Source of the DNA: Chromatiales bacterium
GTDB taxonomy: Bacteria; Pseudomonadota; Gammaproteobacteria; JAGRCI01
Direction of reading: 5' to 3'
Assembly (NCBI GenBank): GCA_020445565.1
Contig: JAGRGI010000081.1
Coordinates: forward strand, 4,412 to 68,411
DNA: 64,000 bases
Shown here: in pieces, positions 1 through 64,000 of the stretch
How the letters are laid out: every line of letters begins with the position of its first letter
Numbering within the stretch: the first letter of the stretch is position 1
Translations under genes and position numbers: made by a program
The notes under the pieces: model-generated
Database searches by the model: none
Told to the model about the DNA's origin: nothing
What the model saw: the letters and a program-made list of their open reading frames with translations, nothing else

Positions 1-1538
1 AGACCATAGCCGCGAAAACGCCCGGCACCGACGAGCACAGGCCCCTGCACTTCCTGATCGAACAGCAACAGCGCATGAGTGTGATAGCGATAACCGCCAT
101 CGCTCTTGCGCCGCAGGGCCGGAAACTGACGCGCATGGGGAACGCCCTCGTGCATCGCGACACCATTGAGTATCACCTCGCGGGGTCTGGGCAGACCAAT
201 GCGCTCGCAGGCGTCTTTGATGTTTTCTGCCGCCAATTCCCATTGCGCCGCACCTTTGAAATGGCGATCGAGGACGATGGGCGTGACACTGGCCCAGAGC
301 TTTGACGGCTGCGTCCAGGTATCCGGGGTGAGGCTCTTGGGTGGGATCTCGGCGATTTGCAGAGCGATGTCGCACTCGAACCATCGACCGTTGTAAAGCT
401 TGTGCTCGCGCGGCAGCCCGGTTTGCGCATCGATCAAATAGTCTTCCAGACAATTGCCCGCCTCCGCCGGGTCCAAACCCTCCGGCAAGGCAATGGCCAA
501 GCCCATGATGCGTCCGTCGGCATGGGGAAACCCGCTGAACGACAGTGGTAACAGGGCCATGTGAGGCTGTTCCGAGGGCGCCCCGTCGGGACGATGACCG
601 CTGAACCATTCGGGCGGTGGCTGGCGTCGGCAATGGGCCATGAGACTACCCCTGAAAGACTCCAGCAGGCGCAAGGTAGAAGGCAGAGTGAATGCGCGGC
701 CACGTAGCGTAAACACCAGCAAATGCGGCTGAAAGACCGTCCCCGCCGGGGCCGGTAACAGATCGTCGGGCCGTCGGGTATAGCCGTGCCAGAGCCCGCT
801 CCTGGGACGCAGACTCACCGGCACGCGCTCGCCAAATCGTTCATCGATAATTTGCTTCATGCGTTTTTTCTCCTTACCGGATGATTGGTCCACCCTGGCC
901 CGCAGGCGTGCGTATTCCAGAACCTCGGCACGATTGACGTCTTCCGCGAGGGCTTGCAAACGCCCTGCGGTGGGAACCCGAAGCCGCAGCTTGGGTACGC
1001 CGTTTGTGGGCAGCCAGGTAGCCGGCACGCCCTCATCACTCACCCACATTTGCACCAAAGACGCAGAATGGCCGATATGCGTGACCTTCTCAGCCAGCCG
1101 TTCCAATCCCTCGCGGTGTTGCGCGAGATCGGCATCCCAAATGAGGTGCACGACAGGATCGTGGGGAATAGCGACGGGAAAGTGCCGTTCGTTACGCAAG
1201 CGGTGCTCCGGCAGAACGGCCAAGCCGGCATCCTTTAGCTTGTCCAGCGCATGGCTGCCCGGAACCTCGCGGGAGACGCCGGTATCGTTCACCGGCACGT
1301 AACTGGTAACGGTTTGTCGAAAGCCGGCTTCGGAGGCGGCAAGAGCAGGCGGTGAGAGCGTTTCCAGCCAACGCAGGGCATCGCCCTCGACCGGATCCTC
1401 TCCGGTCTCGAACCAGGCGGCCGCCATGGCCATGAAAACCCGATCCGGATGGAGCGGCCATTCGGCCTGCTCTTTTCTGGCACCATCCGCCGCCGCCATC
1501 GCCCACCCGTTGAGGTAGCGAATGGCGAGTGCGAACAT
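1..1538 (-). CDS. csb2: Type I-U/I-G CRISPR-associated Cas5/Cas6-fusion protein Csb2 (GSU0054 family), 3'-truncated by the window edge. The tracker lists no ORF here because the frame is open to position 1.
   Basis: My translation of the minus strand from the ATG at 1538..1536 gives an uninterrupted reading frame of more than 510 aa down to position 1. The N-terminus MFALAIRYLNGW...EWPLHPDRVFMAMAAAWFE matches the Csb2 N-terminal signature. A glycine-rich RAMP loop (GRFRGYG) is present. The start overlaps the csb1 stop in ATGA. Confidence 0.6.
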   Translation of the reverse strand, partial: MFALAIRYLNGWAMAAADGARKEQAEWPLHPDRVFMAMAAAWFETGEDPVEGDALRWLETLSPPALAASEAGFRQTVTSYVPVNDTGVSREVPGSHALDKLKDAGLAVLPEHRLRNERHFPVAIPHDPVVHLIWDADLAQHREGLERLAEKVTHIGHSASLVQMWVSDEGVPATWLPTNGVPKLRLRVPTAGRLQALAEDVNRAEVLEYARLRARVDQSSGKEKKRMKQIIDERFGERVPVSLRPRSGLWHGYTRRPDDLLPAPAGTVFQPHLLVFTLRGRAFTLPSTLRLLESFRGSLMAHCRRQPPPEWFSGHRPDGAPSEQPHMALLPLSFSGFPHADGRIMGLAIALPEGLDPAEAGNCLEDYLIDAQTGLPREHKLYNGRWFECDIALQIAEIPPKSLTPDTWTQPSKLWASVTPIVLDRHFKGAAQWELAAENIKDACERIGLPRPREVILNGVAMHEGVPHARQFPALRRKSDGGYRYHTHALLLFDQEVQGPVLVGAGRFRGYG

Positions 1539-2743
1539 CAGTCTTCCCCCGTACCCGACTCCGCTGCCAGAACCTGGCTCCGCCGCACCAACTCGACCAG
1601 TTCGTCACTGGGCGTGAGCAGGATCTCCCCTTCCCAAGGCAAACCCATGGCGCGAGCCGCCTCTGCTGCTTCGTTGAACAGCGCGACGGCCTGCCCGGCG
1701 TCAAGGGTGTAGTTGTGCACGGAACCAGGACGATCCAACAGATCCCATGTTGGCTCAGACTGTGCGAATAAATGGCAGCGGGAACGTAGATCCACGTCTT
1801 GCCTTGCCAGGGTACCGGCCAGCAGGGCAAGGGCGGCCAGCAGGGTATGCGCCGAGCTATCGACTTGTGGATCGGAAATCGTCGAATCGCCGAGGGGGAA
1901 ACGTAGGCGACGTACCGCGCTCAGGGATATGGTGGTGGTTTGTACTGCACGGCGAATCGTAAACCCGCCGGCCGATAGGGTTGGCGTGACGTTGCCGTGA
2001 TTGGCTTCCGAGGGCTTTCCCTTGCCATCCTTGCCCAGCTTCTTAGCCTTACCTTGCTGCTCCAACGTCCAATCCGGCTTGTCGGTCGACGGAACCGGAT
2101 TTTCGTAAACGGGGCCGGCCCCGAGCATGATCTGGGCAGGATCGATGCGGCTACCCGTCTTCACGCCGGGTACGGCGCGATAACCGACGATTTCGGAAAC
2201 GATGGCCCGCTGAAACTTGGCCCCCAGGCCACCGCGAGGGCCGGTGGAATCCCAGATTCCGAACACCAATGCGGTGGGACACAGGCCGAACAGGCCCGTC
2301 GCATTGCGAACATCAGCGTGGTCAAGCACCCTGCCCTTTTCCGATTTACGAAAGATGGTGCCCTCGAACAGGCTGTCACGGAACAAGGCATCGGCGACCC
2401 GATGAGGCGCCTCCAGACTGCTTACCTCGAACTTCTTCAAGAGCGCTTGCTGGTCGAATCGCGTCGTCATCAGCGGCAATTGGATTCGCCCGCGCCGATG
2501 GGAATCCAGCAACGCAAGTTCCATGCGATTGGCCTGGCTTTGTACGGAATCCAGCAGTACACAGGTTACGATCTCCCCGGTCGCCGGTTCCATGCGTTCT
2601 TCGGTCGCGTACTTGCCACCCTTGTAAGTGGGGGGAAAGATCTTGTCACCCTCCCCTCCCGCCGGCTGGTAATCCGTGGCGCATCGAAATGCGGCCGCGC
2701 CGCCTGCCACTGCGTTGCGCAGCGTATCAAAATCCAGATTCAT
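1538..2743 (-). CDS. csb1: Type I-U/I-G CRISPR-associated Cas7 (Csb1, GSU0053 family)
   Basis: 401-aa ORF with motifs KIFPPTYKGG and LLDSVQSQANRMELALL that I recall from the Cas7/Csb1 family. A GGAG Shine-Dalgarno sits 9-12 nt upstream of the ATG. The gene is followed by csb2 with an ATGA overlap. Confidence 0.65.
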   Translation of the reverse strand: MNLDFDTLRNAVAGGAAAFRCATDYQPAGGEGDKIFPPTYKGGKYATEERMEPATGEIVTCVLLDSVQSQANRMELALLDSHRRGRIQLPLMTTRFDQQALLKKFEVSSLEAPHRVADALFRDSLFEGTIFRKSEKGRVLDHADVRNATGLFGLCPTALVFGIWDSTGPRGGLGAKFQRAIVSEIVGYRAVPGVKTGSRIDPAQIMLGAGPVYENPVPSTDKPDWTLEQQGKAKKLGKDGKGKPSEANHGNVTPTLSAGGFTIRRAVQTTTISLSAVRRLRFPLGDSTISDPQVDSSAHTLLAALALLAGTLARQDVDLRSRCHLFAQSEPTWDLLDRPGSVHNYTLDAGQAVALFNEAAEAARAMGLPWEGEILLTPSDELVELVRRSQVLAAESGTGED

Positions 2744-2984
2744 GGGTCAGTTCTCCAATGTGGTTCCACTGTCACTGCGCGCAACGCGCAAACTTCCAAA
2801 AAAAGCTGTTCCCGTGCGATCCAGACAAATTCCGGCGCGGTTACACTAATACCACGCCAGCAACTGTCTGCGACGTAGCCGCGTCCTCCAAGTCATCAGC
2901 GTAGTACGCCCTCATGAAATAGGGAAATCGGGTACAACGGTGGTCAGACAGTGAGACCGGAAATATAGCCGAGCGAGTACCTAC

Positions 2985-3048
2985 TCGGCGCACATCCGAG
3001 CTTTCACCTCCTTGCGGCGGGATTCCGCCATTCCCTGGCGGAATGAGG
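2985..3048. repeat. Conserved ~64-nt element, copy 1: hairpin ATTCCGCCA-N5-TGGCGGAAT plus, on the minus strand, the SD AAGGAGGTGA and an ATG. It lies ~245 bp upstream of csb1.
   Basis: About 58 of 64 nt are identical to 29408..29471. The inverted repeat at 3022..3044 is perfect. On the minus strand, a consensus SD complementary to the 16S rRNA 3' end precedes an ATG that opens a 4-codon mini-ORF (MCAE*). Confidence 0.6.
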
Positions 3049-3077
3049 GCAGCGCAGCAATCGAAATCGGCTGACCC

Positions 3078-3323
3078 TCACCCCTCCAACTTCTTCAGCG
3101 CCTTTCTCCCCTTGTTCCGTTGGGCATGGAGTATCTGATAGCGCTTTTTCAGCATGTCGCGCTTTTCACCTTTACCAACCTTTCGGCACTTGGCGAGGAT
3201 GGCCTTTTCCTTCTTTCGAATCTGATCGACCAGCTTTTCCAGTTCGTCGATCTTCTTTTTGCGCCGCTTCGCCCCAAGATCGAGCAGCTCACCCAGGCGC
3301 TCAAGCAGTTTCTTTCCGGTCAT
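3078..3323 (-). CDS. Small lysine/arginine-rich coiled-coil protein of unknown function (81 aa)
   Basis: Complete ORF whose codon usage matches neighbouring genes; it is highly basic, e.g. KRRKKKIDELEKLVDQIRKKEK. It sits between the Na/Pi transporter gene and the cas operon leader. Confidence 0.45.
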   Translation of the reverse strand: MTGKKLLERLGELLDLGAKRRKKKIDELEKLVDQIRKKEKAILAKCRKVGKGEKRDMLKKRYQILHAQRNKGRKALKKLEG

Positions 3324-3490
3324 CGGCGTCTCTCCAAGCTTGGGGCCTTTTCGCTGGCAAATCGCTTTCGAAGGTATTCCCGCGCGGACAACCCTCTCTT
3401 CGGTAAGTGAAGCGGCTCAGGGGCATTTTCGCAAGCAACCCCGAACCATTCCTTGACTGGTGACTGTGCGTAACCACACATGAAGGCTGC

Positions 3491-5284
3491 TCAGCCGGTG
3501 ATTGCCTTCAGCTCCTCTTCGCTGAGCATGACCTCTTGTTCCGCCTCGGTGAGCGAGCGGTTGTGACGCACGAACAGGATCTCACCCATGCCCACCAGAT
3601 TTCGGAAGATGTCTTGGCCGTAGTTGGCGTCGTTCATCAGGGAGGTGGCTTCGTCTCCGGTCAAACGGCCGGCACGAATGGCCTCGGCCATGCGTTTGTT
3701 GAGCACGCTGCAATGCTCGTCGAGCAACATGCGCAGATGGTCCAGTGACAGCACAGGGGTATCTTCAGCGGATTCGGTACGAACCTCATCCAACTCTCTG
3801 ACCAGGGAGGCCAACTGCACCCGCATATTGTCATAGATGGCGCGTCGTTCGGCGTTTGTTGAAAGCACAGCCTCGGCGAGATTCTTTCGCAGGTGTTTGG
3901 CGGCCTTGATGGCCTCGACCATTTTTTGGTTGGCATCGCGCAGCCAGTGGATCTCGCCGGACTGCTGTTCCTCCCAGGAGAATCCGGCTCGGGCGATGAA
4001 GCTGACGATGGCGCTGTACAGGGATTTCACCTGCTGGTCGTAGGCTGAATCCACGTCGAACTCCGGCAGACGCCGCTGTTTGCCCGCAATAGCATTCAGA
4101 TCGTCACCTTCGCGGATCTGCTTTGCCTGGAAACCCAGCTCCCCCGCCAAGACGTTGACCGTGTGACTCCAGACGCGCAGGGTTTCGCGGCGAACGGCCT
4201 CCAGGGCGGTGTCGGGAAAGTCGACGGCGGAATCGGTGAGATACTTGGGCTCGCTGACGGGGGGTCTTACCGTCTTGAACATCCCGCCCAGCAGCTTCAC
4301 CAGCCAGTCCAGCAGGGGCAGCATCACTACCACACCAATGACGTTGAAAATCGTGTGAAATACGGCGAGTTTGAGGGAGTAATCGTCTGCCGCAATGCCG
4401 GTACGGACAGCCACCCAATCGACCGCCGCCACCATCTGGTGGATGAATGCGATGGCGATCAAACCGGTAACGAGGTTGAAAACCAAGTGAGCGGCGGCAA
4501 GGCGTTTGCCCTGTTCGTTGGCGCTGAGGGACCCAATGATGGCGGTGATGGTGGTGCCGACGTTGGCCCCGATGGCCAATGCCAAGGCATTGTCATAGGT
4601 GATCTGGCCGGCCGCCAGAGCGGTAATGGTCAGTACCAGCGTGGCGTGGCTGGACTGCATGACCACAGTCGCGGCGATACCGATGCCGGTGAACAGGAAC
4701 AACCCTGGGTAACCGGCGACGGCGTATTGAGCGAGGTCGAAGCTGTCTTTGAAGGCTTCGAAACCTTCTTTCATGTAATGGATGCCCAGAAACAGGAAGC
4801 CCAATCCGGCGAGGATGTAGCCGACGCCTTTCAACGCCCTGGAACGCTGAAACAACAACAGCACGCCGAAGACGAGCATGGGCATGGCGTAGGCGGAGAT
4901 CTTCACCTTCAGACCAAAGCCTGCCACCAGCCATGCGCCGGTGGTGGTGCCGATGTTGGCGCCGAAGACGATCCCCACCCCGGCAGCCAAGCCGATCAGG
5001 CCCGCGCTCAAAAACGAGATGGTGATCACCGAAACCAGGGAGCTGGACTGCATGAGCGTTGTGCTCACGATCCCGAAGGCCAAAGACTTCCAGCGCCGAT
5101 CGGTCGTGCTCTTGAGTATCCTTTCCAGGGTACCGCCGGCGAAGGCACGAAAGCCGTCTTCCAGCGAGAGCATACCGAAGAGAAAAATCGACACGCCGGC
5201 GGCAATGGTCTTGAAGTCTGGGCTGATCCAGAAACCCCAACCAAGGATGACGAAGATGGTTGGGAGGAGAATCTTTCTCAACAT
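3491..5284 (-). CDS. Na+/phosphate cotransporter family protein (NptA/YjbB-like) with a C-terminal PhoU-like domain
   Basis: 597 aa. The N-terminal half has two repeated membrane domains with GANIGTT motifs typical of Na/Pi cotransporter II-related proteins, and the C-terminal half is a soluble helical domain. Confidence 0.8.
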   Translation of the reverse strand: MLRKILLPTIFVILGWGFWISPDFKTIAAGVSIFLFGMLSLEDGFRAFAGGTLERILKSTTDRRWKSLAFGIVSTTLMQSSSLVSVITISFLSAGLIGLAAGVGIVFGANIGTTTGAWLVAGFGLKVKISAYAMPMLVFGVLLLFQRSRALKGVGYILAGLGFLFLGIHYMKEGFEAFKDSFDLAQYAVAGYPGLFLFTGIGIAATVVMQSSHATLVLTITALAAGQITYDNALALAIGANVGTTITAIIGSLSANEQGKRLAAAHLVFNLVTGLIAIAFIHQMVAAVDWVAVRTGIAADDYSLKLAVFHTIFNVIGVVVMLPLLDWLVKLLGGMFKTVRPPVSEPKYLTDSAVDFPDTALEAVRRETLRVWSHTVNVLAGELGFQAKQIREGDDLNAIAGKQRRLPEFDVDSAYDQQVKSLYSAIVSFIARAGFSWEEQQSGEIHWLRDANQKMVEAIKAAKHLRKNLAEAVLSTNAERRAIYDNMRVQLASLVRELDEVRTESAEDTPVLSLDHLRMLLDEHCSVLNKRMAEAIRAGRLTGDEATSLMNDANYGQDIFRNLVGMGEILFVRHNRSLTEAEQEVMLSEEELKAITG

Positions 5285-5533
5285 CGGCGGTTACCTGAAA
5301 GGCGTTTGCCGACCCAGCGGGGCTTGAGATTGCTGGGCGCTGGGGCGATCTGGGCGGGCTTGTCACCAAACTGTAAAGTTCTATCGGTATTATTAGAAGG
5401 TTTTGCCAGATGTCGCTACAACTCTGTCGGAAAACTTGGTGTGAACTTGATGCTGCACGGCACAGGGGAGCCTCACGACCTTGGTTGAACTCCTTCTCTT
5501 AGTCTTTTATCAGAATGTTTTTATTGATATTTA

Positions 5534-7939
5534 TTAGCCTTCTGCATGGCGTTCAGAGCTAACGCCGGCCAGGGAAGCCACAAGATAGAAGGCGCCTGCA
5601 ACGATCATCGTGACAGCAAAACCGAACTCCACGATCATCAACGCGGCCAGCACTGCCCCAATCACAGAGGCACAACCATTGATGGCCCAGGCCCAGGGCA
5701 ACAGAGCAGCATCGCGCAGGCGGGACATCCCCAGCGGCAGGGGCAGACCGAGCAACACAGCCAAGGGAGCGAGCCAGAACAGGGCGAGGAACATCCGCGG
5801 CAACAACGCAAGATCGGCTGTCTGGCTGAAGATGACGTCGGCGAGCGACCATTGCAGCAGAGCAACGACAAGGATGGCTGCGGCTAACAAAGCAATCGCC
5901 CTGCCACCTGCAAACCGTTGAAGGCGCTCTGCCTGGGAGCTGCCCAGACCGGCGAACAACAGAAAACCGGCAAGGGTAAGAGATAGGGCATAAACCGGCT
6001 CGCCGAGAAAGCGTTGCAGTTGTTGCAGGCAGGCGATTTCGAAGGCCATGAACCCCACACCTATGGCGGCAAAATAGATCAACGTCGGCCAGCGACCGCT
6101 TCTCGTTGGGGCGGAACGCCAGAACAGCGGCACCACAATCAGCAAGCCGGCGAGGGGAATGGCCTGCGCCAGCGTGACGGCCAACAACGCCAGACCCCAG
6201 TCGATTTGCGAATAGCCGGACTGGGCCTCCAGTCGCAGCAGCCGGGGCAATTCCCCCCAGCGCATAAAACGGTGTGCAAATGGCCGGTCGTCCGTACTGG
6301 GCCTGATATCGAATGCGTAATTTGCGACAAACTCGCCACTTTGCGACCCGAGCAAGGCTTGCATGCCCTGGCAATAGGCCGGCCGCTCGAGCCGGTTGTA
6401 ACGATTGGCGTCGGCACAGGACGTGACCGGGTCGGCGTTGGGTCGAAAGGCGATGTCGAAAGAGCGGGATCGGGCGAATCGGGAGACCTTATCGATCTGC
6501 TCGCCGGTGATGGGATCTTTGGCAAGCAACAGCAGACCGGTCTTCCAGCCACGCAGGTAAACGAGGCGCTGGTCGGCATGTCCGCTTTCCGCCAGAGCCT
6601 CTCGGGCGGTGTTGAACAGGCGCAAGGAAGTCTTGGGCGGCAGGCTAAGCCAATGGGCAATGGCAACGAAGCCGCCCTCTCCCAGCAAGGCCAGGGCTCG
6701 CTCGAAGGCTTCACGCGTCAGCACCCAGTCGGCCTCGGCCGCATCCAGGCCAGGGGCGACTGGCGGGCCTCCCAGGGTACGATCCAGCAGGATCAGGTCC
6801 AGCCTTCCTGTCCCGGCATCCAGCACATGGCGTGGAAAGGCGATGTATTCCTGCACGCCTGCACGCTCGTACACATTTCCACTGAACGCAGCCAACCGCT
6901 GACGCAGAAGTTTCCCTCGCCCCGGTATGCGTTCCACCACTTCAATGGACTCGGCCCCATGGTGAATCGCCTGCAACAGCGGCAGCCCGCCTGCGCCATC
7001 GAGCAACAGCACGCGCGGATTTTGCACAAGCGCGTAGGGTAAGGCGGAGACGAGATAGTCGGTGAAGATAAGGCTGTCCGGGTCACCATCGAAGCGCGTC
7101 AGCGCGCCCAGGGAATCGCCGTTGAGAAACAGCGCCATCTGTTCGGGGATGGGCGTGGCGGCGCCCAGACTGATCCCCGGCGCGTGACGAATGGGAATGC
7201 TGTCGTTGCGAACCACGCTGAAGACACCTTCCACCCCGCTGTGCTCAAGCAAAACCTTCGCCCCCAACACTTGCCGGGCCTGACTCAGGTCCTTGTAAGG
7301 AGACGGTTCGGCTTCAAGCAGTATGAATGTGGGGTAGGTGGCAAGGCCGATCAGGGCAAGCACGGCCGCGTCCCAGCCGCGTGACAAGGCCATCTCCCGG
7401 CGTGCCACCAAGGCCGCCAGGACACCCAACAGCGAAACAACCGCCAGCGCCTGAACGGGAGCAAGCATCGCGAGCAACAGCAAAATCAGACCGGCGCCCA
7501 TGGCCGCACCGGCGAGATCGTAGGCGTAGAGCCGCCCGACCTCGCTGGACCGGAAGCTCAACGCCATGCCGATAGCGCATCCCACCGCCAGGAAAGGCAG
7601 GCTCAACAGCAGGAATTGCAGGCTCAGCCAGCCGAGTTGACGGTAGTCCCAGGCCAGTTCCAAGGGGTTGAACGGTACATGCTGCGCGAGCACGAAGCTG
7701 GCCGGCGCGGCCACGGCGAAACCGATTGCCGACACCATAAAGGCAAACTCAAAACGCGGTTGCAGCCACCTGCGCAGCAGGGCGACCAAACTGCCCCCGG
7801 CCCCGAAACCCAACAACGCCAGACTGATGGCGATGGCGGCAAAGTGAGACCACTGAACAATGGCGAACAGGCGAGTGAGCAACACCTCATAGGCCAGTGC
7901 CGCGCAAGAGAGCAGGAGAATACCGAATCTGGGCGCCAC
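5534..7939 (-). CDS. Spermidine-synthase-like (polyamine aminopropyltransferase fold) protein fused to large multi-TM domains
   Basis: 801 aa with 6-7 TM segments at the N-terminus, a central SpeE-like Rossmann region (LLLDGAGGLPLL...) and further C-terminal TMs. The start codon is GTG. The stop lies 5 nt from the pcm stop-proximal end, so the two are co-oriented. Confidence 0.65.
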   Translation of the reverse strand: MAPRFGILLLSCAALAYEVLLTRLFAIVQWSHFAAIAISLALLGFGAGGSLVALLRRWLQPRFEFAFMVSAIGFAVAAPASFVLAQHVPFNPLELAWDYRQLGWLSLQFLLLSLPFLAVGCAIGMALSFRSSEVGRLYAYDLAGAAMGAGLILLLLAMLAPVQALAVVSLLGVLAALVARREMALSRGWDAAVLALIGLATYPTFILLEAEPSPYKDLSQARQVLGAKVLLEHSGVEGVFSVVRNDSIPIRHAPGISLGAATPIPEQMALFLNGDSLGALTRFDGDPDSLIFTDYLVSALPYALVQNPRVLLLDGAGGLPLLQAIHHGAESIEVVERIPGRGKLLRQRLAAFSGNVYERAGVQEYIAFPRHVLDAGTGRLDLILLDRTLGGPPVAPGLDAAEADWVLTREAFERALALLGEGGFVAIAHWLSLPPKTSLRLFNTAREALAESGHADQRLVYLRGWKTGLLLLAKDPITGEQIDKVSRFARSRSFDIAFRPNADPVTSCADANRYNRLERPAYCQGMQALLGSQSGEFVANYAFDIRPSTDDRPFAHRFMRWGELPRLLRLEAQSGYSQIDWGLALLAVTLAQAIPLAGLLIVVPLFWRSAPTRSGRWPTLIYFAAIGVGFMAFEIACLQQLQRFLGEPVYALSLTLAGFLLFAGLGSSQAERLQRFAGGRAIALLAAAILVVALLQWSLADVIFSQTADLALLPRMFLALFWLAPLAVLLGLPLPLGMSRLRDAALLPWAWAINGCASVIGAVLAALMIVEFGFAVTMIVAGAFYLVASLAGVSSERHAEG

Positions 7940-7943
7940 CGAT

Positions 7944-8687
7944 TCAACGTTTGCCGGTGAGCGGAACGAACGCCACGGGAAGTATGTTGCGGGTATTGAG
8001 GCTGCCGTCTGCCTCCTTCTCCACCAGCACCAGGTCCTGAGCGAAAAACCGCCCGCCTACCGGGATGATCATGCGACCGCCGGGTTTTAACTGCTGCACC
8101 AGCGGCGGGGGGATATGGTCTCCGGCGGCGGTGACGATGATGGCATCAAACGGCGCTGCTTCGGGCCAACCGAGGTAGCCGTCGCCGATTCGAACCTGCA
8201 CATTGTCGAAACCCAGCCGCCGCAGACGTTCGCCGGCCTCTTCCCCCAAGGGCTCGACGATTTCGATACTGAACACCTTCTCCACCAGGCTGGACAGGAT
8301 GGCCGCCTGATAGCCGGAACCGGTGCCCAGCTCCAACACACGGTCGGTGGGCTTGAGTTCGAGAAGCTCGGTCATGATGGCGACGATATAGGGCTGGGAA
8401 ATGGTCTGGCCCAATCCAATGGGCAACGGCCGGTTCTCGTAGGCGGATTGGCGCAGATCCGGGGGCACGAATTCATGCCGCGGCACCGCCAAGATCGCCC
8501 GCAACACGCCTTCGCTCATCTGCTCCCGGCCCAGCGCTTGGGCGGTACGACGGTAGTCCTGCTGGATTTCATCGATCAGAGCCATGCGTGCCTCCTCGTG
8601 GGTGTCCTGCGCCGGGTATGCGCCAGTGGGCAGAATGAAAAGCATCAACGCCACCAAGGCCGTGAAAGTTTGCTTGAAGAGGGACAT
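7944..8687 (-). CDS. pcm: Protein-L-isoaspartate O-methyltransferase, predicted secreted form with a signal peptide
   Basis: Motifs [23 protein letters not shown] and IIVTAA. I chose the ATG at 8687 because the perfect SD AGGAGG lies 6 nt upstream; the tracker's longer ORF would start at 8705. Confidence 0.85.
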
Positions 8688-8815
8688 GGGTTTCCTCCTG
8701 CGCATTGGTCACGACACGCCGCATCGGGGAAAATACCGTACCTGTAAATTTAGCCCCCTGCGACGGCAGGGCCACACCACAGATCAACTCAAACCGCGAC
8801 GGTTCAAGCTTTACA

Positions 8816-10051
8816 ATGAACGGACATGATCCAAACACAACCGGCCTGGATTACTACCTCGTCGGCGGCGCCGTGCGTGACCGATTGCTGGGCCTGGAGC
8901 CGCGCGAGCGGGATTTCGTCGTTTTGGGAGCCAGCCCCGCGGAAATGCTGAAACGAGGGTTTTTACAGGTAGGAAAGGACTTTCCGATTTTTTTGCATCC
9001 CGTTTCACGCGAGGAATACGCCCTTGCCCGAACCCTTCGGCAACAGCAGGGCGCGGTGCACTACGGCCGGGATGTGACACTGAAAGAGGATCTATCGCGC
9101 AGGGACCTGACCATCAACGCCCTGGCGGAAACCGGCGACGGTGAAGTGATCGACTATTTTGGCGGAAGGGCGGATCTGCAGAACCGCGTGCTGCGGCACG
9201 TCTCCCACGCCTTCGCCGAGGACCCACTGCGCGTGTTGCGCGTGGCGCGATTTCAGGCCCGTTATGCCTGCCTGGGTTTCACTATCGCGGATGAAACCCT
9301 GGCCCTGATGAGGGAAATCGGCAACGCCGGCGCCCTGGAGTCGATCGCTCCGGACCGGATCTGGCTGGAATTTGACAAGGCCCTGGGCGGCCCCGCACCG
9401 GAGGTCTTCATCGAAGTTCTGCGGACTTGCGGTGCCCTGGGCCGTCTGCTGCCGGAGCTGGACCGCCTCTGGGGCGTACCGCAAACGGCAAAATGGCACC
9501 CGGAGGTCGATACCGGCATCCACATGCTGATGGTGCTGCACCAAGCCCGTCAACTGTCCGACGACCCGGCCGTGCTGTTCGCCGCCCTCACCCACGATCT
9601 GGGCAAGGGCCTCACGGCCGCGGACACCCTTCCCGCACACCACGGGCATGAAAAACGCAGCGCGGAACTGGTGCTAGGACTATGCCGACGCTGGCCGGTT
9701 CCGAATCGTTACCGCGATCTGGCCGTATTCGTGGCCAGGGAACACGGCAAGATCCACAACATAGAAGAACTGCGACCAGGCAAGGTGCTGAGCATTTTGG
9801 AAGCAGCGGATTATTTCCGTCGTCCAGAGCGATTGCAAAGCGCGTTGCTGGCTTGCGAGGCCGACTACCGTGGCCGCCAAGGCCTCGAAGACCGGCCCTA
9901 TCCCCAGGCGCAATACCTGCGAACACTCGCCGTGTCGGCGGCCCAAGCCGATCTCGGTACGGCGCTGGAATCCGCTGCCTCCGGGAGCGACGTGCGCGAG
10001 CTGGTTCGACGCGTACGCCTACAGGCATTGAGCAAGGCAATGGGGCGGTGA
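8816..10051 (+). CDS. cca: Multifunctional CCA-adding tRNA nucleotidyltransferase with a C-terminal HD domain
   Basis: LVGGAVRDRLLG...RDFVV head domain and an HD motif (HDLGK). The start was chosen at the ATG nearest the conserved YLVGGAVRD N-terminus. Confidence 0.8.
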   Translation: MNGHDPNTTGLDYYLVGGAVRDRLLGLEPRERDFVVLGASPAEMLKRGFLQVGKDFPIFLHPVSREEYALARTLRQQQGAVHYGRDVTLKEDLSRRDLTINALAETGDGEVIDYFGGRADLQNRVLRHVSHAFAEDPLRVLRVARFQARYACLGFTIADETLALMREIGNAGALESIAPDRIWLEFDKALGGPAPEVFIEVLRTCGALGRLLPELDRLWGVPQTAKWHPEVDTGIHMLMVLHQARQLSDDPAVLFAALTHDLGKGLTAADTLPAHHGHEKRSAELVLGLCRRWPVPNRYRDLAVFVAREHGKIHNIEELRPGKVLSILEAADYFRRPERLQSALLACEADYRGRQGLEDRPYPQAQYLRTLAVSAAQADLGTALESAASGSDVRELVRRVRLQALSKAMGR

Positions 10052-10156
10052 TTTCAGGTACCAGCAACGCCTGGTCCTTGCCATTGGTTTTGTACATCCC
10101 TAACATGCAAGGTTTTTCACTGTTTCGGGTCGATGCCCGAGGGACCAGGAGCTGAC

Positions 10157-11350
10157 ATGACTACGGCCATCATGCCGACCTACGCACGTTTGCCTGTGCA
10201 ATTCTCCCATGGAGAAGGGGTTTGGTTGTGGGATGAGTCCGGCAAGCGATACCTGGACGCCCTCAGCGGCATCGCCGTGTGCTCGCTTGGCCATGCCCAT
10301 CCGGCCGTTTCCGGCGCCATTTGCGAGCAAGCGGGAAAGTTGGTGCACACGTCCAATCTGTATGGCATCCAACGACAGGAGGAACTGGCCCGGCGGCTGA
10401 CCGCGCTCACCGGGATGCAGAACGTCTTTTTCGCCAATTCCGGCGCCGAGGCCAATGAAGCGGCGATCAAACTGGCACGCTTCTACGGCCACAGCCGCGG
10501 CATCGACCGGCCGGCAGTGGTCGTAATGGAATCGAGTTTTCACGGCCGCACCCTGGCCACACTCTCGGCCACCGGCAATGCAAAGATCCAGGCCGGTTTC
10601 GAGCCGCTGGTCGAGGGTTTCGTGCGCGTGCCCTATAACGATCTTGATGCCATTCGCCAGGTGGCTGAACAACACGCCAATGTGGTCGCTGTGCTGGTGG
10701 AGCCGGTGCAGGGCGAGGGCGGCGTAAACGTCCCCACGGCAGGTTACCTCAACGGTATCCGCGAGATCTGCGACCGGCACCAGTGGCTGATGATGCTTGA
10801 CGAGATACAGACCGGCATAGGACGTACCGGGCGTTTCGTCGCCTGCCAGCATGAAGCGGTTGTGCCCGACGTGTTGACCCTGGCCAAGGCGCTGGGTAAC
10901 GGCGTCCCCATTGGCGCCTGCCTGGCCAGCGGCAAGGCGGCCGGCCTCTATGGACCAGGCAACCACGGCTCCACTTTTGGGGGCAATCCGCTGGCCTGTG
11001 CCGCGGCCCTGGCGGTAGTCAAAGAGGTTGCCGACGGCGGCTTGGTCGAGCGTGCCGCCGAACTGGGCGAGCGGATGCTGAACGGCTTTCGCGACAGGCT
11101 GACCGGCCGGTCTGGGGTGGTCGACTTGCGCGGCAAGGGCCTGATGATCGGCATTCAACTGGGGCGGCCCTGCACGGAACTGGTGAAGCAGGCCTTGTCG
11201 CAGGGACTTTTGATCAACGTCACCGCCGGCAGCACGATTCGATTGTTGCCGCCACTGATCCTGAGCGACGCCGAGGCTGATCAAATTGTCGAAGGCGTCA
11301 GTGATCTGGTACTCAACTTCCTGGAGCAGGCGGCCGAAACCGCAGCCTGA
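10157..11350 (+). CDS. argD: Acetylornithine aminotransferase (class III PLP aminotransferase)
   Basis: PTYARLPV..FSHGEGVWLWD..; LDEIQTGIGRTG; adjacent to argF. Confidence 0.85.
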   Translation: MTTAIMPTYARLPVQFSHGEGVWLWDESGKRYLDALSGIAVCSLGHAHPAVSGAICEQAGKLVHTSNLYGIQRQEELARRLTALTGMQNVFFANSGAEANEAAIKLARFYGHSRGIDRPAVVVMESSFHGRTLATLSATGNAKIQAGFEPLVEGFVRVPYNDLDAIRQVAEQHANVVAVLVEPVQGEGGVNVPTAGYLNGIREICDRHQWLMMLDEIQTGIGRTGRFVACQHEAVVPDVLTLAKALGNGVPIGACLASGKAAGLYGPGNHGSTFGGNPLACAAALAVVKEVADGGLVERAAELGERMLNGFRDRLTGRSGVVDLRGKGLMIGIQLGRPCTELVKQALSQGLLINVTAGSTIRLLPPLILSDAEADQIVEGVSDLVLNFLEQAAETAA

Positions 11351-11374
11351 CATCTGGGCACACAGGACGATAGC

Positions 11375-12298
11375 GTGAGTTCTGCAAGCGAAGTACGGCA
11401 TTTCCTGAGCATTCTCGACCTGGATCGGGAGGAACATCTGGGCCTGATAGAGCGCGCCATCGAACTCAAGGCGATGCAATACGCGGGCGAGATCTACGAA
11501 CCCCTCAAAAACCGCACCCTGGGGATGATCTTCGAGAAGTCTTCGACCCGCACCAGGGTCGCCTTTGAGGTGGCCATGGTGCAGTTTGGCGGCGCGGCGA
11601 TCTTCCTGTCTCCCCGCGACACCCAATTGGGGCGCGGAGAGCCTGTTGAAGACAGCGCCCGCGTGGTGTCTCGCATGGTGGACTGCGTGATGATTCGCAC
11701 CTATAGCCACGCGCTGGTTGAACGCTTCGCCCATCATGCAAGGGTGCCGGTCATCAACGCCTTGACCGACAGGCACCATCCCTGCCAGTTGCTTGCCGAT
11801 ATGCAGACCTACCGGGAGCACCGCGGCAGTATTCAGGGCCGCAACGTGGCCTGGATTGGCGACGGCAACAATATGTGTCACTCCTACATAGAGACGGCAC
11901 GACGCTACCGGTTCAAACTGCGCATAGCCTGCCCCAAAGGCTATGAACCCGATGCGGAAATCCTGAGCGCCAACAGCGAGTGGGCGGAAGTGGTAGACAG
12001 TCCGCAGGAGGCTGCGACCGGGGCCGATCTGTTGGTTACCGATGTTTGGGCAAGCATGGGCCAGGAGGAAGAAGCCGAGACCAGACATCGGGTCTTCGAA
12101 CCCTACCAGGTCAATACCCAGCTCATGTCCTTGACCGCGGACGACGCTCTTTTTATGCACTGCCTGCCGGCCCACCGTGGAGAAGAGGTCACGGCCGAGG
12201 TGATCGACGGTCCCAAGAGCGTGGTCTGGGACGAAGCCGAGAATCGCCTGCATGCCCAAAAAGCCCTGCTGGAGTTTCTTCTCACCGGAGCCCGGTAG
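11375..12298 (+). CDS. argF: Ornithine carbamoyltransferase
   Basis: STRTR carbamoyl-phosphate motif, [11 protein letters not shown] and DVWASMG motifs. Confidence 0.85.
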
Positions 12299-12304
12299 AA
12301 ACCC

Positions 12305-13378
12305 ATGAGCCTGCTTGACGTCAATGGCATCGAATGCCGTTACGGCGACACTGTGGTCGCCGCAGATGTCACCCTGCGCGTCAACAAGGGGGCCGTGGTA
12401 GGGCTGTTGGGGCCTAGCGGCTGCGGAAAGACCACTGTGCTGCGGGCCATTGCCGGTTTTCAACCCCTGCAACAGGGGGAGATTCGGCTCGACGGACGAG
12501 TGATTTCCTCCCCCGGATTCACCCTCGCCCCGGAGAAGCGCCATCTGGGCATGGTGTTTCAGGACTACTCCCTGTTCCCCCACATGGATGTCGGCGACAA
12601 CATCTGCTTCGGGCTCCGCGGCCTGGGCCGTGCCGAGCGCGGCCGGCTGGCCGAGGAGATGCTGGAAACGGTCGGCCTGGCAGGTTTTTGCAAACGCTTT
12701 CCTCATGAACTCTCCGGCGGGCAGCAACAGCGGGTCGCGCTGGCACGGGCGCTGGCGCCGAAGCCCGATCTGCTGCTGCTGGACGAGCCCTTTTCAAGCC
12801 TGGACGTGGAGCTGCGCGAGCATCTGAGTGTCGAGGTGCGCGAAATCCTCAAACACCGAGGCACAACGGCAATCCTGGTCACTCACGATCAGCATGAAGC
12901 CTTTGCGATGTGCGAAATGGTCGGCGTGATGAATCACGGCCGAATCCTGCAATGGGACACGCCCTACCAGCTCTATCACGAACCGAACCACCGCTTTGTG
13001 GCCGATTTCATCGGCCAGGGCGAATTCCTGACCGCGACGGTATTGGCAGACAATCGATTGGAAACCGAATTGGGCATCGTGCGCTGCCGCAGACAGGTCC
13101 AGTGGCCGGCGGGCACGCAGGTCGAGGTGCTCTTCCGTCCCGACGATATACTGCCGGAACCGGAAAGTCCGTTGCGCACAGTCGTGATCGACAAGGCATT
13201 CAAAGGGGCGGAGACCCTCTACACCCTACGCCTGGAAACCGGCGCCACGGTGGTCTCCCTGTTCCCCAGTCACCACAATCACGAGATTGGCGAGCGAGTA
13301 GGCATTCGCATCGATGCCGAGCATGTGGTCGCCTTTCCCATAGAGACGGCCGCAACGGCCCATACGGAAGCACTATGA
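12305..13378 (+). CDS. ABC transporter ATP-binding protein with a C-terminal TOBE domain (PotA/FbpC-like importer ATPase)
   Basis: Walker A GPSGCGKTT, signature LSGGQQQRVALARAL, Walker B LLLDEP. The gene ends overlapping the start of the next gene. Confidence 0.75.
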   Translation: MSLLDVNGIECRYGDTVVAADVTLRVNKGAVVGLLGPSGCGKTTVLRAIAGFQPLQQGEIRLDGRVISSPGFTLAPEKRHLGMVFQDYSLFPHMDVGDNICFGLRGLGRAERGRLAEEMLETVGLAGFCKRFPHELSGGQQQRVALARALAPKPDLLLLDEPFSSLDVELREHLSVEVREILKHRGTTAILVTHDQHEAFAMCEMVGVMNHGRILQWDTPYQLYHEPNHRFVADFIGQGEFLTATVLADNRLETELGIVRCRRQVQWPAGTQVEVLFRPDDILPEPESPLRTVVIDKAFKGAETLYTLRLETGATVVSLFPSHHNHEIGERVGIRIDAEHVVAFPIETAATAHTEAL

Positions 13379-14067
13379 AGGCAGGCATGGCGTTGCGACG
13401 CAGATTTCCTATTTTCATCCTGCTGATATTGCTGGGAGGCGGAAGCGCGTTCGGCGAAACACAATACGTGTCCGACGCCGTGAAAGTGACACTGCGTTCC
13501 GGGCCCAGCATCCAAAACAAGATTTTGCGCATGCTGCCGGTCGGCGCCCCGCTCAAGGTACTGGAGACAGACGAAAAGACGGGCTATTCGCGAGTACGTT
13601 TTGACGGCGATACCGTCGGCTGGATATTGACGAGGCAGCTTTCCCGTGAACCCAGTCCGCGCCAGCAGTTGGAAGAGACCCGGTCCCGTTTGTCGGCGGT
13701 CGAAACAAACAACGGCGCACTCGCCGAGGAACTGAAACAACTGCAAGAGCGTTTTACGAACACGGACGAACAACGCGCGAAGCTGCTGAACGACAACCGG
13801 CGGCTTGCAGAAGAACTCAAAGCACTTCAACAATCCGCAGCCAATACCCTGTTTACGGAGCAGGAAAATCTACGCTTGCAGAACAATGTTCAGGAACTGG
13901 AAAAACGCCTTTCAGATTTGCAGTTTCAATATGACGGCATTCAGCGGGAGAACGCCCGCGACTGGTTCATGGTGGGCGCGGGTGTGATTTTGCTGGGCAT
14001 ACTCGTGGGGCTCATCCTGCCACGAATGCGCTGGAAACGGCGCGGATCGAGCTGGGATACGCTTTGA
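13375..14067 (+). CDS. Bacterial SH3-domain protein (YgiM/TIGR04211-like): signal peptide, SH3, coiled coil, C-terminal TM
   Basis: Signal peptide, an SH3b-like segment (YVSDAVKVTLRSGPS...), a long coiled coil and a C-terminal TM helix. The ATG at 13375 lies inside the tracker's out-of-frame longer ORF. Confidence 0.65.
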   Translation: MKAGMALRRRFPIFILLILLGGGSAFGETQYVSDAVKVTLRSGPSIQNKILRMLPVGAPLKVLETDEKTGYSRVRFDGDTVGWILTRQLSREPSPRQQLEETRSRLSAVETNNGALAEELKQLQERFTNTDEQRAKLLNDNRRLAEELKALQQSAANTLFTEQENLRLQNNVQELEKRLSDLQFQYDGIQRENARDWFMVGAGVILLGILVGLILPRMRWKRRGSSWDTL

Positions 14068-14134
14068 TCGCGGACTGAAGGCCCCATCCGGCCAGCCCCA
14101 TGGGCGCCAGACCGGACGGGCAATTTCACCTTGC

Positions 14135-15832
14135 TCAGTCCGTGACCGCTCCCAGCGAAGCGGAACTCACCAACTTGGCATATTTCGCCAGTACGCCGCG
14201 GGTGTAGCGTGGCTCAGGTTGTTTCCATTGCGACAGGCGTTGCTGGATTTCCTCGTCGGAAACACCCAGGCTGAGGGCGTTGTTCACCGCATCGATCGTG
14301 ATGGCGTCGCCGTCGCGCACCACGGCAAGGGGTCCGCCGTTATAGGCTTCGGGCGTGATGTGGCCGACCACGAAACCATGGGTGCCGCCAGAGAAGCGGC
14401 CATCGGTGATCAGCGCCACATCGTTACCCAGCCCCTTGCCCATCACCGCCGAGGTCGGCGACAGCATCTCACGCATTCCGGGCCCGCCACGCGGCCCCTC
14501 GTAGCGAATCACGATCACATCGCCCTTCACCACAGTGCCGTCCAGGATGCGCTTCATGGCCTCTTCTTCGGAGTCGAACACGCGCGCCGTACCCTCGAAA
14601 CGCAGCCCCTCCTTGCCGGAGATCTTCGCCACCGACCCCTCGGGGGCGAGGTTGCCGCGCAGGATGCGCAGATGCGAATCCTTTTTGATCGGATTGTCGA
14701 GGGCGCGGACGATGTCCTGGCCTTGCATATAGGGCTGCACGTCCTTGAGATTTTCCGCCATGGTCCTGCCCGTGACGGTGAGGCAATCGCCGTGCAGCAA
14801 TCCGGCATCCAGCAGGGACTTCATCAACGGCAGGGTGCCACCGATGGCCACCAGCTCGGACATCATGTACTTTCCGGAAGGGCGCAAATCGGCCAGCACC
14901 GGCACTCGCTCGCCGATGCGGGTGAAATCGTCCAGGCTCAGTTCGACGCCCGCGCTGTGGGCCATGCCCAGCAGGTGCAGCACGGCATTGGTGGAACCAC
15001 CCAGGGTGATGACCACGGTAATGGCGTTCTCAAATGCCTGGCGGGTCATGATGTCGCGGGGACGGATTCCCTTTTCGAGAAGATTCAGCACCGCCTCGCC
15101 GGCCCGCTCGCAATCGGTTTGTTTGTCCGCCGAGATGGCCGCCTGGGCCGAGGAGTTGGGCAGGGACATGCCCAGGGCCTCGATAGCGGAGGCCATGGTA
15201 TTGGCGGTGTACATACCGCCGCAGGAGCCGGCGCCGGGAATGGCGCAGGACTCGATCTCGGCCAGCTCGGTATCGTCGATCTTATTGTTGGCGCGCTGAC
15301 CTACCGCTTCGAAGACCGACACGATATCCACCTTCTTACCGTGGTAGTCCCCCGGCATGATGGTACCGCCGTAGACGAAAACGGACGGCCGGTTGAGTCT
15401 GGCCAGCCCGATCAGACAGCCGGGCATGTTCTTGTCGCAGCCACCGATGGCGACCACGCCGTCGAAACCCTCGCAGCCGGCCACAGTCTCGATGGAGTCG
15501 GCAATCACCTCGCGGGAGACCAGGGAGTATTTCATCCCCTCCGTGCCCATGGAGATGCCGTCGGAAATGGTGATGGTATTGAAGATCACGCCCTTGCCGC
15601 CGGCTCGGTTCACCCCGGTCTCGGCCTCTTTGGCCAACTGGTCGATATGCATGTTGCAGGGCGTGACCATGGACCAGGTGGAGGCGATGCCTACCTGAGG
15701 CTTGCGGAAATCCTCGCGGGTGAAACCCACGGCGTGCAGCATGGCGCGGCTGGGTGCGCGCTCCATGCCATCCACCACTTGGGAGGAATATTTTCGACGG
15801 TCGTTGTTCTGGTCGTCAGGCCCGTTCGCCAT
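14135..15832 (-). CDS. ilvD: Dihydroxy-acid dehydratase
   Basis: Characteristic IlvD/EDD sequence throughout (CDKNMPG, SGGTHG, etc.). The tracker start at 15904 is a TTG; the ATG at 15832 (MANGPDD...) gives a canonical N-terminal length and has a GGAG upstream. Confidence 0.85.
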
Positions 15833-16003
15833 CTTGGTCAGCGCTCCACGATTGATCGGTTCGGATACGTAGCCGTTCGGCTGCCACCACGGTTGGCGGC
15901 TCAACTGTCTAAACAGCTACCGGCAAGCCCCTAATGATACCCCCTGCACCGCCTACTCGCGAAAGCCCTTGCGCGCCACCGGGCCGGAGCCCAGAATCTC
16001 CTC

Positions 16004-17173
16004 ATGCCTACCCCTCCCCTAATGACCATGATCGCCGACCTCATCGGCACGCCTTCCATGAGCAGCGTCTCGCCGGCATTCGACATTGGCAACGGCCCGG
16101 TGATCGAAAAGCTCGCGAGTTGGCTCAAGGACGCGGGTTTTGGCGTGGAGATCCTCCCCATCCAGGGCTATCCGGGCAAGTTCAATCTCATTGCGGTGCT
16201 GGGCCGCGGAGAGGGTGGCTTGGTGCTTTCCGGCCATACCGACACGGTGCCCTACGACGAAAACCGCTGGAGTCAGGACCCGTTTCGCCTTACCGAGCGT
16301 GACCAGCGCCTGTATGGGCTGGGCACCGCCGACATGAAATCCTTCTTCGCGTTGGCCATCGAGGCGGCCCGGGGACTGCGCCATGCAGACCTGAAGCGTC
16401 CCTTGACCATTCTTGCGACCGCCGATGAAGAATCCAGCATGTGCGGCGCGCAGGCGCTGCTGGATCAGGGCCGACGCCTGGGGGACTATGCCGTCATCGG
16501 CGAACCCACAGGGATGAAACCGATTCGCATGCACAAGGGTATTTTCATGGACGCGATCCGGCTCACCGGCAGGGCCGGCCATTCCAGCGACCCGGCACTG
16601 GGCAACAGTGCCCTGGAAGGGATGCATAAGGTGCTCGGCGAACTGCTCGCCTGGCGTTCGGAACTCCAGGCCAAGCATCGAAATCCCGCTTTTGCGGTGC
16701 CGGTACCGACCCTGAATCTGGGCCACATCCACGGCGGCGACAATCCAAACCGGATCTGCGGACAATGCGAGTTGCACATCGACTTGCGCCCGCTGCCCGG
16801 CATGGATCAAGGCGAGCTGCGTGCGCAGGTGCGCAACCGGCTTGAGACAGGTTTGGCCGGTAGCGGCTTGCAACTGGAGATTCTGCCCCTGTTCGAGGGC
16901 ATCCCTGCCATGGAAACTGCGGCACAATCCGCTATCGTGCGCGCCGCCGAACAACTCACCGGCAGCGAGGCACAGGCGGTTGCCTTCGGTACGGAGGCAC
17001 CGTATTTGAACGCCCTGGGTGTCGAAACGCTGGTGATGGGGCCGGGACACATCGACCAGGCCCATCAACCGGATGAATACATCGCTCTGGATCAATTGCA
17101 TCCCGGTGTCGATCTGTTGCGCAGTCTGATCCAGCGATTTTGCATGGAAAGCGCCCCCAGCGAGGACGCCTGA
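16004..17173 (+). CDS. argE: Acetylornithine deacetylase (M20 peptidase family)
   Basis: M20 metal-binding motifs (SGHTDTVP, ATADEE) over an ArgE-like length. Confidence 0.8.
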   Translation: MPTPPLMTMIADLIGTPSMSSVSPAFDIGNGPVIEKLASWLKDAGFGVEILPIQGYPGKFNLIAVLGRGEGGLVLSGHTDTVPYDENRWSQDPFRLTERDQRLYGLGTADMKSFFALAIEAARGLRHADLKRPLTILATADEESSMCGAQALLDQGRRLGDYAVIGEPTGMKPIRMHKGIFMDAIRLTGRAGHSSDPALGNSALEGMHKVLGELLAWRSELQAKHRNPAFAVPVPTLNLGHIHGGDNPNRICGQCELHIDLRPLPGMDQGELRAQVRNRLETGLAGSGLQLEILPLFEGIPAMETAAQSAIVRAAEQLTGSEAQAVAFGTEAPYLNALGVETLVMGPGHIDQAHQPDEYIALDQLHPGVDLLRSLIQRFCMESAPSEDA

Positions 17174-17503
17174 CGTCACCCGGTCGCCGGATCATGTTGC
17201 ACCCAAGGGGAACTGCGGAGTCCCAGTTGGACAGCAAATCCAGTCCACGGCCGAGCAGGTCCGGGCTTGAAGCCCGGAACATACCGTTACCCAAACCTCG
17301 ATCCTCGACTTAGCGCATGCACTACGGCGAGCCGCCCGTTTGAGATCGCCTTCTTCAGCATGCAAAGACTCACCTCAGGACCCGTGCCAAGCGTCACGAT
17401 GCGGCCGGAACAACATTCACGGGCCGGAAGCTTCGGCGATAGTAACGAGGCAGTGGTTCCAGGTCTCGCTGCCCATCGCAGTCGGGACGCCCCGATCAGC
17501 CGG

Positions 17504-18814
17504 TCAATGCGAAAAAATATCCCTGCGCCCGAATCGTATGAGCATGGCCCTGTAGCGTTTATACCGGGCGGCCTCGGTCTGTATCCACTCGTCCATACCC
17601 GCCGGATTCGTCGCTTTTTGTGCCCCATTGTTCGTCTGTCCGGTCGATCCGCCATCCCCGAAAAAATCGATTTGCCGCCGGAACAAGTCGACCCGATTGT
17701 TGCCAGTGATGGTGGCTTCCGCGGCCCGGACTAATTCGCCCGCCCTCGCCTCGTTGCCTTGGTCGATCTCCACTGCTGCCAAGTCCAGATACAAAAATGA
17801 TCGGAAGTCGGACGAAAGGCTGCACGAAGGATATTTTTCGGCGAGGAAGACTGCCTCGCTCAGCGATCCCGACGCCGCGTCCGCCCTTCCCTGCAGATGG
17901 TAAAGCTTCCCCAATTTTCGCCGGAACCGGACAACCTCCGAAATCTCATATGGTTCCGGCTTCCGCAGCTCTGCCTCCAAGACTTCGATCGCACCCTGAA
18001 TGTCCAAGGTGTTCAAGAGGCTCTCTATCAAGTTGTCCACAATCGAGCCCCTGGGAACCGCAAACGGGCCCGCTACCTGTTCCCGTATACGCAGGGCATG
18101 CCTAAGGGCAGTCTCGGCCATCTGGAGATCATGGAAGAGAACAAGGTATCCAAGCGACGCGAGCAGGTCGGATTCCAGGTTGGAATCACGTCCTAACCGT
18201 TGTTGTAGTGAGGTGATCGTAACCTCGATGCAAGGCTGCACTCGGGAGCCCCAGGATAACGTGCTCAGGAATTCGTCGAACCAGGCGACGGCATCGGGCA
18301 GGTCGGTGAGCGACAGCGAGTCGAACACGGATTCGATGTCTTTCAGATCCGCTCGCCACTCGCTATCGTCCGCAGGTGCACAGGGAGTATCCATCCAGGG
18401 GGTGTAGCCACCCCGCTCGGCACTGCATGCAATATGGTAGCGTTGCAGTACCAGATCCAGGCGGCGCGGATCATCGTGGGCAAGCACCGGCGAATTCCAG
18501 GCGCGCAGCAACAATTCCCTCGCTCGCATCCTCACCCAGTTGTCGCTCAACCGGTCTATATGCCAGCGCGCCGCGGCCACCGTCCGCTCCCATTGTTCCA
18601 TGGCGCTTGTGGCCTGCTCGATCTCCTTCTCGGACCAGTAATGCGCCTCGGGCAAGACAAAGCGATCCCACGGATGGACGCGCGCCTCGGTGCGAATGGC
18701 CAACATCGCCATCTGCCAATAGTGGGGATAGGCCTCCAACACGGCCGCTACCACGATGAGGACTGCAAATATAATGATGGAAATCCTGTTTTTCACCTTG
18801 ATCTCCCTGCTCAA
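17504..18814 (-). CDS. Membrane-anchored hypothetical protein (N-terminal TM, helical-repeat body) lying 70 bp downstream of the immunity gene
   Basis: 436-aa ORF with an N-terminal signal-anchor (IIIFAVLIVVAAVL) and no recognisable catalytic motif. Same strand as the toxin/immunity module. Confidence 0.5.
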   Translation of the reverse strand: MSREIKVKNRISIIIFAVLIVVAAVLEAYPHYWQMAMLAIRTEARVHPWDRFVLPEAHYWSEKEIEQATSAMEQWERTVAAARWHIDRLSDNWVRMRARELLLRAWNSPVLAHDDPRRLDLVLQRYHIACSAERGGYTPWMDTPCAPADDSEWRADLKDIESVFDSLSLTDLPDAVAWFDEFLSTLSWGSRVQPCIEVTITSLQQRLGRDSNLESDLLASLGYLVLFHDLQMAETALRHALRIREQVAGPFAVPRGSIVDNLIESLLNTLDIQGAIEVLEAELRKPEPYEISEVVRFRRKLGKLYHLQGRADAASGSLSEAVFLAEKYPSCSLSSDFRSFLYLDLAAVEIDQGNEARAGELVRAAEATITGNNRVDLFRRQIDFFGDGGSTGQTNNGAQKATNPAGMDEWIQTEAARYKRYRAMLIRFGRRDIFSH

Positions 18815-18884
18815 TTTGGACTGTCAGTCCTTGGTATTACAAGCGGAACACGGTCCACCCGATGCGTTCAAAGCCGGGTAGCCG

Positions 18885-19889
18885 CTATCGAAAATGCCAG
18901 TTGGCGCCGATTTCGTCGGCATACAGACGATTCTCGGCGATCTCGCGCAGGTACAACGATTCCATCAGTTGGGCGAAATTGCGGTAGCGGCGGAAGCCGT
19001 CGTACATGCCCTTGCTCAGCCACGCCTCCCACTCGCCGTGCTCATCCACCACCGCCGGGTTGAGCATCACGATGCCGCGCACGTCGCTGAACTCGCCGCA
19101 GATCACCAGGGCGCCGGGGATGTACTCGCGGCGCATGTCGGTGAGCGGGTCCTGGCTGGCGCTGTAGTTGAAGTAGCGCTCGTCCGGGACCGGGTCGTCG
19201 GGAACGAATTCACCAGCCATGTCCACCATCCACTCCTGGTACTCGGTGTTGCGCAAATAGTCGATGCGGTCGACCCAGGTTAGGTAGATGTCGCCCAGTA
19301 CCCAGCCGTTGGTCAGGCGCAGGAATTCCTTATACGACGGCGGCAGGGTCGCACCCAGGCGTTGCTCGGCGGCGCGGATCTGCTCATCGGTGGCCGGCGG
19401 GCGGCCGGAGGAGCTGTTGCGGATGATGTCGCCCCAGGAGAAGATGTCGACCAGGGTGTCGGGGCGTCGGCGTTTCATTGAGGCGAAATCTTCTCGGTAG
19501 AATTGCGTGAGCAACTCCGCAGCTTGCATGGCTAGGCGCCGGCCCTCCGGCGTGTTTCCGGGATACGGTATGCGGCCCCGATGAAGTTCTCGCGGCAAAT
19601 GCACGCCCGTTCGCTCTTCATATGCCGCGAGCTCCTCGTCCAGCGGGGTCACCATCTTGCCCTCCCAGAGCAAAATGGCGCGGGTAATCTCCAATAGTTC
19701 AAAGTCCCAGTCTTCAAGGAACTTCTTCCAACCTACTCTGGCAATGGAAACCGGTTCCGGGAGGTAAGCGGTCGCCTTCTGCATCCAGATGCGTCGGGCA
19801 GTGGGGTCTTCGGGGTTCATACAGGCCACCAGAGTAAATGTAAAGAATATGACGCGAAGCAATCGGAGTCGACAGATTGGCGTCGACAT
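18885..19889 (-). CDS. SUKH-1 (SMI1/KNR4) family immunity-like lipoprotein
   Basis: Internal ATG at 19889, 14 nt after the toxin stop, with lipoprotein signal MSTPICRLRLLRVIFFTFTLVAC (lipobox LVAC). C-terminal SUKH motifs ATDEQIRAAEQRLGATLPPSYKEFLRLTNGW and ...ALVICGEFSD. The tracker's longer ORF overlaps the upstream toxin gene in another frame. Confidence 0.65.
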   Translation of the reverse strand: MSTPICRLRLLRVIFFTFTLVACMNPEDPTARRIWMQKATAYLPEPVSIARVGWKKFLEDWDFELLEITRAILLWEGKMVTPLDEELAAYEERTGVHLPRELHRGRIPYPGNTPEGRRLAMQAAELLTQFYREDFASMKRRRPDTLVDIFSWGDIIRNSSSGRPPATDEQIRAAEQRLGATLPPSYKEFLRLTNGWVLGDIYLTWVDRIDYLRNTEYQEWMVDMAGEFVPDDPVPDERYFNYSASQDPLTDMRREYIPGALVICGEFSDVRGIVMLNPAVVDEHGEWEAWLSKGMYDGFRRYRNFAQLMESLYLREIAENRLYADEIGANWHFR

Positions 19890-19902
19890 GCCGGCCCCGT
19901 AC

Positions 19903-22900
19903 CTAACGCCTCCCATAGCAGACCTCCCCGCCGGGCAGTGCACCGTGGGTAACGGAACCCTCGGACAAATCCGTGCGAACCTCGTAGGGGTCGTTTGCAG
20001 AGATTCGACATTTGGCATAGAACTGCCGGAGGGTCCCGCCCTGGGCTTGGTTTTGACGGCGGGGCACCAGTCGCAGCGATACTCCGTCGGTGATGCCGAC
20101 CCCAGCCCCTTGGCGGGTGGAATAGAATGGATACTCGTCGCAATCGGGCTCGACATCATTCTTGTCCTTAAACTGGTCCCGATTGTTCCTGCTACACACA
20201 ATCTCCTTCCGATACCAAGTCCGATCCCCACCTGAGTCGTCCCCGTTGTCGACATTGGCCGTGATGGTCCCGATCGATGAGGTATAACCAAGGAACTCCA
20301 GCGTGCTGGGCGACCCACCGGCTTGGGCGTCCTGGACATGTGAGGTGATCTCGGTCATCGGCGTCAAACGGGTAGATTGTGAGGCCGACACGTAGACCTT
20401 GCAGTCGCCTTCGTCTGCCATGGCGGTGGCGGTACTCGCGGCGCCGAGGGGCAAGCTCCAGCGCCCGAGCTCGCGCAGAATCGGTAAAAAGAAACGGGCA
20501 AGGACGGCCAACGCGGGGGCAAGTGCGCCTCCCGCGGCACCTCCAGACGCCACTATTATGGCAAGAAGCACAATGGCGGCGATGATGGCCCACCACGGTA
20601 TCCGCACCCCGACCCGTTCTCCGTCTCCCGAATCGATAGAACAGGACGGCTGTTGCCCAAATGAAGGCGGTACCTCGAGCGGTCGCACAAAGCCGACGAA
20701 ATTGCCCATTCCCACGAGTGCCAACGACTTGTCCAATTCGCTCTGTGCGGCTCCGCCGTTGCTCCCGCCGCGAATGCGGTAGGCGCCCGCCCCGGTCTGC
20801 GGATCGATGAGCAAATAACCCTCGCCACGCCAGTCACCCGATTGGATCTGACCGGCACTCACCAGGGCCTGATGGCCGTTGGCGACGTGGAAACGCAGAT
20901 CCTCCCGTGTCTCGGGCGACAACGACAGCGTTGGGAGCACGCTTTCCAGGTTGTTTTCGGTCAGAGAGTGCAGGCGCTGCCCCTGCCGTTGGGCCAGGGC
21001 TAGGGCACTTACGGCGGAGACGCTGGTGGCAGGGTAGTCGGCGTTACCGATATATGCGACGGGTACCTCGTATTCCAGGGCCGACCCGATGGAGCCCAGG
21101 ATCTCGCGCAAGCGGGGCTCGTCCAAGTCGCCGCCGGCAAGCGGCACGACGGTTTCGCCCAGGTAGTCGATATCCACCGCCACACCACCCAAGTTCACGT
21201 TGCGCGGTGCGCCCAGAACGATCTCGGCATCCAGTTCGGTCGAGAAGGTGCCAAAAGACGGGTGGCGGTAGGTGACGCCCAGCCCCATCAAGGACAGGGT
21301 CTCCAGCGCTGCGTCCACATTCGCGAACCAGCTGCGGGCCATGCTGGGGAAAACGTTCTCTGGATCGTTGTACACGCTGTCGGTCAATTCCTGCGCGGGG
21401 ATGGAGCCGGGATTCACGGCGAGATACAGCCACTCGCCGGCATCGGGCTGGTTGACGGCCACTGCCTGGCCGCCGCCGAGTCGGTCGATGGTGGTCACGC
21501 TTACCAGAGCCTGGCCCAGGGTGTAGGGACCGGCACTGGCGACGACCTGGCTGTCTAGCCGCAGCTCGGCGATCAGCCGAATGCGGTGGCCGGGCAGGCG
21601 GCGGGGCAGATCTCGGAAGGTGGCCGTGGAATCGCTGGGATCGGGCAGTTGTTCCTCAATGAGCCGGCGATCGGCATCGCTCGCGGGGCGATAGCGCAAT
21701 TGCAACTGTCGCCCAACCAGTTCCGGGAGAGCGATCCGGTGGTACAGCTGGGGGATCTCGTGGGTGCGCTCGGCCTCGTTTCGATACAGGGCGAAGGAAA
21801 AGGCGATGCGGGCGCTGTCCGGCAGTTCAGAGGCCACGGCAAGGTCTTGATGGCCGGAGCCCATGAGGCCGGATGGGAGGACGGGAAAGTCCATACGTGC
21901 GATGGCGCGGCCTCGCCAGGATTGCTCCTCGTCGAAAACGGCGTCCGCGAGGGAGTCCTCCCAACGGGGTAGGAGACTGGCGAAGTCCACCTGTTCCAAA
22001 CCTTCAATGGCCCCGTCAGCCGGATTGATACTCAAACCGGACAACGCCGTGCGTATCTCCTCGCGCACGGACTCAACCGCCGGATTCTGGAGGTCTGGTG
22101 CGGCAGAGTACTCGTATCGCTTCAGGCTGGCGTCAAGCGGCAGCCAAGTGTCCCCCTCCCTTTGAACGGCGCCTCGTGAGGGAAAGTAGTCGATCCACGC
22201 CTCCACCCAGACATGTTCGAGACGGATGGCGACGATCCGCCCGCCACTCGCCAAACCGGAGGCCGGGATGCCGCCTTGGCCGAGCACAGCCAAAACCTGC
22301 TCAGGGCGTTCGACCCCACCTAGCCAGTTCATGGCCAGATCCACCGGCAGATCGATGGTGCCGAATCGGTAGCGGGCCTGGATGCCAGCGACCCGGTACA
22401 AAGCAACCAGCAGACTGCTGATGTCGAAGGCGTTGCCTTGGCCCGTCTGGAGCGTGTAGTCGGCACCCTGGATGGAACCCCAGGTGGGCACATAGTCGAT
22501 CTGGTTGCGTACCCAGTTGTAGATCGCCACTGGCTGGTTGCCGAGTTGCTCGGCAAGTTGACGTATGGCCGGAGTAAAACGCACCTCGGTGCTCTCCCCG
22601 AGATAGTCCTCACCGCCAATCGCCTGTTTTTCAGGTGCGGAAGTCGGTGGCAACATCGCATTCCGGTACACCTTCAGTTCGGTAGCCGAGTTGGCCGGTT
22701 TTCGTGCTTCGGGGACGATCTGACCGAAGGCAAGCGGCGGCTTACCCGCCATGGGGATAGCGGGAATCGGGACCTCGGCCTGAGCCACCGATTTCTCATT
22801 CGCGGCATGCACCGGGCCGAGGAGTGCGCAGTTGAATATCTCCAGGGTCAGCAGAGCGACGAACTTGAAAAACCGGCGGTTCGGATTCAACCAGGCCACG

Positions 22901-22977
22901 CATCGCCAAGCCGATGTCCGTTCGGTGTCTACGGCTGCGGCGTGGGTGGCTCGATGACGATAGGTCGACGTATTCAT
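19903..22977 (-). CDS. Polymorphic-toxin-like secreted protein: signal peptide, transglutaminase-like domain lacking the catalytic Cys, long central region, one TM helix, and a C-terminal NucA/NucB-type DNase domain
   Basis: Transglutaminase-like core GQGNAFDISSLLVALYRVAGIQARYRFG...EHVWVEAWIDY...WLPLDAS, with no Cys in the catalytic motif. TM helix WWAIIAAIVLLAIIVASGG. C-terminal DCDEYPFYSTRQGAGV...LRLVPRRQNQAQGG resembles the NucB motifs DRDEWPMA..GGAG..VRYVTPSDNRGAGS. The ATG overlaps the stop of the upstream giant gene (ATGA). Confidence 0.65.
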   Translation of the reverse strand: MNTSTYRHRATHAAAVDTERTSAWRCVAWLNPNRRFFKFVALLTLEIFNCALLGPVHAANEKSVAQAEVPIPAIPMAGKPPLAFGQIVPEARKPANSATELKVYRNAMLPPTSAPEKQAIGGEDYLGESTEVRFTPAIRQLAEQLGNQPVAIYNWVRNQIDYVPTWGSIQGADYTLQTGQGNAFDISSLLVALYRVAGIQARYRFGTIDLPVDLAMNWLGGVERPEQVLAVLGQGGIPASGLASGGRIVAIRLEHVWVEAWIDYFPSRGAVQREGDTWLPLDASLKRYEYSAAPDLQNPAVESVREEIRTALSGLSINPADGAIEGLEQVDFASLLPRWEDSLADAVFDEEQSWRGRAIARMDFPVLPSGLMGSGHQDLAVASELPDSARIAFSFALYRNEAERTHEIPQLYHRIALPELVGRQLQLRYRPASDADRRLIEEQLPDPSDSTATFRDLPRRLPGHRIRLIAELRLDSQVVASAGPYTLGQALVSVTTIDRLGGGQAVAVNQPDAGEWLYLAVNPGSIPAQELTDSVYNDPENVFPSMARSWFANVDAALETLSLMGLGVTYRHPSFGTFSTELDAEIVLGAPRNVNLGGVAVDIDYLGETVVPLAGGDLDEPRLREILGSIGSALEYEVPVAYIGNADYPATSVSAVSALALAQRQGQRLHSLTENNLESVLPTLSLSPETREDLRFHVANGHQALVSAGQIQSGDWRGEGYLLIDPQTGAGAYRIRGGSNGGAAQSELDKSLALVGMGNFVGFVRPLEVPPSFGQQPSCSIDSGDGERVGVRIPWWAIIAAIVLLAIIVASGGAAGGALAPALAVLARFFLPILRELGRWSLPLGAASTATAMADEGDCKVYVSASQSTRLTPMTEITSHVQDAQAGGSPSTLEFLGYTSSIGTITANVDNGDDSGGDRTWYRKEIVCSRNNRDQFKDKNDVEPDCDEYPFYSTRQGAGVGITDGVSLRLVPRRQNQAQGGTLRQFYAKCRISANDPYEVRTDLSEGSVTHGALPGGEVCYGRR

Positions 22978-25900
22978 CGACGGGGGCCTCCTTGCGGATG
23001 GGTAACGGTTCGGTGTCGCAGGCCGATCCAGACGGTCATCAGGATCAGCAACGCCAGGTTGGCGGAGTTCAACAGCGGCACGGCGAGAGGTTCGACTATG
23101 CCTTGGGGCAGGACAACCTGGAAATAGGCATAGGACAGGGTCTGCCAGTCTTCGTCGGCCTTGCGCAGACGACGCGGGTCCGGTGCGGGGCGTGCTTGCA
23201 GCAGACAGGCGTAGTTGCCGGGGGGCAGTTCGGCGGTGTCGATGGCTTCCTGGTGTTCTGGGGCGTCGCCGTTGAGGGTGTCCAGGTTGCGGATTCGATC
23301 GAGCACTACCTCGCCGGTCTCCAGGTTGACGAGCCGCTGACGGATTTCCAGGTTGGTCAGGGTTCCGCCGAGAGTGCTGAGTCGATCCATGCAGGCGTTC
23401 GCCTCGCCGCGGACGACCTGGGGCTTTTCGGTCTCGATCAGGCCGTTCAGGCTGCGATTGAAGGCTTGGGCGACGGTAAAGCCGGCCTCGTCGGTGGCAA
23501 GCAGGCCGAACCGGATATCCACGGCCTGGGCATGAACCTGGTAGGCGCCGGGTTCGGCTCCCGAAAGGGGTAGCGTCAGGCCATGTGGGGTTTGTTGGCC
23601 TGGGGCGAGTTGGCCAATGGGAATGCCTTGCCGCAGGATATCCGTACCCCGGGGATCGACTACCTGGACCTGCAAGGTAATGTCGGAAAACAGTGCGTCC
23701 GTACTGAGATTTCGCAACAGGTTGTCGATACGCACCAGGTCGTTGGCGTTGTACTCGGCCCGGTCGGTGGTGGTGCGCAGACTGGCTTGCCGGTCGGCGA
23801 GCAGGGTCGAGACGATTTGGAAGGGGGCGAGGTCTTCGTCGATCGGTTCGCCACGGTCGTCATACAGCAGACCGTGCAGTTGGTAGTCTCCGGTCAGGAT
23901 GCCGTTGGCGGGCCAGTCGACGCCGATGGGATGGCTGGTCCCCACGCTAAGATTTTCCAGATCCACGTCGTCGAAGCGGGTCACGACTTGGCCGTTGCTG
24001 TCTTCCACTTGCAGTACGGCGGTAAAGGTTCCGCTAAGTGCGCCGGTATTTAAGATGAGGGCACTGAGGTGAGCGGTGGCGTCCGAGGTGTAAGTCGGGG
24101 CATCGGTGGCGACGGTGAGGCTCCCGACCGTGGCGAGCGTCGCCAGGGGGATGGCCATTTGGTTGTTGACCTCGTTGCATTCGTCGATGGCATTGGCGGC
24201 ATCGACGACGACGTAGAGCTCGTTCTGGTTGAACAGTTCTACGGCATCGAGCGAAAGGTCACGATATTCGCCCACCGCCAGGGGCGCGACGATTTGGTCG
24301 CCGAGCAGGATTCCGCCGACGGCCGGATCGCCTTGATAAAAGGTCAGGCGGGCCTCGCCGGTGGGGGTAAGGCCGCCGTTGCCCACGCGTACCGTCAGAC
24401 GGGGACGCGCTTGCGAGGTCTGATCGAAGCGCAACAGGGATACGCTCAGATCCGGCAGGGCCAGTGGATCGCGGCCGGGGAAGGCGTTGAGGCGATAGGT
24501 ATTGTGGACCAGCCAGGAGGGTTGTTCGTGCGTCGGGATGGTGCCGTCGTCGTTGATGTTGGTGATGTGGTAGCTGTGCTGGTTCCAGATGGCGCGGGTG
24601 GGTGCCCAGTCGTCGTTGGCGGACTCGAAGGCATAGACGCCGGAGTCCACCGCCGGGTTGCCGTTGAAGATTCGTGCATCGGAACAGACCAGCAGTTCGG
24701 CATGGCCATCATTGTCGATGTCGGCGACGACCGGCATCTCCGTGCCGGTTCCAGAGAGCACGGGTCGAGCGTGCAGCACCTGACCATCGCTACCACGGTA
24801 GATACGCAGGAACCGCTCGTCGCGATACACGACTTCTGCGGCTCCGTCCCCGTCGAAGTCGAATGACGTCGAGCCAGTAACGGTAGAACTGTAGTCCTGT
24901 GTCGGCGACGACCAAAGAATGGAGCCGTCGGTGTCGAATACTGTGTAGCTGCTGGCCCCCGCGACAGCGATCTCTGGCCTGCCGTCACCATCAAAATCCG
25001 CAATGGTTGGCGCACCGCCATATCCCCCCCCGGAAGCACAACCCTGCCGCTGATTGCATGCCAAAGGCTCGCACTTGATCCGTCGTGCTCCAACAAATAT
25101 ACGTAGCCACCGCCAACGACCACAATTTCGGCAAAATCATCCTCGTCGAAATTGCCGACTGCGACGAAACCTTCCGGGACACCACTCCCCTCCAACACCA
25201 ATCCGTGACGGTCGTATGAATACACACTGCTCCCGGCAACGATTTCCGGGACGCCATCGAGATCGACATCCGCCACAGCAGAAACAACGGTATACAGGTT
25301 GAATCCCGAGTGACCTCCGAGGGCTCTGCCATCGGCGAGAACGTGTCCCTGGGCATCGTAAACGACCGCACCGACCACGATTTCCGGGACGCCATCGGCG
25401 TCCAGGTCGGCAATGACAATCGATCCGCCGGAGTCAGAGCGACCGGGCAAAGTCAGCTCGTCGCTCGCCCATTTGAATGTCAGGTCATTCTCGAAGGCGA
25501 GAAGCTGTTTGCCATTTTGGGAAGCGCCGATCACTTCCGGCACGCCATCGCCATCGATGTCGCCAATGGCAAGTTCGGTGATTGCCCCAACCAATTGATT
25601 GGGTGGGCTGGTGTACAGGGTTCTCCCGTCGTCTCCGCTTATCGCATAGATCTGACCGCCGTTGAATTGTCCATTTGGTACGGTGGGAAACACAATGTCG
25701 GGGACATCGCGAACACCGATGTGCCCATCGCCGTTGTCGTCGGTAAGATTTGCGACTAGGGGCGTGGAGATGACATCAATCCGCTCGTTCTCAAGGGCAT
25801 GAAATTTTACGACCGGATCGAATGTTCCAGGCGGCGATACTGGCAACCGGCACAGAGCAGACGAACTACCGACGTTATTCCCCTCCTCCGCCTCATCGAT

Positions 25901-28900
25901 CCGCAAGTCGCTGTCGACCATGGCAAAGATGGGCGCATCACGGAAACGGGTCGTGCCGTTGACGAGGATGTCGATGGTCAGCGACGCGCCACCGGCCAAC
26001 CCATTCGGCAGGGTTCGGGCGGCCAGGGCATTATCGGTGCCGGGATCGTATCGGCCGTTGCCGTTGAGGTCTTCGAACAGGCTGACACGCGCCGGCAGTT
26101 CGGCCGCGGCCAGGGCGAGGTTTTCCACACGGACTTGGACGATACCGCTGATGTCAAGCGTGCGTGGATCGCTTTGCAGGCCTGCGGTATCGATGGCGGA
26201 AACCGTCAAGTCTGGTTTGGGGCGGTAGGAGCCGATGGAGACATGAACGGTGTCATTATCCACGCAACCCCGGTCGTCGATCACAAACAGGGTGACGTCC
26301 CGTTCCTGCGCGGAGGTGAACCGGTGCTGCGCGCTCGCCCCGGTGATGTCGATCTCGTTGTCGCCGTCCAAGTCCCAGGCGTAGGTGACGATGTTGCCCT
26401 GGGAGGCGCTAGCGTTGAATTGGATAGCGGTTTGCGCATCGGCAACGATATCCTGCCCTGCGTCAGCGGTTGGCTTTTCTGCGCAACGCATTCCGCCAAC
26501 GGCGTCAATTTCAGCATCGGCGGACTGCCAACCTTCGAGCGGACTATGGTCGTCTACGTCGCTCCAACTGGTACGGTCTTGGGTGTCAAAAATCGAGATG
26601 GAATTATCCGCCTTCAGGCGAACATACCGATACCCCGTGCCACGAAAGGCGTACAGTCCGGCGTAGTCATCGATGTTTGCCGTTTCGCCGCATAGGGCAC
26701 GATTGTCCGACCAGCCTTGAACGTAAATGCTGACCAAAGTCGCCTGCGTCCAACCGTCCGGGAAAATCGATTCCGGATCGTCAGATCCCCAAATGGTGTA
26801 CTCAACACCTTCCTGCGGATAGGGGGCATGATCTACGAAGGGAAATACCGTAACGGCAAAGAATCGCTCACCCATATCCCAGATAACGTCGTTGTCGTCG
26901 GATGTCGATTCGAGCGGATCAAAAGGATCATAGCCAGCGGCCATGGACCGAAAATCAAGACCGTTCGCTGCATACGCAATATCCTGCAAACTATTCTCCC
27001 TGATGGTGTCAAAAGCAAAACCGCACCCCATTGGCGATTGAGCTGTCCAGGTATGAGGGCGTCCTCCCGAAACATGGCGTCCCAGGATATAGTTGTCCGG
27101 CACCAACGCATCGCGCGTCAGACCATGGAGTGTCTGCACGTCCGTGACGACATAGGTCGTCGCACTGTTCTGCAGAACCTCAACGGTAATACTTTCCTGC
27201 GCAATTCCTCCGTAGGCGTCGACCACAGTCACAGCGAAGTCATGGTTACCCACCTGCGCCAAGGTCGGCAGCCAACGAATCTGCCCGGTGTTGGAATCGA
27301 TCTGCATCCCTGCCGGGGCCTCGGCCAAACCGAAACGCAACGCGTCGCCCTCCGGGTCGCTGGCGGCTACGGTATTTAGGTAGGTCTCCCCCACCCGAGC
27401 CTGAGTCGGGGCGGCGGACAGAATCGTCGGCGGTTGATTCGAGGACAGCGGGGCGAAGGCAGCCATGGCCAGGTCCGTCAGGTCGACGACACTCCCCGCC
27501 GGGGCTTGCACGGACAGCGAAACCGGGTGGTAGCCGTTCAGGTTGAACGTAAAATCGAGGTCGCCGGAGGTGATCCCGCCGATCTCGAAGGTGCCGGCGG
27601 CGTCGGATAGGGCGGATGGCCGACCGTCGATGCTGACGGTGACATCCGCCAGGGGGAACCGCGTAACGCTATCGACGACACTGCCGTACACCCGAACCGC
27701 GTCCGCAACCTGCTCAAGACGGGGCGCGAATACCAACACCTCGCCCGCCGCCAGGGTGGCATGACCGGAGGCACTGTGATAACCGTTTCGTTCGGCGACG
27801 ATGTCGATGCTGCCGGTGGACAGGTTGTCGAATGTGAAGCGGCCGTGGGAGTCGGTGAGCACACGGGTTCGGCCGACGATACGGATGTCCACATTGGGCA
27901 AGGGTGCCCCCGAGTGACTGTCGGTGACGGTTCCATACACCCGGGCGGTGGTGACGTCGTGCGTCGGCGTGAGCCGCAGCTCGCCCAGATCGAGCACCTG
28001 TCCGGCGAGCAGGTCCACGGCGGTGGACAGCAGGCCATAGCCGACCCGCTGTACCGTGAGCCGATATTGACCCTCATCGAGGTTCGAAACGACGAACCCG
28101 CCATCGGGATCCGTACCAAGACCCAGATTCTGCGGCCCGGTCAGTTGGAGAGATACCCCGGCCAGGGGCTGGCCAGTAGAGCCGTCGCTCACCTGGCCCC
28201 GCAGCATTCCCTGTTGTGGGTCGATTGCGGGCGAGGCCACATCGGCCAGCGCTCGCAGTGCCAGGGCGGTCTGGTACGCGTCACCGTTCCAACTGCCGTC
28301 GACGTTCTGGGCGGCGCGCAAGCGTTCGATAGCGGGTTCCAACGTTGTCCGATCCGACAAATGGACGGCGAGGAAGAGCAGTGCCAAAGCGGTTTCGTGG
28401 GTCTCGGCCCAGACACCTTGGGCGTTGCGTCGGGCCAGCAGGAAGCCCTCGGCGGCTTGCAGAGCGCTGCGAAGTTCGTAAAGCGGACGGAACCACCACA
28501 AGATACGTGCCACCAGGGCGGTAACGTATATCGAGGAGGCATTGCCGCTTTCGCCCCAGCCCCCATCATCGCGCTGGACGTTCTGTAGATAACCGACGGC
28601 ATAGGCCGCCGCCTCGGTGTGCGTATAGCCGGCTGCGGCCAGACTCTCCAAAGCAAAGGCGGTATCCAGGACGCTGCTGTAGTAGCCGACCGCAAAGCCG
28701 AAACCGCCGTCGACATTTTGGCGACTCAGCAGTTGTGAAACCCACTCAGAAGAGTCCAGGCCGGTTTCCGCGAGCGCAATAATCTGGCGGGACAGGTATT
28801 CAGTGCTCAAGGCATCGGTATCGGCGCCGAGCAGAAAATCGCGGGCTGCCATGCTGGCAGGATCCGCGCCCGACTCCAGCAGCACCAGGGCACGCAGGGA

Positions 28901-29110
28901 CTCTGCCGTAGACTGAGTGGCGGTGGCGACATCGTCGGTCGTTGTGAGACTGCCATCGGGCGAGGAACGGCTGCCCAACCAGGCGATGCCCTCCGCAGTA
29001 CCTGCCCATCCAGGCATCACAGGCAAGCAAACCAATAGACAAAAAAGCAGGGACGCAATCGCGGACGGTTTTCGGCATGGCGGCCGAATCCATGAGTTAC
29101 GGGGTTCCAT
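22974..29110 (-). pseudogene. Giant secreted multidomain surface/adhesin-like protein (~2,040 aa if fused), split into two overlapping ORFs (24446..29542 and 22974..25064) by a frameshift at a homopolymeric G tract
   Basis: N-terminal signal peptide. Prenyltransferase/terpenoid-cyclase-like repeats (QNVDGGFGF, QRDDGGWGE, QNVDGSWNG). Three carboxypeptidase-regulatory-like domains. A cadherin-like 'putative Ig' domain, a PKD domain and two CARDB domains. At least 10 FG-GAP/VCBS repeats (DxDGDGxxE) spanning the frameshift. A C-terminal hydrophobic helix plus basic tail. Likely ATG starts at 29110 or 29125 (after MEPRNSW.../signal); the tracker's 1698-aa ORF begins further upstream at 29542. Confidence 0.6.
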
Positions 29111-29407
29111 AGAGCAGGATTCCATTCGGTTGAAACGACTAATGTCGCGAAGTACACCGCTTTCCCCGTCTGCGGTCAAGACCATTGCGTGTACGAAAAT
29201 TCTTACAAACTCAACATCTTGGGAGAGATAATCTTCGATAGTCAAAACACTGGCGACACAGACGAGGCAGTGCAATTCAAGGAGAATGCCGCCTTGAACG
29301 CGGTGCTTCTTGGCAGGCAATCGAGGTTTGCGTAACGGTGAGATTTTGACTGAAACCCCGGGCCTGCGTTGGCCATGTTGATGTGAGGCCAAGGGCCTGC
29401 ATTGACT

Positions 29408-29471
29408 TCGGCGCACATCCGGGCTTTCACCTCCCTGTGGCTGGATTCCGCCGCTCCCTGGCGGAATGACG
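29408..29471. repeat. Conserved ~64-nt element, copy 2 (hairpin ATTCCGCC-N7-GGCGGAAT with SD and ATG on the minus strand). It lies ~290-360 bp upstream of the giant surface-protein gene and ~110 bp upstream of divergent hupE.
   Basis: About 58 of 64 nt are identical to 2985..3048. The stem is conserved while the loop differs, which is a compensatory pattern. On the minus strand, GGGAGGTGA then an ATG open a 58-codon ORF that is not conserved beyond MCAE. Confidence 0.6.
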
Positions 29472-29583
29472 GTACCGCCGACCATCGTCTGCATAGGAAG
29501 TGCCGCCCCCCACCAGCCTTGCCGCATTGCGGGAATGGGCATAGGATTGCCGAACTAAACTCAGCATCTCCGGAGGAAATGCC

Positions 29584-30171
29584 ATGCGTCAGCGCCCGCA
29601 CGCCTACCTCGGTCTGTTTGTCCTGTTAGCACTGCTACCCCTGGCAGCGGTGGCCCATGAACAGGGGGCGATCGGGGCCAATGCGTTTCTTACCGGCTTC
29701 ATGCACCCCTTGGGCGGCTTGGACCACATGCTGGCGATGTTAGCCGTGGGTATGTGGGGCGCGCAGTTGGGCATGCCGGCCCTGTGGTTGCTTCCAGTAG
29801 CCTTTCCGCTGCTGATGGCGGTAGGTGGCGTTATGGGCATGGTCGGCTTTCCATTGCCGACGGTCGAACTGGGCATCGCCCTGTCTGTGCTGGCACTGGG
29901 CGGGGTCATCGCCCTCAATTTTCGCGCTCCGTTATGGGCCAGCCTGCTGATCGTCAGTTTTTTTGCCGTGTTCCACGGTTACGCCCACGGCATGGAACTG
30001 CCCGCGCAGACCAACCCGCTTTCCTATAGTCTGGGCTTCGTGGTCGCCACCGGCCTGATTCACCTTGCCGGCATCGGCATCGGCATGGTTACCCACCTGC
30101 CGCGTGGCATGACGCTGCTGCGTGCCGGCGGCGGCGCCATTGCGGCGGCGGGGGCATTCCTGCTGGTATGA
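29584..30171 (+). CDS. hupE: HupE/UreJ family metal (Ni/Co) transporter accessory protein
   Basis: Signal peptide, AHEQGAIGANAFLTGFMHPLGGLDHMLAML (the HupE/UreJ His motif) and 6 TMs. Confidence 0.75.
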   Translation: MRQRPHAYLGLFVLLALLPLAAVAHEQGAIGANAFLTGFMHPLGGLDHMLAMLAVGMWGAQLGMPALWLLPVAFPLLMAVGGVMGMVGFPLPTVELGIALSVLALGGVIALNFRAPLWASLLIVSFFAVFHGYAHGMELPAQTNPLSYSLGFVVATGLIHLAGIGIGMVTHLPRGMTLLRAGGGAIAAAGAFLLV

Positions 30172-30773
30172 GAACCCTGCTGGCGCTGGGGCTGACGCTG
30201 ATCGCCAACCCGGCCTTTGCCCATATAGGTATCGCCGCCAATGATTTGTACGCCGGGATGCTACACCCGGCGATTCACTTCACCACCCTAATGCCGCTGC
30301 TGGCCCTGGCCTTGTGGCTTGCCCAGCAACCGGCCGATACCTTGCGCCTGTCCGTTCCGGCCTTTTTGCTCACAGCGCTCGCGGGCGCCGTGCTCGCGCT
30401 GTTCCTTCCTCATCTGCCCGACGCCTCGGTGGCCTATCTGCCATTGACCCTCGTTCTCGGGGTGATGGTCATCGCCGCATGGCGCGGGCCGGCCTGGTTG
30501 GTCATCGGCCTGGCTGCCGCGACCGGGTGGGCCGAGGGCTATGGCAATCTGTCCACGGTACGGGGCGAATTGGCCGACCCGATGCTTTTCACTGTGGGCC
30601 TGCTGCTCACTTTGGGGCTGATACCGCTTCATCTGGTCGGCCTGCTGTATCAACGTGAACAACTCTGGATACGCACGGGTGCCAGAGTCGCGGGCAGTTG
30701 GATCACGACGGCGGGTTTTCTGGTTCTGGCCCTGCAGTGGACCGGCCACGATTTGAGCACCATCGCGCCATGA
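30168..30773 (+). CDS. HupE/UreJ-like paralogous membrane protein
   Basis: Same architecture with a related N-terminal motif AHIGIAANDLYAGMLHPAIH. ATGA overlap with the preceding gene. Confidence 0.55.
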   Translation: MRTLLALGLTLIANPAFAHIGIAANDLYAGMLHPAIHFTTLMPLLALALWLAQQPADTLRLSVPAFLLTALAGAVLALFLPHLPDASVAYLPLTLVLGVMVIAAWRGPAWLVIGLAAATGWAEGYGNLSTVRGELADPMLFTVGLLLTLGLIPLHLVGLLYQREQLWIRTGARVAGSWITTAGFLVLALQWTGHDLSTIAP

Positions 30774-31219
30774 CACCAACAGAGAGACCCGCCGATCCCT
30801 ATCTACAGGCATTCGAGGGAGGATTCTCCGGGGTGCTGCGCTGGCACCAACTGGACGATCTGTGGGAAAGGCTTCGTGCCAAGCCGGAGGGATGGTTCGC
30901 CTATGCCCTTGGCGAGGCTCCGCCAACCAAACCGCTGGAGCCGGCCGACCTGGATCGCTTCCTGAGCGAGTTGGACCGCCTGATCCGTGCCGAACATGGA
31001 GAGGACTACTGTGGGATCGTCTACGCCGACAGTCTCCAGAATCCCGATTTCGTAAAGGTCTACGATCCCAACAACCTGGGCGCGGTGTGTGGCTCCAGCG
31101 GGGTACGTACGCTGCCGGGCTGGACCCTTTCCCGATTGCGCCCCGTGGATCTGCATGACGCCCTGCCGGCGCCCGGCAACCGGCGGCGCTGGTGGCAACG
31201 CCTGTTCGGGTCGGCATGA
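30770..31219 (+). CDS. Conserved hypothetical cytoplasmic protein
   Basis: The ATG at 30770 overlaps the upstream stop (ATGA); the tracker's longer form overlaps the previous gene. There are no recognisable motifs. Confidence 0.45.
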   Translation: MTPTERPADPYLQAFEGGFSGVLRWHQLDDLWERLRAKPEGWFAYALGEAPPTKPLEPADLDRFLSELDRLIRAEHGEDYCGIVYADSLQNPDFVKVYDPNNLGAVCGSSGVRTLPGWTLSRLRPVDLHDALPAPGNRRRWWQRLFGSA

Positions 31220-31225
31220 CACTCA

Positions 31226-33046
31226 TTGCGAGTCATGCCCATGAATGAAAGGCATGACGACCTCCCCGAAGCCGGCTACAACTGGCGCTATCTGTTAGGC
31301 ATCGCACTGCTGCATCGGCGCGAGCTGATTCTCGCCCATATCGTCGCTATCGCCGGCGCGTTGCTGTCGGTTCCCATCCCCCTGCTCATGCCCCTGTTGG
31401 TGGACGAAGTCCTGCTGGACAAACCGGCGGTCATGGTAGAGACCATGAACCGGCTGTTTCCATCGGCCTGGCACGGACCCGTGCTGTACATCGTCGCGGT
31501 CCTGCTGTTTGCCCTGTTGATGCGCTTGGGTTCGTTGTTGTTGGGGGTGTGGCAGACACGTCAGTTCACCGCCATCTCAAAGGACATCACCTATCGCATC
31601 CGTCGTGAGTTGCTGCTGAGGTTGCGTCGGGTCTCCATGGCGGAATACGAGACCGTAGGCAGTGGTGCGGTGGCGTCACACCTGGTCACTGATCTGGATT
31701 CTGTGGACCTGTTCGTGGGCATGTCGGTAAGCCGCTTTCTGGTGGCGGTGCTGAGCATCGTCGGAACGGCGCTGGTACTGCTGTGGATGAATTGGCAGTT
31801 GGCCGTGGTGATCCTGGCCATGAACCCGGTGGTCATCTATCTGACCACGGTGTTGGGACGCAAGGTGAAACGCCTGAAAAAGCGCGAGAATGAAGCCTAT
31901 GAAGGTTTTCAGCGTAATCTGGGAGAGACCCTGGACGCCATCCAGCAAATCCGTGCCAGCAACCGGGAAGGCTTTTATATCGGGCGCGTCATCGATCAGG
32001 CCGACGCCATTAAGCGGCACTCCACCGCCTTCGCCTGGAAAAGCGACGCGGCCAACCGGCTGTCCTTCGTTGTGTTTCTTTTTGGCTTTGATGCGTTTCG
32101 CGCCTTGAGCATGTTCATGGTGCTGTTCTCGGGCCTTTCCATTGGCCAGATGCTGGCGGTATTCGCCTATCTGTGGTTCATGATGGGGCCGGTACAGGAA
32201 ATTCTCGGCATCCAGTACAGCTTTCATGCGGCCCAGGCCGCCCTGGGCCGAATCAATCGCCTTGTGCACATGGATCGTGAGCCAGAGTACCCGCATATCA
32301 GAAATCCGTTCGAAGGGACAAAGACCACCTCCATTCGCCTGGAAAACCTGAACTTCGCCTACGGTGACGGCCCAGCTGTGCTCAAGAACGTCTCCCTGAC
32401 GATTGCGCCCGGTGAGAAGGTTGCCCTGGTGGGCGCCAGCGGCGGCGGCAAGACCACCCTGGTGCAAGTGCTGCTGGGTCTCTACCCCGCGCGTTCCGGC
32501 CAGGTGTATTACGGCGGTGTGCCCGTTACTGAGGTGGGCATGGACGTGGTCCGCGACCATGTGGCGACGGTCCTGCAACACCCGGTTCTGTTCAACGACA
32601 GCGTGCGGATGAACCTCACCCTCGGGCGGGACATCCCGGACGAACAGCTCTGGCGGGCCATCGACATCGCCCAATTGCGGGAGGTCATCGAAAAGCTGGA
32701 CCAGGGACTGGAAACCATCATCGGCCGACAGGGTGTGCGCCTGTCGGGCGGGCAGCGGCAAAGGGTCGCCATCGCCAGAATGGTGTTGACGGACCCTAAA
32801 ATCGTCATTTTGGACGAGGCCACGTCGGCCCTGGACGCAGAGGTGGAGGGTCGTGTCCACCAGGCCCTGCACGATTTTTTGCAGGGGCGCACCACGGTGA
32901 TCATCGCTCATCGGCTGTCCGCTGTGCGTCAGGCGGACCGTGCCCTGGTGTTCGACGACGGCCGCATCATCGAGGAGGGACGCCACGAGACCCTCTTGGA
33001 GAATGACGGCTTGTACGCACGGCTCTATGGTTCTCAAGGCGTATAA
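31226..33046 (+). CDS. ABC exporter, fused permease and ATPase (MsbA/type-I-secretion-like)
   Basis: N-terminal 6-TM domain; Walker A GASGGGKTT, signature LSGGQRQRVAIAR, Walker B ILDEATSALD. Confidence 0.8.
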   Translation: MRVMPMNERHDDLPEAGYNWRYLLGIALLHRRELILAHIVAIAGALLSVPIPLLMPLLVDEVLLDKPAVMVETMNRLFPSAWHGPVLYIVAVLLFALLMRLGSLLLGVWQTRQFTAISKDITYRIRRELLLRLRRVSMAEYETVGSGAVASHLVTDLDSVDLFVGMSVSRFLVAVLSIVGTALVLLWMNWQLAVVILAMNPVVIYLTTVLGRKVKRLKKRENEAYEGFQRNLGETLDAIQQIRASNREGFYIGRVIDQADAIKRHSTAFAWKSDAANRLSFVVFLFGFDAFRALSMFMVLFSGLSIGQMLAVFAYLWFMMGPVQEILGIQYSFHAAQAALGRINRLVHMDREPEYPHIRNPFEGTKTTSIRLENLNFAYGDGPAVLKNVSLTIAPGEKVALVGASGGGKTTLVQVLLGLYPARSGQVYYGGVPVTEVGMDVVRDHVATVLQHPVLFNDSVRMNLTLGRDIPDEQLWRAIDIAQLREVIEKLDQGLETIIGRQGVRLSGGQRQRVAIARMVLTDPKIVILDEATSALDAEVEGRVHQALHDFLQGRTTVIIAHRLSAVRQADRALVFDDGRIIEEGRHETLLENDGLYARLYGSQGV

Positions 33047-33897
33047 TGACGGGCATGGCCTCCTTGAAACCACTCGACTTCGACCTGTTATCCCGTCCGG
33101 ACTACGCCAACGCGGATCTGGCGGAGTCCGCGCTGTTGATCGCCGCCGAAGAATACCCCGGTCTTTCCGTCAAGGCTGAGCTGGCCAGGGTCGAGGCCCA
33201 CTGCCGGGCGGTCACCGAACAAACACCACCGGAAGCCTCCCCCGAGGAACGCGCCAGGATTCTCAGTGACTATCTCTATCGGCAAGTGGGTTTCGCCGGC
33301 AATCGCGATGACTACAACGACCCGCGAAACAGCTTCCTCAATGACGTCATGGATCGACGGCTGGGACTGCCCATAACACTATCCGTTCTCCATGTGGCGA
33401 TCGGCCAACGCCTGGGTTTGGATTTTCGCGGCATCTCTTTTCCGGGGCACTTCATCATTCGCTTTCGGACGGGCGACCGGGTGCAGATCATCGACCCCTT
33501 CGAAGGCGGACGGATTTTGGAACAGAAGGAGCTGATAAAACGCGCCGGTCCTCTGGTGCAGGACGCAAAAAAACCGGGCGAAGCCCTGAATTACTGGCTC
33601 TCCCCCGCAGATACGCCGACAATCGTGGTGCGTATGTTGCGCAATTTGAAAGCCAGTTTTCTTCGCTTGGAGAAATACGAAAAGGCCATCCGCTGCATAG
33701 ACACCTTGCTGCGCGTATCGCCCCAGGAGGTAGAGGAAATCCGTGACCGGGGCCTGGTCTACGAAAGGCTCGAGTGCCACCGCGCGGCCGCCGAGGACTA
33801 TGGGCGCTACTTGGCCATGAGTCCCGACGCGGAAGATGCCGATCAGGTTCACCAGCGCTTTCTGCAAGCCCGCTCCCAGGCGGCCCGGTTGCACTGA
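33046..33897 (+). CDS. SirB1/YchA-like protein (transglutaminase-like plus TPR, UPF0162)
   Basis: GLPITLSVLHVAIGQRLGL...FPGHFI core followed by TPR-like helices; overlaps both neighbours (operon). Confidence 0.6.
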   Translation: MTGMASLKPLDFDLLSRPDYANADLAESALLIAAEEYPGLSVKAELARVEAHCRAVTEQTPPEASPEERARILSDYLYRQVGFAGNRDDYNDPRNSFLNDVMDRRLGLPITLSVLHVAIGQRLGLDFRGISFPGHFIIRFRTGDRVQIIDPFEGGRILEQKELIKRAGPLVQDAKKPGEALNYWLSPADTPTIVVRMLRNLKASFLRLEKYEKAIRCIDTLLRVSPQEVEEIRDRGLVYERLECHRAAAEDYGRYLAMSPDAEDADQVHQRFLQARSQAARLH

Positions 33898-34538
33898 TGG
33901 ATGTACCGAAACTGCTCTTGTTGACCGCGGCGTGGCTGGTTTACTTCGTTTTGCATTCCCTGTTCGCCTCTCTGGGTTTCAAGCGTACCGTCGCCCGCAA
34001 TCATCCCGAATGGATGCCCGCGTACCGTTTGGCCTTTAATATCGTCGCCGTCGGACTACTGATTGTGCCGCTGGCGCTCACCTTCCTCTGGCGTGGCGAA
34101 CCGCTGTGGGCCTGGAGCGGGACCTGGGCATGGCTGGCCAATGGCCTGACGGCGCTTGCTGTTGTTGGATTCGCTTGGACCTCCCGCTGCTACGACGGCA
34201 GTGAGTTTCTCGGCTTGCGACAGTGGCGCGCGCGGGAGAAGCGGGTAGAAGACCAGGAGCACTTCCAGCTCTCGCCCGTACACCGTTACGTGCGACATCC
34301 CTGGTATTTCCTGGGTTTGGTGCTGATTTGGACAAGAGACATGGACCCGGCCTTTCTTGTGACGGCAATCGCCATCACCGCCTACTTTGTCGTTGGCTCC
34401 AAACTGGAAGACCGCAAACTGATCGCCTACCACGGCGAGGTTTACAAACGCTACAGAGAGCGGGTTTGCGGGCTGGTGCCGCTGCCATGGCGCTTCCTCA
34501 GCGAGGCGGAAGCGGAGAAGTTGGTTCGGCAACCCTGA
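33897..34538 (+). CDS. Membrane methyltransferase-family protein (ICMT/PEMT-like, DUF1295-like)
   Basis: Multi-TM protein with the HRYVRHPWYFLGLVLIW motif typical of the isoprenylcysteine/phospholipid methyltransferase fold; TGATG overlap. Confidence 0.55.
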   Translation: MDVPKLLLLTAAWLVYFVLHSLFASLGFKRTVARNHPEWMPAYRLAFNIVAVGLLIVPLALTFLWRGEPLWAWSGTWAWLANGLTALAVVGFAWTSRCYDGSEFLGLRQWRAREKRVEDQEHFQLSPVHRYVRHPWYFLGLVLIWTRDMDPAFLVTAIAITAYFVVGSKLEDRKLIAYHGEVYKRYRERVCGLVPLPWRFLSEAEAEKLVRQP

Positions 34539-34708
34539 CCTTCACAACACCTCGGGATTGGGAACCTGCATGGTCCCGTCCCCCATACCCATTACCAGGA
34601 TTCCCCTGCAAGTAGCCAGTTTTACCACGCCGGGATCGGACGCAAGGTTGGCGAATCCACCCACGACACACTTGCCCGAATTCGTGCAACCAATCCACCT
34701 TCTATACA

Positions 34709-35365
34709 CTAATGCCGCATTCGGCCTCCTCCGCCGGACTCTCCCCCCACCATTTCCAGGATGGCCTTCAGCAATTCGGCCCGTTCGTTGGGCAAAACGG
34801 TTTCGATCAGCGACTGCTTCTGCTTGTTGTCCAGTGGCAAATTGGCGATCAGGGCATTGACCAGCAAGTGGTCGTCGGCTTTCTCGAAGCCATCCCAGGA
34901 AACCTCGGCACCCACCGATTCCGCATAGGCTCTCAGCGCGTCGGTCAACCCGGTTCGATCAATCTCGTTTTCTGCCGGATCCTGGTAATCGCCGTTGAAT
35001 CGGGTCCAATCCGCACGCACGCGCCGGTAACCTCGGGCAAGCGGCAATTCGTCAACCACGTCGAAACGGCACAGGCCGGTGAGAACCAGAATGATCCGGC
35101 CGTCATCGGTCTCACTGAATGAACTGATCCGGCCTGCACAGCCCGTTTTGCTCAGGACTCGTTCATCCTCGTCCAGTGGTTGAATCATGCCGATCAGTCG
35201 CCGGGCGCCCAGGGCGTCCTCCACCATATTAAGGTAGCGGGGTTCGAAGACATTCAGCGGCAACTGCGTACCCGGCATGAGAACGGCGCCCGACAGGGGG
35301 AATACGGCGATGTCGGCCGGCAACCGATCAAACGGCAGCGTAAATGGGTTTCTATGCATCAACAC
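34709..35365 (-). CDS. LON N-terminal (substrate-binding) domain protein
   Basis: FPLSGAVLMPGTQLPLNVFEPRYLNMV is a LON N-domain signature; 218 aa. Confidence 0.75.
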   Translation of the reverse strand: MLMHRNPFTLPFDRLPADIAVFPLSGAVLMPGTQLPLNVFEPRYLNMVEDALGARRLIGMIQPLDEDERVLSKTGCAGRISSFSETDDGRIILVLTGLCRFDVVDELPLARGYRRVRADWTRFNGDYQDPAENEIDRTGLTDALRAYAESVGAEVSWDGFEKADDHLLVNALIANLPLDNKQKQSLIETVLPNERAELLKAILEMVGGESGGGGRMRH

Positions 35366-35440
35366 ACCTGCTGGTCAATTCTTGTCAAACCGTAACCGAC
35401 TCACATTCCTTGCAATCCGGGAAAACCAAGATCCCGGACT

Positions 35441-36544
35441 ATGCTTGCGATAAAACAACGGCCCAAGGAGCAACCCGTGGCATTGTTCTCCAAACGCTAT
35501 CATCCCCCCGGCACCCCGCCCGGCACGCTGGCGCCGGCAACCGATCAGGCGCCTCCACGCATTCGGCGCATCGACTATTCGGCCTCACAGATCGACGTCA
35601 AGGAAGCGCTTTGTCTGGACGACTGCACGCCCAGTCCGAACGCGGAATCGATACGCTGGGTACACCTCCAGGGCACACCGGACGTGGCAACCCTGTCGCA
35701 CCTGGGCAGGGTGTTCGGCCTACACCCCTTGGCACTCGAGGACGTGGCCAATTCCGGCCAGCGACCGAAATTCGATGCCTTCGACGAGCACCTGTTCATC
35801 ATACTCAGCCTGCCCGAACTGATCGATGGCCATGTGCGGACCCGCCAAATCAGCCTGTTTCTGGCCCCGCGTCTGGTGCTGAGCTTCTGCGAAGGCGAAC
35901 AGGATCCCTTCGAAGGACTGGTTCGGAACCTGCAATTGCGCTCGGGGAAGATTCGCAGCCTGGGAGCCGACTACCTGCTCTACGCGTTGATGGACACTGT
36001 CATCGACCAACCATTCCCGCTGCTGGAGGAATTCGGCATGCGCCTGGAACAATTGGAAGAAAGCTTGCTGGAATACCCCAATGAAGCCACGCTTGCCGAA
36101 ATACACGGCGTAAAACGGGATCTGATCCTGCTGCGGCGCCTGCTGTGGCCTCAGCGCGAAGTGGTGAACCGTGTGCAGCGAGACGGCGAGGATCTGATCA
36201 CCGACAACACTCGCCTCTACCTTCGCGACTGCTACGATCACACCGTGCAGGTGATGGATCTGCTCGAATCCTACCGGGAGATGAATGCGGCCCTTTTGGA
36301 CATATACCTATCCAGCCAGGGGAATCGCATGAACGAGGTGATGCGCGTCCTAACCGTCATCGCCACCCTGTTCATTCCCCTGACCTTCATCGTTGGCCTC
36401 TATGGAATGAATTTCGATACCAGGGTCAGCCCATGGAACATGCCAGAGTTGGGTTGGCGCTATGGCTATGTCGCAGTTTGGGGACTGATGATCGCCATGG
36501 TGGTAGGGATGCTGGCCTACTTTCGGCGCAAAAACTGGATTTGA
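35441..36544 (+). CDS. corA: Magnesium/cobalt transporter CorA
   Basis: GMN motif (YGMNFD) before two C-terminal TMs; CorA-like length. Confidence 0.85.
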   Translation: MLAIKQRPKEQPVALFSKRYHPPGTPPGTLAPATDQAPPRIRRIDYSASQIDVKEALCLDDCTPSPNAESIRWVHLQGTPDVATLSHLGRVFGLHPLALEDVANSGQRPKFDAFDEHLFIILSLPELIDGHVRTRQISLFLAPRLVLSFCEGEQDPFEGLVRNLQLRSGKIRSLGADYLLYALMDTVIDQPFPLLEEFGMRLEQLEESLLEYPNEATLAEIHGVKRDLILLRRLLWPQREVVNRVQRDGEDLITDNTRLYLRDCYDHTVQVMDLLESYREMNAALLDIYLSSQGNRMNEVMRVLTVIATLFIPLTFIVGLYGMNFDTRVSPWNMPELGWRYGYVAVWGLMIAMVVGMLAYFRRKNWI

Positions 36545-37134
36545 TCGCCTGACGGATCGCCCGTACCGGGCGTAGCCGTGGCTGGCAGATGCTCTTCGGC
36601 CTGTGGCACCACCGGTTCGCCGCTCAGTATCGGGGCGGCATCCCAACTGCCCGCATCCATCATGTCTGCCACCCGCCGCAGAGCTTCGGTCAACGATTGC
36701 CGCTCCTCTACCGGCAATCCGTGAAAACGGGAAATGAAGGTCTCCTGCAACAGCGGTGGCGAGGTCTTCAGGACCAGCCTGGCGGATTCGGTAACCGACA
36801 CCAGCACGCGACGCCGGTCCTCATCGGCCCGCAGACGCTCCAACATTCCCCGGGATTCCAAGCGTTTCACCACATCGGTAATGCTTGCCTGGCTCAGACT
36901 CACCCGACGTGCCAATTCGCCCGCCGTAAGCGGCCCTTCTCGGGCTACCACACTGAGTATCAAGGCTTGCGGGCCGGTGAGCCCATGGCACCGATACAAT
37001 TCCCGCGAGTGCAGGTCCACTGCCCGCATGATGCGCCTCAGGGAAGTAAGAATCTGATCGGAAAGCGAACTGACGTCAGACACCGCGAGCAGCCGGATTT
37101 GCCCCCTATTGAGGCCGCACCATATTGGTGCCAC
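36517..37134 (-). CDS. MarR-family transcriptional regulator with a C-terminal extension
   Basis: Winged-helix MarR core (LTGPQALILSVVAREGPLTAGELARRVSLSQASITDVVKRLESRGMLER). Confidence 0.7.
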   Translation of the reverse strand: MAPIWCGLNRGQIRLLAVSDVSSLSDQILTSLRRIMRAVDLHSRELYRCHGLTGPQALILSVVAREGPLTAGELARRVSLSQASITDVVKRLESRGMLERLRADEDRRRVLVSVTESARLVLKTSPPLLQETFISRFHGLPVEERQSLTEALRRVADMMDAGSWDAAPILSGEPVVPQAEEHLPATATPGTGDPSGDQIQFLRRK

Positions 37135-37256
37135 AACCGAAAAAGTGCAATAGGAGAGGCATTTGTTTAGAATTCAAAGCAAAATGTGACACGCTGAGTG
37201 CTTCAGCCGCAATCTCCCGGCCACCCCTCAGCGAAAATCAAGAGATCTGCTTTCTC

Positions 37257-37689
37257 ATGCCTTCCGCTGCCATCGCCACCATTTTTCTGATCCTGGGCCT
37301 GTTCAGCGCTCAGGCCGCCGCCGGTCCTGAGTTGCGATCCAGCGATCCCCTGCCAACCGCGGGCTATTTCACGCTGAGCTGGTCGGCATCAGAATCCACC
37401 TCAGGTGAAATCCAGGTTCAGCAATCCGTATCGGAGGATTTCTCTTCGGCCACGACGCTCTACCAGGGACACGACACAGCCAGTGTACTTTCCGGCCTGA
37501 GTGACGGCCTCTACTACTACCGCGCCCGTGAGATCCACCACGGCGCATCCCCAGGAGATTGGGGTGAGACACTCAGCGTCGAAGTCGCTCATCACCCCTT
37601 GAACCGCGCCCTGGCATTTTTCGGCCTCGGCGCTGTCGTCTTCCTGGCAACATTAATCCTCGTCTTGACCGCGACCCGAAGTACCGATC

Positions 37690-37697
<8 letters not shown>
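37257..37697 (+). CDS. Small secreted/membrane-anchored protein with a fibronectin-III-like fold
   Basis: Signal peptide, FN3-like beta-rich segment (GYFTLSWSASESTSGEIQVQQSV...YYYRAR) and a C-terminal TM. It is divergent from marR. Confidence 0.4.
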
Positions 37698-38925
<1,228 letters not shown>

Positions 38926-38946
38926 GCCACACAAACCAGAGGTTAC

Positions 38947-39687
38947 ATGAGCGACTCCCACCTCAAGCCCGTCGAGAACTATCCCAATATCGATCCACTG
39001 CGCGAGTCTTACCGCGAGTCGATCACCCACATCCCGGCGGTTACCCAATCGCTGGTTCAGCATAAGACCGCCATGCTGTGCATCGACCTGCAATACCTGG
39101 ACGCCGCCCCCGGTTATGGCGTGTTTGCCGACGCCCTGGCTTCCGGAGTGCCGCCTGAGGCTCAGGAGTATTACTTCGACCGGCTCAAATACACCGTGCT
39201 GCCGAATGTGCGCAAACTCCAGGACGCCTTCCGAGCCAAAGAGATGGAAGTGGTACATACCCGCATCCAATCCCTGACCCTGGACGGCCGCGATCGCAGC
39301 CCTGGGCATAAACGTCTCGGCCTGCACGCCGCCCCAGGCTCGAAAGAGGCCGAATTCATCGAGCAGGTGGCCCCCCAAGGCGACGAACTGGTGATCAACA
39401 AGACCGCCAGCGGCGTGTTCAATGCCACCAATATCGAATACCTGTTGCGCAACATGGGGATCACCGGGTTGTTCGTGGTGGGTGTGTACAGCAACGAGTG
39501 CGTCTCCACCGCCATCCGTGACGCCTGCGACCTGGGCTTTTTCGTCACCCTGATTTCCGACGGCTGCGCCACGGTAACGCCGGAACTGCAAAAAGCCACC
39601 ATCACTACCATGCGCGATCGCTACGCACGGGTTCGCACCACCCAGGAAGCCATCGACGAGATCCAGTCCCTCGTTACAGCCACATGA
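38947..39687 (+). CDS. Isochorismatase-family (cysteine hydrolase) protein
   Basis: MLCIDLQYLDA (Asp-Lys-Cys triad context) and VVGVYSNECVSTAIRDA. Confidence 0.65.
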   Translation: MSDSHLKPVENYPNIDPLRESYRESITHIPAVTQSLVQHKTAMLCIDLQYLDAAPGYGVFADALASGVPPEAQEYYFDRLKYTVLPNVRKLQDAFRAKEMEVVHTRIQSLTLDGRDRSPGHKRLGLHAAPGSKEAEFIEQVAPQGDELVINKTASGVFNATNIEYLLRNMGITGLFVVGVYSNECVSTAIRDACDLGFFVTLISDGCATVTPELQKATITTMRDRYARVRTTQEAIDEIQSLVTAT

Positions 39688-41129
39688 AATCTGTACAGGA
39701 CGCCATTCTCGACCCCACCATCGGCTGGACCATCCTCGGATTGTTCAGCCTGCTTTGGATAGCCCTGGGATGGTATTGGGGCCGGCACGCCAAGGAACTG
39801 GACGACTACGTGCTTGCGGGCCGGCGGGTTGGTCTGGCGCTGGGCACAGCCACCGCCATGGCCACCTGGGTAACCAGCAACACCACCATGGCGGCGCCGC
39901 AGCTGGCCCTGCAATTGGGTATCTGGGGGATGTTGGGCTATTCCCTGGGTTCCGTCGGCCTGCTGATGTTCGCCCCCCTGGCCAAGCGTATCCGCCGCCT
40001 GATGCCCAGCGGTTATACCAGCGGTGACTTCATCCGCCTGCGCTACGGCAATACCGCCTGGCGCGTCTTCCTCGGTATCTCCCTGTTCTATTCGCTCGGC
40101 TGGCTGGTGAGCATGGGCATGGCCGGCGGCATACTGATACACGCGCTCACCGGCATCCCTTACCACTTTGGCATGAGTGTCATATTGGCCATTTGTGTCG
40201 GTTACACCCTGCTGGGCGGTTTCCGCGCCGTCATCGGCACCGATTTCATCCAGGCCATCCTGATCCTTACCGGGGTGGTCATCATCGCCGGGCTGGCCAT
40301 CGACCGGGTCGGGTTCGATACCATTCACGGCGCCCTGGAGCAGCAACGGCCGGAACTGCTCAACCTGCTGATGCCCGCGGCGCTGATGTTCCTGTTCAAC
40401 AATCTGCTGTTCGGCGTCGGTGAAATATTTCACTCCAACGTCTGGTGGAGCCGGGCTTTCGCCTTTCGCGAGGGAGTCGGTGCCCGGGCTTACATGCTCG
40501 CCGGCCTGCTCTGGGCACCGATCCCGATCGTCGCGGGATTCATCGCCCTGGCCGTGCCCTCACTTGGCATCAACGTCCCGGCAGCGGACATGGTCGGCCC
40601 CATGGTGGCAGCGGACATTCTCGGCGTAGGCGGAGCCGTGTTGGTCCTGATCATGGTATTCGCGGCCCTGTCATCGAGCCTGGATTCCCTGCTTGCCGCC
40701 ACCAGCATCCTGCTCACCGAAGACATCTACCGACGCCATTTCCGCCCGCAGGCAAGTTCAGCGGAACTGCGCCGCGCGAGCGCCTGGATCATCGTCGGCC
40801 TGGGCGCGCTCACCTGGCTACTGTGCGCCCCACGGGTAACCACCCTGGCGGAGCTGCTCTATTTCACCGGCGCCTTCGTCGCCAGCACCATCTGGCCGAT
40901 TGCCGCAGGGCTGTTCTGGCGCCGGGCCAATCCGCTGGCGGCCGTCGCCGGTATGGTCCTGGGTAGCGCCGCCGGACTATGGAGTTATTTCGCCATTGGA
41001 TTCTACGTTGCCGCACTGGTTGGGGCGGCAGTCTCCATGACCTGTGTACTGCTGGGTGCCTGGCTGGCGCCGGATCGCTTCGAATGGTCCCGGCTCCAGG
41101 AGACACATCCGCAAGGAGAAGTTCCGTGA
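39684..41129 (+). CDS. Sodium:solute symporter family transporter
   Basis: 13-TM SSS architecture; start overlaps the upstream stop. Confidence 0.8.
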   Translation: MKSVQDAILDPTIGWTILGLFSLLWIALGWYWGRHAKELDDYVLAGRRVGLALGTATAMATWVTSNTTMAAPQLALQLGIWGMLGYSLGSVGLLMFAPLAKRIRRLMPSGYTSGDFIRLRYGNTAWRVFLGISLFYSLGWLVSMGMAGGILIHALTGIPYHFGMSVILAICVGYTLLGGFRAVIGTDFIQAILILTGVVIIAGLAIDRVGFDTIHGALEQQRPELLNLLMPAALMFLFNNLLFGVGEIFHSNVWWSRAFAFREGVGARAYMLAGLLWAPIPIVAGFIALAVPSLGINVPAADMVGPMVAADILGVGGAVLVLIMVFAALSSSLDSLLAATSILLTEDIYRRHFRPQASSAELRRASAWIIVGLGALTWLLCAPRVTTLAELLYFTGAFVASTIWPIAAGLFWRRANPLAAVAGMVLGSAAGLWSYFAIGFYVAALVGAAVSMTCVLLGAWLAPDRFEWSRLQETHPQGEVP

Positions 41130-41248
41130 CCGCATCCGTGGGACTGCTCAGCACCCTGGTCGGGGTTGCTCTCGCCCTGACCGTTCTCGCGCCGGTGCTT
41201 CTGCTGGTGCTCCTCTACCGCGACTGGAAGGGAGACCGATTATGGTGA
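41127..41248 (+). CDS. Possible small membrane peptide (40 aa) coupled to the symporter gene
   Basis: GTG at 41127 overlapping the symporter stop; hydrophobic VGLLSTLVGVALALTVLAPVLLLVLL. Weak evidence. Confidence 0.25.
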
Positions 41249-42297
41249 CCCGACTCGACCCCCGGCTTGCCGAACCTCTGGAAAGCCGTCTGAACACAGA
41301 AGGTTTTGAAAGGCCACTGGCCTTGCAGGAGACCATACCGGAGGATTTGGTACCGCTACTCGAATTGGCCCACCGGCCAGTCATCTCAGCCCGTCAGTTC
41401 TCCCGCGAACAACTGATTCAAATTTGCCGCCTGGCATCGCAATATGAAACCCAGCCTGGCCGCAATCGCCGCCCGCTGACCGGCAAGATCCTCATCAGCG
41501 CGTTTTACGAGCCCAGTACGCGCACGCGGCTGTCTTTCGAGAGTGCCTGGCATCGCCTCGGCGGTGACATCATGTCCATTACCGATGCCGCCACCACAGG
41601 CATCGCCAAGGGCGAAAGTCTGTACGATGTGGCAGAGATGCTCAATCATTACGGTGATCTGGTCGTACTGCGCGACAGCAACGGCCAAGCCGTCTACGAG
41701 ATGCTCGATGCCCTGCGCATACCCATCGTCAATGCCGGCAACGGGGTGGATGAACACCCCACTCAAGCCCTGGCGGACATGTATGCCATCTTCAAGTGGC
41801 GGCCACAATTGCTCGATCCGGAGGTATGCGCAAAGGCCCCCATACGCATCGGCGTCATCGGCGTACCGGGCCGCATGCGGACGGTACGCAGTCTCCTGCT
41901 GTTCCTGCGCCTTATAGCCAAAGGCATCAAGGAGGTGGTGCTGATCACCGACGACGAGCAGCCCTTCTCAGAAGGTCAACGGGAGGAACTGGAAAAGGCC
42001 GGGCTGTCACTGCGCGCTGCGACAGACCTGGACGCGGAGCTGCCGAACCTGGACGTGGTGTACATCAACGCCATCGCCTGGGTGGGTGACTCCTTCGAGT
42101 CCCACGGCAGTCGCTACCGCCTGAGCAAAGCATCTCCCTTCAAGCCCGGCGCCATTGTACTGCACCCTCTGGCGCGAGGCCCTGAGCTGGCGACCGACCT
42201 GGATGATACGCCCCACAACTGGTACTTCGCCCAGGCGCGCGGGGCGGTCTACATCCGCATGGCCCTGTTGTCCTGCATTCTGAAAACCTACGCCTGA
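41242..42297 (+). CDS. Aspartate/ornithine carbamoyltransferase-family protein with atypical substrate motifs
   Basis: STRTR and HPTQ carbamoyl-phosphate motifs are present, but HPLARG replaces HPLP/HCLP and there is no canonical Asp- or Orn-binding motif. Confidence 0.65.
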   Translation: MVTRLDPRLAEPLESRLNTEGFERPLALQETIPEDLVPLLELAHRPVISARQFSREQLIQICRLASQYETQPGRNRRPLTGKILISAFYEPSTRTRLSFESAWHRLGGDIMSITDAATTGIAKGESLYDVAEMLNHYGDLVVLRDSNGQAVYEMLDALRIPIVNAGNGVDEHPTQALADMYAIFKWRPQLLDPEVCAKAPIRIGVIGVPGRMRTVRSLLLFLRLIAKGIKEVVLITDDEQPFSEGQREELEKAGLSLRAATDLDAELPNLDVVYINAIAWVGDSFESHGSRYRLSKASPFKPGAIVLHPLARGPELATDLDDTPHNWYFAQARGAVYIRMALLSCILKTYA

Positions 42298-42368
42298 AGG
42301 CGTTTGCCCCGCTTGCAGCGGGGCATTCCCCCACGCACCCAGCCCAACGAGCATCCCAGGAGTTCCCC

Positions 42369-44375
42369 ATGTGCGGCATCGCAGGATATATCTACGCCGA
42401 CCGTGAACGTCCCATCGACCCGGAAACCCTGGTGGCCATGGCCGCCATCCAATATCACCGGGGCCCCGACGGTTTCGGCTGGCGGGCCATGGAGGGTGTC
42501 GGATTCAGTCATGCCCGCCTGTCCATCATCGACCTGAACCAAAACCGAGGCCGCCAACCCTTCGAGTCCGCCGACGGCAAACTGATGCTCACCAAGAACG
42601 GCGAACTCTATGACTACCAACGCATTCGCGCGGAACTAACGGCCGATGGCGCCCGTTTCCTGACCAAGAGCGATTCGGAGATCGTACTGCACCTGTACCC
42701 GCGCCTGGGTCTGGACAGCACCCTCCCCCACTTGCGCGGTGAGTTCGCCTTCGCCCTCTACGACCGGGAAGACGAGCGCCTGATGCTGGTTCGCGACCGC
42801 TTCGGCATCAAGCCGCTGTATTGGACCGAGATCGGCGGCGGCCTGGTATTCGGATCGGAGCTGAAGGTCCTGTTCGCCCATCCAGAGGTATCGCGCAAGT
42901 TCGACCCGGCCGGGGTCTACCACCAGCTCATGCAGACCATGGTGCCGGGCAGCACCGCCTTCGCCGGTGTACACCAGGTCCGACCGGGACACCTGCTGGA
43001 TATCAAACGTCGCAACGGCAGGTTGCAGATCACCGAACGAAAATACTGGGATATGGACTTCCCGCTGGAATCCGAACGCGAGCCGGTGGGCAAGGAGTCT
43101 CGCTGGATCGAACAGACCCGCGACGGCCTGCTGCGTGCCGTCCAGCTACGCCTGGAAGCGGACGTGCCGGTGGGCTGCTACCTCTCGGGCGGCATCGACT
43201 CCTGCTCCATTCTCGGTCTCGCGGCGGCCAGCAGTCAGTCATCCATCAAGGCCTTCACCATCGGTTTTGACTCGGACGCCTACGACGAATCCCCCATCGC
43301 CACCGAGATGGCCCAGGCCGCCGGCGCCGACCAGGACATCATGCGGCTGTCCAGCGATCACCTCTATGACAACTTTGTAGAGACCCTGTGGCACACCGAG
43401 CGAACCATCTACAACACCCTGGGCGTGGCCAAGCTGCTGATGAGTCGGCATGTACGCGACGTCAACTACAAGGTGGTGCTCACCGGCGAGGGCTCGGACG
43501 AATTGTTCGGCGGGTATCCGGCCTTCCGGCGTGACCTGTTCTTACATGGCCTGGACCACCTCGCGCCCGAGGAGCGACTCGAATGGGAGGCCATGCTGGC
43601 TGAACAGAACAAGCTGTTCAAGGGCGCCATGCTCGCCGAGGACGAGATCACCAACCCGGAACTGGACGCCCGTGTTGGATTTACCCCCAGTTGCCTGCAA
43701 CCCTGGCTGGCCTCAGCCGAACGCGTTCCAGAGCTGCTCAATCGCGACATGGCCGCCGGACTACGGGACTACGACCCTGGAGCCGCCATCGCCGCTGAAC
43801 TGGAAACCGATATGCTGAAGAACCGCCACCCCCTGGACAAGGCCCAATATGTGTGGATAAAGACCATGCTGGAAGGGCAGATCCTCACCTGGGGCGGTGA
43901 CCGGGTCGACATGGCCAATTCCATGGAGGCACGGCCACCTTTCCTTGACCACCACCTGGCGGAATTCGCCACCACCCTGCCACCCTCCATGCGTATCAAG
44001 GGCCGAACGGAGAAATACGTACTGCGTGAGGCCATGAAAGGGCTGCTGCCCGAGACGCTCTACAAGCGTCAGAAATTCGCCTTCATGGCGCCGCCGGCCC
44101 ACACCGACCCAAAGAAATGGCAGGCCGTACAAGCCTTGGCCGACGCCTATCTATCGGATCAACGCATCGCCGACAGTGGTTTGCTTGATGCCACCGGCGT
44201 GAAAAACCTGTTCGCCATGCACGAATCCCCGGACGCCACCGCCGCCACGCAAAACAAGCTGGACGCCGTCATCAATCACATGCTCGGGGTACAGATTCTG
44301 CACGAACACTTCATTGCAGCCGACGTTCCCAAACTGGCACGCCAGCGCGCGGAACAACTGGGCTGGCGTCCCTGA
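42369..44375 (+). CDS. Asparagine synthetase (glutamine-hydrolysing), long AsnB-like form
   Basis: N-terminal MCGIAGY (Ntn amidotransferase) and SGGIDS PP-loop; 668 aa. Confidence 0.8.
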   Translation: MCGIAGYIYADRERPIDPETLVAMAAIQYHRGPDGFGWRAMEGVGFSHARLSIIDLNQNRGRQPFESADGKLMLTKNGELYDYQRIRAELTADGARFLTKSDSEIVLHLYPRLGLDSTLPHLRGEFAFALYDREDERLMLVRDRFGIKPLYWTEIGGGLVFGSELKVLFAHPEVSRKFDPAGVYHQLMQTMVPGSTAFAGVHQVRPGHLLDIKRRNGRLQITERKYWDMDFPLESEREPVGKESRWIEQTRDGLLRAVQLRLEADVPVGCYLSGGIDSCSILGLAAASSQSSIKAFTIGFDSDAYDESPIATEMAQAAGADQDIMRLSSDHLYDNFVETLWHTERTIYNTLGVAKLLMSRHVRDVNYKVVLTGEGSDELFGGYPAFRRDLFLHGLDHLAPEERLEWEAMLAEQNKLFKGAMLAEDEITNPELDARVGFTPSCLQPWLASAERVPELLNRDMAAGLRDYDPGAAIAAELETDMLKNRHPLDKAQYVWIKTMLEGQILTWGGDRVDMANSMEARPPFLDHHLAEFATTLPPSMRIKGRTEKYVLREAMKGLLPETLYKRQKFAFMAPPAHTDPKKWQAVQALADAYLSDQRIADSGLLDATGVKNLFAMHESPDATAATQNKLDAVINHMLGVQILHEHFIAADVPKLARQRAEQLGWRP

Positions 44376-44670
44376 AACAGTAGGTCAGGAGCCCGTCCAC
44401 CATTATCAGGCGCCCCTCATCAAACAGACAGCAACCAACTGTTTCTTAATAAAAAATACTCACAATCTGTCACGTACCACCAAAGTAAGCGGTGGACCGG
44501 GTGTTTGCGGAGGGAATGTCTGCGCCAAGGAAGGCGTAGTCAAGCCATAGGGACGTATTCATGCGTTTCCCGGAGCAAACACCTGGCCCGCCGCGGAACT
44601 GTGGCAGTGAACCAGAGACTTGCGCATTTCCTGAGCTTTCCGGCGCCTGTACTCGCCAAAGCGGGGTTTC

Positions 44671-45714
44671 CTAGACTTCGAGCAGCCGTAACATCTTCTC
44701 CCGATTGGGGCGTTCAACCACGCCCTTCTCGGTGACGATGGCGTCCACGAGCTCGGCCGGGGTCACATCGAAAACGGGGTTCCAGGCGTCAGCTCCCACC
44801 GCCCCGACACGCTGCCCGCCGAGGGAGAGAATCTCATCGGGATCGCGCGTCTCGATGGGTATGCCGGCACCGGATGGCATGTCAGGATCGACCGTGGAGA
44901 TCGGCGCCGCGACCATGAACTTCACGCCATGGTGGCGCGCCAACACGGCGGTACTGTAGGTGCCGATCTTGTTGGCCACATCACCATTGGCGGCGATTCG
45001 GTCAGACCCGACGATGACCCAATCCACCTTTCCCTGCGCCATCAACCAGGCGGCCGCGCCGTCAGCCTGCACCCTGACGGGAATCCGGTCCTTCACCAGC
45101 TCCCAGGCCGTGAGTCGCGAACCCTGCAACCAGGGGCGGGTCTCATCGGCGTACACCTCCTTGAGCTTCCCCGCCGACCAGGCACTGCGGATCACACCCA
45201 GAGCGGTGCCATAGCCCCCCGTGGCCAGCGAGCCGGTATTGCAATGGGTAAGTACCGAACTACCCGATTCGATAAGCGCGGCACCCAACTCGCCCATGCG
45301 ACGATTGGCGGCGATGTCTTCGTCATGAATCGCCTGGGCCTCGGCTAATAGCGTGGGAAACGGGTCGCCATCCAGGTCGGCAAGCCTGCGCCGCATCCGA
45401 TCCAAGGCCCAAAACAGATTCACTGCCGTGGGCCGCGATTGCGCCAGACGCTCAAAATCCACCTCCAACGCCTGCCGCCAATCGCCGGGAGAATCGGCGA
45501 AACGCTGACGAGCCGCCAACACCACGCCAAAGGCCGCGGTTATTCCAATCGCCGGCGCACCGCGAACCACCATAGCCCGAATCGCCTCGGCGGTGGCGCC
45601 CGCCTCCTCCAGACGCAGCCAGATTTCCTCCGCCGGCAGCTTGCGCTGATCCAATAGCTCCAGCCCACCGTCACGCCAGCGAACCGCCCGAATGGTGTCA
45701 TGTGTTAACGTCAT
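44671..45714 (-). CDS. mtnA: S-methyl-5-thioribose-1-phosphate isomerase
   Basis: eIF-2B/MtnA family signature ([23 protein letters not shown]). Confidence 0.85.
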
Positions 45715-45784
45715 ACTTGCCCAATCATTGATTCAGTCACGTAAAATAACCGCTCAGTCATCGCACGGCCAAGGAACATGCCCT

Positions 45785-47101
45785 TTGGACACCCTGCTGC
45801 ATCCCCGCTGGATCGTCACCGTCGACGCCCAAGACCGCATACTTGGCGATCATAGCCTGTTGATACGCAAGGGGCGCATTGCGGATATCCAACCAACCTC
45901 CGCGCTGCGCGGCAAGCTCGCCGGCGTGAAGGAAATGGATCTTCCTCAGCATGCCCTGCTCCCTGGGCTGATCAATGCCCATACCCACGCCGCCATGACG
46001 CTGCTGCGCGGCCTGGCCGATGATCTGCCGCTGATGGAATGGCTCAATGAGCACATCTGGCCGGCGGAACGCCGGTGGGTCAACGCCGATTTCGTTCGCG
46101 ATGGCACCCGCCACGCCGTGGCGGAGATGGTACGGGGTGGGATCACCTGCTTCAACGATATGTATTTCTTCCCCGATATCACCGGCCACACCGCTGCCGA
46201 GGCGGGCATGCGTGCCGTGGTCGGCCTGATCGTCATCGACTTCCCCTCCGCCTGGGCCGCCGGGCCGGACGAATACCTGGAAAAGGGCCTGAAGGTACAC
46301 GAGACGTTTCGCGGACATCACCTGATCCGCACCGCCTTTGCACCGCACGCCCCCTACACCGTTTCCGATGGTCCGCTGAGCCGTATCCGCACCCTCTCCG
46401 ACGAGCTGGAGATCCCGGTACACATCCATGTCCACGAGACCGATGACGAGATCCGCGACGGGCTCGACCGGCACAACAGGCGCCCCATGGAACGCCTGGA
46501 CGGCCTGGGCCTGCTGTCGCCGTCGCTGCTGGGTGTGCACATGACACACCTCACCGACGAGGAGATCGAACGCTATGCCGACAGCGGCGCCCACACGGTG
46601 CACTGCCCGGAATCCAACCTCAAACTGGCCAGCGGCTTCTGCCCGGTACAGCGACTGCTGGACATCGGCGTGAACGTGGCCCTGGGCACCGACGGTGCCA
46701 GCAGCAACAATGATCTGGACTTGTTCGCCGAGATGCGCACCGCCGCTCTCCTGGCCAAGGCGGTTGCAGGCAATGCCGCGGCCCTGCCGGCCAAACAGGC
46801 ACTGCGCATGGCCACCATCAACGGCGCCAAAGCCCTGGGGTTGGATCAGGAGCTCGGCTCCCTGGAAACCGACAAATCGGCGGACCTGATCGCTGTAGAC
46901 CTGGGCGGTATCGAGACGCAGCCCCTCTATCATCCCGAATCGCAACTGGTCTATGCGGGTGGCCGTGACCAGGTACGGCACGTCTGGGTGGCGGGGAAAC
47001 CGCTGCTGCATGATGGACGCCTCACTACCCTGGACGAAGCAGAGGTCATCGCTGCCAGCGGCCAGTGGGCCGAACGTATTGCCGGTACGAAAACGAATTA
47101 G
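45785..47101 (+). CDS. mtaD: Amidohydrolase of the MTA/SAH deaminase (MtaD/TRZ-ATZ) family
   Basis: Metal-binding HTHAAMT...HVHE...GTDGASSNNDLD. The tracker start at 45692 would overlap mtnA, so I chose the in-frame TTG at 45785; the start is uncertain. Confidence 0.7.
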   Translation: MDTLLHPRWIVTVDAQDRILGDHSLLIRKGRIADIQPTSALRGKLAGVKEMDLPQHALLPGLINAHTHAAMTLLRGLADDLPLMEWLNEHIWPAERRWVNADFVRDGTRHAVAEMVRGGITCFNDMYFFPDITGHTAAEAGMRAVVGLIVIDFPSAWAAGPDEYLEKGLKVHETFRGHHLIRTAFAPHAPYTVSDGPLSRIRTLSDELEIPVHIHVHETDDEIRDGLDRHNRRPMERLDGLGLLSPSLLGVHMTHLTDEEIERYADSGAHTVHCPESNLKLASGFCPVQRLLDIGVNVALGTDGASSNNDLDLFAEMRTAALLAKAVAGNAAALPAKQALRMATINGAKALGLDQELGSLETDKSADLIAVDLGGIETQPLYHPESQLVYAGGRDQVRHVWVAGKPLLHDGRLTTLDEAEVIAASGQWAERIAGTKTN

Positions 47102-47110
47102 GACACGCCA

Positions 47111-47818
47111 ATGCAATCCCAAGCCAATGTCGATGAACGCGAAATCGCCAAGTTCGAAGAACTCGCCAGCCGCTGGTGGGACGCCAGCAGCGAGTTCAAA
47201 CCGCTGCACGACATCAACCCGCTACGCCTGGATTTCATCGACCGCCACGCCGGTCTGGCCGGCAAAACGGTGGTGGACGTGGGCTGTGGTGGTGGCATCC
47301 TTTCCGAAGGCATGGCCAGCCGCGGCGCCAGCGTCACCGGCATCGACATGGGTGAGGCTCCGCTGGCCGTGGCACGGCTGCACCTATTGGAATCCGGCGA
47401 ATCGGTGGACTATCGCCGGATCACGGCGGAACACTTGGCCGAGGAAATGCCCCACGCCTTCGACGTAGTGACCTGCATGGAGATGCTGGAGCATGTCCCC
47501 GACCCCGCTTCGGTGGTTGCCGCCTGCCGACAGCTGGTCAAACCCGGCGGCAAGGTGTTTTTCTCCACCATCAACCGCAATCCCAAGTCCTTCCTGTTTG
47601 CCATCGTCGGCGCTGAATACGTACTCGGCCTGCTGCCCAAGGGCACCCACGAGTACGCCAAGTTCATCCGACCCTCCGAACTCGATCTATGGGCCAGAAA
47701 CGCCGGACTGGATCTGCGCGAGATCACCGGCATGAGCTACAACCTCCTCACCCGCCACTACGCACTCGGCGCCGCCGTCGACGTGAACTACCTGGCCTGC
47801 TACGAGGCAGACGATTGA
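47111..47818 (+). CDS. ubiG: Bifunctional 3-demethylubiquinol 3-O-methyltransferase / 2-polyprenyl-6-hydroxyphenol methylase
   Basis: [16 protein letters not shown] motif; UbiG length and N-terminus. Confidence 0.85.
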
Positions 47819-48501
47819 CCGCCATCCGCACGGTACTGTTCGACCTGGACGGTACTTTTGCCGACACCGCCCGCGACCTGGCCCGCTGCCTCAACCTGCT
47901 GCTGCGGGAGGAAGGTCGCGAGGCCCTGCCTTTTGCCGACATTCGTCCCCAGGTCTCCCACGGCGCCACCGCCCTGGTCCACCTGGGTTTCGGTGTCGAC
48001 GCGAACCATCCCGATCACGAACCGCTGCGCCAACGTCTGCTCACGTTGTACGACAGCAACCTGGCGGTGGACACGGTGATCTTCGACGGCATCGAGTCAT
48101 TGCTGCAAGATCTCACCAAGCGCGGTATGAACTGGGGCATCGTCACCAACAAACCCAGCCGCTTCACCGACCCTTTGATGCGTGCCCTGGGCTATGCCGA
48201 CCGCGCCTGCTGCATCGTCAGCGCCGACACCACCGCCAACAAAAAACCCCACCCCGAACCCATGCTCTACGCCGCCGCAAAGGCCGGCAGTCGGCCGGAA
48301 CAATGCGTGTACGTGGGCGACGCCCAGCGCGACATTGAAGCGGGACGCAACGCGGGAATGGCAACGCTGGGCGCGCTGTTCGGCTATCTGGGCCAGGAAG
48401 ACGACCCTGTCGCCTGGGGAGCCGATGGCCTGATCGAGAAACCGGCGGGGGTCCTCACCTGGATCGAGACCGGGCAGACAGGGCTCGCACCAGGCTTGTG
48501 A
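47815..48501 (+). CDS. gph: Phosphoglycolate phosphatase (HAD hydrolase)
   Basis: FDLDGT motif I, TNKP motif II, GD..D motif III. The in-frame TTG start overlaps the ubiG stop. Confidence 0.7.
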
Positions 48502-48541
48502 TATAGTCCAGGCACAGCATGATTCACCAAACGAAATCAAC

Positions 48542-49153
48542 ATGAGCGTTCCGCTGTCAGCTATCGTCCCGCCACAGCCGACCGAAATCGACCAACGCGT
48601 CTTACTGCACGGCGTCAGTTGGGAAGACTACGAAGCCATTCTCGCCATTCGAGGCGAAGCCCTCGTCCCGCGGATGACTTACCTTGAAGGAGAATTGGAA
48701 CTGATGTCACCTTCAGTGGATCACGAAGGGCTCAAGAAAAGGCTAGCTCGACTGATTGAAGCCTTTGCGGAAGAGCGCGGCATCACATTGGAAGGATTCG
48801 GCTCTTGGACCGTTCGCTCCAAGCCCAAGAGGCGCGGCGCCGAAGCGGACGAATGCTATATTCTGGGCGTCCCCGAATCCGAACCGATTCGCCCGGACAT
48901 CGCCATTGAAGTCGTCTGGACCTCGGGCGGACTGAGCAAATTGGAAGTGTATCGGGGCTTGGCCGTGCCTGAAGTATGGATCTGGCAAGACAGTACGCTT
49001 AGCTTTCATATTCTCACTGCGGGCGACTACGCTTCCAAACCGCACAGCGATTTACTGCCAAACCTCGACCCCGAGCTGCTCACCCGCTGCATGGCAGCCC
49101 CCAGTCAGACCCAGGCCGTCATGGACCTTCGGCGGGCACTTCAAATGTCGTAA
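48542..49153 (+). CDS. Uma2-family (DUF820, PD-(D/E)XK-like) endonuclease
   Basis: Length and conserved central region (PDIAIEVV..S) typical of Uma2. Confidence 0.6.
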   Translation: MSVPLSAIVPPQPTEIDQRVLLHGVSWEDYEAILAIRGEALVPRMTYLEGELELMSPSVDHEGLKKRLARLIEAFAEERGITLEGFGSWTVRSKPKRRGAEADECYILGVPESEPIRPDIAIEVVWTSGGLSKLEVYRGLAVPEVWIWQDSTLSFHILTAGDYASKPHSDLLPNLDPELLTRCMAAPSQTQAVMDLRRALQMS

Positions 49154-49180
49154 TTCGGAACCTCAAACTCAACTCTCAAA

Positions 49181-50791
49181 TTGAACCTCGCAGGCCTGGA
49201 CAATCCCCGCCCACAGCCCAATTGGCGGGGTCTGTGGCTACTCAACCTGTATCGCCTGGCATTGGGCACCATCTGGCTCCTGCTACCCCTGCTGGGTTGG
49301 GGACAAGACCTGCTCGGCTCGACTCGCCCCACCCTGTTCTACTGGACCTTGATGTCCTATCTGGGCTTAGGCGTACTATCCATCCTGACGATTCGTGCCC
49401 GTATTCCCGCTTATGAAATCCAAGTGGTTGGCCAGGTTCTGGCCGATATCGGCCTGATAACCGTATTGCTGCATTCGAGCGGGGGCGCAACCACAGGCTT
49501 GGGTACATTGCTGGTAGTCGCCGTAGCCGAGGGCGCACTACTCAGCGCCGGGCGCATGGCACTACTTTTCGCCGCCTTTGCCAGTTTGGGCGCCTTGGCG
49601 GAACCCGTATTGCGGCAATTGATCGAAGGCAACAGCACGGCTGCATCGTACACGCAGGCCGGCCTGCTTGGTGCCGCCTGTTTCGCCACCGCGTTGCTGG
49701 CGCAAACCTTGGCCCGGCGCATGCGCGAAAGCGCGGAGCTGGCCGCTCGGCGCGGATTGGATCTGGCTAATCTCACAGAACTGAACCAGTTCATCGTGCA
49801 GCAACTGCGCGCGGGCATCATTGCTGTCGACAACGATTGCAAAGTACGCCTGATGAACAACGCCGCCAAGGCAATGCTCGGCCTACGGGACTACCTCGAA
49901 GAGACACCACTGGAGGCCCTCTCAACGAATCTGGCGACGTACCTGCAATCGCGCCGTGGGCTGCAAAAAGTCCAGCCTGCTTCTCTACGCCTGACAAACG
50001 AAGGCCCTGAACTGCTGGTCCGGCTTCGGCGGTTGGGCGAGTCTCCCAACGCCGGCACCCTAATTATGCTGGAGGACGCAGGCGAACTGTCTGCCCAGGT
50101 GCAGCGACAAAAACTCGCCTCATTGGGACAACTGACCGCCAGCATCGCTCACGAAATCCGCAACCCGCTAGGCGCCATCAGTCATGCCGCCCAACTGTTG
50201 CTGGAAGCACCCGGCACTCCCCCCGAGCTCGAAAGGCTTCCCGGTATCATTCACAAGCAATCCGCACGCGTTAACAAGGTGGTGGAAACGATCCTGCAAT
50301 TGGCACGACGTGAAGCTTCCCGCCCGGTGGAGCTGGCCTTGGGGCCATGGTTAAACGCCTTTCTGGAAGACTACCGCATCATCCACAACCTTAAGGCTGA
50401 ACAAACCCCCTTGGTGACGGATACCGAATGTACGGTTTGCCTGGACCCTCAACACCTGCGTCAGATCCTCACCAACCTCTGTGACAATGCGCTGATTCAC
50501 GCCCCGCCGACGCACGGTGAGATTCGATTTGAGATGCACATCCATCGGGAGCACCCTGATGCCGAATGCCGTCTGGAAATCATTGACCACGGCCCCGGAG
50601 TTCGACAAGAACATGCCACTCGACTGTTTGAGCCGTTTTTCACGTCGCGCACAACTGGGACAGGGCTGGGACTATATCTCGCCAGGGAACTGAGCGAACT
50701 GAACAATGCGAGCCTGGAATACCTTAGCCGGGAACAAGGAGGCAGCTGCTTTCGCCTTACTTTCCTCCAAACTCGAACAGATCGTATCTGA
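49181..50791 (+). CDS. pilS: Sensor histidine kinase PilS-like (6-TM N-terminus, PAS, HisKA, HATPase)
   Basis: Membrane N-terminus, H-box LTASIAHEIRNPL, G-boxes; immediately upstream of pilR. Confidence 0.7.
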   Translation: MNLAGLDNPRPQPNWRGLWLLNLYRLALGTIWLLLPLLGWGQDLLGSTRPTLFYWTLMSYLGLGVLSILTIRARIPAYEIQVVGQVLADIGLITVLLHSSGGATTGLGTLLVVAVAEGALLSAGRMALLFAAFASLGALAEPVLRQLIEGNSTAASYTQAGLLGAACFATALLAQTLARRMRESAELAARRGLDLANLTELNQFIVQQLRAGIIAVDNDCKVRLMNNAAKAMLGLRDYLEETPLEALSTNLATYLQSRRGLQKVQPASLRLTNEGPELLVRLRRLGESPNAGTLIMLEDAGELSAQVQRQKLASLGQLTASIAHEIRNPLGAISHAAQLLLEAPGTPPELERLPGIIHKQSARVNKVVETILQLARREASRPVELALGPWLNAFLEDYRIIHNLKAEQTPLVTDTECTVCLDPQHLRQILTNLCDNALIHAPPTHGEIRFEMHIHREHPDAECRLEIIDHGPGVRQEHATRLFEPFFTSRTTGTGLGLYLARELSELNNASLEYLSREQGGSCFRLTFLQTRTDRI

Positions 50792-50862
50792 AACGAGAAA
50801 AACTCCCCATCAAGGCCCATACTGTTAGGATAGTTAGACCCCCCCTTCCCTGCAATATTCAA

Positions 50863-64000: not shown

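Follow-up and report, generated by a model that had tools for sequence, protein, structure and literature searches.

The left end of the window, by which we mean the whole 64,000-nucleotide stretch of DNA analysed, carries on its minus strand (positions 1-2743) what we read, with a probability of about 0.9, as the promoter-proximal half of a type I-G (formerly type I-U) CRISPR effector operon. The order of its genes is cas7g-cas5/6g-cas3g-short cas8g, followed by a leader of ~345 bp and a probable CRISPR array. A type I-G variant with cas3 and a short cas8 after cas7 and cas5-6 is of a kind already described, and the locus is an ordinary one: one more case of a cas7-first type I-G system with a half-size Cas8g after cas3, here from a Chromatiales bacterium that is uncultured. 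Apart from correct annotation, it is of little consequence. The gene-order variant was already known and most of the locus is annotated in GenBank, where PGAP had named three of the four operon proteins of the Chromatiales MAG as type I-U (MCB1876425-27: Cas3, Cas5/Cas6 and Cas7).

Identification of csb1 and csb2

The first gene of the operon, csb1 (cas7g; 1538..2743, minus strand), encodes a backbone subunit of 401 aa. The product is a Cas7 of the Csb1/GSU0053 family, as is characteristic of type I-G. It matched PF09617 (E-value of 1.1e-52, 178.8 bits, cut-off 25), TIGR02570 (67 bits, cut-off 38) and the PADLOC Cas7g model (E-value of 2.4e-49), and could be aligned over its full length with 20 relatives (46-70% identity). 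A scan of the contigs of GTDB genomes yielded only relatives with no more than 69% identity. The protein is recorded in GenBank as MCB1876427.1, 'type I-U CRISPR-associated protein Cas7'.

The second gene, csb2 (a cas5-cas6 fusion, Cas5/6g; 1..1538, minus strand), starts with an ATG at 1538-1536 that shares one nucleotide with the csb1 stop codon (TGATG). The window holds 512 of its 525 codons; the gene leaves the left edge at base 3, with the last 13 codons and a stop codon 39 nt past the edge. The complete gene (525 aa) can be read in contigs L001-L003, whose identity to the window is 99.9-100%. The product matched TIGR02165 (cas5_6_GSU0054) with 279 bits (E-value of 8.3e-83, cut-off 45) across profile positions 1-487 of 492, and PADLOC Cas56g with an E-value of 1.3e-113. 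Judged by its sequence, Csb2 is the single fusion of Cas5-like and Cas6-like parts that is typical of type I-G, with a predicted RNase activity. It corresponds to GenBank MCB1876426.1, 'type I-U CRISPR-associated protein Cas5/Cas6'.

Both genes at the left end of the minus strand thus scored above curated HMM cut-offs. The first-pass annotation had called a type I-U/I-G-like operon that begins with csb1 and had proposed TIGR02570 (Csb1) and TIGR02165 (Csb2) as the profiles to check it by; the two profiles, together with PF09617 and PADLOC, bear the call out. Searches of PDB sequences with Csb1, Csb2 and the 327-aa protein described below gave no matches, and no PDB chain for Csb1 was retrieved by phmmer or by a Csb1 profile search. 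The other 61 kb of the window contained no cas3, csx17, cas1/2/4 or CRISPR array. A tblastn search of the 64-kb window with Cas3g, short Cas8g, Cas4/1, Cas2 and a WYL regulator returned zero matches, and CRISPR array detection across the same 64 kb found none.

Genes Beyond the Left Edge of the Window

Contigs from at least five sequencing runs, 99.9-100% identical to the window, extend it leftwards. The order csb1-csb2-cas3g-short cas8g was read in L001, L003, L035 and L036, and the successive genes overlap by 1, 8 and 11 nt. The first cas gene is therefore cas7, and cas3 and then the short cas8 come after csb2, which is the order of the Cas8u1-type variant. The earlier expectation that the remaining cas genes lie beyond the left edge was correct, as cas3g, the short cas8g and the first repeat were all recovered there. 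Its proposed order, csb1-csb2-(csb3-cas3-cas4/1-cas2), is not the one found: the Cas8-like gene comes after cas3, and there is no cas4/1-cas2 between that gene and the array. The further suggestion of a minimal system is refuted by the full-length Cas3g and the Cas8g homologue downstream.

All 19 related loci that extend far enough show the same order; they come from one archaeon and from bacteria of many phyla. A six-peptide scan placed the variant in 27 GTDB species, and homologues of the short Cas8g form at least 889 clusters. These are the variant's own counts, not relative to the Csx17 type, and they give no sign of the rarity that had been supposed.

In L036, one of the contigs identical to the window, cas3g is a single ORF of 1012 aa. 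The product matched PADLOC Cas3g with 756 bits (profile positions 2-834 of 836), and its HD domain is C-terminal (residues 804-1004). The helicase with a C-terminal HD nuclease that marks a type I-G Cas3g is thus present, in contigs outside the window. In L003 the gene is split, and its helicase and HD halves matched TIGR02621 with 497 bits (cut-off 400) and 173 bits, respectively.

The 327-aa protein encoded after cas3g (GenBank MCB1876424.1, labelled 'hypothetical') matched NF049934, 'type I-G, Cas3-extension family', with 190 bits and PADLOC Cas8g with an E-value of 3.9e-68. The operon therefore has a Cas8g-family large subunit and no cas11 gene, as in other type I-G systems. A fold comparison with the Csx17 large subunit (649 aa) aligned 237 residues at 13% identity, and this match supports renaming MCB1876424.1 as a large-subunit homologue. 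Judged by size and secondary structure, this is a short Cas8g that lacks the Cas11-like helical C-terminal domain of Csx17, and R-loop stabilisation may therefore differ in detail from that in the solved complex. No solved structure for the short-Cas8g branch of type I-G was found in PDB sequence and fold searches. The branch is widespread, with the 27 GTDB species and at least 889 protein clusters given above. Some pipelines annotate the short cas8g as cas8u1.

CRISPR Repeat and Adaptation Genes

The assemblies end ~345 bp after the short cas8g, inside ATTTCCCGAGTAGAAATGCTCGGGCCTCA, which resembles in form the 36-38-nt repeats at related loci (e.g., CATTTCCGAGGCCCAACGGCCTCGGCCTCATTGAAGC in L011). 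The first 29-31 nt of repeat 1 (ATTTCCCGAG-TAGAAATG-CTCGGG-CCTCA) are covered and agree with the consensus of the relatives as far as ...GGCCTCA, where five assemblies end; all of the Logan and ENA contigs of the locus end in repeat 1. A type I-G array is recognised by hairpin repeats of ~36 nt with a -TTGAAGC end, and here the repeat tail and later repeats fall outside the sequence covered. The full form expected for the repeats is ATTTCCCGAGTAGAAATGCTCGGGCCTCATTGAAGC (36-38 nt). The exact repeat 29-mer was absent from JGI metagenome contigs, and a protein scan of JGI metagenomes with the short Cas8g gave no match.

The operon and the first repeat have the same orientation, and the DNA that separates the repeat from the short cas8g contains no cas4/1-cas2. 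A tblastn search for cas4/cas1-cas2 across the 64-kb window found none, and there was none in the ~4.4 kb recovered on the left, where the contigs break at the first repeat. Of the 21 relatives for which flanking DNA was available, 15 carry an adaptation module (a Cas4-Cas1 fusion and Cas2) within the fetched locus, in most cases after the short cas8g and before the array.

Region Upstream of csb1

The 334 bp upstream of csb1 (2744-3077) contain no credible ORF, and non-Cas genes follow. This agrees with the first-pass annotation, which had noted no csx17 or cas3 upstream of csb1. A Shine-Dalgarno sequence, GGAGA (2752..2756, minus strand), can be read 8 nt before the csb1 ATG. The non-coding stretch that includes it (2744..2967, minus strand), between the csb1 start and a terminator-like hairpin, would hold the operon promoter and 5' UTR; a scan of the csb1 leader for sigma-70 consensus promoters gave 0 sites. 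The hairpin, GCCGAGTAGGTACTCGCTCGGC followed by TATATTT (2968..2989, minus strand), was identified by a terminator scan and folding, and is a consensus match only, as the scan gave 2 sites where 1.3 would be expected in the region. The transcript of an upstream 81-aa ORF probably ends at this hairpin, which would thus set the ORF apart from the cas operon.

The conserved element that the first-pass annotation had placed in the leader is real. It is a dispersed repeat of 71 nt (2985..3055, minus strand) with a 9-bp hairpin (ATTCCGCCA/TGGCGGAAT), which lies 22 nt past the stop codon of the 81-aa ORF. A second copy with 87% identity lies at 29408-29478 (chance expectation of 0 matches), 26 kb away and upstream of an unrelated gene. 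The element is not linked to cas genes: among the fetched loci it was present only in contigs of the same organism and was missing from every related cas locus. Rfam gave no match, whether at the gathering threshold or with E<=1. On these three grounds the reading as a cas regulatory site or a known RNA was dropped, and the element is an organism-specific dispersed repeat that does not belong to the CRISPR system.

The 81-aa ORF (ORF81; 3078..3323) has no Pfam or NCBIfam match and belongs to no family. It was considered as a hidden cas or regulatory gene and rejected, since its PADLOC value of 0.0047 is at chance level and it is not found near csb1 in relatives. Past ORF81 lie genes for a Na/Pi cotransporter, an 801-aa membrane protein and PCMT, and no Cas or defence model matched among the genes upstream of csb1 (HMM and PADLOC). 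The genes that flank the locus (CCA-adding enzyme, PCMT and Na/Pi transporter) are chromosomal housekeeping genes.

Split cas3g and Alternative Readings of the Locus

What looks like a cas3 frameshift in two assemblies comes down to the length of a homopolymer, A6 or A7. The poly-A tract has six residues in L001 and L003, which derive from two sequencing runs and in which the gene is split, and seven in L036, L037, L038 and GenBank MCB1876425.1, each with one 1012-aa ORF. In L001 and L003 the frame changes exactly at GGA AAA AAG and the HD part continues in the -1 frame; a conceptual fusion aligns with the relatives. This would fit programmed -1 ribosomal frameshifting at A_AAA_AAG that yields a helicase-only product and the full-length helicase-nuclease. 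Such recoding is highly improbable given the one extra A and the intact ORF in the other four sequences. The RNA downstream of the slip site is no more stably folded than shuffled sequence (z = 0.05), the site falls in a non-conserved linker between the helicase and HD parts, and Cas3g is one ORF of 938-1051 aa in 16/16 relatives checked. Programmed frameshifting and a split Cas3'/Cas3'' pair were both dropped on account of the A7 sequences and the lack of a stimulatory structure. The A6 form may mean that part of the population is interference-defective, or may reflect assembly errors. We consider it unlikely that the A7/A6 tract is a real, recurrent length polymorphism, a phase-variable switch that would silence interference in part of the natural population and leave a DNA-binding-only Cascade.

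The split gene also bears on whether the locus is an effector module in decay or an orphan one, the remnant of a type I-G system whose adaptation genes are gone, whose cas3 is being lost and whose immunity has disappeared. The A6 tract in L001 and L003, a second 1-nt deletion in L001, and the failure to find cas1/cas2/cas4 in the window or the recovered flank would fit decay. However, Cas3g is intact in three other assemblies and the GenBank MAG with an end-to-end profile match, and csb1, csb2 and the short cas8g show neither truncation nor differences between samples. The adaptation genes of the closest complete relative (L009, below) lie on the far side of the array, which is where the present contigs break, and an adjacent adaptation module is commonly missing in type I-G (PMC11237760). 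We therefore regard decay as quite unlikely. Seen from inside the window, where cas7 and cas5/6 are the only visible cas genes, the locus could pass for a nuclease-free minimal Cascade borne on a transposon or plasmid, CAST-like or type IV-like; cas3g and the short cas8g follow csb2 immediately in overlapping reading frames, the neighbours are chromosomal housekeeping genes with no tns, tniQ or dinG among those called, and this reading has almost no likelihood. Equally hard to credit is a canonical Geobacter-type locus whose first two genes are hidden by misassembly or local rearrangement at the upstream junction of csb1. The expectation of the textbook order (PMC6547450) is the sole point in its favour, whereas four independent contigs (L001, L002, L004 and L035) agree exactly on the ORF81-leader-csb1 junction, cas3g and the Cas8g homologue are located downstream instead of upstream, and the csb1-first order is common to the 19 related loci.

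Proposed Mechanism

For this type I-G effector operon the analysis shows to which families the four proteins belong, the gene order with its conservation, and the first repeat. Complex assembly, activity, PAM and promoter position are inferred, the mechanism by homology with the characterised Thioalkalivibrio and Geobacter systems (PMC9638904, PMC6547450). Transcription would start somewhere in the 224 bp between the hairpin at 2968-2989 and csb1, and the four cas genes would be translationally coupled through their overlaps. Approximately seven Csb1/Cas7g subunits would coat the spacer, and the short Cas8g may bind the Csb1 backbone and tether Cas3g, whose helicase and C-terminal HD nuclease would degrade PAM-bearing DNA targets.

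Comparison with Known Systems

Type I-G loci of myxobacteria have been described as 'csb1-csb2 followed by cas3-cas8u1' (PMC11237760). A similar order is known from Bifidobacterium moukalabense, whose system has no cas8u2 and has cas3 after cas5/6 (PMC7284854), and Csb1/Csb2/Csb3 were reported in B. animalis (bioRxiv 10.1101/2022.08.19.504415). The present locus has the same four families in the same order as the myxobacterial variant, with cas7 first. Like the myxobacterial/Bifidobacterium variant, it has no csx17/cas8u2 and no cas11, and its repeat is palindromic and, as far as covered, of the -GGCCTCA(TTGAAGC) type. Beside the effector genes of the variant, an adaptation module is variable or missing.

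The textbook order of the Geobacter type is cas3-csx17-cas7-cas5/6 (PMC6547450). In Geobacter sulfurreducens and Thioalkalivibrio sulfidiphilus (PDB 8b2x) the order is cas3-cas8g/csx17-cas7-csb2-cas4/1-cas2, whereas here the backbone genes come first, followed by cas3 and cas8, and no cas3 with a ~650-aa csx17 is found upstream of cas7. The large subunit is half the size of that in canonical type I-G (327 aa versus 649 aa in 8b2x), and Csb1 is divergent, with no PDB chain retrieved for it.

In contrast to those relatives that carry the module before the array, the locus has its probable array directly after the short cas8g, with no cas4/1-cas2 interposed. It also has no upstream WYL regulator, which is present in L012, L023, L025 and L029. 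The closest complete relative in GTDB genomes is an Arenicellales MAG (L009, CAXXJB010000001.1), whose Csb1 is 69% identical. It shares the order csb1-csb2-cas3g-short cas8g, and 229 bp separate its short cas8g from the start of the CRISPR array. That array has the reverse orientation, in contrast to the co-oriented first repeat here, and cas2 and cas4g/cas1g come after it on the opposite strand.

The csb1-csb2 genes and their upstream region

The first-pass annotation had described a cas operon beginning directly with cas7 (csb1), with csb2 next and no csx17 or cas3 upstream. This observation was confirmed as written. The csb1 gene (cas7g; 1538-2743, minus strand; 401 aa) was matched by PF09617 (E-value of 1.1e-52), TIGR02570 (67 bits, cut-off 38) and PADLOC Cas7g (2.4e-49). 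The csb2 gene, encoding a Cas5-Cas6 fusion on the same strand, starts with the ATG at 1538-1536 and is truncated at base 3 by the left edge; its product was matched by TIGR02165 (279 bits, cut-off 45; profile positions 1-487 of 492) and PADLOC Cas56g (1.3e-113). The two genes share one base at the csb1 stop and csb2 start (TGATG), an overlap suggestive of translational coupling.

A Shine-Dalgarno sequence (GGAGA, minus strand) lies 8 nt 5' of the csb1 ATG, within a 334-bp leader (2744-3077) that has no credible ORF and carries a terminator-like hairpin at 2968-2989. Between the leader and a Na/Pi cotransporter gene lies a lysine-rich 81-aa ORF (ORF81; 3078-3323, minus strand) with a good Shine-Dalgarno sequence. 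It is identical to GenBank MCB1876428.1 (hypothetical), belongs to no family in Pfam or NCBIfam, and is not kept beside csb1 in relatives. Beyond the cotransporter are an 801-aa membrane protein and a protein-isoaspartate methyltransferase, and none of these four products matched Cas or defence models. The 801-aa protein (5534-7939, minus strand) is polytopic, falls in no NCBIfam or PADLOC family and has no recorded Pfam match. Searching the whole 64 kb by tblastn with Cas3g, short Cas8g, Cas4/Cas1, Cas2 and a WYL regulator gave no match, and the window contains no CRISPR array.

The operon beyond the left edge

Of the rest of the locus, which had been placed beyond the left edge, near-identical contigs showed cas3g, a 327-aa Cas8g homologue and a putative first repeat. 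Looking up the exact Csb1 sequence gave metagenome contigs that agree with the window at 99.9-100% identity over up to 10 kb and continue it to the left; looking up the 327-aa protein in turn gave more contigs, L036 among them. The complete csb2 encodes 525 aa, with its stop 39 nt outside the window. It is overlapped by 8 nt by cas3g (TIGR02621; PADLOC Cas3g), which has a C-terminal HD domain; in L036 this is a single 1012-aa ORF matching the Cas3g profile end to end (756 bits). The 327-aa gene comes next, with an 11-nt overlap with cas3g, and its product was matched by NF049934 ('type I-G CRISPR-associated protein, Cas3-extension family'; 190 bits) and PADLOC Cas8g (CAS-I-U large subunit; 3.9e-68), with no match in Pfam.

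In Thioalkalivibrio, Cas8g stably tethers Cas3 to the Cas7-Csb2-crRNA backbone (PMC9638904), and such a role fits the position and NCBIfam name of the 327-aa gene. From the homologous systems characterised in Thioalkalivibrio and Geobacter, we infer that Csb2 would process the crRNA, Cas7g would form the backbone, the short Cas8g would tether Cas3g, and PAM-flanked DNA would be degraded.

Two of the contigs (L001 and L003) have a cas3g broken at GGA AAA AAG, approximately 1.8 kb beyond the left edge (L003 4634-4639; same site in L001), where a tract of six adenines separates the helicase from the HD part, which lies in the -1 frame. The L001 gene also carries a CCC to CC deletion. Programmed frameshifting at this slippery-looking heptamer was considered and rejected: three other contigs (L036, L037 and L038) and GenBank have seven adenines and an intact cas3g, the site falls within a linker that is not conserved, and the RNA that follows shows no more structure than shuffled sequence. 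The difference is either an assembly error or a real population polymorphism.

Five assemblies all end approximately 345 bp past the 327-aa gene, inside ATTTCCCGAGTAGAAATGCTCGGGCCTCA. This sequence is built like the 36-38-nt repeats of related loci, such as CATTTCCGAGGCCCAACGGCCTCGGCCTCATTGAAGC in L011, with a (G/A)TTTCC-type 5' end, a GC-rich 6-bp stem and GGCCTCA; the relatives continue with TTGAAGC, the published I-G repeat signature (PMC11237760). From this shared build, ATTTCCCGAGTAGAAATGCTCGGGCCTCA was read as repeat 1 of an array co-oriented with the operon, and the contig breaks as having the usual assembly reason. All contigs within reach end in this repeat, and neither the body of the array nor an adaptation module was seen in them.

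Comparison with known and related loci

In Geobacter the genes stand in the canonical order, cas3-cas8u2(csx17)-cas7-cas5/6-cas4/1-cas2 (PMC6547450); type I-G of Thioalkalivibrio shares the four effector subunits, Cas3, Cas8g/Csx17, Cas7 and Csb2 (PMC9638904). The csb1-first order is already in the literature, as csb1-csb2-cas3-cas8u1 in myxobacteria (PMC11237760). The Bifidobacterium moukalabense I-G locus is without cas8u2 and has cas3 between cas5/6 and cas1/4 (PMC7284854). Curated models exist for all four proteins, and identical sequences have been deposited in GenBank from a Chromatiales MAG: MCB1876427.1 ('type I-U CRISPR-associated protein Cas7'), MCB1876426.1 ('Cas5/Cas6'), MCB1876425.1 ('helicase/endonuclease Cas3', 1012 aa) and, for the 327-aa protein, MCB1876424.1 ('hypothetical protein KDH88_10650'). 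The finding of the first-pass annotation is real and its core interpretation correct; the gene order and content are nothing new, and the locus is an ordinary, already annotated case of a documented type I-G architecture.

A Csb1 search across GTDB, with one genome for each species, identified 27 loci at 43-69% identity, among them loci in Gammaproteobacteria, Betaproteobacteria, Desulfobacterota, Bacillota, Verrucomicrobiota, Planctomycetota, Myxococcota, Binatia and a Methanomassiliicoccaceae archaeon. The order csb1-csb2-cas3g-short cas8g was present in all 19 loci with enough fetched DNA, none of which had a cas3 or cas8 homologue upstream of csb1. Cas3g was a single ORF of 938-1051 aa in 16/16 loci checked. 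Of 21 loci for which flanking DNA was available, 15 encode cas4g/cas1g (NF049935, 684-815 bits), accompanied in seven of them by a recognisable cas2. The usual place of this adaptation module is between short cas8g and array; in one locus it is instead upstream of csb1, and in L009 it is found past the array on the opposite strand. The array is directly 3' of the short cas8g in L009, L016 and L028, as is the putative array in this organism. Four related loci (L012 8819-9784, L023 8881-9861, L025 8909-9877 and L029 864-1805) encode an HTH_11-WYL-WCX regulator directly 5' of csb1 and on its strand, whereas this window has no counterpart.

In the three nearest proteobacterial relatives (L008 11200-12972, L009 11194-13527 and L014 11380-13713), the tblastn match to Csb2 has a gap of 0.4-0.8 kb, and the two pieces in L009 also overlap in the query, suggesting an insertion, extra domain or partial duplication within csb2. 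In L016, a Methanomassiliicoccaceae MAG locus (9814-16599) with arrays on both sides, the csb1 match has three in-frame stops, and the csb2 and cas3 matches are fragmented; the locus may be decayed, or this may be an effect of UAG/pyrrolysine decoding in this archaeal lineage.

A dispersed repeat in the csb1 leader

The 'conserved element' previously noted in the leader does exist, as a 71-nt sequence with two copies (2985-3055, 22 nt past the ORF81 stop, and 29408-29478) of 87% identity, but it has no cas link. The element has a 9-bp hairpin (ATTCCGCCA/TGGCGGAAT) followed by GGAGGTGAAAGCYCGGATGTGCGCCGA, and both copies are intergenic, in the same orientation, and 5' of a minus-strand gene. 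It has no Rfam match; no related cas locus contains it, and among the fetched loci only same-organism contigs do. The element is a dispersed repeat specific to this organism, and its use as evidence of cas regulation was rejected on the grounds of the second copy elsewhere and its absence from related cas loci.

The second copy adjoins an ORF of up to 1698 aa (24446-29542, minus strand). As the annotated-length start would overlap the 71-nt repeat, the true start is probably further downstream. This ORF contains internal 27-nt direct repeats at 25233-25550, with a spacing of 138-153 nt.

Follow-up and report, generated by a model that had tools for sequence, protein, structure and literature searches.

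The SUKH-1 gene of the window (the whole stretch of 64,000 nucleotides that was analysed) is, in our best reading, likely to encode an exported, lipid-anchored immunity protein which would capture a DNase in the periplasm. As a toxin-immunity pair the locus is of a known kind, while the exported, lipid-anchored SUKH version would be new. The preliminary description of this DNA had noted that SUKH immunity proteins are usually cytoplasmic, which agrees with what is reported for SUKH and other immunity proteins (PMC3482391), and had raised a periplasmic, membrane-tethered form. The latter stands as the best reading, given an in-frame lipobox in the closest orthologue (L001) and lipoboxes or twin-arginine-like signals in distant DNase-adjacent members. 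Immunity proteins against nuclease toxins are assumed to be cytoplasmic, the site of DNA, and a SUKH clade with predicted export would depart from that assumption. Neither an exported SUKH nor a lipoprotein immunity to PF14040 toxins was found in the literature, the coverage of which was incomplete.

The gene occupies 18885..19916 of the minus strand in its 343-aa prolipoprotein form, as supported by its open reading frame, Pfam and Foldseek, with the stop codon at 18885-18887. Thus the minus-strand frame ending at 18885 that had been described is present. The start proposed with it, ATG 19889, is in frame as well; however, the ATG at 19916, nine codons further 5', is the likelier one. Direct reading of the sequence places the Shine-Dalgarno (SD) motif GGGGAGG (19923..19929, minus strand), the strongest of the locus, ahead of ATG 19916 at a spacing of 6 nt. 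The identical 343-aa gene call (P0001) was made by other callers in Logan and ENA assemblies. The 334-aa form from ATG 19889 was absent from every protein collection searched by exact-sequence look-up. Both starts would lead to the same mature protein, cut before Cys32 (…TLVA/C). A 484-aa form, already suspected not to be real, is spurious: it shares 437 nt with the toxin gene (19903-22977), read in a different frame, and has no copy among a collection of 15 billion proteins. When the leader was tested for coding by polymorphism, five further assemblies of the locus had identical DNA with zero variation. The 430-aa gene downstream has no conserved counterpart in L001.

The predicted signal peptide comprises aa 1-32 (MGGVRYGAGMSTPICRLRLLRVIFFTFTLVAC; 19821..19916, minus strand), based on a PS51257-type pattern, Kyte-Doolittle hydropathy and the analogous leader of L001. 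Its lipobox L-V-A-C (19821-19832, minus strand) ends in Cys32 (19821-19823), which becomes Cys23 if counted from ATG 19889, a codon that itself falls within the signal-peptide leader. Even from this shorter start, for which the lipobox had been proposed, MSTPICRLRLLRVIFFTFTLVAC fits the PROSITE PS51257-type lipobox; counted from ATG 19916, the match covers residues 22-32 (…CRLRLLRVIFFTFTLVAC). As lipoprotein criteria we used a positive n-region, an uncharged hydrophobic h-region, the pattern [LVI][ASTVI][GAS]C and a Cys about 15-35 residues from the start, and the window protein shows the n-region charge, h-region, lipobox and Cys position of such a signal. A Tat motif (S/T-R-R-x-F-L-K-like) was not found in its n-region, which reads R-L-R-L-L-R with no adjacent RR pair, and an NCBIfam scan gave neither a Tat-signal nor a family match. 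Six-frame translation of the window yields 7.8e-5 lipoprotein-signal-like strings per codon, which puts the chance that one falls within ~20 codons of any particular gene start at roughly 1.6e-3; the feature was found again in L001. However, the GC3 of the leader is 0.59 vs 0.80 in the remaining gene, which counts against the leader being coding. In the AF2 model residues 1-41, signal peptide included, are disordered.

The region behind the signal had been taken for a low-complexity linker of ~130 aa. We dropped this reading, as entropy, conservation and the AF2 model all contradict it and reveal a conserved folded module instead. Residues 33-173 have an entropy of 4.05 bits vs 4.11 in the SUKH core, with zero low-entropy 12-mers, and the N-terminal region is conserved across at least 17 homologues. 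Helices 63-85, 93-103 and 123-150 (pLDDT mostly >84) pack against the SUKH core, residues 45-343 form a single confident globule, and the actual tether is only ~12 residues long. The helical N-terminal module (aa 45-173; 19398..19784, minus strand), delimited by alignments A1 and A3, AF2 helices and entropy, is what typifies and defines a SUKH subfamily. Alignments A3 and A4 are highly divergent. A hhalign hint suggests that aa 88-110 may duplicate the SUKH N-terminal motif.

The SUKH domain itself was recovered as described: over residues 165-310 of the 334-aa form, Pfam SMI1_KNR4 (PF09346) scores 52.1 bits (cutoff 25.4; E = 1.2e-13), with profile positions 1-124 of 125 covered. This corresponds to a SUKH-1 core at aa 174-319 of the 343-aa form (18960..19397, minus strand), assigned by PF09346 and fold match. 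The model has the alpha+beta fold of SUKH (pLDDT 84.9, pTM 0.83), and Foldseek retrieved the Knr4 core (5J1B), BF1740 (3D5P) and YobK (2PRV) with probabilities of 0.97-1.0. A PDB sequence search with the mature SUKH gave zero matches, as did one with the DNase domain of the toxin.

The immunity gene lies directly 3' of, and on the same strand as, a gene bearing a PF14040 DNase domain, and is predicted to encode the immunity partner of this upstream toxin. The toxin gene (19903..22977, minus strand; 1024 aa, MCB1876441.1) was identified by its open reading frame, by Pfam Transglut_core and DNase_NucA_NucB matches and by GenBank identity. The immunity ATG precedes the toxin stop codon TAG (19903-19905) by 11 nt, so that the two genes overlap by 14 nt. 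The toxin is predicted to be Sec/Tat-exported and membrane-anchored; it combines a transglutaminase-like domain with a DNase domain of the NucA/NucB family at its C-terminus. An N-terminal export signal or anchor (aa ~27-57, …NRRFFKFVALLTLEIFNCALLGPVHA/A; 22807..22899, minus strand) was recognised from hydropathy and sequence, followed by the transglutaminase-like core (aa 142-283; 22129..22554, minus strand; PF01841, E = 4e-17). Just ahead of the DNase domain sits a putative membrane hairpin (aa 793-811 and 816-834; 20476..20601, minus strand) predicted by Kyte-Doolittle and Wimley-White; the Wimley-White window sums of the two segments are -11.2 and -4.4, the second being moderately hydrophobic. 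The NucA/NucB-type DNase domain (aa ~858-1024; 19906..20406, minus strand) is supported by alignments and PF14040 (54.1 bits, cutoff 23.8) and carries the CDEYPF motif, with its acidic DE dyad, together with conserved cysteines C860, C928, C946, C990 and C1020. CDEYPF is unchanged in six homologues. In this archetypally secreted DNase family, the Cys of CDEYPF takes part in a disulphide that activity does not require (PMC5758888).

The association with such toxins extends to the relatives. In all nine loci with a readable upstream gene (the window, L001, L007, L009, L053, L054, L056, L069 and L102) that gene encodes a DNase toxin of the NucA/NucB type (PF14040), and the subfamily member lies directly 3' of it. 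In L001 the immunity protein is 49% and the toxin 53% identical to that of the window; its lipobox LLSAC lies in frame 5' of the called start and was overlooked by the gene caller, while the leader (…FVRFSSIIGLFVWVLLSAC), although diverged in sequence, is open and in frame, with a GTGA start/stop overlap. Export signals beside a PF14040 toxin were also found in L007 (P0203; KRRTFLG…LVGC), in L009 (P0073), in L102 (P0071; MNRRSFIRL…, with an ATGA overlap and missed by the gene caller) and, as a lipobox, in L056 (P0151). The motif M-x-R-R-x-[FLIW]-[LI] is present in P0203, P0062, P0069, P0073, P0145 and the extended P0071; P0062 is an orphan with no adjoining toxin. Across six exported loci the signal-encoding starts lie between 12 nt before and 14 nt after the toxin stop codon. 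In three of the loci examined (window, L001 and L102), NCBI PGAP for the window gene and the Logan metagenome gene callers missed the signal peptide and picked an internal Met instead, so that exported immunity proteins would be under-counted in surveys built on annotated proteins. Genome assemblies added two RHS-NucA/NucB toxins, followed by a lipoprotein SUKH in a Hahella MAG (L063) and by a HEAT-repeat lipoprotein in Marinobacter (L085). Among 45 metagenome SUKH-1 loci, picked by motif and without the signal as a criterion, L009 alone has a signal and L009 alone has a PF14040 neighbour. The exported SUKH clade and the HEAT-repeat lipoprotein seem tied specifically to NucA/NucB-type DNase toxins. 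Scans of genome and metagenome contigs with the two-orthologue alignment A2 gave zero matches, and a homologue search with alignment A3 gave zero additional N-extended members.

Not all relatives are exported. That orthologues share the lipobox start, a check suggested at the outset, holds for L001 with its in-frame lipobox and fails for P0057-P0060, the nearest relatives after it. Stop codons close the frames of P0057, P0059 and P0060 shortly 5' of the starts, and P0058 lacks a hydrophobic leader; all four are thus without signal. Since P0057-P0060 are verifiably signal-less, export seems to have been gained repeatedly, with the intergenic spacer between toxin and immunity gene as the apparent source of the signal peptides. 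In the window, the signal peptide looks like a secondary addition that reaches into what was once this spacer; the nearest signal-less relatives begin at the position of an internal methionine, Met33. The locus may illustrate a signal peptide born from an intergenic spacer. A rule that ties immunity export to how many TM segments precede the DNase was considered, based on a crude hydropathy sum: two segments go with an exported SUKH in the window and L001, one segment with a cytoplasmic SUKH in L054 and L069. The rule was rejected, as L102 has one segment yet an exported SUKH.

In the mechanism we propose, translation of the immunity gene would begin at ATG 19916 and be coupled to the toxin gene's end. 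Signal peptidase II would remove the 31-residue signal from the prolipoprotein, and Cys32 would be lipidated. As residue +2 is Met and not Asp, the E. coli sorting rule would suggest that the protein is passed on to the outer membrane. With helical N-terminal module and SUKH-1 core in one globule, the mature protein of ~312 aa would be suspended in the periplasm by its tether of ~12 residues. There it might bind the DNase domain of its own toxin, or of a toxin from neighbours, before this domain crosses the inner membrane to reach DNA. A benefit of neutralisation in the periplasm is only inferred, because the DNase has no obvious periplasmic substrate, and it is uncertain that the DNase domain faces the periplasm. 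If the mechanism is right, NucA/NucB toxins can be stopped in the periplasm and would pass an obligatory, vulnerable stage there, e.g., folding, disulphide formation or membrane translocation.

A rather unlikely variant is that two isoforms are made, an exported lipoprotein from ATG 19916 and a cytoplasmic SUKH from the ATG of Met33 (19818..19820, minus strand), which immediately follows the lipobox Cys and might serve for a second initiation. Such a pair would guard each of the two compartments on the obligate path of a NucA/NucB DNase toxin. All five N-extended exported loci examined have a Met 1-9 residues past the signal, preceded at 4-9 nt by an SD-like motif (GGTG in the window, GGAG in L001, AGGTG in L102, GAGGTG in L009 and GGAG in L007), and in L102 and L009 a conserved peptide K-R-C-N is coded by AA(A/G)AGGTGCAA(C/T), itself an SD. 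Furthermore, purely cytoplasmic SUKHs are elsewhere paired with the same toxin type, and internal starts were the choice of gene callers and PGAP. However, the internal Met and SD are possibly relics of an ancestral start, their positions differ between the window and L001, and the internal SD of the window (GGTG, 6 nt upstream of Met33) is weak. In addition, the evidence comes from no more than about three independent lineages, and the short exported forms do not follow the pattern well: L056 has no internal Met past the signal, and the internal start of L063 has an SD-like match of 3 nt only.

It is quite improbable that the protein is an ordinary cytoplasmic SUKH with Met33 as its true start, the upstream lipobox stretch being an untranslated spacer that is open by chance. 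Such a reading would fit the GenBank/NCBI PGAP entry found by exact-sequence look-up, which starts at Met33 and yields a signal-less protein of 311 aa (MCB1876440.1), and the position of Met33, which in the alignment coincides with where the signal-less homologue P0057 truly begins (MNPWED). It would also fit the 82 nt between Met33 and the toxin stop, which match the 79-nt spacer of L054, the low GC3 of the leader and a frame that is open far upstream regardless. However, a complete lipoprotein signal would have to arise by chance (~1e-3 per locus), and to do so again in L001 despite the divergence of the sequence. Varied signal types recur in L007, L009, L102, L056 and L063, and the best SD belongs to ATG 19916.

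Very improbable, finally, is a reading without interbacterial warfare. Here the transglutaminase-TM-DNase protein would reside in the envelope as a nuclease for incoming or extracellular DNA, and the lipoprotein SUKH would be its periplasmic regulator or inhibitor. In favour of this, NucA/NucB prototypes are secreted or competence nucleases with a dedicated inhibitor (PMC3482391, PMC5758888), B. subtilis NucA and Nin being parallels for toxin and SUKH, the hydrophobic segments may hold the DNase at the producer's inner membrane, and the window toxin has no RHS, PAAR or CdiA-type delivery domains and no secretion-system genes. Against it, RHS toxins, which are delivery scaffolds, show the same pairing of DNase and exported immunity, the rows of SUKH paralogues in L054 and L102 are typical of toxin-immunity arms races, and polymorphic toxins are recorded to use transglutaminase-like domains as processing peptidases (PMC3482391).

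Among known systems, SUKH is a listed immunity family for Tox-ComI (NucA/NucB DNase) polymorphic toxins (Zhang et al. 2011, 2012; PMC3113570, PMC3482391). As in these pairs, the SUKH-1 gene of the window lies directly 3' of a ComI/NucA-NucB DNase toxin gene with a DE motif, and the poly-immunity arrays of such systems find their likeness in L054 and L102 with several SUKH paralogues in tandem. In contrast, the immunity proteins of these pairs are described as cytoplasmic and globular, whereas the window protein and several relatives carry a lipobox or twin-arginine-like signal and, in addition, a helical N-terminal module of ~130 aa. The toxin scaffold differs as well, with a transglutaminase-like domain and hydrophobic segments in place of RHS, CdiA or PAAR. 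Zhang et al. 2012 noted a single lipoprotein among immunity proteins, Imm65, which has a Tox-JAB-1 partner and stems from Bacteroidetes. While it shares signal peptide and lipobox on a polymorphic-toxin immunity protein, its fold is unrelated, its toxin is a JAB and not a DNase and its phylum is another one, so that it serves as an analogy only. The B. subtilis NucA-Nin (ComI-ComJ) pair combines an exported or membrane-associated DNase of the same family with an inhibitor gene directly downstream; however, Nin/ComJ has a different fold and no reported lipobox, and serves competence, not toxicity. In colicin DNase-Im pairs (E9/Im9, E7/Im7), too, the gene of a ββα-Me-type DNase toxin is followed by that of an inhibitor, a protein of high affinity, while Im proteins are cytoplasmic four-helix proteins that are released with the toxin and have neither export signal nor lipid anchor. 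Periplasmic or lipoprotein immunity proteins of the Tli, Tai and Tsi types protect against T6SS effectors that act in the periplasm. For the P. aeruginosa T6SS effector VgrG2b, too, the immunity protein is a lipoprotein (PMC6899460). Like these, the window protein would be exported, lipid-anchored and neutralising in the periplasm; T6SS effectors of this kind, however, have periplasmic targets (cell wall, membrane), whereas the lethal substrate of the window DNase is cytoplasmic.

The window derives from a metagenome-assembled genome of the Chromatiales (Gammaproteobacteria), and the dihydroxy-acid dehydratase, acetylornithine deacetylase, toxin and CorA proteins that it encodes are exactly identical to the GenBank entries MCB1876437, -438, -441 and -450. 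Within a minus-strand operon that has housekeeping genes on both flanks, it encodes a putative SUKH immunity protein with what is probably a genuine lipoprotein signal, supported by sequence comparison. The minus-strand reading frame terminates at 18885, and its product matches Pfam SMI1_KNR4 (SUKH-1) with 52 bits (cutoff 25.4), while its AlphaFold2 model (pLDDT 84.9, pTM 0.83) matched the Knr4 core, BF1740 (3D5P) and YobK (2PRV) in Foldseek. The SUKH domain proposed in a preliminary description is thus borne out. That description had also rightly discarded a 484-aa form, which shares 437 nt with the toxin gene in a different frame and is missing from the protein collection.

Three in-frame ATG codons are of interest (minus strand). 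The one at 19916 is preceded by GGGGAGG at a distance of six nt, lies in a 14-nt overlap with the end of the toxin gene and gives a 343-aa protein (P0001, numbering used here), the form called in five independent assemblies (Logan and ENA). The ATG at 19889, favoured in the preliminary description, lacks a comparable Shine-Dalgarno sequence (SD) and its 334-aa form occurs in no collection; the true start is probably 19916 instead. NCBI employs the ATG at 19820, i.e., Met33 (MCB1876440.1, 311 aa, "SMI1/KNR4 family protein"). Translation from either 19916 or 19889 yields the same signal, …CRLRLLRVIFFTFTLVA before Cys32, and the lipobox claimed earlier agrees with the PROSITE rule in both cases. 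Since a start at 19820 deletes this signal completely, lipoprotein status hinges on the start in use. The six-frame translation of the window contains lipoprotein-signal-like strings at a rate of 7.8e-5 per codon, and a correctly placed one would be by chance about a 1e-3 event per locus.

Between lipobox and SUKH domain, about 130 aa of low-complexity linker had been assumed, a reading that we reject. Residues 33-173 have a normal entropy (4.05 bits; core 4.11) without any low-entropy window. At least 17 homologues conserve them (YLP..I..GW..FL..W … GG..YP), and in the model they form helices (63-85, 93-103, 123-150) packed with the SUKH core. Disorder is confined to residues 1-41 of the AlphaFold2 model, and the tether after Cys32 comprises about 12 residues. 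Residues 88-110 (19587-19655), MVTPLDEELAAYEERTGVHLPRE, resemble the protein's own SUKH N-terminal motif, RPPATDEQIRAAEQRLGATLPPS (hhalign probability 70%), and echo its shape, I..AE..LG..LP.S, which suggests that this N-terminal module may partly originate from internal duplication.

The partner toxin (19903-22977, minus strand, 1024 aa) comprises an N-terminal export signal, a Transglut_core domain, two adjacent hydrophobic segments (aa 793-834) and a DNase_NucA_NucB C-terminus (PF14040, 54 bits). Its signal (22807-22899, aa ~27-57; …NPNRRFFKFVALLTLEIFNCALLGPVHA followed by A) has a twin-arginine-like n-region and a Glu within the h-region, unlike the Sec-like signals of the homologous toxins at the compared loci L054 and L069. 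Five cysteines of the DNase domain are conserved (C860, C928, C946, C990, C1020). The family's structural prototype, NucB, is secreted, and its Cys66-Cys100 disulphide is dispensable for activity (PMC5758888); by analogy, folding of the toxin DNase domain outside the cytoplasm would fit. Upstream of the toxin, two huge minus-strand ORFs in different frames (24446-29542, 1698 aa, CarboxypepD_reg x3, He_PIG, PKD and FG-GAP; 22974-25064, 696 aa, FG-GAP, CARDB and MG2) overlap by ~620 nt. The tail of the former reads as out-of-frame junk, and the pair (22974-29542) looks like one frameshifted gene for a ~2190-aa surface protein (assembly error or pseudogene), whose stop overlaps the toxin ATG (ATGA). 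On the other side, separated from the end of the SUKH gene by 88 nt, a 430-aa gene (17507-18796, minus strand, MCB1876439.1) encodes an N-terminal hydrophobic segment and sub-threshold TPR matches only; it bears no resemblance to the partial gene that follows the orthologue in L001 and probably lies outside the toxin-immunity module.

The sole close orthologue is L001 (immunity 49%, toxin 53% identical). Its immunity gene was called from an internal Met, while the open frame upstream encodes …FVRFSSIIGLFVWVLLSAC, a canonical lipobox, from a GTG overlapping the TGA of the toxin. The leaders of window and L001 have signal properties in common and little sequence. Functional signal peptides evolve in this manner, keeping their properties while the sequence drifts. 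An exhaustive HMMER search added about 15 members that have the N-terminal module. Among the relatives with a signal are L007 (P0203, MKRRTFLG…LVGC, twin-arginine-like with lipobox), L009 (P0073, MNRRLILK…), L056 (P0151, lipobox PAGC) and L102 (P0071), which is signal-less as called and gains MNRRSFIRLFALLGIGASGFF… from an upstream in-frame start with an ATGA overlap with the toxin stop; P0062, P0063, P0069, P0105, P0115, P0145, P0156 and P0184 bear signals as well. Signal-encoding starts lie from 12 nt before to 14 nt after the toxin stop codon. P0145, whose leader is twin-arginine-like, falls into the same 90%-identity cluster as WP_455204223.1 of Kaarinaea lacus. In Gallaecimonas sp. GXIMD4217 (CP149925.1; L058, 6001-6708), RefSeq holds a lipoprotein-type SUKH (WP_341502512.1, MDMKTPLLFACSLLTASC…), located in a region of orphan immunity genes and many IS elements, with a 3683-aa RHS/PT-HINT toxin and an Imm42 gene upstream of it.

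Wherever readable, the gene upstream ends in PF14040 (window, L001, L054, L007, L009, L053, L056, L069, L102). Among 45 metagenome SUKH-1 loci picked solely by the motif LP.SYK.FL, a single one (L009) has an N-terminal signal, and it alone has a PF14040 neighbour; L049 is borderline for a signal. A genome scan for the CDEYPF motif revealed an immunity candidate at six loci from proteobacteria; at four of these it is a cytoplasmic SUKH (L059, L066, L069, L099). In a Hahella MAG (L063/L064), the gene behind an RHS-PF14040 toxin begins 1 nt after the toxin stop and encodes MQKMNLRLIVALIICVLLSAC… (L063, 2389-3090), a predicted lipoprotein with SMI1_KNR4 domain (E = 6e-13), and in Marinobacter sp. 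DUT-1 (L085, 1734-2423) such a toxin precedes MDKLLRLLVFLSVSMLLAC…, a predicted HEAT-repeat lipoprotein. HEAT-repeat fusions also occur among the SUKH homologues of the query (P0012, P0025, P0033, P0042). In the actinobacterial L068, L086, L087, L088 and L090 (Micromonospora, Plantactinospora, Phytohabitans), large PF14040 proteins precede ~300-aa secreted proteins; Pfam identifies Ricin-B lectin and DUF2690 domains in the three checked (L068, L087, L090). That immunity export tracks toxin topology was rejected: by a crude Wimley-White sum, the DNase is preceded by two hydrophobic segments in window and L001 and by one in L054, L069 and L102, yet the SUKH of L102 is exported.

A lipobox can be read in L001, upstream of its called start; the next-closest relatives lack a signal. 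In P0057 (L008), P0059 and P0060 (both L054), stop codons lie two to seven codons upstream of the starts, the leader of P0058 (L053) is not hydrophobic, and the SUKH of the Methylococcaceae locus L069 starts directly after a stop. In a rough NJ tree, calculated without support values, exported forms are scattered among cytoplasmic ones and window and L001 are nested within a cytoplasmic clade; this pattern makes the export signals look derived, with repeated gains. P0057 starts with MNPWED…, comparable to MNPEDP… after Cys32, toxin stop and Met33 are 82 nt apart, matching the spacer of 79 nt in L054, and GC3 is 0.59 in the leader vs 0.80 in the remainder of the gene. Because of these features, we infer that the signal arose by upstream extension into the toxin-immunity spacer. 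At L054 (3791-8552), a poly-immunity array is combined with mobile elements: a homologous 1146-aa transglutaminase-DNase toxin comes first, then two signal-less SUKH paralogues (P0060, P0059) and, beyond them, an IS200-like Y1 transposase together with the reverse transcriptase of a group II intron. Two SUKH genes are similarly present in L102, along with one for a DUF5953 protein.

Gene pair, domains, signal motifs and their recurrence are matters of observation. Beyond these, the mature lipoprotein would act in the periplasm, binding the DNase domain there and so keeping it from DNA; we somewhat favour this mechanism as stated. That some exported form is made, be it the lipoprotein only or one of two isoforms, appears quite probable. 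All five N-extended exported loci examined have a Met 1-9 residues past the signal with an SD-like motif 4-9 nt upstream, and such internal starts are those picked by gene callers and PGAP. They may be functional second starts yielding a cytoplasmic isoform, or leftovers of the ancestral start. In L102 (~2325-2343) and L009 (~870-888), twin-arginine-like leaders close with K-R-C-N-M (AAAAGGTGCAAC-ATG and AAGAGGTGCAAT-ATG), with a near-consensus SD 4 nt before the internal ATG. The conserved K-R-C-N is encoded by AA(A/G)AGGTGCAA(C/T), an SD in itself; its conservation may therefore act at the RNA level. Mis-starts just after the signal occur in PGAP for the window (311 aa; 19818-19916) and in Logan gene calls for P0002 (L001, 1935-2051) and P0071 (L102, 2260-2343), and these proteins, as deposited, therefore look cytoplasmic.

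In the literature that could be searched, we found no description of exported SUKH immunity, its recurrence with this DNase family or the systematic mis-annotation. The pairing of SUKH with ComI/NucA-NucB toxins is already known: PF14040 corresponds to "Tox-ComI" in Zhang et al. (2012), who list Imm-SUKH among its immunity families (PMC3482391). Published surveys treat SUKH immunity proteins as cytoplasmic (PMC3482391; PMC3113570), a Salmonella T6SS table gives "No" signal for all SMI1_KNR4 immunity proteins (PMC10469887), and the one lipoprotein immunity family noted by Zhang et al. is Imm65 (PMC3482391).

Follow-up and report, generated by a model that had tools for sequence, protein, structure and literature searches.

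A predicted NucB-type DNase at the C-terminus of a hairpin-anchored pseudo-transglutaminase, encoded with a SUKH protein: a candidate Sec-dependent toxin-immunity module in a Chromatiales bacterium

The window (the whole 64,000-nucleotide stretch of DNA that was analysed) encodes a 1024-residue protein whose C-terminus is, by HMM match, catalytic residues and fold, an intact NucA/NucB-type DNase of predicted activity. The DNase directly follows a two-helix hydrophobic hairpin that comparison of homologous sequences identifies as an ancestral trait of the carrier family, its C-terminal membrane anchor, rather than as a toxin-specific element, and the gene is overlapped at its 3' end by one that encodes a SUKH protein (Table 1). 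The explanation that we favor, with a probability of about 0.55, is that this is a Sec-exported, hairpin-anchored pseudo-transglutaminase that would hold its DNase in the periplasm and, with its SUKH partner, constitute a module of the Sec-dependent polymorphic-toxin type.

Table 1. Features of the DNase-SUKH locus, in coordinates of the window
Feature	Position	Strand	Details
Carrier/toxin gene, 1024 aa	19903..22977	-	ORF; NCBI MCB1876441.1, 'hypothetical protein KDH88_10735', Chromatiales bacterium MAG
N-terminal signal-like hydrophobic region, aa 36-58	22804..22872	-	putative; FFKFVALLTLEIFNCALLGPVHA, with the possible cut before the A that follows; Kyte-Doolittle peak 1.7
Transglut_core-like domain lacking the nucleophile	22129..22554	-	Pfam Transglut_core, E = 4e-17
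GAGAYRIRGGSNGG motif, aa 729-742	20752..20793	-	carrier body conserved up to this block; variable tail 3' of it
Cys779, conserved, before helix 1	20641..20643	-	invariant in alignment A1
Hydrophobic helix 1, aa 795-812	20542..20595	-	Kyte-Doolittle <=2.6; AF2 helix at aa 795-811, low confidence
Hydrophobic helix 2, aa 818-834	20476..20526	-	Kyte-Doolittle 1.5-1.8; AF2 helix at aa 820-838
TATAMA, aa 849-854	20416..20433	-	small-x-small; putative signal peptidase I site, AMA/DEGDC
NucB-fold DNase domain, aa 855-1024	19906..20415	-	Cys859, His880, Cys928/Cys946, Asp947-Glu948 (CDEYPF), Ser967, Asn976, Cys990/Cys1020
SUKH-1/SMI1_KNR4 immunity gene, 343 aa	18885..19916	-	start overlaps toxin stop by 14 nt
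SUKH lipoprotein signal peptide, 32 aa	19821..19916	-	predicted; R-rich n-region, LLRVIFFTFT h-region, lipobox LVAC
Giant surface-protein gene, upstream	22974..29131	-	read as overlapping ORFs 24446..29542 and 22974..25064
Third gene of the same-strand run, ~430 aa	17504..18814	-	N-terminal hydrophobic helix; sub-threshold TPR-like matches only

Pfam DNase_NucA_NucB (PF14040) matches residues 918-1000 at E = 2.3e-14 (54.1 bits against a gathering score of 23.8), and an AF2 model of the DNase domain (pLDDT 87.4) matches the NucB fold. Residues H53, D93, E94, S108 and N117 of NucB have their counterparts in H880, D947, E948, S967 and N976, a correspondence based on motif, order and fold match and not on residue-level superposition. 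D947 and E948 are invariant in a 51-sequence alignment; H880 and S967 are each retained in 50 of the 51 sequences, N976 in 42. Mutation has validated the importance of H53, D93, E94 and N117 in NucB itself (PMC5758888). An earlier note, made by eye from the sequence, had proposed a NucA/NucB-like DNase on the strength of DE(W/Y)P and DNRG-like motifs, and both the family assignment and the motif match are borne out. It had placed the domain at 19906..20230 (aa ~917-1024, with TWYRKEIV... starting at aa 920) and, at ~110 residues, had drawn it too short. At 170 residues, the domain differs from NucB in having insertions and a different disulfide pattern, that of NucB being Cys66-Cys100 (PMC5758888). 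The Cys pairs within the domain co-occur across the family, as is expected of an extracytoplasmic protein.

The relationship to NucB is remote, and was recognized only through the Pfam HMM and by comparing folds: searches of PDB chains with phmmer and hmmsearch, using the single domain and a 12-sequence profile, did not find NucB, the sole match being one of chance (E = 1.7). A word-indexed search for homologues of the last 185 residues likewise returned only a 100%-identical fragment, and an exhaustive HMM search was used instead. Among the 146 top matches from 1.8 billion representative sequences, 143 have the DNase no more than 40 residues from the C-terminus, and the same domain terminates RHS proteins. 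A literature search on PF14040/DNase_NucA_NucB as a toxin found nothing relevant.

The rest of the protein is the carrier. Its gene begins at an ATG (22977) that overlaps the stop codon of the upstream gene and is preceded at 8-9 nt by AAGGAGG; identical copies of the protein are present in three other assemblies as well as in the NCBI MAG. By the Kyte-Doolittle measure, the N-terminal segment, which is common to most carrier homologues, and residues 788-836 are the only hydrophobic stretches of the entire protein. The transglutaminase core has GNAFD (aa 181-185) at the position of the catalytic Cys and keeps His256 (EHVWVE) and Asp282 (PLDAS); replacement of Cys by Asn with retention of the His and Asp extends to all 118 carrier-family members compared. 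No RHS_repeat was detected in the protein with Pfam at E up to 0.1, and NCBIfam yields no match to it. PADLOC has no match for the toxin, for the giant protein encoded upstream or for the third gene of the run, and only a weak partial match for the SUKH protein; membership of a defense system was rejected.

Carriers of this kind are found in Alcanivorax, Thalassolituus, Oceanobacter, Geotalea, Nitrospirota and others; we found no studied member of this family of ~1000-residue pseudo-transglutaminases. Similarity to the toxin-less relatives stops at about residues 740-770 of the present protein, just past the GAGAYRIRGGSNGG motif, which recurs in all of the family tails that were inspected. A genome scan turned up relatives of at most 54% identity, none with the DNase. 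NucA/B-bearing carriers fall into at least ten 50%-identity clusters and, ranked by N-terminal similarity, are interleaved with toxin-less members. Polymorphism of the tails is modest: most members are toxin-free, and nearly all that bear a toxin have this same DNase. One member has PT-TG and another, unassigned tail, followed by two HEAT-repeat genes; the other scanned tails match no Pfam domain.

The hydrophobic segment upstream of the nuclease, to which the earlier note drew attention, is real (WWAIIAAIVLL... runs from aa 795, nt 20593-20595; 19-residue Kyte-Doolittle means reach 2.6 across aa 788-836). It consists of two helices, however, not one, and the gap of ~100 residues that was thought to separate it from the nuclease does not exist, the domain beginning right after the hydrophobic region. 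(The AF2 model of residues 751-1024, from 12 sequences and at pLDDT 55, served for the two-helix prediction only and supports no claim about fold.) Of the ~100 homologues that have no toxin, most also finish with a hydrophobic C-terminal region, and it is because of this that the hairpin is judged to predate the toxin and to be independent of it. The cysteines tell a similar story. They are ten times rarer in the body of carrier-family proteins than in the tails; the toxin-less tails have none in 35 proteins and two in 44; and in 47 of 102 toxin-less homologues one Cys lies in the last 10 residues with a partner ~55 residues upstream, so that the pair brackets the last hairpin. The DNase, in the subset of the family that has it, is appended directly after the second bracketing Cys, and all 22 of the transglutaminase-NucA/B proteins have a Cys 61-80 residues upstream of the first Cys of the DNase domain.

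How the hairpin lies in the membrane is a matter of inference. The loop between its helices is net positive across the DNase-carrying homologues (24 K+R against 5 D+E), and a small-x-small motif occurs in the 12 residues that precede the first DNase-domain Cys in 21 of the 22. This suggests a hairpin with both ends outside, with helix 2 acting as an internal export signal and the DNase placed in the periplasm; the anchor would thus probably also serve as exporter. A signal peptide stands at the N-terminus of secreted NucB and an anchor at that of B. subtilis NucA; a hydrophobic element before a NucA/NucB domain is therefore not in itself unusual, contrary to the earlier note. Helix 2 with its A-x-A motif resembles such a signal in an internal position. 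Against this topology, the charge bias on either side of the hairpin is weak in the DNase carriers. A 14-residue insertion that is peculiar to the present protein (aa 835-848) separates helix 2 from the A-x-A motif, a spacing unfavorable for signal peptidase I.

The SUKH protein matches Pfam SMI1_KNR4 (PF09346) at E = 1.2e-13 (52 bits against a gathering score of 25.4). Its ATG (19916) is preceded by GGAGG, and a second, independent gene caller also assigns it 343 residues; the NCBI annotation starts at Met33 and gives a protein of 311 residues that lacks the signal peptide. Among the homologous loci (designated by L numbers), a SUKH gene lies 3' of the toxin gene in L001, L002, L007 and L008, its place being taken by a DUF1963 gene in L009, and no gene of the kind lies downstream in the loci of toxin-less relatives. 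SUKH is a characteristic immunity family for nuclease toxins (PMC3113570; PMC3482391). The DNase and SUKH protein are assigned as a toxin-immunity module, with neutralization of the toxin predicted, on two grounds: the translational coupling of the downstream SUKH gene to the toxin gene in the window, and the presence of a SUKH gene after that of the toxin in four homologous loci. The toxin reading of the earlier note gains from this coupling and its recurrence, and also from the sharing of the DNase with RHS toxins.

What is unusual for a nuclease immunity protein is the predicted lipoprotein signal. Immunity proteins of polymorphic toxins are typically cytoplasmic, and the lone lipoprotein immunity family in a 2012 survey is Imm65 (PMC3482391). 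The nearest SUKH homologue, that of L007, has the same 32-residue frame, with lipobox LSAC, and also overlaps its toxin gene. A search for SUKH homologues yielded only one further full-length relative, so that the lipoprotein start is read from two sequences. As a general trait of these SUKH proteins the signal was rejected: it is clearly absent in L001 and L002, and L008 is ambiguous. The location of the immunity protein would thus differ between lineages.

The gene upstream encodes a giant protein, in which the reading frame changes at ~24.95-25.06 kb; its Pfam domains comprise a squalene-cyclase-like toroid, CarboxypepD_reg repeats, He_PIG/PKD, FG-GAP, CARDB and MG2. A homologous giant gene adjoins the transglutaminase gene in L001, L002, L003/L004, L005, L008 and L009, with L006 as the sole exception among loci with enough flanking sequence, and the gene pair recurs in Gammaproteobacteria, Nitrospirota and Desulfobacterota. 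The C-terminal tail of the giant protein (VPLLNSANLALLILMTVWIGLRHR) resembles a sorting signal, but it has no NCBIfam match and is missing from six homologous giant proteins; its interpretation as a conserved signal of this kind was rejected. The third gene of the run, which has no match in NCBIfam, is at most a possible member of the module; L007 stops too early for comparison. Two of the homologous loci also have a PP2C-kinase gene. A scan of 17-30.5 kb for promoters and terminators gave counts at or below those expected from shuffled sequence.

The components have precedents, from which they also differ. The DNase has family and fold in common with Bacillus NucB and NucA (PF14040; PDB 5OMT, 6EJS, 9FJ7), non-specific endonucleases of the Glu-type beta-beta-alpha-metal/His-Me finger kind; in contrast with these, it is here the C-terminal module of a 1024-residue gammaproteobacterial membrane protein, and its predicted inhibitor is a SUKH protein instead of Nin. 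Sec-dependent polymorphic toxins with an inactive transglutaminase (PMC3482391, section 19) also have a signal peptide followed by a transglutaminase that lacks a residue of the catalytic triad, a toxin domain as their last module and, directly downstream, an immunity gene. These toxins, however, have RHS repeats after the transglutaminase, where the present carrier has a conserved non-RHS body that ends in the hairpin; moreover, the family described here is mostly toxin-free and is linked to a giant FG-GAP/CARDB/CarboxypepD_reg gene. RHS toxins with NucA/NucB ends have the same C-terminal DNase, often after a Cys and a moderately hydrophobic linker, but their carrier is an RHS shell and no Cys-bracketed membrane hairpin is present in the linkers that were inspected.

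Neisseria MafB and MafA (PMC3482391, section 37) offer a parallel in arrangement: the toxin, MafB, is exported by Sec and its N-terminal region is conserved; beside its gene is that of MafA, a lipoprotein of the envelope that is conserved and non-polymorphic and has been proposed to hold MafB at the surface (PMC3482391). There is no sequence relationship to the present pair, whose partner protein exceeds 2000 residues instead of being a small lipoprotein and whose toxin is itself membrane-anchored. The SUKH protein is like other SUKH immunity proteins (PMC3113570) in its above-threshold SMI1_KNR4 match and in the position of its gene directly 3' of a nuclease toxin gene; it departs from the typical SUKH and polymorphic-toxin immunity protein in the lipoprotein signal here and in L007. 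Of the characteristics by which polymorphic toxins are recognized (PMC3482391), the locus has a C-terminal toxin on a large exported protein and a downstream immunity gene. No markers of a dedicated delivery route (T5SS, T6SS, T7SS or PVC) and no orphan toxin or immunity cassettes were found in the toxin or its neighbors, which implies an export route of the Sec type only.

A provisional scheme can be drawn from these facts. The Sec-exported envelope protein would have a periplasmic body, made up of the pseudo-transglutaminase and ~550 further conserved residues, that is anchored in the inner membrane by the C-proximal hairpin; in the toxin-bearing subfamily, a NucB-type (beta-beta-alpha-metal) DNase would be fused directly after that hairpin. 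Helix 2, with the positive loop before it and A-x-A after it, would serve as an internal signal peptide for passage of the DNase through the inner membrane. Cleavage by signal peptidase I may follow, after Ala854, in which case a Cys779-Cys859 disulfide around the hairpin would tether the DNase to its carrier. The co-translated SUKH protein would be the cognate inhibitor, a periplasmic lipoprotein in this lineage and cytoplasmic in others, and the module may be displayed jointly with the giant surface protein of the upstream gene. Among the points against the scheme, the periplasm has no substrate for a DNase, and no machinery for secretion or delivery to other cells is evident. A bolder version, in which internal-signal export, release by signal peptidase I, the Cys779-Cys859 tether, presentation by the giant protein and a periplasmic lipoprotein SUKH would together amount to a new form of Sec-dependent, contact-dependent antagonism, is entertained only tentatively and is rather doubtful.

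A peaceable role is also to be considered. B. subtilis NucA functions in DNA processing at the envelope and has Nin as its inhibitor. By analogy, the protein might be an envelope or extracellular nuclease for scavenging, remodeling of biofilm matrix or processing of DNA at the envelope, with SUKH protecting the producer from mislocalized enzyme. In its favor, the domain has the fold and active site of NucB, which is secreted and degrades matrix; roughly half of the matches among representative sequences are shorter than 300 residues, as stand-alone secreted nucleases would be, although some of these are gene fragments; no apparatus for delivery was seen in the locus; an inhibitor that is a periplasmic lipoprotein makes better sense for the control of an enzyme in the envelope than for safeguarding the chromosome; and the association of the carrier with a giant, adhesin-like protein points to the biology of matrix or surface. 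We nonetheless consider this reading improbable on balance, if far from negligible, since SUKH is characteristic of immunity to nuclease toxins (PMC3113570; PMC3482391), the same DNase terminates RHS toxins, PT-TG, a marker of polymorphic toxins, occupies the equivalent position in one family member, and the tight one-to-one coupling of toxin and immunity genes recurs in diverged loci.

That a nuclease toxin needs some way across the inner membrane of its target is the attraction of the earlier note's proposal that the hydrophobic segment is a pre-toxin element, which would insert into the membrane of the target cell and bring the DNase into its cytoplasm. The hairpin is Gly/Ala-rich, and in many RHS-type NucA/B toxins the domain is immediately preceded by a Cys and a linker of moderate hydrophobicity. 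The proposal is unlikely, however: the hydrophobic C-terminus and, in nearly half of the homologues counted above, its Cys bracket are present without a toxin, and cleavage at A-x-A by signal peptidase would leave the hairpin in the producer. prePAAR effectors, which have two TM segments before PAAR (PMC3113570), illustrate the contrast, such TM modules being tied to the toxin and to its delivery determinants (PAAR, chaperone gene); searches with Pfam, NCBIfam and PADLOC revealed here no PAAR, no Eag-type chaperone and no other protein known to accompany TM-bearing effectors. Least probable of all, and by our estimate very improbable, is an odd number of membrane spans that would leave the DNase in the producer's own cytoplasm, restrained by SUKH until a periplasmic signal triggers suicide or abortive infection. 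The cytoplasmic SUKH proteins of L001 and L002, the linkage to large, sensor-like surface proteins and the PP2C-kinase genes of two loci would fit such an arrangement. The Cys pairs that bracket the hairpin and those within the domain argue instead for an oxidizing compartment; the net-positive loop, the A-x-A motif and the lipoprotein SUKH of this lineage also speak against it, as does the lack of a PADLOC match for the toxin protein.

The DNase and the SUKH protein are of known kinds; their placement on a pseudo-transglutaminase carrier is new. A modest practical consequence concerns annotation, NCBI calling the toxin 'hypothetical' and starting the immunity gene downstream of its signal peptide. 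The favored reading of a Sec-exported, hairpin-anchored carrier also provides leads: a topology for the whole family, in which both ends of the terminal hairpin would lie outside and be stapled by a Cys pair; a possible route of export for a C-terminal toxin by way of an internal signal peptide; and a nuclease immunity protein that would be a periplasmic lipoprotein, against the usual cytoplasmic rule. If the module is not a weapon, it would represent a nuclease of the envelope with its inhibitor, and would belong to the biology of surface or matrix. If it is one, the giant protein and the pseudo-transglutaminase may be an apparatus for presentation or contact, and contact-dependent antagonism, if true, would provide the first functional handle on this widespread and uncharacterized pair.

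The start codon of the toxin gene, an ATG, overlaps the stop of the gene before it and has AAGGAGG 8-9 nt upstream. Its product occurs as identical copies in three independent public assemblies, and is deposited as MCB1876441.1 (NCBI; 'hypothetical protein') from a Chromatiales bacterium MAG, which makes the host a diderm gammaproteobacterium. Two Pfam domains are recognized, Transglut_core (aa 142-283; E 4e-17) and DNase_NucA_NucB (aa 918-1000; E 2.3e-14; 54 bits, the threshold being 23.8), and the Kyte-Doolittle profile has two hydrophobic regions only, a signal-like one at aa 36-58 and a strong one at aa 788-836. The domain matches and the profile thus bear out the observation of the earlier note, together with its coordinates, of a NucA/NucB-like DNase preceded by a hydrophobic segment.

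At E<=1e-3, an exhaustive HMM search with the profile of the DNase domain yields 2097 relatives, 51 of which were aligned as input for an AF2 model of aa 854-1024 (pLDDT 87.4, pTM 0.83). In a Foldseek search of the PDB, the only matches of this model with E near 1e-3 are three entries of Bacillus licheniformis NucB (probability 1.00; TM-score normalised to NucB 0.72-0.75); the next match has E>1. Sequence searches of PDB chains with the domain do not reach NucB. The residues essential in NucB are His53, Asp93 and Glu94 (of the DRDE motif), Ser108, and Asn117 (of the DNRG motif) (PMC5758888). Their counterparts here are H880 (conserved in 50/51 sequences of the alignment), D947 and E948 (51/51 each, in an invariant CDEYPF), S967 (50/51) and N976 (42/51). 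Fold and acidic motif thus agree with the proposed nuclease identity, but the domain is larger than the ~110 aa first assigned to it: it comprises 170 aa and starts directly after the hydrophobic region. Of the 146 top representative hits, 143 have it no more than 40 aa from the C-terminus, and RHS proteins ending in it account for four of the five long proteins with any Pfam match among those scanned.

In the transglutaminase (TGase) core of every one of the 118 aligned members, Asn stands in for the catalytic Cys, in the motif GNAFD, and the triad retains its His and Asp. The invariant Asn marks the core as a pseudo-enzyme on sequence grounds, and its coexistence with the retained His and Asp suggests that the core has a conserved function without catalysis, or else a changed chemistry. 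'Inactive transglutaminase' domains, proposed to be peptide-binding anchors, were likewise described at the N-termini of RHS toxins by Zhang et al. (PMC3482391); unlike those toxins, the protein in the window has no RHS repeats detectable with Pfam. A literature search found nothing on a family of pseudo-TGase carriers, whose hosts include Alcanivorax, Thalassolituus, Oceanobacter, Geotalea, Undibacterium, Nitrospirota and Desulfobacterota. When members are ranked by N-terminal similarity to the query, those bearing the DNase are enriched near it and interleaved with toxin-less members, with four ranking far away; this interleaving, in a similarity ranking rather than a tree, suggests that the DNase was gained or lost repeatedly. 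In one member, P0057, the hydrophobic region is replaced by a PT-TG pre-toxin domain and a tail of ~140 aa that has no assigned domain; two HEAT-repeat (HEAT_2) genes, candidate immunity genes, follow its gene.

The hydrophobic segment had been read as a pre-toxin or translocation element; the DNase module of that reading stands, whereas the segment turns out to belong to the carrier. A full-length search returns 425 homologues, nearly all of ~1000 aa, whose similarity to the query stops at ~aa 740-770, just past a conserved GAGAYxIxGGxNGG block. Most then continue for 100-130 variable, strongly hydrophobic residues, which usually close the protein; continuation into NucA/B is limited to P0001-P0013 and six further clusters at 50% identity. 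The toxin-less tails are rich in Cys (1.1%, vs 0.1% in the body of the protein). Of the 102 toxin-less members, 35 lack Cys in the tail and 44 carry exactly two; 47 have a Cys within the last 10 residues and a partner for it ~55 residues upstream, and the pair brackets a two-helix hairpin. Each of the 22 DNase carriers examined has this bracket too (spacing 61-80 aa), with the start of the DNase just past the second Cys of the pair, here C859 with partner C779. C859 occurs in 20 of the 51 aligned DNase sequences, mainly from TGase-type carriers; its remaining Cys occur together in pairs throughout the DNase family (C928 with C946, C990 with C1020). On the simplest interpretation, a membrane-anchored protein acquired the DNase as an extension of its ancestral C-terminus; the hairpin would then have both its ends in one oxidising compartment. 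Many RHS-type NucA/B proteins (P0150-P0166 and similar) also have a helix of moderate hydrophobicity and, right before the domain, a Cys, both within the 60-90 residues that separate the domain from the end of the RHS core (DPxG...); the combination may be a linker feature common to RHS-type and TGase carriers.

In the 22 carriers the loop between the helices holds 24 K+R vs 5 D+E, which by the positive-inside rule is consistent with a cytoplasmic location, and a small-x-small motif (AQA, ANA, AMA, AHA and the like) lies no more than 12 residues before the second Cys in 21. In the few toxin-less tails that were read, Cys directly follows the helix without such a spacer. The basic loop and A-x-A motif give helix 2 the look of an internal signal peptide, with basic n-region and A-x-A c-region. 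Export of the DNase to the periplasm would then be the work of helix 2, and cleavage after it may follow; if so, the Cys779-Cys859 pair would keep the DNase on its carrier until reduction. The protein in the window qualifies this export reading in that 14 aa (RELGRWSLPLGAAS) are inserted between helix 2 and TATAMA/DEGDC. An AF2 model that includes the hairpin places two helices at aa 795-811 and 820-838, at low confidence (pLDDT 55).

The next gene encodes a SUKH protein, of a family classically associated with immunity to nuclease toxins (PMC3113570; PMC3482391); the 'Tox-NucA' of these two papers is the Serratia/Anabaena family, not PF14040. Its ATG, preceded by GGAGG, lies in a 14-nt overlap with the end of the toxin gene, stop codon included. 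SMI1_KNR4 genes follow the NucA/B-ending TGase gene in four of five homologous loci and a DUF1963 gene in the fifth, and no gene of either type lies downstream at loci with a DNase-less TGase protein. DNase and SUKH genes are, as judged from this arrangement, a toxin-immunity module. In the exceptional locus (L009, 13322..14002) the DUF1963-family assignment is a weak hit; the replacement would mean that the type of immunity can switch without a change of toxin.

From its ATG at 19916 the SUKH protein begins MGGVRYGAGMSTPICRLRLLRVIFFTFTLVAC, then M, with basic n-region, hydrophobic core and lipobox LVAC. Its only close homologue is at L007, where the toxin is 53% identical. There an open frame upstream of the called start has an ATG that overlaps the toxin gene and runs from it, as in the window, for exactly 32 residues to the lipobox Cys (…FVRFSSIIGLFVWVLLSAC, then S), after which similarity stays in register. 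The equal length, lipobox and register are good evidence that the predicted lipoprotein is real in this lineage. The NCBI annotation (311 aa) starts at the Met right after the lipobox Cys, whereas other gene callers give 343 aa. At both loci a Met lies 1-7 residues past the lipobox, so that, speculatively, lipoprotein and cytoplasmic forms could both be translated. At L001 and L002 the SUKH proteins lack a signal peptide. Immunity proteins of polymorphic toxins are typically cytoplasmic, a 2012 survey noting a single lipoprotein family, Imm65 (PMC3482391); a predicted lipoprotein signal would thus place the SUKH proteins of the window and L007 in an unusual location.

One or two genes for giant exported proteins adjoin the TGase gene in every sufficiently flanked locus except L006, that of P0057. 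Their domains include a squalene-cyclase-like toroid, CarboxypepD_reg repeats, FG-GAP, CARDB, PKD, and NIDO or IgGFc-binding. The giant gene of the window is split by a single frame change (~...VVLPGGD in one frame, ...GGGYGGAPTIADFDGDG in the other); its homologues are single ORFs of 2150-2900 aa, and the split may reflect a mistake in assembly, a pseudogene or a genuine frameshift. At its C-terminus the giant protein has VPLLNSANLALLILMTVWIGLRHRTVTHPQGGPRR, whose short motif, hydrophobic helix and basic cluster resemble a sorting signal of IPTL/PEP-CTERM type; this tail has no NCBIfam match and is absent from six homologous giant proteins. The gene after the SUKH gene has only sub-threshold TPR hits and nothing in NCBIfam or PADLOC. 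Just downstream of the TGase module at two unrelated loci lies a PP2C phosphatase/Ser-Thr kinase fusion gene, one of the two with a weak TCAD9 match; none was seen in the window. Farther off, at 52000..58000, GC falls from ~0.61 to 0.45-0.52 and GC skew is strongly negative; among the products encoded in this stretch are two family-2 glycosyltransferases and a TPR-like protein, and the GC drop and gene content point to what is probably a horizontally acquired polysaccharide-synthesis island.

Features of the carrier/toxin locus and of homologous loci (L), with coordinates in the window unless a locus is named
Feature	Coordinates	Strand	Remark
Third gene, ~430 aa, after SUKH gene	17504..18814	minus	N-terminal hydrophobic helix
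SUKH-1/SMI1_KNR4 gene, directly after toxin gene	18885..19916	minus	Pfam E 1.2e-13
SUKH lipoprotein signal (predicted)	19821..19916	minus	N-terminus from ATG 19916
Carrier/toxin ORF, 1024 codons	19903..22977	minus	DNase at its 3' end
GNAFD site	22423..22437	minus	alignment of 118 homologues
Giant-protein C-terminus, last 35 aa	22977..23081	minus	
Giant-gene ORF overlap	24446..25064	minus	ORFs 24446..29542 and 22974..25064
PP2C phosphatase/Ser-Thr kinase fusion genes	L001 14471..16195; L003 13952..15658	opposite	
P0057 and two downstream genes	L006 10001..14108		without adjoining giant gene

It is difficult to see why a DNase should have its immunity protein in the periplasm, unless the envelope is where the enzyme is stored or acts, or the immunity protein catches incoming toxin ahead of import. 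The reading that we favor, at a probability of roughly 0.55, is a Sec-dependent, membrane-tethered toxin of NucB type with SUKH immunity, whose DNase is exported to the periplasmic side by the terminal hairpin of its carrier. Its main rival, which we consider rather improbable, retains the pairing of nuclease and inhibitor and dispenses with antagonism, making the DNase an envelope or extracellular enzyme. In the Sec-dependent, membrane-tethered toxin the families of toxin and immunity protein are known parts; what would be new are an undescribed carrier, an unusual export arrangement and an unusual location of immunity.

Follow-up and report, generated by a model that had tools for sequence, protein, structure and literature searches.

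Within the 64-kb stretch of DNA analyzed here (the window), which belongs to a metagenome-assembled genome (MAG) of an uncultured Chromatiales bacterium, a minus-strand gene for a giant surface protein is broken into two reading frames at a homopolymeric tract of eight G (G8), and the addition of one G joins the two parts into a single gene. In all four sequences of this organism in which the tract was seen, the gene is out of frame, and two OFF lengths occur (G8 and G7). The most probable explanation is that a tract of nine G (G9) really contracted by one base and that this inactivated the gene, leaving either a pseudogene of recent origin or an OFF allele that became fixed, at a site prone to slippage. 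We do not take the view that the tract is an evolved switch.

The giant gene and its reading frames

An earlier note on this DNA had described the ORFs 24446..29542 (minus strand, frame A) and 22974..25064 (minus strand, frame B) as overlapping by about 600 nt in different frames, and the measured overlap is 619 nt. The features of the gene are listed below.

25032..29110, minus strand: upstream part of the giant gene, 1,359 codons in frame A (based on Pfam, start and blade count, and homologue alignment)
25024..25031, minus strand: homopolymeric G8 tract, site of the frame change; equal to CCG GGG GGG GGA (Pro-Gly-Gly-Gly) minus one G
24446..25023, minus strand: out-of-frame tail, 190 frame-A codons; read in frame B, this segment codes for the next FG-GAP blades
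22974..25023, minus strand: downstream part of the giant gene, about 680 codons and the stop codon in frame B (based on frames, Pfam and MAG annotation)

The probable start is at position 29110, where the sequence MEPRNSW... is followed by a hydrophobic, signal-peptide-like stretch and where the alignments of homologues begin. The domains identified with Pfam in the upstream part are a prenyltransferase/SQHop-cyclase-like domain, three CarboxypepD_reg domains, He_PIG/Big_9, PKD and the first five FG-GAP-like blades. The downstream part contains three more FG-GAP blades, CARDB, an MG2-like domain and a C-terminal hydrophobic anchor followed by basic residues. The break therefore falls inside a beta-propeller, with five D-x-D-x-D-G-x-x-E blades before the junction and three after it, in agreement with the earlier observation that FG-GAP repeats are encoded on both sides of the frameshift. 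In the annotation of the source MAG, the downstream fragment is a 618-aa hypothetical protein (MCB1876442.1) and the upstream ORF is unannotated. The MAG contig is 83 kb long and carries locus tags of the form KDH88_107xx.

When the G run was re-measured, it was found to be exactly 8 nt long, at 25024..25031 of the coding (minus) strand (8 C on the plus strand); the presence of a G tract at the frameshift had been correctly recognized, while a length of 9 nt and a start at 25023 had to be abandoned. The minus-strand text at the tract is ...GTT GTG CTT CCG GGG GGG GAT ATG GCG..., which in frame A gives RVVLPGG before the junction and DMAV after it. The meaningful text of frame A ends with ...LWHAISGRVVLPGG and is followed by 190 nonsense codons and by a stop codon at 24446..24448, and from the tract on frame B reads ...GGGYGGAPTIADFDGDGRPEIAVAG.... 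A second G run, previously reported as 5-6 nt long at about 24956..24961, does exist and measures 5 G at 24956..24960. It was considered as a co-factor of the frameshift and rejected, since it is in frame (frame B) and plays no part.

The ORFs were re-read in a series of tract lengths built in silico (G6, G7, G8 and G9). With G9, a single ORF of 2,189 codons was obtained from the first ATG at 29542, corresponding to 2,045 aa when counted from the probable start at 29110, so that the prediction of a single ORF of about 2,040 aa after addition of one G held. G6 is in frame too (2,044 aa). A stop codon is encountered 12 codons past the tract with G7 and 190 codons past the tract with G8. With one G added, the junction becomes P-G-G-G-Y-G-G-A-P-T-I-A-D-F-D, in the sequence PGGGYGGAPTIADFD. 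In the MAG copy this is the only lesion, and the gene is otherwise intact over 6.1 kb, with no further degenerative changes. Such integrity is compatible with a young pseudogene and with a reversible OFF state alike.

The tract is the longest homopolymer and the sole run of at least 8 nt in the window, the next longest being of 7 nt. Dinucleotide-preserving shuffles gave an expectation of 5.67 ± 2.89 such runs, as compared to the one observed, and homopolymers are in fact depleted in the window. G8 per se is therefore no excess over chance; the part that is not due to chance is that the frame switches exactly within a conserved family motif.

Homologues and the family motif

The full-length homologues are each encoded by a single ORF (about 1,160-3,400 aa), with identities of at most 46% in the protein-cluster search and at most 52% with tblastn. 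Identity is 39-52% over most of the length, and the domain order is shared with the window copy. These proteins derive mostly from uncultured Gammaproteobacteria, for example Sulfuricaulis, Thiohalomonadaceae, Sedimenticolaceae, Thiodiazotropha and Thiohalobacter, while some belong to other phyla; with regard to closer relatives, scans of genome and metagenome contigs gave only homologues of at most 52% identity. The closest homologues have a C-terminal extension of about 500 aa, whereas the window copy is devoid of it and ends in the membrane anchor. Known relatives with FG-GAP, CARDB and CarboxypepD_reg domains are annotated only as 'carboxypeptidase regulatory-like domain-containing protein', and a literature search on the giant FG-GAP/CARDB family found nothing.

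The tblastn matches continue across the junction. The motif P-G-G-G-x-G-G-[AP]-P-T-[IV]-[AG]-D-[FM]-D occurs, in frame, 58 times in the 57 homologous loci that were fetched, and each time the ORF stays open on either side for 150 codons or more, or up to the contig end. The stretch PGGGYGGAPT is identical in three loci (L004, L006 and L033). The window copy is disrupted where the homologues are in frame, as is typical of a frameshifted pseudogene. For the glycines of the motif the homologues use GGC, GGT or GGA, and their longest G run there has 6 nt, which indicates that the long tract is peculiar to the lineage of the window. The absence of a long G tract at the motif in 57 of 57 loci is nevertheless a weak test at the species level, all of these loci being distant (at most 52% identity). 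Since the repaired junction matches the family motif, the simplest ancestral spelling would be CCG GGG GGG GGA (9 G), from which one G was lost.

Downstream toxin and immunity genes

The giant gene is followed on the same strand by the following features.

22974..22993, minus strand: junction between giant gene and toxin gene; the TGA stop overlaps the toxin ATG (ATGA, 22974..22977), with a Shine-Dalgarno sequence AAGGAGG at 22987..22993
19903..22977, minus strand: secreted transglutaminase-core protein of 1,024 aa, MCB1876441.1 (based on Pfam and MAG annotation)
18885..19916, minus strand: SMI1/KNR4 (SUKH) protein of 343 aa, the next gene after the toxin (based on Pfam)

The 1,024-aa protein carries a C-terminal DNase_NucA_NucB domain (residues 918-1000), an architecture that resembles that of polymorphic toxins. 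The SUKH protein is presumed to be the immunity partner of the DNase domain. A predicted C-terminal toxin domain accompanied by an immunity gene of the cognate type is the arrangement expected of a polymorphic toxin-immunity module. A Transglut_core gene coding for about 1,000 aa also adjoins the homologue of the giant gene in a Sedimenticolaceae MAG (L007) and in a Manganitrophaceae MAG (L011), indicating that the pairing of giant gene and transglutaminase is conserved. The window copy shares both domain order and pairing with the known giant FG-GAP/CARDB/CarboxypepD_reg proteins that accompany transglutaminase-core proteins. Its transglutaminase partner differs from those of the known pairs in having the additional NucA/NucB DNase domain, with the SUKH immunity gene next to it.

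It had been proposed that phase variation of the surface protein would also switch the translationally coupled toxin on or off. The ATGA stop/start overlap is real, but the dependence was overstated, because the toxin has its own strong ribosome-binding site (AAGGAGG, 9 nt upstream of the ATG), and a strict dependence of the toxin on translational coupling is not supported. With the frameshift, translation ends 1.47 kb ahead of the toxin start, and no sigma-70-like promoter match was found between the tract and the toxin start. A polar effect on the toxin gene is possible.

Tract length in other sequencing runs

Sequences of the same organism were obtained by exact-protein look-ups that led to Logan assemblies of other runs, so that the tract lengths given here are those of assembled contigs. 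A contig of 4,292 nt from SRR23924744, corresponding to window positions 27045..22754, and one of 1,366 nt from SRR23924727 are both 100% identical to the window and have G8 (loci L163 and L165). A third contig, of 7,264 nt, from SRR23924734 (L166) corresponds to window positions 29451..22184 and has G7. The inspection of independent assemblies across 24950..25070, suggested in the earlier note as a check for tract-length differences, thus gave G8 twice and G7 once. Counting the window, the disrupted state is the consensus of the same-organism data, with G8 in three sequences and G7 in one.

The G7 contig also contains an A-to-G change at 25383, which replaces Glu with Gly in the conserved DGxPE blade motif (DGVPEIV to DGVPGIV), and an in-frame deletion of 3 nt at 24409..24411 (one codon). 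Beyond G7 there are therefore two protein-altering changes and no synonymous one in 6.5 kb, numbers that are too few to gauge relaxed selection. The clustering of three changes in this contig is likewise a matter of small numbers.

An in-frame allele (G9 or G6) was found in none of the data searched. No junction-spanning protein of the same species was present among 5.8 billion protein clusters, searched in three bands of hit length (about 115-364, 630-1,216 and 1,159-3,394 aa), a search in which the positive control (P0124, the cluster of the C-terminal fragment) was recovered. Upstream fragments and partial proteins at contig edges are absent from this protein-cluster collection. Through neighbouring genes the organism was recognized in at least 15 further runs or assemblies, none of whose contigs reaches the tract. 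MEGAHIT (k141) metagenome assemblies that contain it include ERZ27309353, ERZ27309373, ERZ27309375 and ERZ27309391, and the WANG18-1 samples SAMN08389250, SAMN08389256 and SAMN08389257.

Origin of the frameshift

The earlier note had offered three readings of the split gene, namely a homopolymer sequencing error, true pseudogenisation and phase variation. An assembly error is unlikely, since two Logan assemblies of other runs repeat G8 with flanks 100% identical to the window. The other part of the error reading is a systematic artefact, in which the organism truly has G9 and an intact gene, the run being called too short in the MAG and in the Logan contigs alike. The break does sit at the longest homopolymer of the window, and the G7/G8 scatter between runs has the pattern of noisy homopolymer calling. 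Nanopore data typically under-call homopolymer runs. Two runs that hold the same organism, SRR17907852 and SRR17907851, are described as Oxford Nanopore runs (PMC11042533), and their Logan contigs differ from the window only by contractions from C6 to C5 at 34743 and from C5 to C4 at 18398, and by one SNP. These two runs, however, do not cover the tract and hence say nothing direct about it. Moreover, G8 was found in three separately built sequences, and eight other contigs from SRR239247xx runs match the window over about 26 kb with zero differences, homopolymers of 7 nt included. The window is tiled by about 60 other ORFs (coding density 91%), no other frameshift was found among the window genes checked, and the same-strand ORF overlaps that were checked turned out to be separate, complete genes; indels are therefore not widespread in the assembly. 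One of these overlaps, between ORFs 18885..20339 and 19903..22977, had been a candidate second frameshift and was rejected, being due to the upstream ORF extension of the 343-aa SUKH gene. Because of the homopolymer contractions in the nanopore-listed runs, we still assign a small probability to the systematic under-calling of a true G9.

A reversible slipped-strand switch, ON with G9 or G6 and OFF with G7 or G8, would account for the same alleles if the sampled populations happened to be OFF, and appears rather unlikely. The poly-G/C contingency loci of Campylobacter, Neisseria and Haemophilus resemble the present gene in having an intragenic G tract of at least 7 nt in a surface-protein gene, a length that is polymorphic between close populations and a tract that derives from consecutive glycine codons. 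In contrast to those loci, no ON allele was seen here, the tract is not conserved in homologues, the host is a free-living or wastewater-type Chromatiales bacterium, and no repertoire of such tracts was observed. Phase variation driven by simple sequence repeats (SSR) is documented mostly in host-adapted pathogens. The G8 tract within the ORF exceeds the cut-off of at least 7 G/C by which PhasomeIt defines a putative phase-variable gene, and the event in which 'three consecutive glycines become 9Gs' has been described as one route to phase-variable loci (PMC6321876). The product is a secreted or surface protein, the remainder of the ORF is intact, and the repeat number does vary between populations (G8 in SRR23924744 and SRR23924727, G7 in SRR23924734, as read from assembled contigs). 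However, the lengths seen include OFF states only, in four of four sequences and at two different lengths, and the protein-database searches yielded no ON allele. The repeat is missing from all 57 homologous loci (longest G run 6), which are distant at no more than 52% identity, and two further changes in the G7 haplotype alter the protein, with none that is silent. A single tract of at least 8 nt in 64 kb gives no sign of a repeat-rich repertoire of contingency genes. What stands of the phase-variation reading is the difference in tract length; against it are the out-of-frame state of every allele and the absence of the tract from homologues. That the tract is a working contingency switch (G9/G8/G7) of a giant adhesin-like protein in a free-living, wastewater-type relative of sulfur-oxidisers is improbable. 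Far less credible is programmed recoding, in which a -1 ribosomal frameshift on G_GGG_GGG or RNA-polymerase slippage would restore the full protein from G8. As at the frame junctions of dnaX, IS3-family transposases and phage tail chaperone G/GT, a formal X_XXY_YYZ heptamer is present in the zero frame (CC-G GGG GGG, frame A), and a -1 slip yields exactly the PGGGYGG motif. Unlike in those systems, the 124-nt segment downstream is no more stably folded than shuffled sequences (z = -0.13), with only a 5-bp hairpin 3 nt past the tract and thus no stimulatory structure. The shift is not conserved either, since all homologues are single-frame and a frameshift is needed in 0 of 57 loci, and there is no sensible pair of products because the split lies inside the beta-propeller. 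Furthermore, a -1 slip cannot rescue the G7 allele, and the known efficient bacterial slippery sites and transcriptional slippage tracts are A/T-rich.

Of the three readings offered, true pseudogenisation fits best. We favor a real contraction of G9 that inactivated the gene. The G9 tract would have arisen because this lineage used the codons CCG-GGG-GGG-GGA for a conserved Pro-Gly-Gly-Gly that opens an FG-GAP blade, and slipped-strand mispairing during replication may then have removed one G. In the resulting G8 allele, ribosomes would leave the correct frame after ...VVLPGG, add 190 wrong codons and terminate at 24446. The predicted product would accordingly retain five of the eight propeller blades and lack CARDB, MG2 and the C-terminal anchor. 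From this truncation we infer that the protein has almost certainly lost its function. G8 predominates in at least three data sets and a further contracted G7 exists, which points to a recent loss-of-function allele, and the single lesion of the MAG copy also suggests that the event is recent.

The gene resembles other pseudogenes frameshifted in a homopolymer tract in having one single-base indel in the run, an otherwise intact ORF and intact homologues elsewhere, and also in that the annotation left only a C-terminal fragment as a 'hypothetical protein'. It differs from them in that the MAG copy has one lesion so far and in that the tract is long enough to make reversion mechanistically possible. 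The inactivation of a large surface-protein gene by a single-base homopolymer indel is a well-known type of event, and on present evidence the case described here is an ordinary inactivating slippage mutation of a known kind.

The immediate consequence is a correction of the gene model, as MCB1876442.1 and the unannotated upstream ORF belong together as parts of a single surface-protein gene of about 2,045 aa. The locus also shows, as a clean example from nature, how a conserved Gly-Gly-Gly written in GGG codons in a GC-rich genome becomes a mutational weak point. Should reads turn out to contain both 8 G and 9 G, the locus would be one of the rare instances in which a homopolymer switch is documented in an environmental bacterium. 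Were the tract truly a switch, its lengths may, through polarity, also modulate the downstream transglutaminase-DNase toxin, and SSR phase variation would be extended to an environmental bacterium and linked to a polymorphic-toxin operon.

Sequence variation around the giant gene

The genes of the window referred to in this and the following section are listed here.

Features of the window beside the giant gene
1538..2743, minus strand: ORF strongly matching Cas_GSU0053 (PF09617, E = 1e-52)
17504..18814, minus strand: 430-aa hypothetical gene, following the SUKH gene
29584..30773, plus strand: tandem pair of HupE/UreJ-family genes, of 195 and 201 aa
34709..35365, minus strand: LON_substr_bdg-domain gene, with a C6/C5 difference near its 3' end

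Positions 29423..29451, which lie in the giant gene's 5' untranslated/promoter region, are a recurrent break in the assembly graph. Four Logan contigs, each from a different run (L171, L172, L176 and L178), start exactly at 29423, and the Logan contig carrying the G7 allele (L166) ends at 29451. The break is adjoined by a perfect 8-bp inverted repeat, ATTCCGCC-N7-GGCGGAAT, and is crossed by MEGAHIT contigs from ENA. It may be the mark of a strain-level structural variant or of a repeat. A further irregularity was observed in the ENA contig L174 (WANG18-1, SAMN08389256), whose nucleotides 1..124 do not align to the window, the remainder matching 28550..30414 at 99.9%. This end may stem from chimeric assembly of the contig, or from structural variation within the giant gene's 5' part.

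Homopolymers shorter than in the window were also seen in other runs. In the Logan assembly of SRR17907851 (L168), a C5 tract is contracted to C4 at 18398, in the hypothetical gene 17504..18814, and this gene is called there in two parts, of 150 and 222 aa. Either a nanopore-type error accounts for this contraction, or the same gene cluster has a second natural frameshift polymorphism. At 34743..34748 the window has C6 vs. C5 in the SRR17907852 contig (L171), a difference that alters the last residues of the LON_substr_bdg-domain product; either length may be the correct one.

Other features of the window

In the tandem HupE/UreJ-family pair, stop and start codons overlap; the pair and the giant gene are divergently transcribed. 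The Cas_GSU0053 match makes a CRISPR-Cas locus probable, either at the window's left edge or beyond it. The ORF block 52422..57459, which shows a markedly lower third-position GC than is found elsewhere (0.47-0.55 vs. 0.65-0.80), may be a horizontally acquired island; its 646-aa ORF (53212..55152) gave no NCBIfam match.

Pairing of the giant protein with a transglutaminase-core protein

In three MAGs, a giant FG-GAP/CARDB/CarboxypepD_reg protein and a transglutaminase-core protein of about 1,000 aa occur as a pair.

Giant protein/transglutaminase-core pairs
window 19903..29110: Chromatiales MAG
L007 6182..16659: Sedimenticolaceae MAG
L011 2617..13591: Manganitrophaceae MAG

Among these pairs, only the window copy has the NucA/NucB DNase tail and the SUKH immunity gene. 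The pairing appears to represent a conserved two-gene module, on which a search of one full-text paper library found no paper.

Follow-up and report, generated by a model that had tools for sequence, protein, structure and literature searches.

A probable solo CGTC-tagged REP with a spacer-end stem-loop upstream of hupE in an uncultured gammaproteobacterium

A repeated element near hupE

The element that lies upstream of the hupE gene in 64 kb of DNA (the window) from an uncultured, sulfur-oxidiser-like gammaproteobacterium is, with a probability of roughly 0.8, a solo CGTC-tagged REP accompanied by a stem-loop of the type found at the ends of REP dimer spacers. This makes it non-coding interspersed repeat DNA that is neutral, or nearly so, at the present site. 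The kind of repeat is already known, as CGTC-tagged REPs were defined by Di Nocera, De Gregorio and Rocco (2013, BMC Genomics 14:522; PMC3733652). No description was found in the searchable literature of the present subfamily or of the 144-bp element that carries it in other bacteria. The element probably has no dedicated regulatory role next to hupE and may persist as a selfish or structural repeat.

Organization of the two copies in the window

A repeat search of the window retrieves a 71-nt unit present in two direct copies on the + strand, copy 1 at positions 2985-3055 and copy 2 at 29408-29478. The copies are 87% identical and their similarity in pairwise alignment stops at both unit ends. 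Each half of the unit has exactly two matches in the window when up to 3 mismatches are allowed, against none expected from 100 shuffles. A covariance model of the conserved core recovers the two copies with E=4e-15 and 3e-13, while the next best window match has E=0.7, and it finds no third copy of the core in the 64-kb window. The copy number in the source organism, counted within these 64 kb only, amounts to two singletons, and the presence of no more than two copies over such a length counts against the REP reading.

Copy 2 is composed of a 19-nt lineage-specific extension, a small stem-loop and a CGTC-type REP hairpin. The REP proper occupies positions 29442-29471 and is oriented on the minus strand, as read from the sequence against the published definition (PMC3733652) and from stem covariation. 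It comprises the tag CGTC (29471-29468), the first stem arm ATTCCGCC (29467-29460), the loop AGGGAGC, the second stem arm GGCGGAAT (29452-29445) and the tail CCA (29444-29442). The two arms form the palindrome ATTCCGCC-N7-GGCGGAAT at 29445-29467, a perfect 8-bp inverted repeat. The second, smaller stem-loop (29427-29440) reads TCAC-CTCCCT-GTGG on the + strand, and its minus-strand reading gives the Shine-Dalgarno (SD)-like motif GGAGGTGA. In copy 1 the REP reads CCTC-ATTCCGCCA-GGGAA-TGGCGGAAT-CCC on the minus strand (3048-3019, the CCTC tag at 3048-3045), its second stem-loop is degraded and a mini-ORF coding MCAE* is found at 2995-2981. Both copies follow the minus-strand scheme ...CATTCCGCC-loop-GGCGGAATCC..AGGGAGGTGAAAGC(C/T)CGGATGTGCGCCGA.

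The homology of copy 2 to members of the family found in metagenomes is confined to 29424-29473. The extension, which spans 29408-29426 in copy 2 and includes an ATG (29418-29416, minus strand), is common only to the two window copies, and no counterpart of this stretch of 16-19 nt occurs in any of the 94 metagenome loci. The region of the extension is also the best-kept stretch between the two copies (26 of 27 nt), so that a function specific to this lineage is conceivable. With respect to a minus-strand operon located 240-300 nt downstream, the two copies are oriented alike, the operon beginning with csb1 for copy 1 and with the giant-protein gene for copy 2.

Single-sequence folding yielded z-scores of -0.75 to +0.13 and is thus uninformative without the family. 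Neither the window nor 15 loci that bear the element gave an Rfam match at gathering score, and no relevant match with E<=10 surrounds the two copies. Plasmid, phage and viral collections yielded nothing useful for the exact core of the window copies or for the 144-bp element, and searches of the literature for the literal element sequence returned unrelated primers only. In species-representative genomes, just three chance-like matches (one Caulobacterales MAG and two Antrihabitans) were obtained with a pattern that covers both the SD-like motif and the hairpin, so that the species with this sequence is not represented among them.

Assignment to the CGTC-tagged REPs

CGTC-tagged REPs have an unpaired CGTC tag, with TGTC and CCTC as variants, a stem of 8-9 bp that starts with complementary A and T, a loop of 4-5 nt and a 3-nt tail that is mostly CCA (PMC3733652). 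They occur mostly as head-to-head dimers with the tags outside, the spacers of which can bear small stem-loops at their ends, and they are without an associated transposase (PMC3733652). Four families were described, mainly in Alphaproteobacteria, and the dRS3 repeats of Neisseria are CGTC-1 elements (PMC3733652). The present elements were assigned to the class on this definition as worded.

Read on the minus strand, the tag is CGTC in copy 2 and CCTC in copy 1, and GACG stands 3' of the hairpin (+ strand) in 73 of the 77 family members. Both copies have the stem ATTCCGCC(A)/(T)GGCGGAAT, with the terminal A and T of the class. The loop has 5 nt (GGGAn) above a 9-bp stem in copy 1 and in most members; in copy 2 a G is opposite a T at the closing pair, which gives a loop of 7 nt, versus the published 4-5 nt, when only Watson-Crick pairs are counted. 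The tail is CCA in copy 2 and CCC in copy 1, and CTGG is found 5' of the hairpin (+ strand) in more than 90% of the members. The window copies also agree with CGTC REPs in their extragenic site and in the absence of a transposase: none is encoded in the window, and no recurrent one flanked by repeats was seen near the family copies in the limited sample available. Their relatives in metagenomes share the head-to-head dimers with tags outside and the small stem-loops at spacer ends.

Further differences are apparent. The published repeats come mostly from Alphaproteobacteria whereas the present host is a gammaproteobacterium, and they are mostly dimers while the window copies are singletons with a private extension of 16-19 nt. 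The second stem-loop of copy 2 corresponds to the small stem-loops at the ends of REP dimer spacers (PMC3733652). The solo REP and this stem-loop would then be part of a former, or potential, head-to-head dimer.

The GTAG REPs and REPINs of E. coli, Pseudomonas and Stenotrophomonas are likewise short tagged extragenic palindromes, placed mostly after genes, and their singletons are often remnants of inverted dimers. The tag of these RAYT-associated repeats is GTAG, in contrast to the CGTC/CCTC found here, and no RAYT (IS200-like tyrosine transposase) gene is seen near any copy of the present element. No RAYT gene flanked by repeats is known for the CGTC class.

Structure and distribution of the family in metagenomes

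The hairpin alone (GGATTCCGCCNNTCCCTGGCGGAATGA) is present in 94 metagenome contigs from many organisms. Alignment of these contigs defines a conserved core of about 50 nt with two small hairpins, TTCACnTCCCTGTGA-CTGG-ATTCCGCCA-nTCCC-TGGCGGAAT-GACGG, and the window copies match the family over this core only. A covariance model of the core finds 162 copies in 595 kb of these contigs. In the core alignment 92.5% of cells are paired and 12 of the 14 pairs feature compensatory double changes, a level that is reached by none of 500 shuffles and by no slid control. Pairing of the main stem is kept in 98.4% of cells. The second stem-loop shows compensatory changes across the family as well, with CG, GC, AU and UA at two of its pairs, and RNAalifold applied to the unfitted alignment returns the same two hairpins. 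The loops, ATCCC and TCCC on the + strand, are near-invariant.

G-U pairs were counted against A-C appositions, with 6 versus 9 in hairpin 1 and 18 versus 24 in hairpin 2 (closing pair left out), revealing no strand bias. The constraint therefore acts on Watson-Crick hairpins, which is what one would expect of structures at the DNA level or of elements that can be transcribed from either side. A strand-specific RNA structure on the + strand, hinted at by three G-U-compatible changes in copy 2, was dismissed on the family counts. The REP hairpin is kept as a structure with a conserved loop in a strand-neutral form, a pattern that fits a hairpin or cruciform at the DNA level, or transcription either way.

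More than 95% of the copies are intergenic and they occur in either orientation, which is about random relative to genes across the family. Singletons are found between co-directional (37), convergent (11) and divergent (8) genes, a distribution that matches the published pattern for REPs (PMC3733652). No protein family recurs beside the element in a limited sample of neighbours, whose top clusters are ABC ATPases, RTX-like and Uma2-like proteins. About half of the copies are arranged as inverted pairs with their GACGG ends outward. The two arms of one dimer have different yet internally compensated stems (CCGGCA/TGCCGG versus CCGCCA/TGGCGG), which argues for recognition of a structure and not of an operator sequence. 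Integron attC sites were considered and discarded: the motifs that resemble core sites (GTTAAGC/GCTTAAC) do not follow the right order, and the copies occur in housekeeping spacers.

Carrier elements and other scaffolds

In many cases the inverted pair makes up both arms of a palindromic element of 144 bp that has the termini CAATGCCATTAAGTTAAG...CTTAACTTAATGGCATTG. Such elements carrying head-to-head CGTC-type REP dimers are found in contigs L026, L030, L035, L061, L065, L066, L081 and L083, among others. A 10-nt direct duplication (with at most 1 mismatch) flanks 5 of the 13 complete copies, for which the chance expectation is below 1e-3. A sixth duplicated copy, with a perfect 10-bp repeat, is uncovered in L065 once a nested IS630-family insertion is removed. 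The target duplications of the 144-bp elements measure 9-10 bp, and they show that in related bacteria a miniature transposable element can carry REP dimers along when it moves. No autonomous partner of the 144-bp element was found. The insertion nested in L065 (3367-4457) codes for HTH and DDE ORFs, has a TA duplication and bears the ends C.Y.GGATAGRCGAC; its transposase was considered as a partner of the REP and set aside, being part of an unrelated insertion at TA.

The dimer of the relatives is reminiscent of MITEs such as Correia/CREE, ERIC and RUP, as it resides in an element with terminal inverted repeats (CAATGCCATTAAGTTAAG) and target duplications of 9-10 bp, whereas the window copies have neither terminal inverted repeats nor a target duplication. 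No fewer than six scaffolds whose termini are unrelated bear the same 50-nt core close to their ends (e.g. L014, L058 and L069; L007 and L029; L009; L005 and L079), hence the core is not defined by any single MITE. These mosaic scaffolds recall the NIMEs of Neisseria and the BIMEs of E. coli. CGTC REPs were reported to be without a dedicated transposase, and the 144-bp carriers suggest that one way for them to spread is inside miniature elements that a transposase mobilises. The hairpin dimers within 144-bp elements would provide such a route in related bacteria.

SD-like motif and short ORF

On the minus strand of copy 2 the SD-like GGAGGTGA (complement of 29427-29434) stands 8 nt before the ATG at 29418-29416, and the spacing is the same in copy 1. 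The earlier note on this DNA had described this ATG as opening a 58-codon ORF in copy 2 (MCAEVNAGPW..., 29418 down to 29242) and as followed by a stop after four codons in copy 1. Both statements are borne out by the sequence, the ATG of copy 1 (2995-2993) leading to MCAE and then TAG. The note had argued that the conserved unit is a nucleic-acid element and not a protein, unless the 58-aa product was translated and conserved in relatives, and this view is supported. A search of 5.8 billion proteins finds no homologue of the product, nor even the product itself as a called protein, and it has no Pfam match. The GC content at its three codon positions (GC1/GC2/GC3) is 0.47/0.56/0.63, versus about 0.66/0.45/0.75 in the genes of the window, and public gene calls on identical contigs pass over the ORF. 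The case for a genuine peptide is the workable spacing between the SD-like motif and the ATG; with the same start yielding a 4-codon ORF in copy 1 in addition to the absence of coding signal, we hold it next to impossible that the 58-codon ORF is a small-protein gene.

The GGAGG sequence arises in one form of the second hairpin's loop and 3' stem (CAGGGA[T/C/G/A]GTGAA), when an unconstrained position is C on the + strand, and it is present in 20 of the 77 family members. No other member of the family has the ATG or the first four codons, and the ORFs of the two copies diverge after codon 4. The SD-like motif and the ATG, like the 58-codon ORF, arise incidentally from the repeat sequence and from the flanking DNA.

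The hupE locus and the 12.3-kb insertion

The hupE gene (29584-30171, + strand) codes for a HupE/UreJ protein (Pfam HupE_UreJ, E=4.5e-54) and is followed by a second HupE/UreJ gene (30168-30773). Copy 2 ends 105 nt before the hupE ATG (29584), in agreement with the ~110 bp of the earlier note, which also placed the element correctly in a divergent spacer: a gene for a giant secreted protein starts on the minus strand at ~29110-29125, or at 29017 as called in public assemblies. The exact HupE protein is found in several public metagenome assemblies together with identical upstream DNA. Two contigs from different runs (independent assemblies) end inside the element, as expected at a repeat.

The closest relative found, contig L104, encodes a HupE that is 94% identical, and its hupE gene lies directly after the peptidase M20 gene (corresponding to window positions 16004-17173). 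The segment 17181-29510 is therefore an indel relative to L104. This 12.3-kb segment, delimited by synteny and by CACC microhomology at both junctions and characterised by Pfam, codes on its minus strand for giant secreted proteins (CarboxypepD_reg, PKD, FG-GAP, CARDB). It includes a 1024-aa Transglut_core protein with a C-terminal DNase_NucA_NucB domain (19903-22977), followed by a SUKH/SMI1_KNR4 protein (18885-20339); by their domains they resemble a polymorphic toxin with its immunity protein.

Copy 2 belongs to the 12.3-kb segment and ends 32 nt short of its right edge. The orthologous region of L104 lacks the element and keeps 70 nt before hupE, including TTGCCG-N17-TAGCAT and an SD sequence. 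The promoter-like counterpart in the window, TTGCCG-N17-TAGGAT (29519-29547, + strand), is outside the element and belongs to the only upstream stretch kept in L104. It scores below threshold in a consensus promoter scan, and its conservation suggests that it is the hupE promoter, in which case the element would be outside the hupE transcript. It is likely that the element spread, or was carried, into its position with the 12.3-kb insertion, and it does not belong to the ancestral control region of hupE. A candidate regulatory signal or uORF is thereby removed from the hupE spacer, and the likely control region of the gene is 29516-29583. This region and L104 1935-2005 share AATGGGCATAG(G/C)ATT, which overlaps the -10-like hexamer and is a candidate operator for metal regulation of hupE. 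Readings of the locus as a sigma-54 promoter, a hupE riboswitch or an intrinsic terminator found no support in Rfam or in the promoter scan.

Possible roles of the element

The earlier note had proposed two regulatory roles that the data do not favour. One is a bidirectional operator in which the palindrome is bound by a regulator, such as the product of the nearby MarR-family gene (36517-37134), and controls hupE and the divergent giant-protein operon. A perfect inverted repeat of 8 bp located between divergent genes, 105 nt ahead of the start of hupE, would suit this role, but L104 has hupE and its promoter-like sequence without the element, which in the window lies ~40 nt upstream of the conserved -35-like hexamer. 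An identical hairpin is found in the 94 contigs beside unrelated genes. Unlike a dimeric operator, it has covarying stems, keeps an asymmetric loop and forms dimers whose arms differ with compensated stems, and copy 1 is outside a promoter region. An operator function is most improbable. The different settings of the two copies, one after a gene and the other in a divergent spacer, also argue against a shared cis-regulatory role. The other proposal, a translation-initiation cassette or uORF, finds no support in view of the occurrence of GGAGG in only 20 of 77 members and of the location of the ATG in an extension private to this genome; like the operator, it fails to account for the recurrence of the element in unrelated intergenic contexts of many organisms and in both orientations.

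A broader form of the latter proposal is that the GGGA-loop hairpins, the SD-like motif and the mini-ORF constitute a minus-strand RNA module, acting as uORF or translation cassette or as a CsrA/RsmA-type site in an operon leader. The motif stands 8 nt before an ATG in both copies, which are both located 240-300 nt upstream of minus-strand operons, that of csb1 and that of the giant protein. On this strand the second hairpin has the family consensus ACAGGGAUGU, which places GGA in the loop above a stem of 4-5 bp and fits 10 of the 12 positions of the CsrA SELEX consensus RUACARGGAUGU (PMC7652899), a likeness weakened by the random orientation of the family. That orientation also speaks against the module itself, as do the absence of a G-U excess on either strand, the lack of the ATG and first four codons in every other member, ORFs that differ after codon 4 and are devoid of coding composition, and the absence of any Rfam family match. 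Moreover, copy 1 is in the 3' region after a gene, ahead of a terminator-like hairpin, while copy 2 is in a divergent spacer. The module is very unlikely. We grant an equally slight chance to a variant in which the solo REP and its private extension were co-opted in this lineage as a portable CsrA/RsmA-like RNA module on the minus strand, ahead of the acquired operons (cas genes and toxin island). If true, newly acquired operons would come under post-transcriptional control, and the edge position of the module might also reflect a role as joining site. 

The REP hairpin could also serve as a site where foreign segments are joined to the chromosome, a role compatible with the solo REP reading, to which it would add a function; the position at the edge of acquired modules would then be causal. 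In Neisseria, such a role was proposed for dRS3/NIME arrays and for the integration of filamentous phages into dRS3, and dRS3 was suggested as a recombinase target (PMC1797815). Copy 2 is 32 nt inside the right edge of the segment absent from L104. Copy 1 begins 22 nt after the last gene kept with relatives, the 81-aa gene, and ahead of the cas module, at a position where contig L108 has an integrase island. The tag end faces the conserved flank in both cases, and contigs L020 and L022 diverge exactly at the hairpin foot. However, there is no second REP copy at the left edge of the 12.3-kb segment, its junctions have only a 4-bp CACC microhomology 32 nt from the element, and no recombinase is encoded in the window. 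Just two loci are concerned, for which chance placement in variable DNA is possible, and the L020/L022 junction may be an assembly chimera at the repeat. We regard a recombination joint as rather unlikely. The two contigs (L020 7150-7400 and L022 7031-7281) have 190 nt in common from the REP hairpin foot and are unrelated on both sides, the outcome of either a rearrangement or an assembly chimera. An att site or tRNA-linked island between the two direct copies was also examined and discarded: tRNAs are absent, identity between the copies is 87%, and the L104 indel (17181-29510) does not match the interval between them.

Relationship to Neisseria dRS3 and NIME

The occurrence of dRS3 and NIME in Neisseria was reportedly documented by Parkhill in 2000. 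dRS3 has the sequence ATTCCC-N8-GGGAAT and forms arrays with NIME (Bentley 2007, PMC1797815). The window hairpin is not a literal dRS3 unit, as its stem ATTCCGCC(A) gives ATTCCG-N11-CGGAAT, of 23 nt overall versus 20 nt. A query with the dRS3 stem placed in the flanks of the present core matches N. gonorrhoeae with 100% identity over 31 nt (CCGTCATTCCCGCGCAGGCGGGAATCCAGTC), at no fewer than 40 places per record. The same query also matches Photobacterium (in arrays with a 90-nt period), Azospirillum, Cupriavidus, Legionella, Aeromonas and a Microcystis phage. One Neisseria unit has the same layout as the present dimers, CCGTC-hairpin-CCAG ... CTAG-hairpin-GACGG.

The two systems have in common the ATTCC...GGAAT stem ends, the flanks (CCGTC on one side, CCAG/CTAG on the other), the inverted pairs with GACGG outward around variable spacers, and an association with variable DNA. 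A metagenome dimer (L047) pairs an arm of literal dRS3 pattern with the present hairpin. They differ in the long arrays of Neisseria, of which there are none in the window, and in the link to a filamentous-phage recombinase, which is not seen here. By sequence comparison the window hairpin is related to dRS3 and not dRS3 itself, sharing with it only the flanks and the terminal ATTCC/GGAAT. Both window copies are located at borders of strain-variable DNA, like the dRS3 arrays in Neisseria.

A replicon of Photobacterium sp. GJ3 (NZ_CP073579.1; L111) has dRS3-like hairpins (CTGGATTCCCGCCTGCGCGGGAATGACGG) at 9230-9680 and 14800-17200, organised as a tandem with a 90-nt period and as longer mixed arrays. 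They represent a NIME-like clustering outside Neisseria in a record without annotation.

The copy 1 locus and other features of the window

Copy 1 begins 22 nt past the stop codon of a co-directional 81-aa gene that accompanies a Na/Pi transporter in relatives, and it is followed on the minus strand by a terminator-like hairpin. The homology to relatives ends at this stop codon. The 81-aa ORF (3078-3323, minus strand) is lysine-rich and has no Pfam match. An 82-aa gene is found directly after the Na/Pi cotransporter in L108 and L109 (transporter identity 78%), and the 81-aa ORF is probably a genuine small gene that is linked to the transporter.

An open frame starting MFALAIRYLNGW, a putative csb2, comes after the csb1/cas7u gene (1538-2743, minus strand; Cas_GSU0053, E=1e-52) and runs off the left end of the window. 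In type I-G/I-U systems csb1 is usually preceded by csx17/cas8u or cas3. Neither is found before csb1 in the window, where REP copy 1 and unrelated genes are present instead, and the cas operon may be rearranged or truncated near csb1.

On the other side of hupE, genes for PilS/PilR-type regulators are found at 49181-52191. They are followed by a region of low GC content (52000-60000; 45-52% versus about 61%) that codes for glycosyltransferases, methyltransferases and a CmcI-like enzyme and is probably an acquired glycan-biosynthesis cluster.
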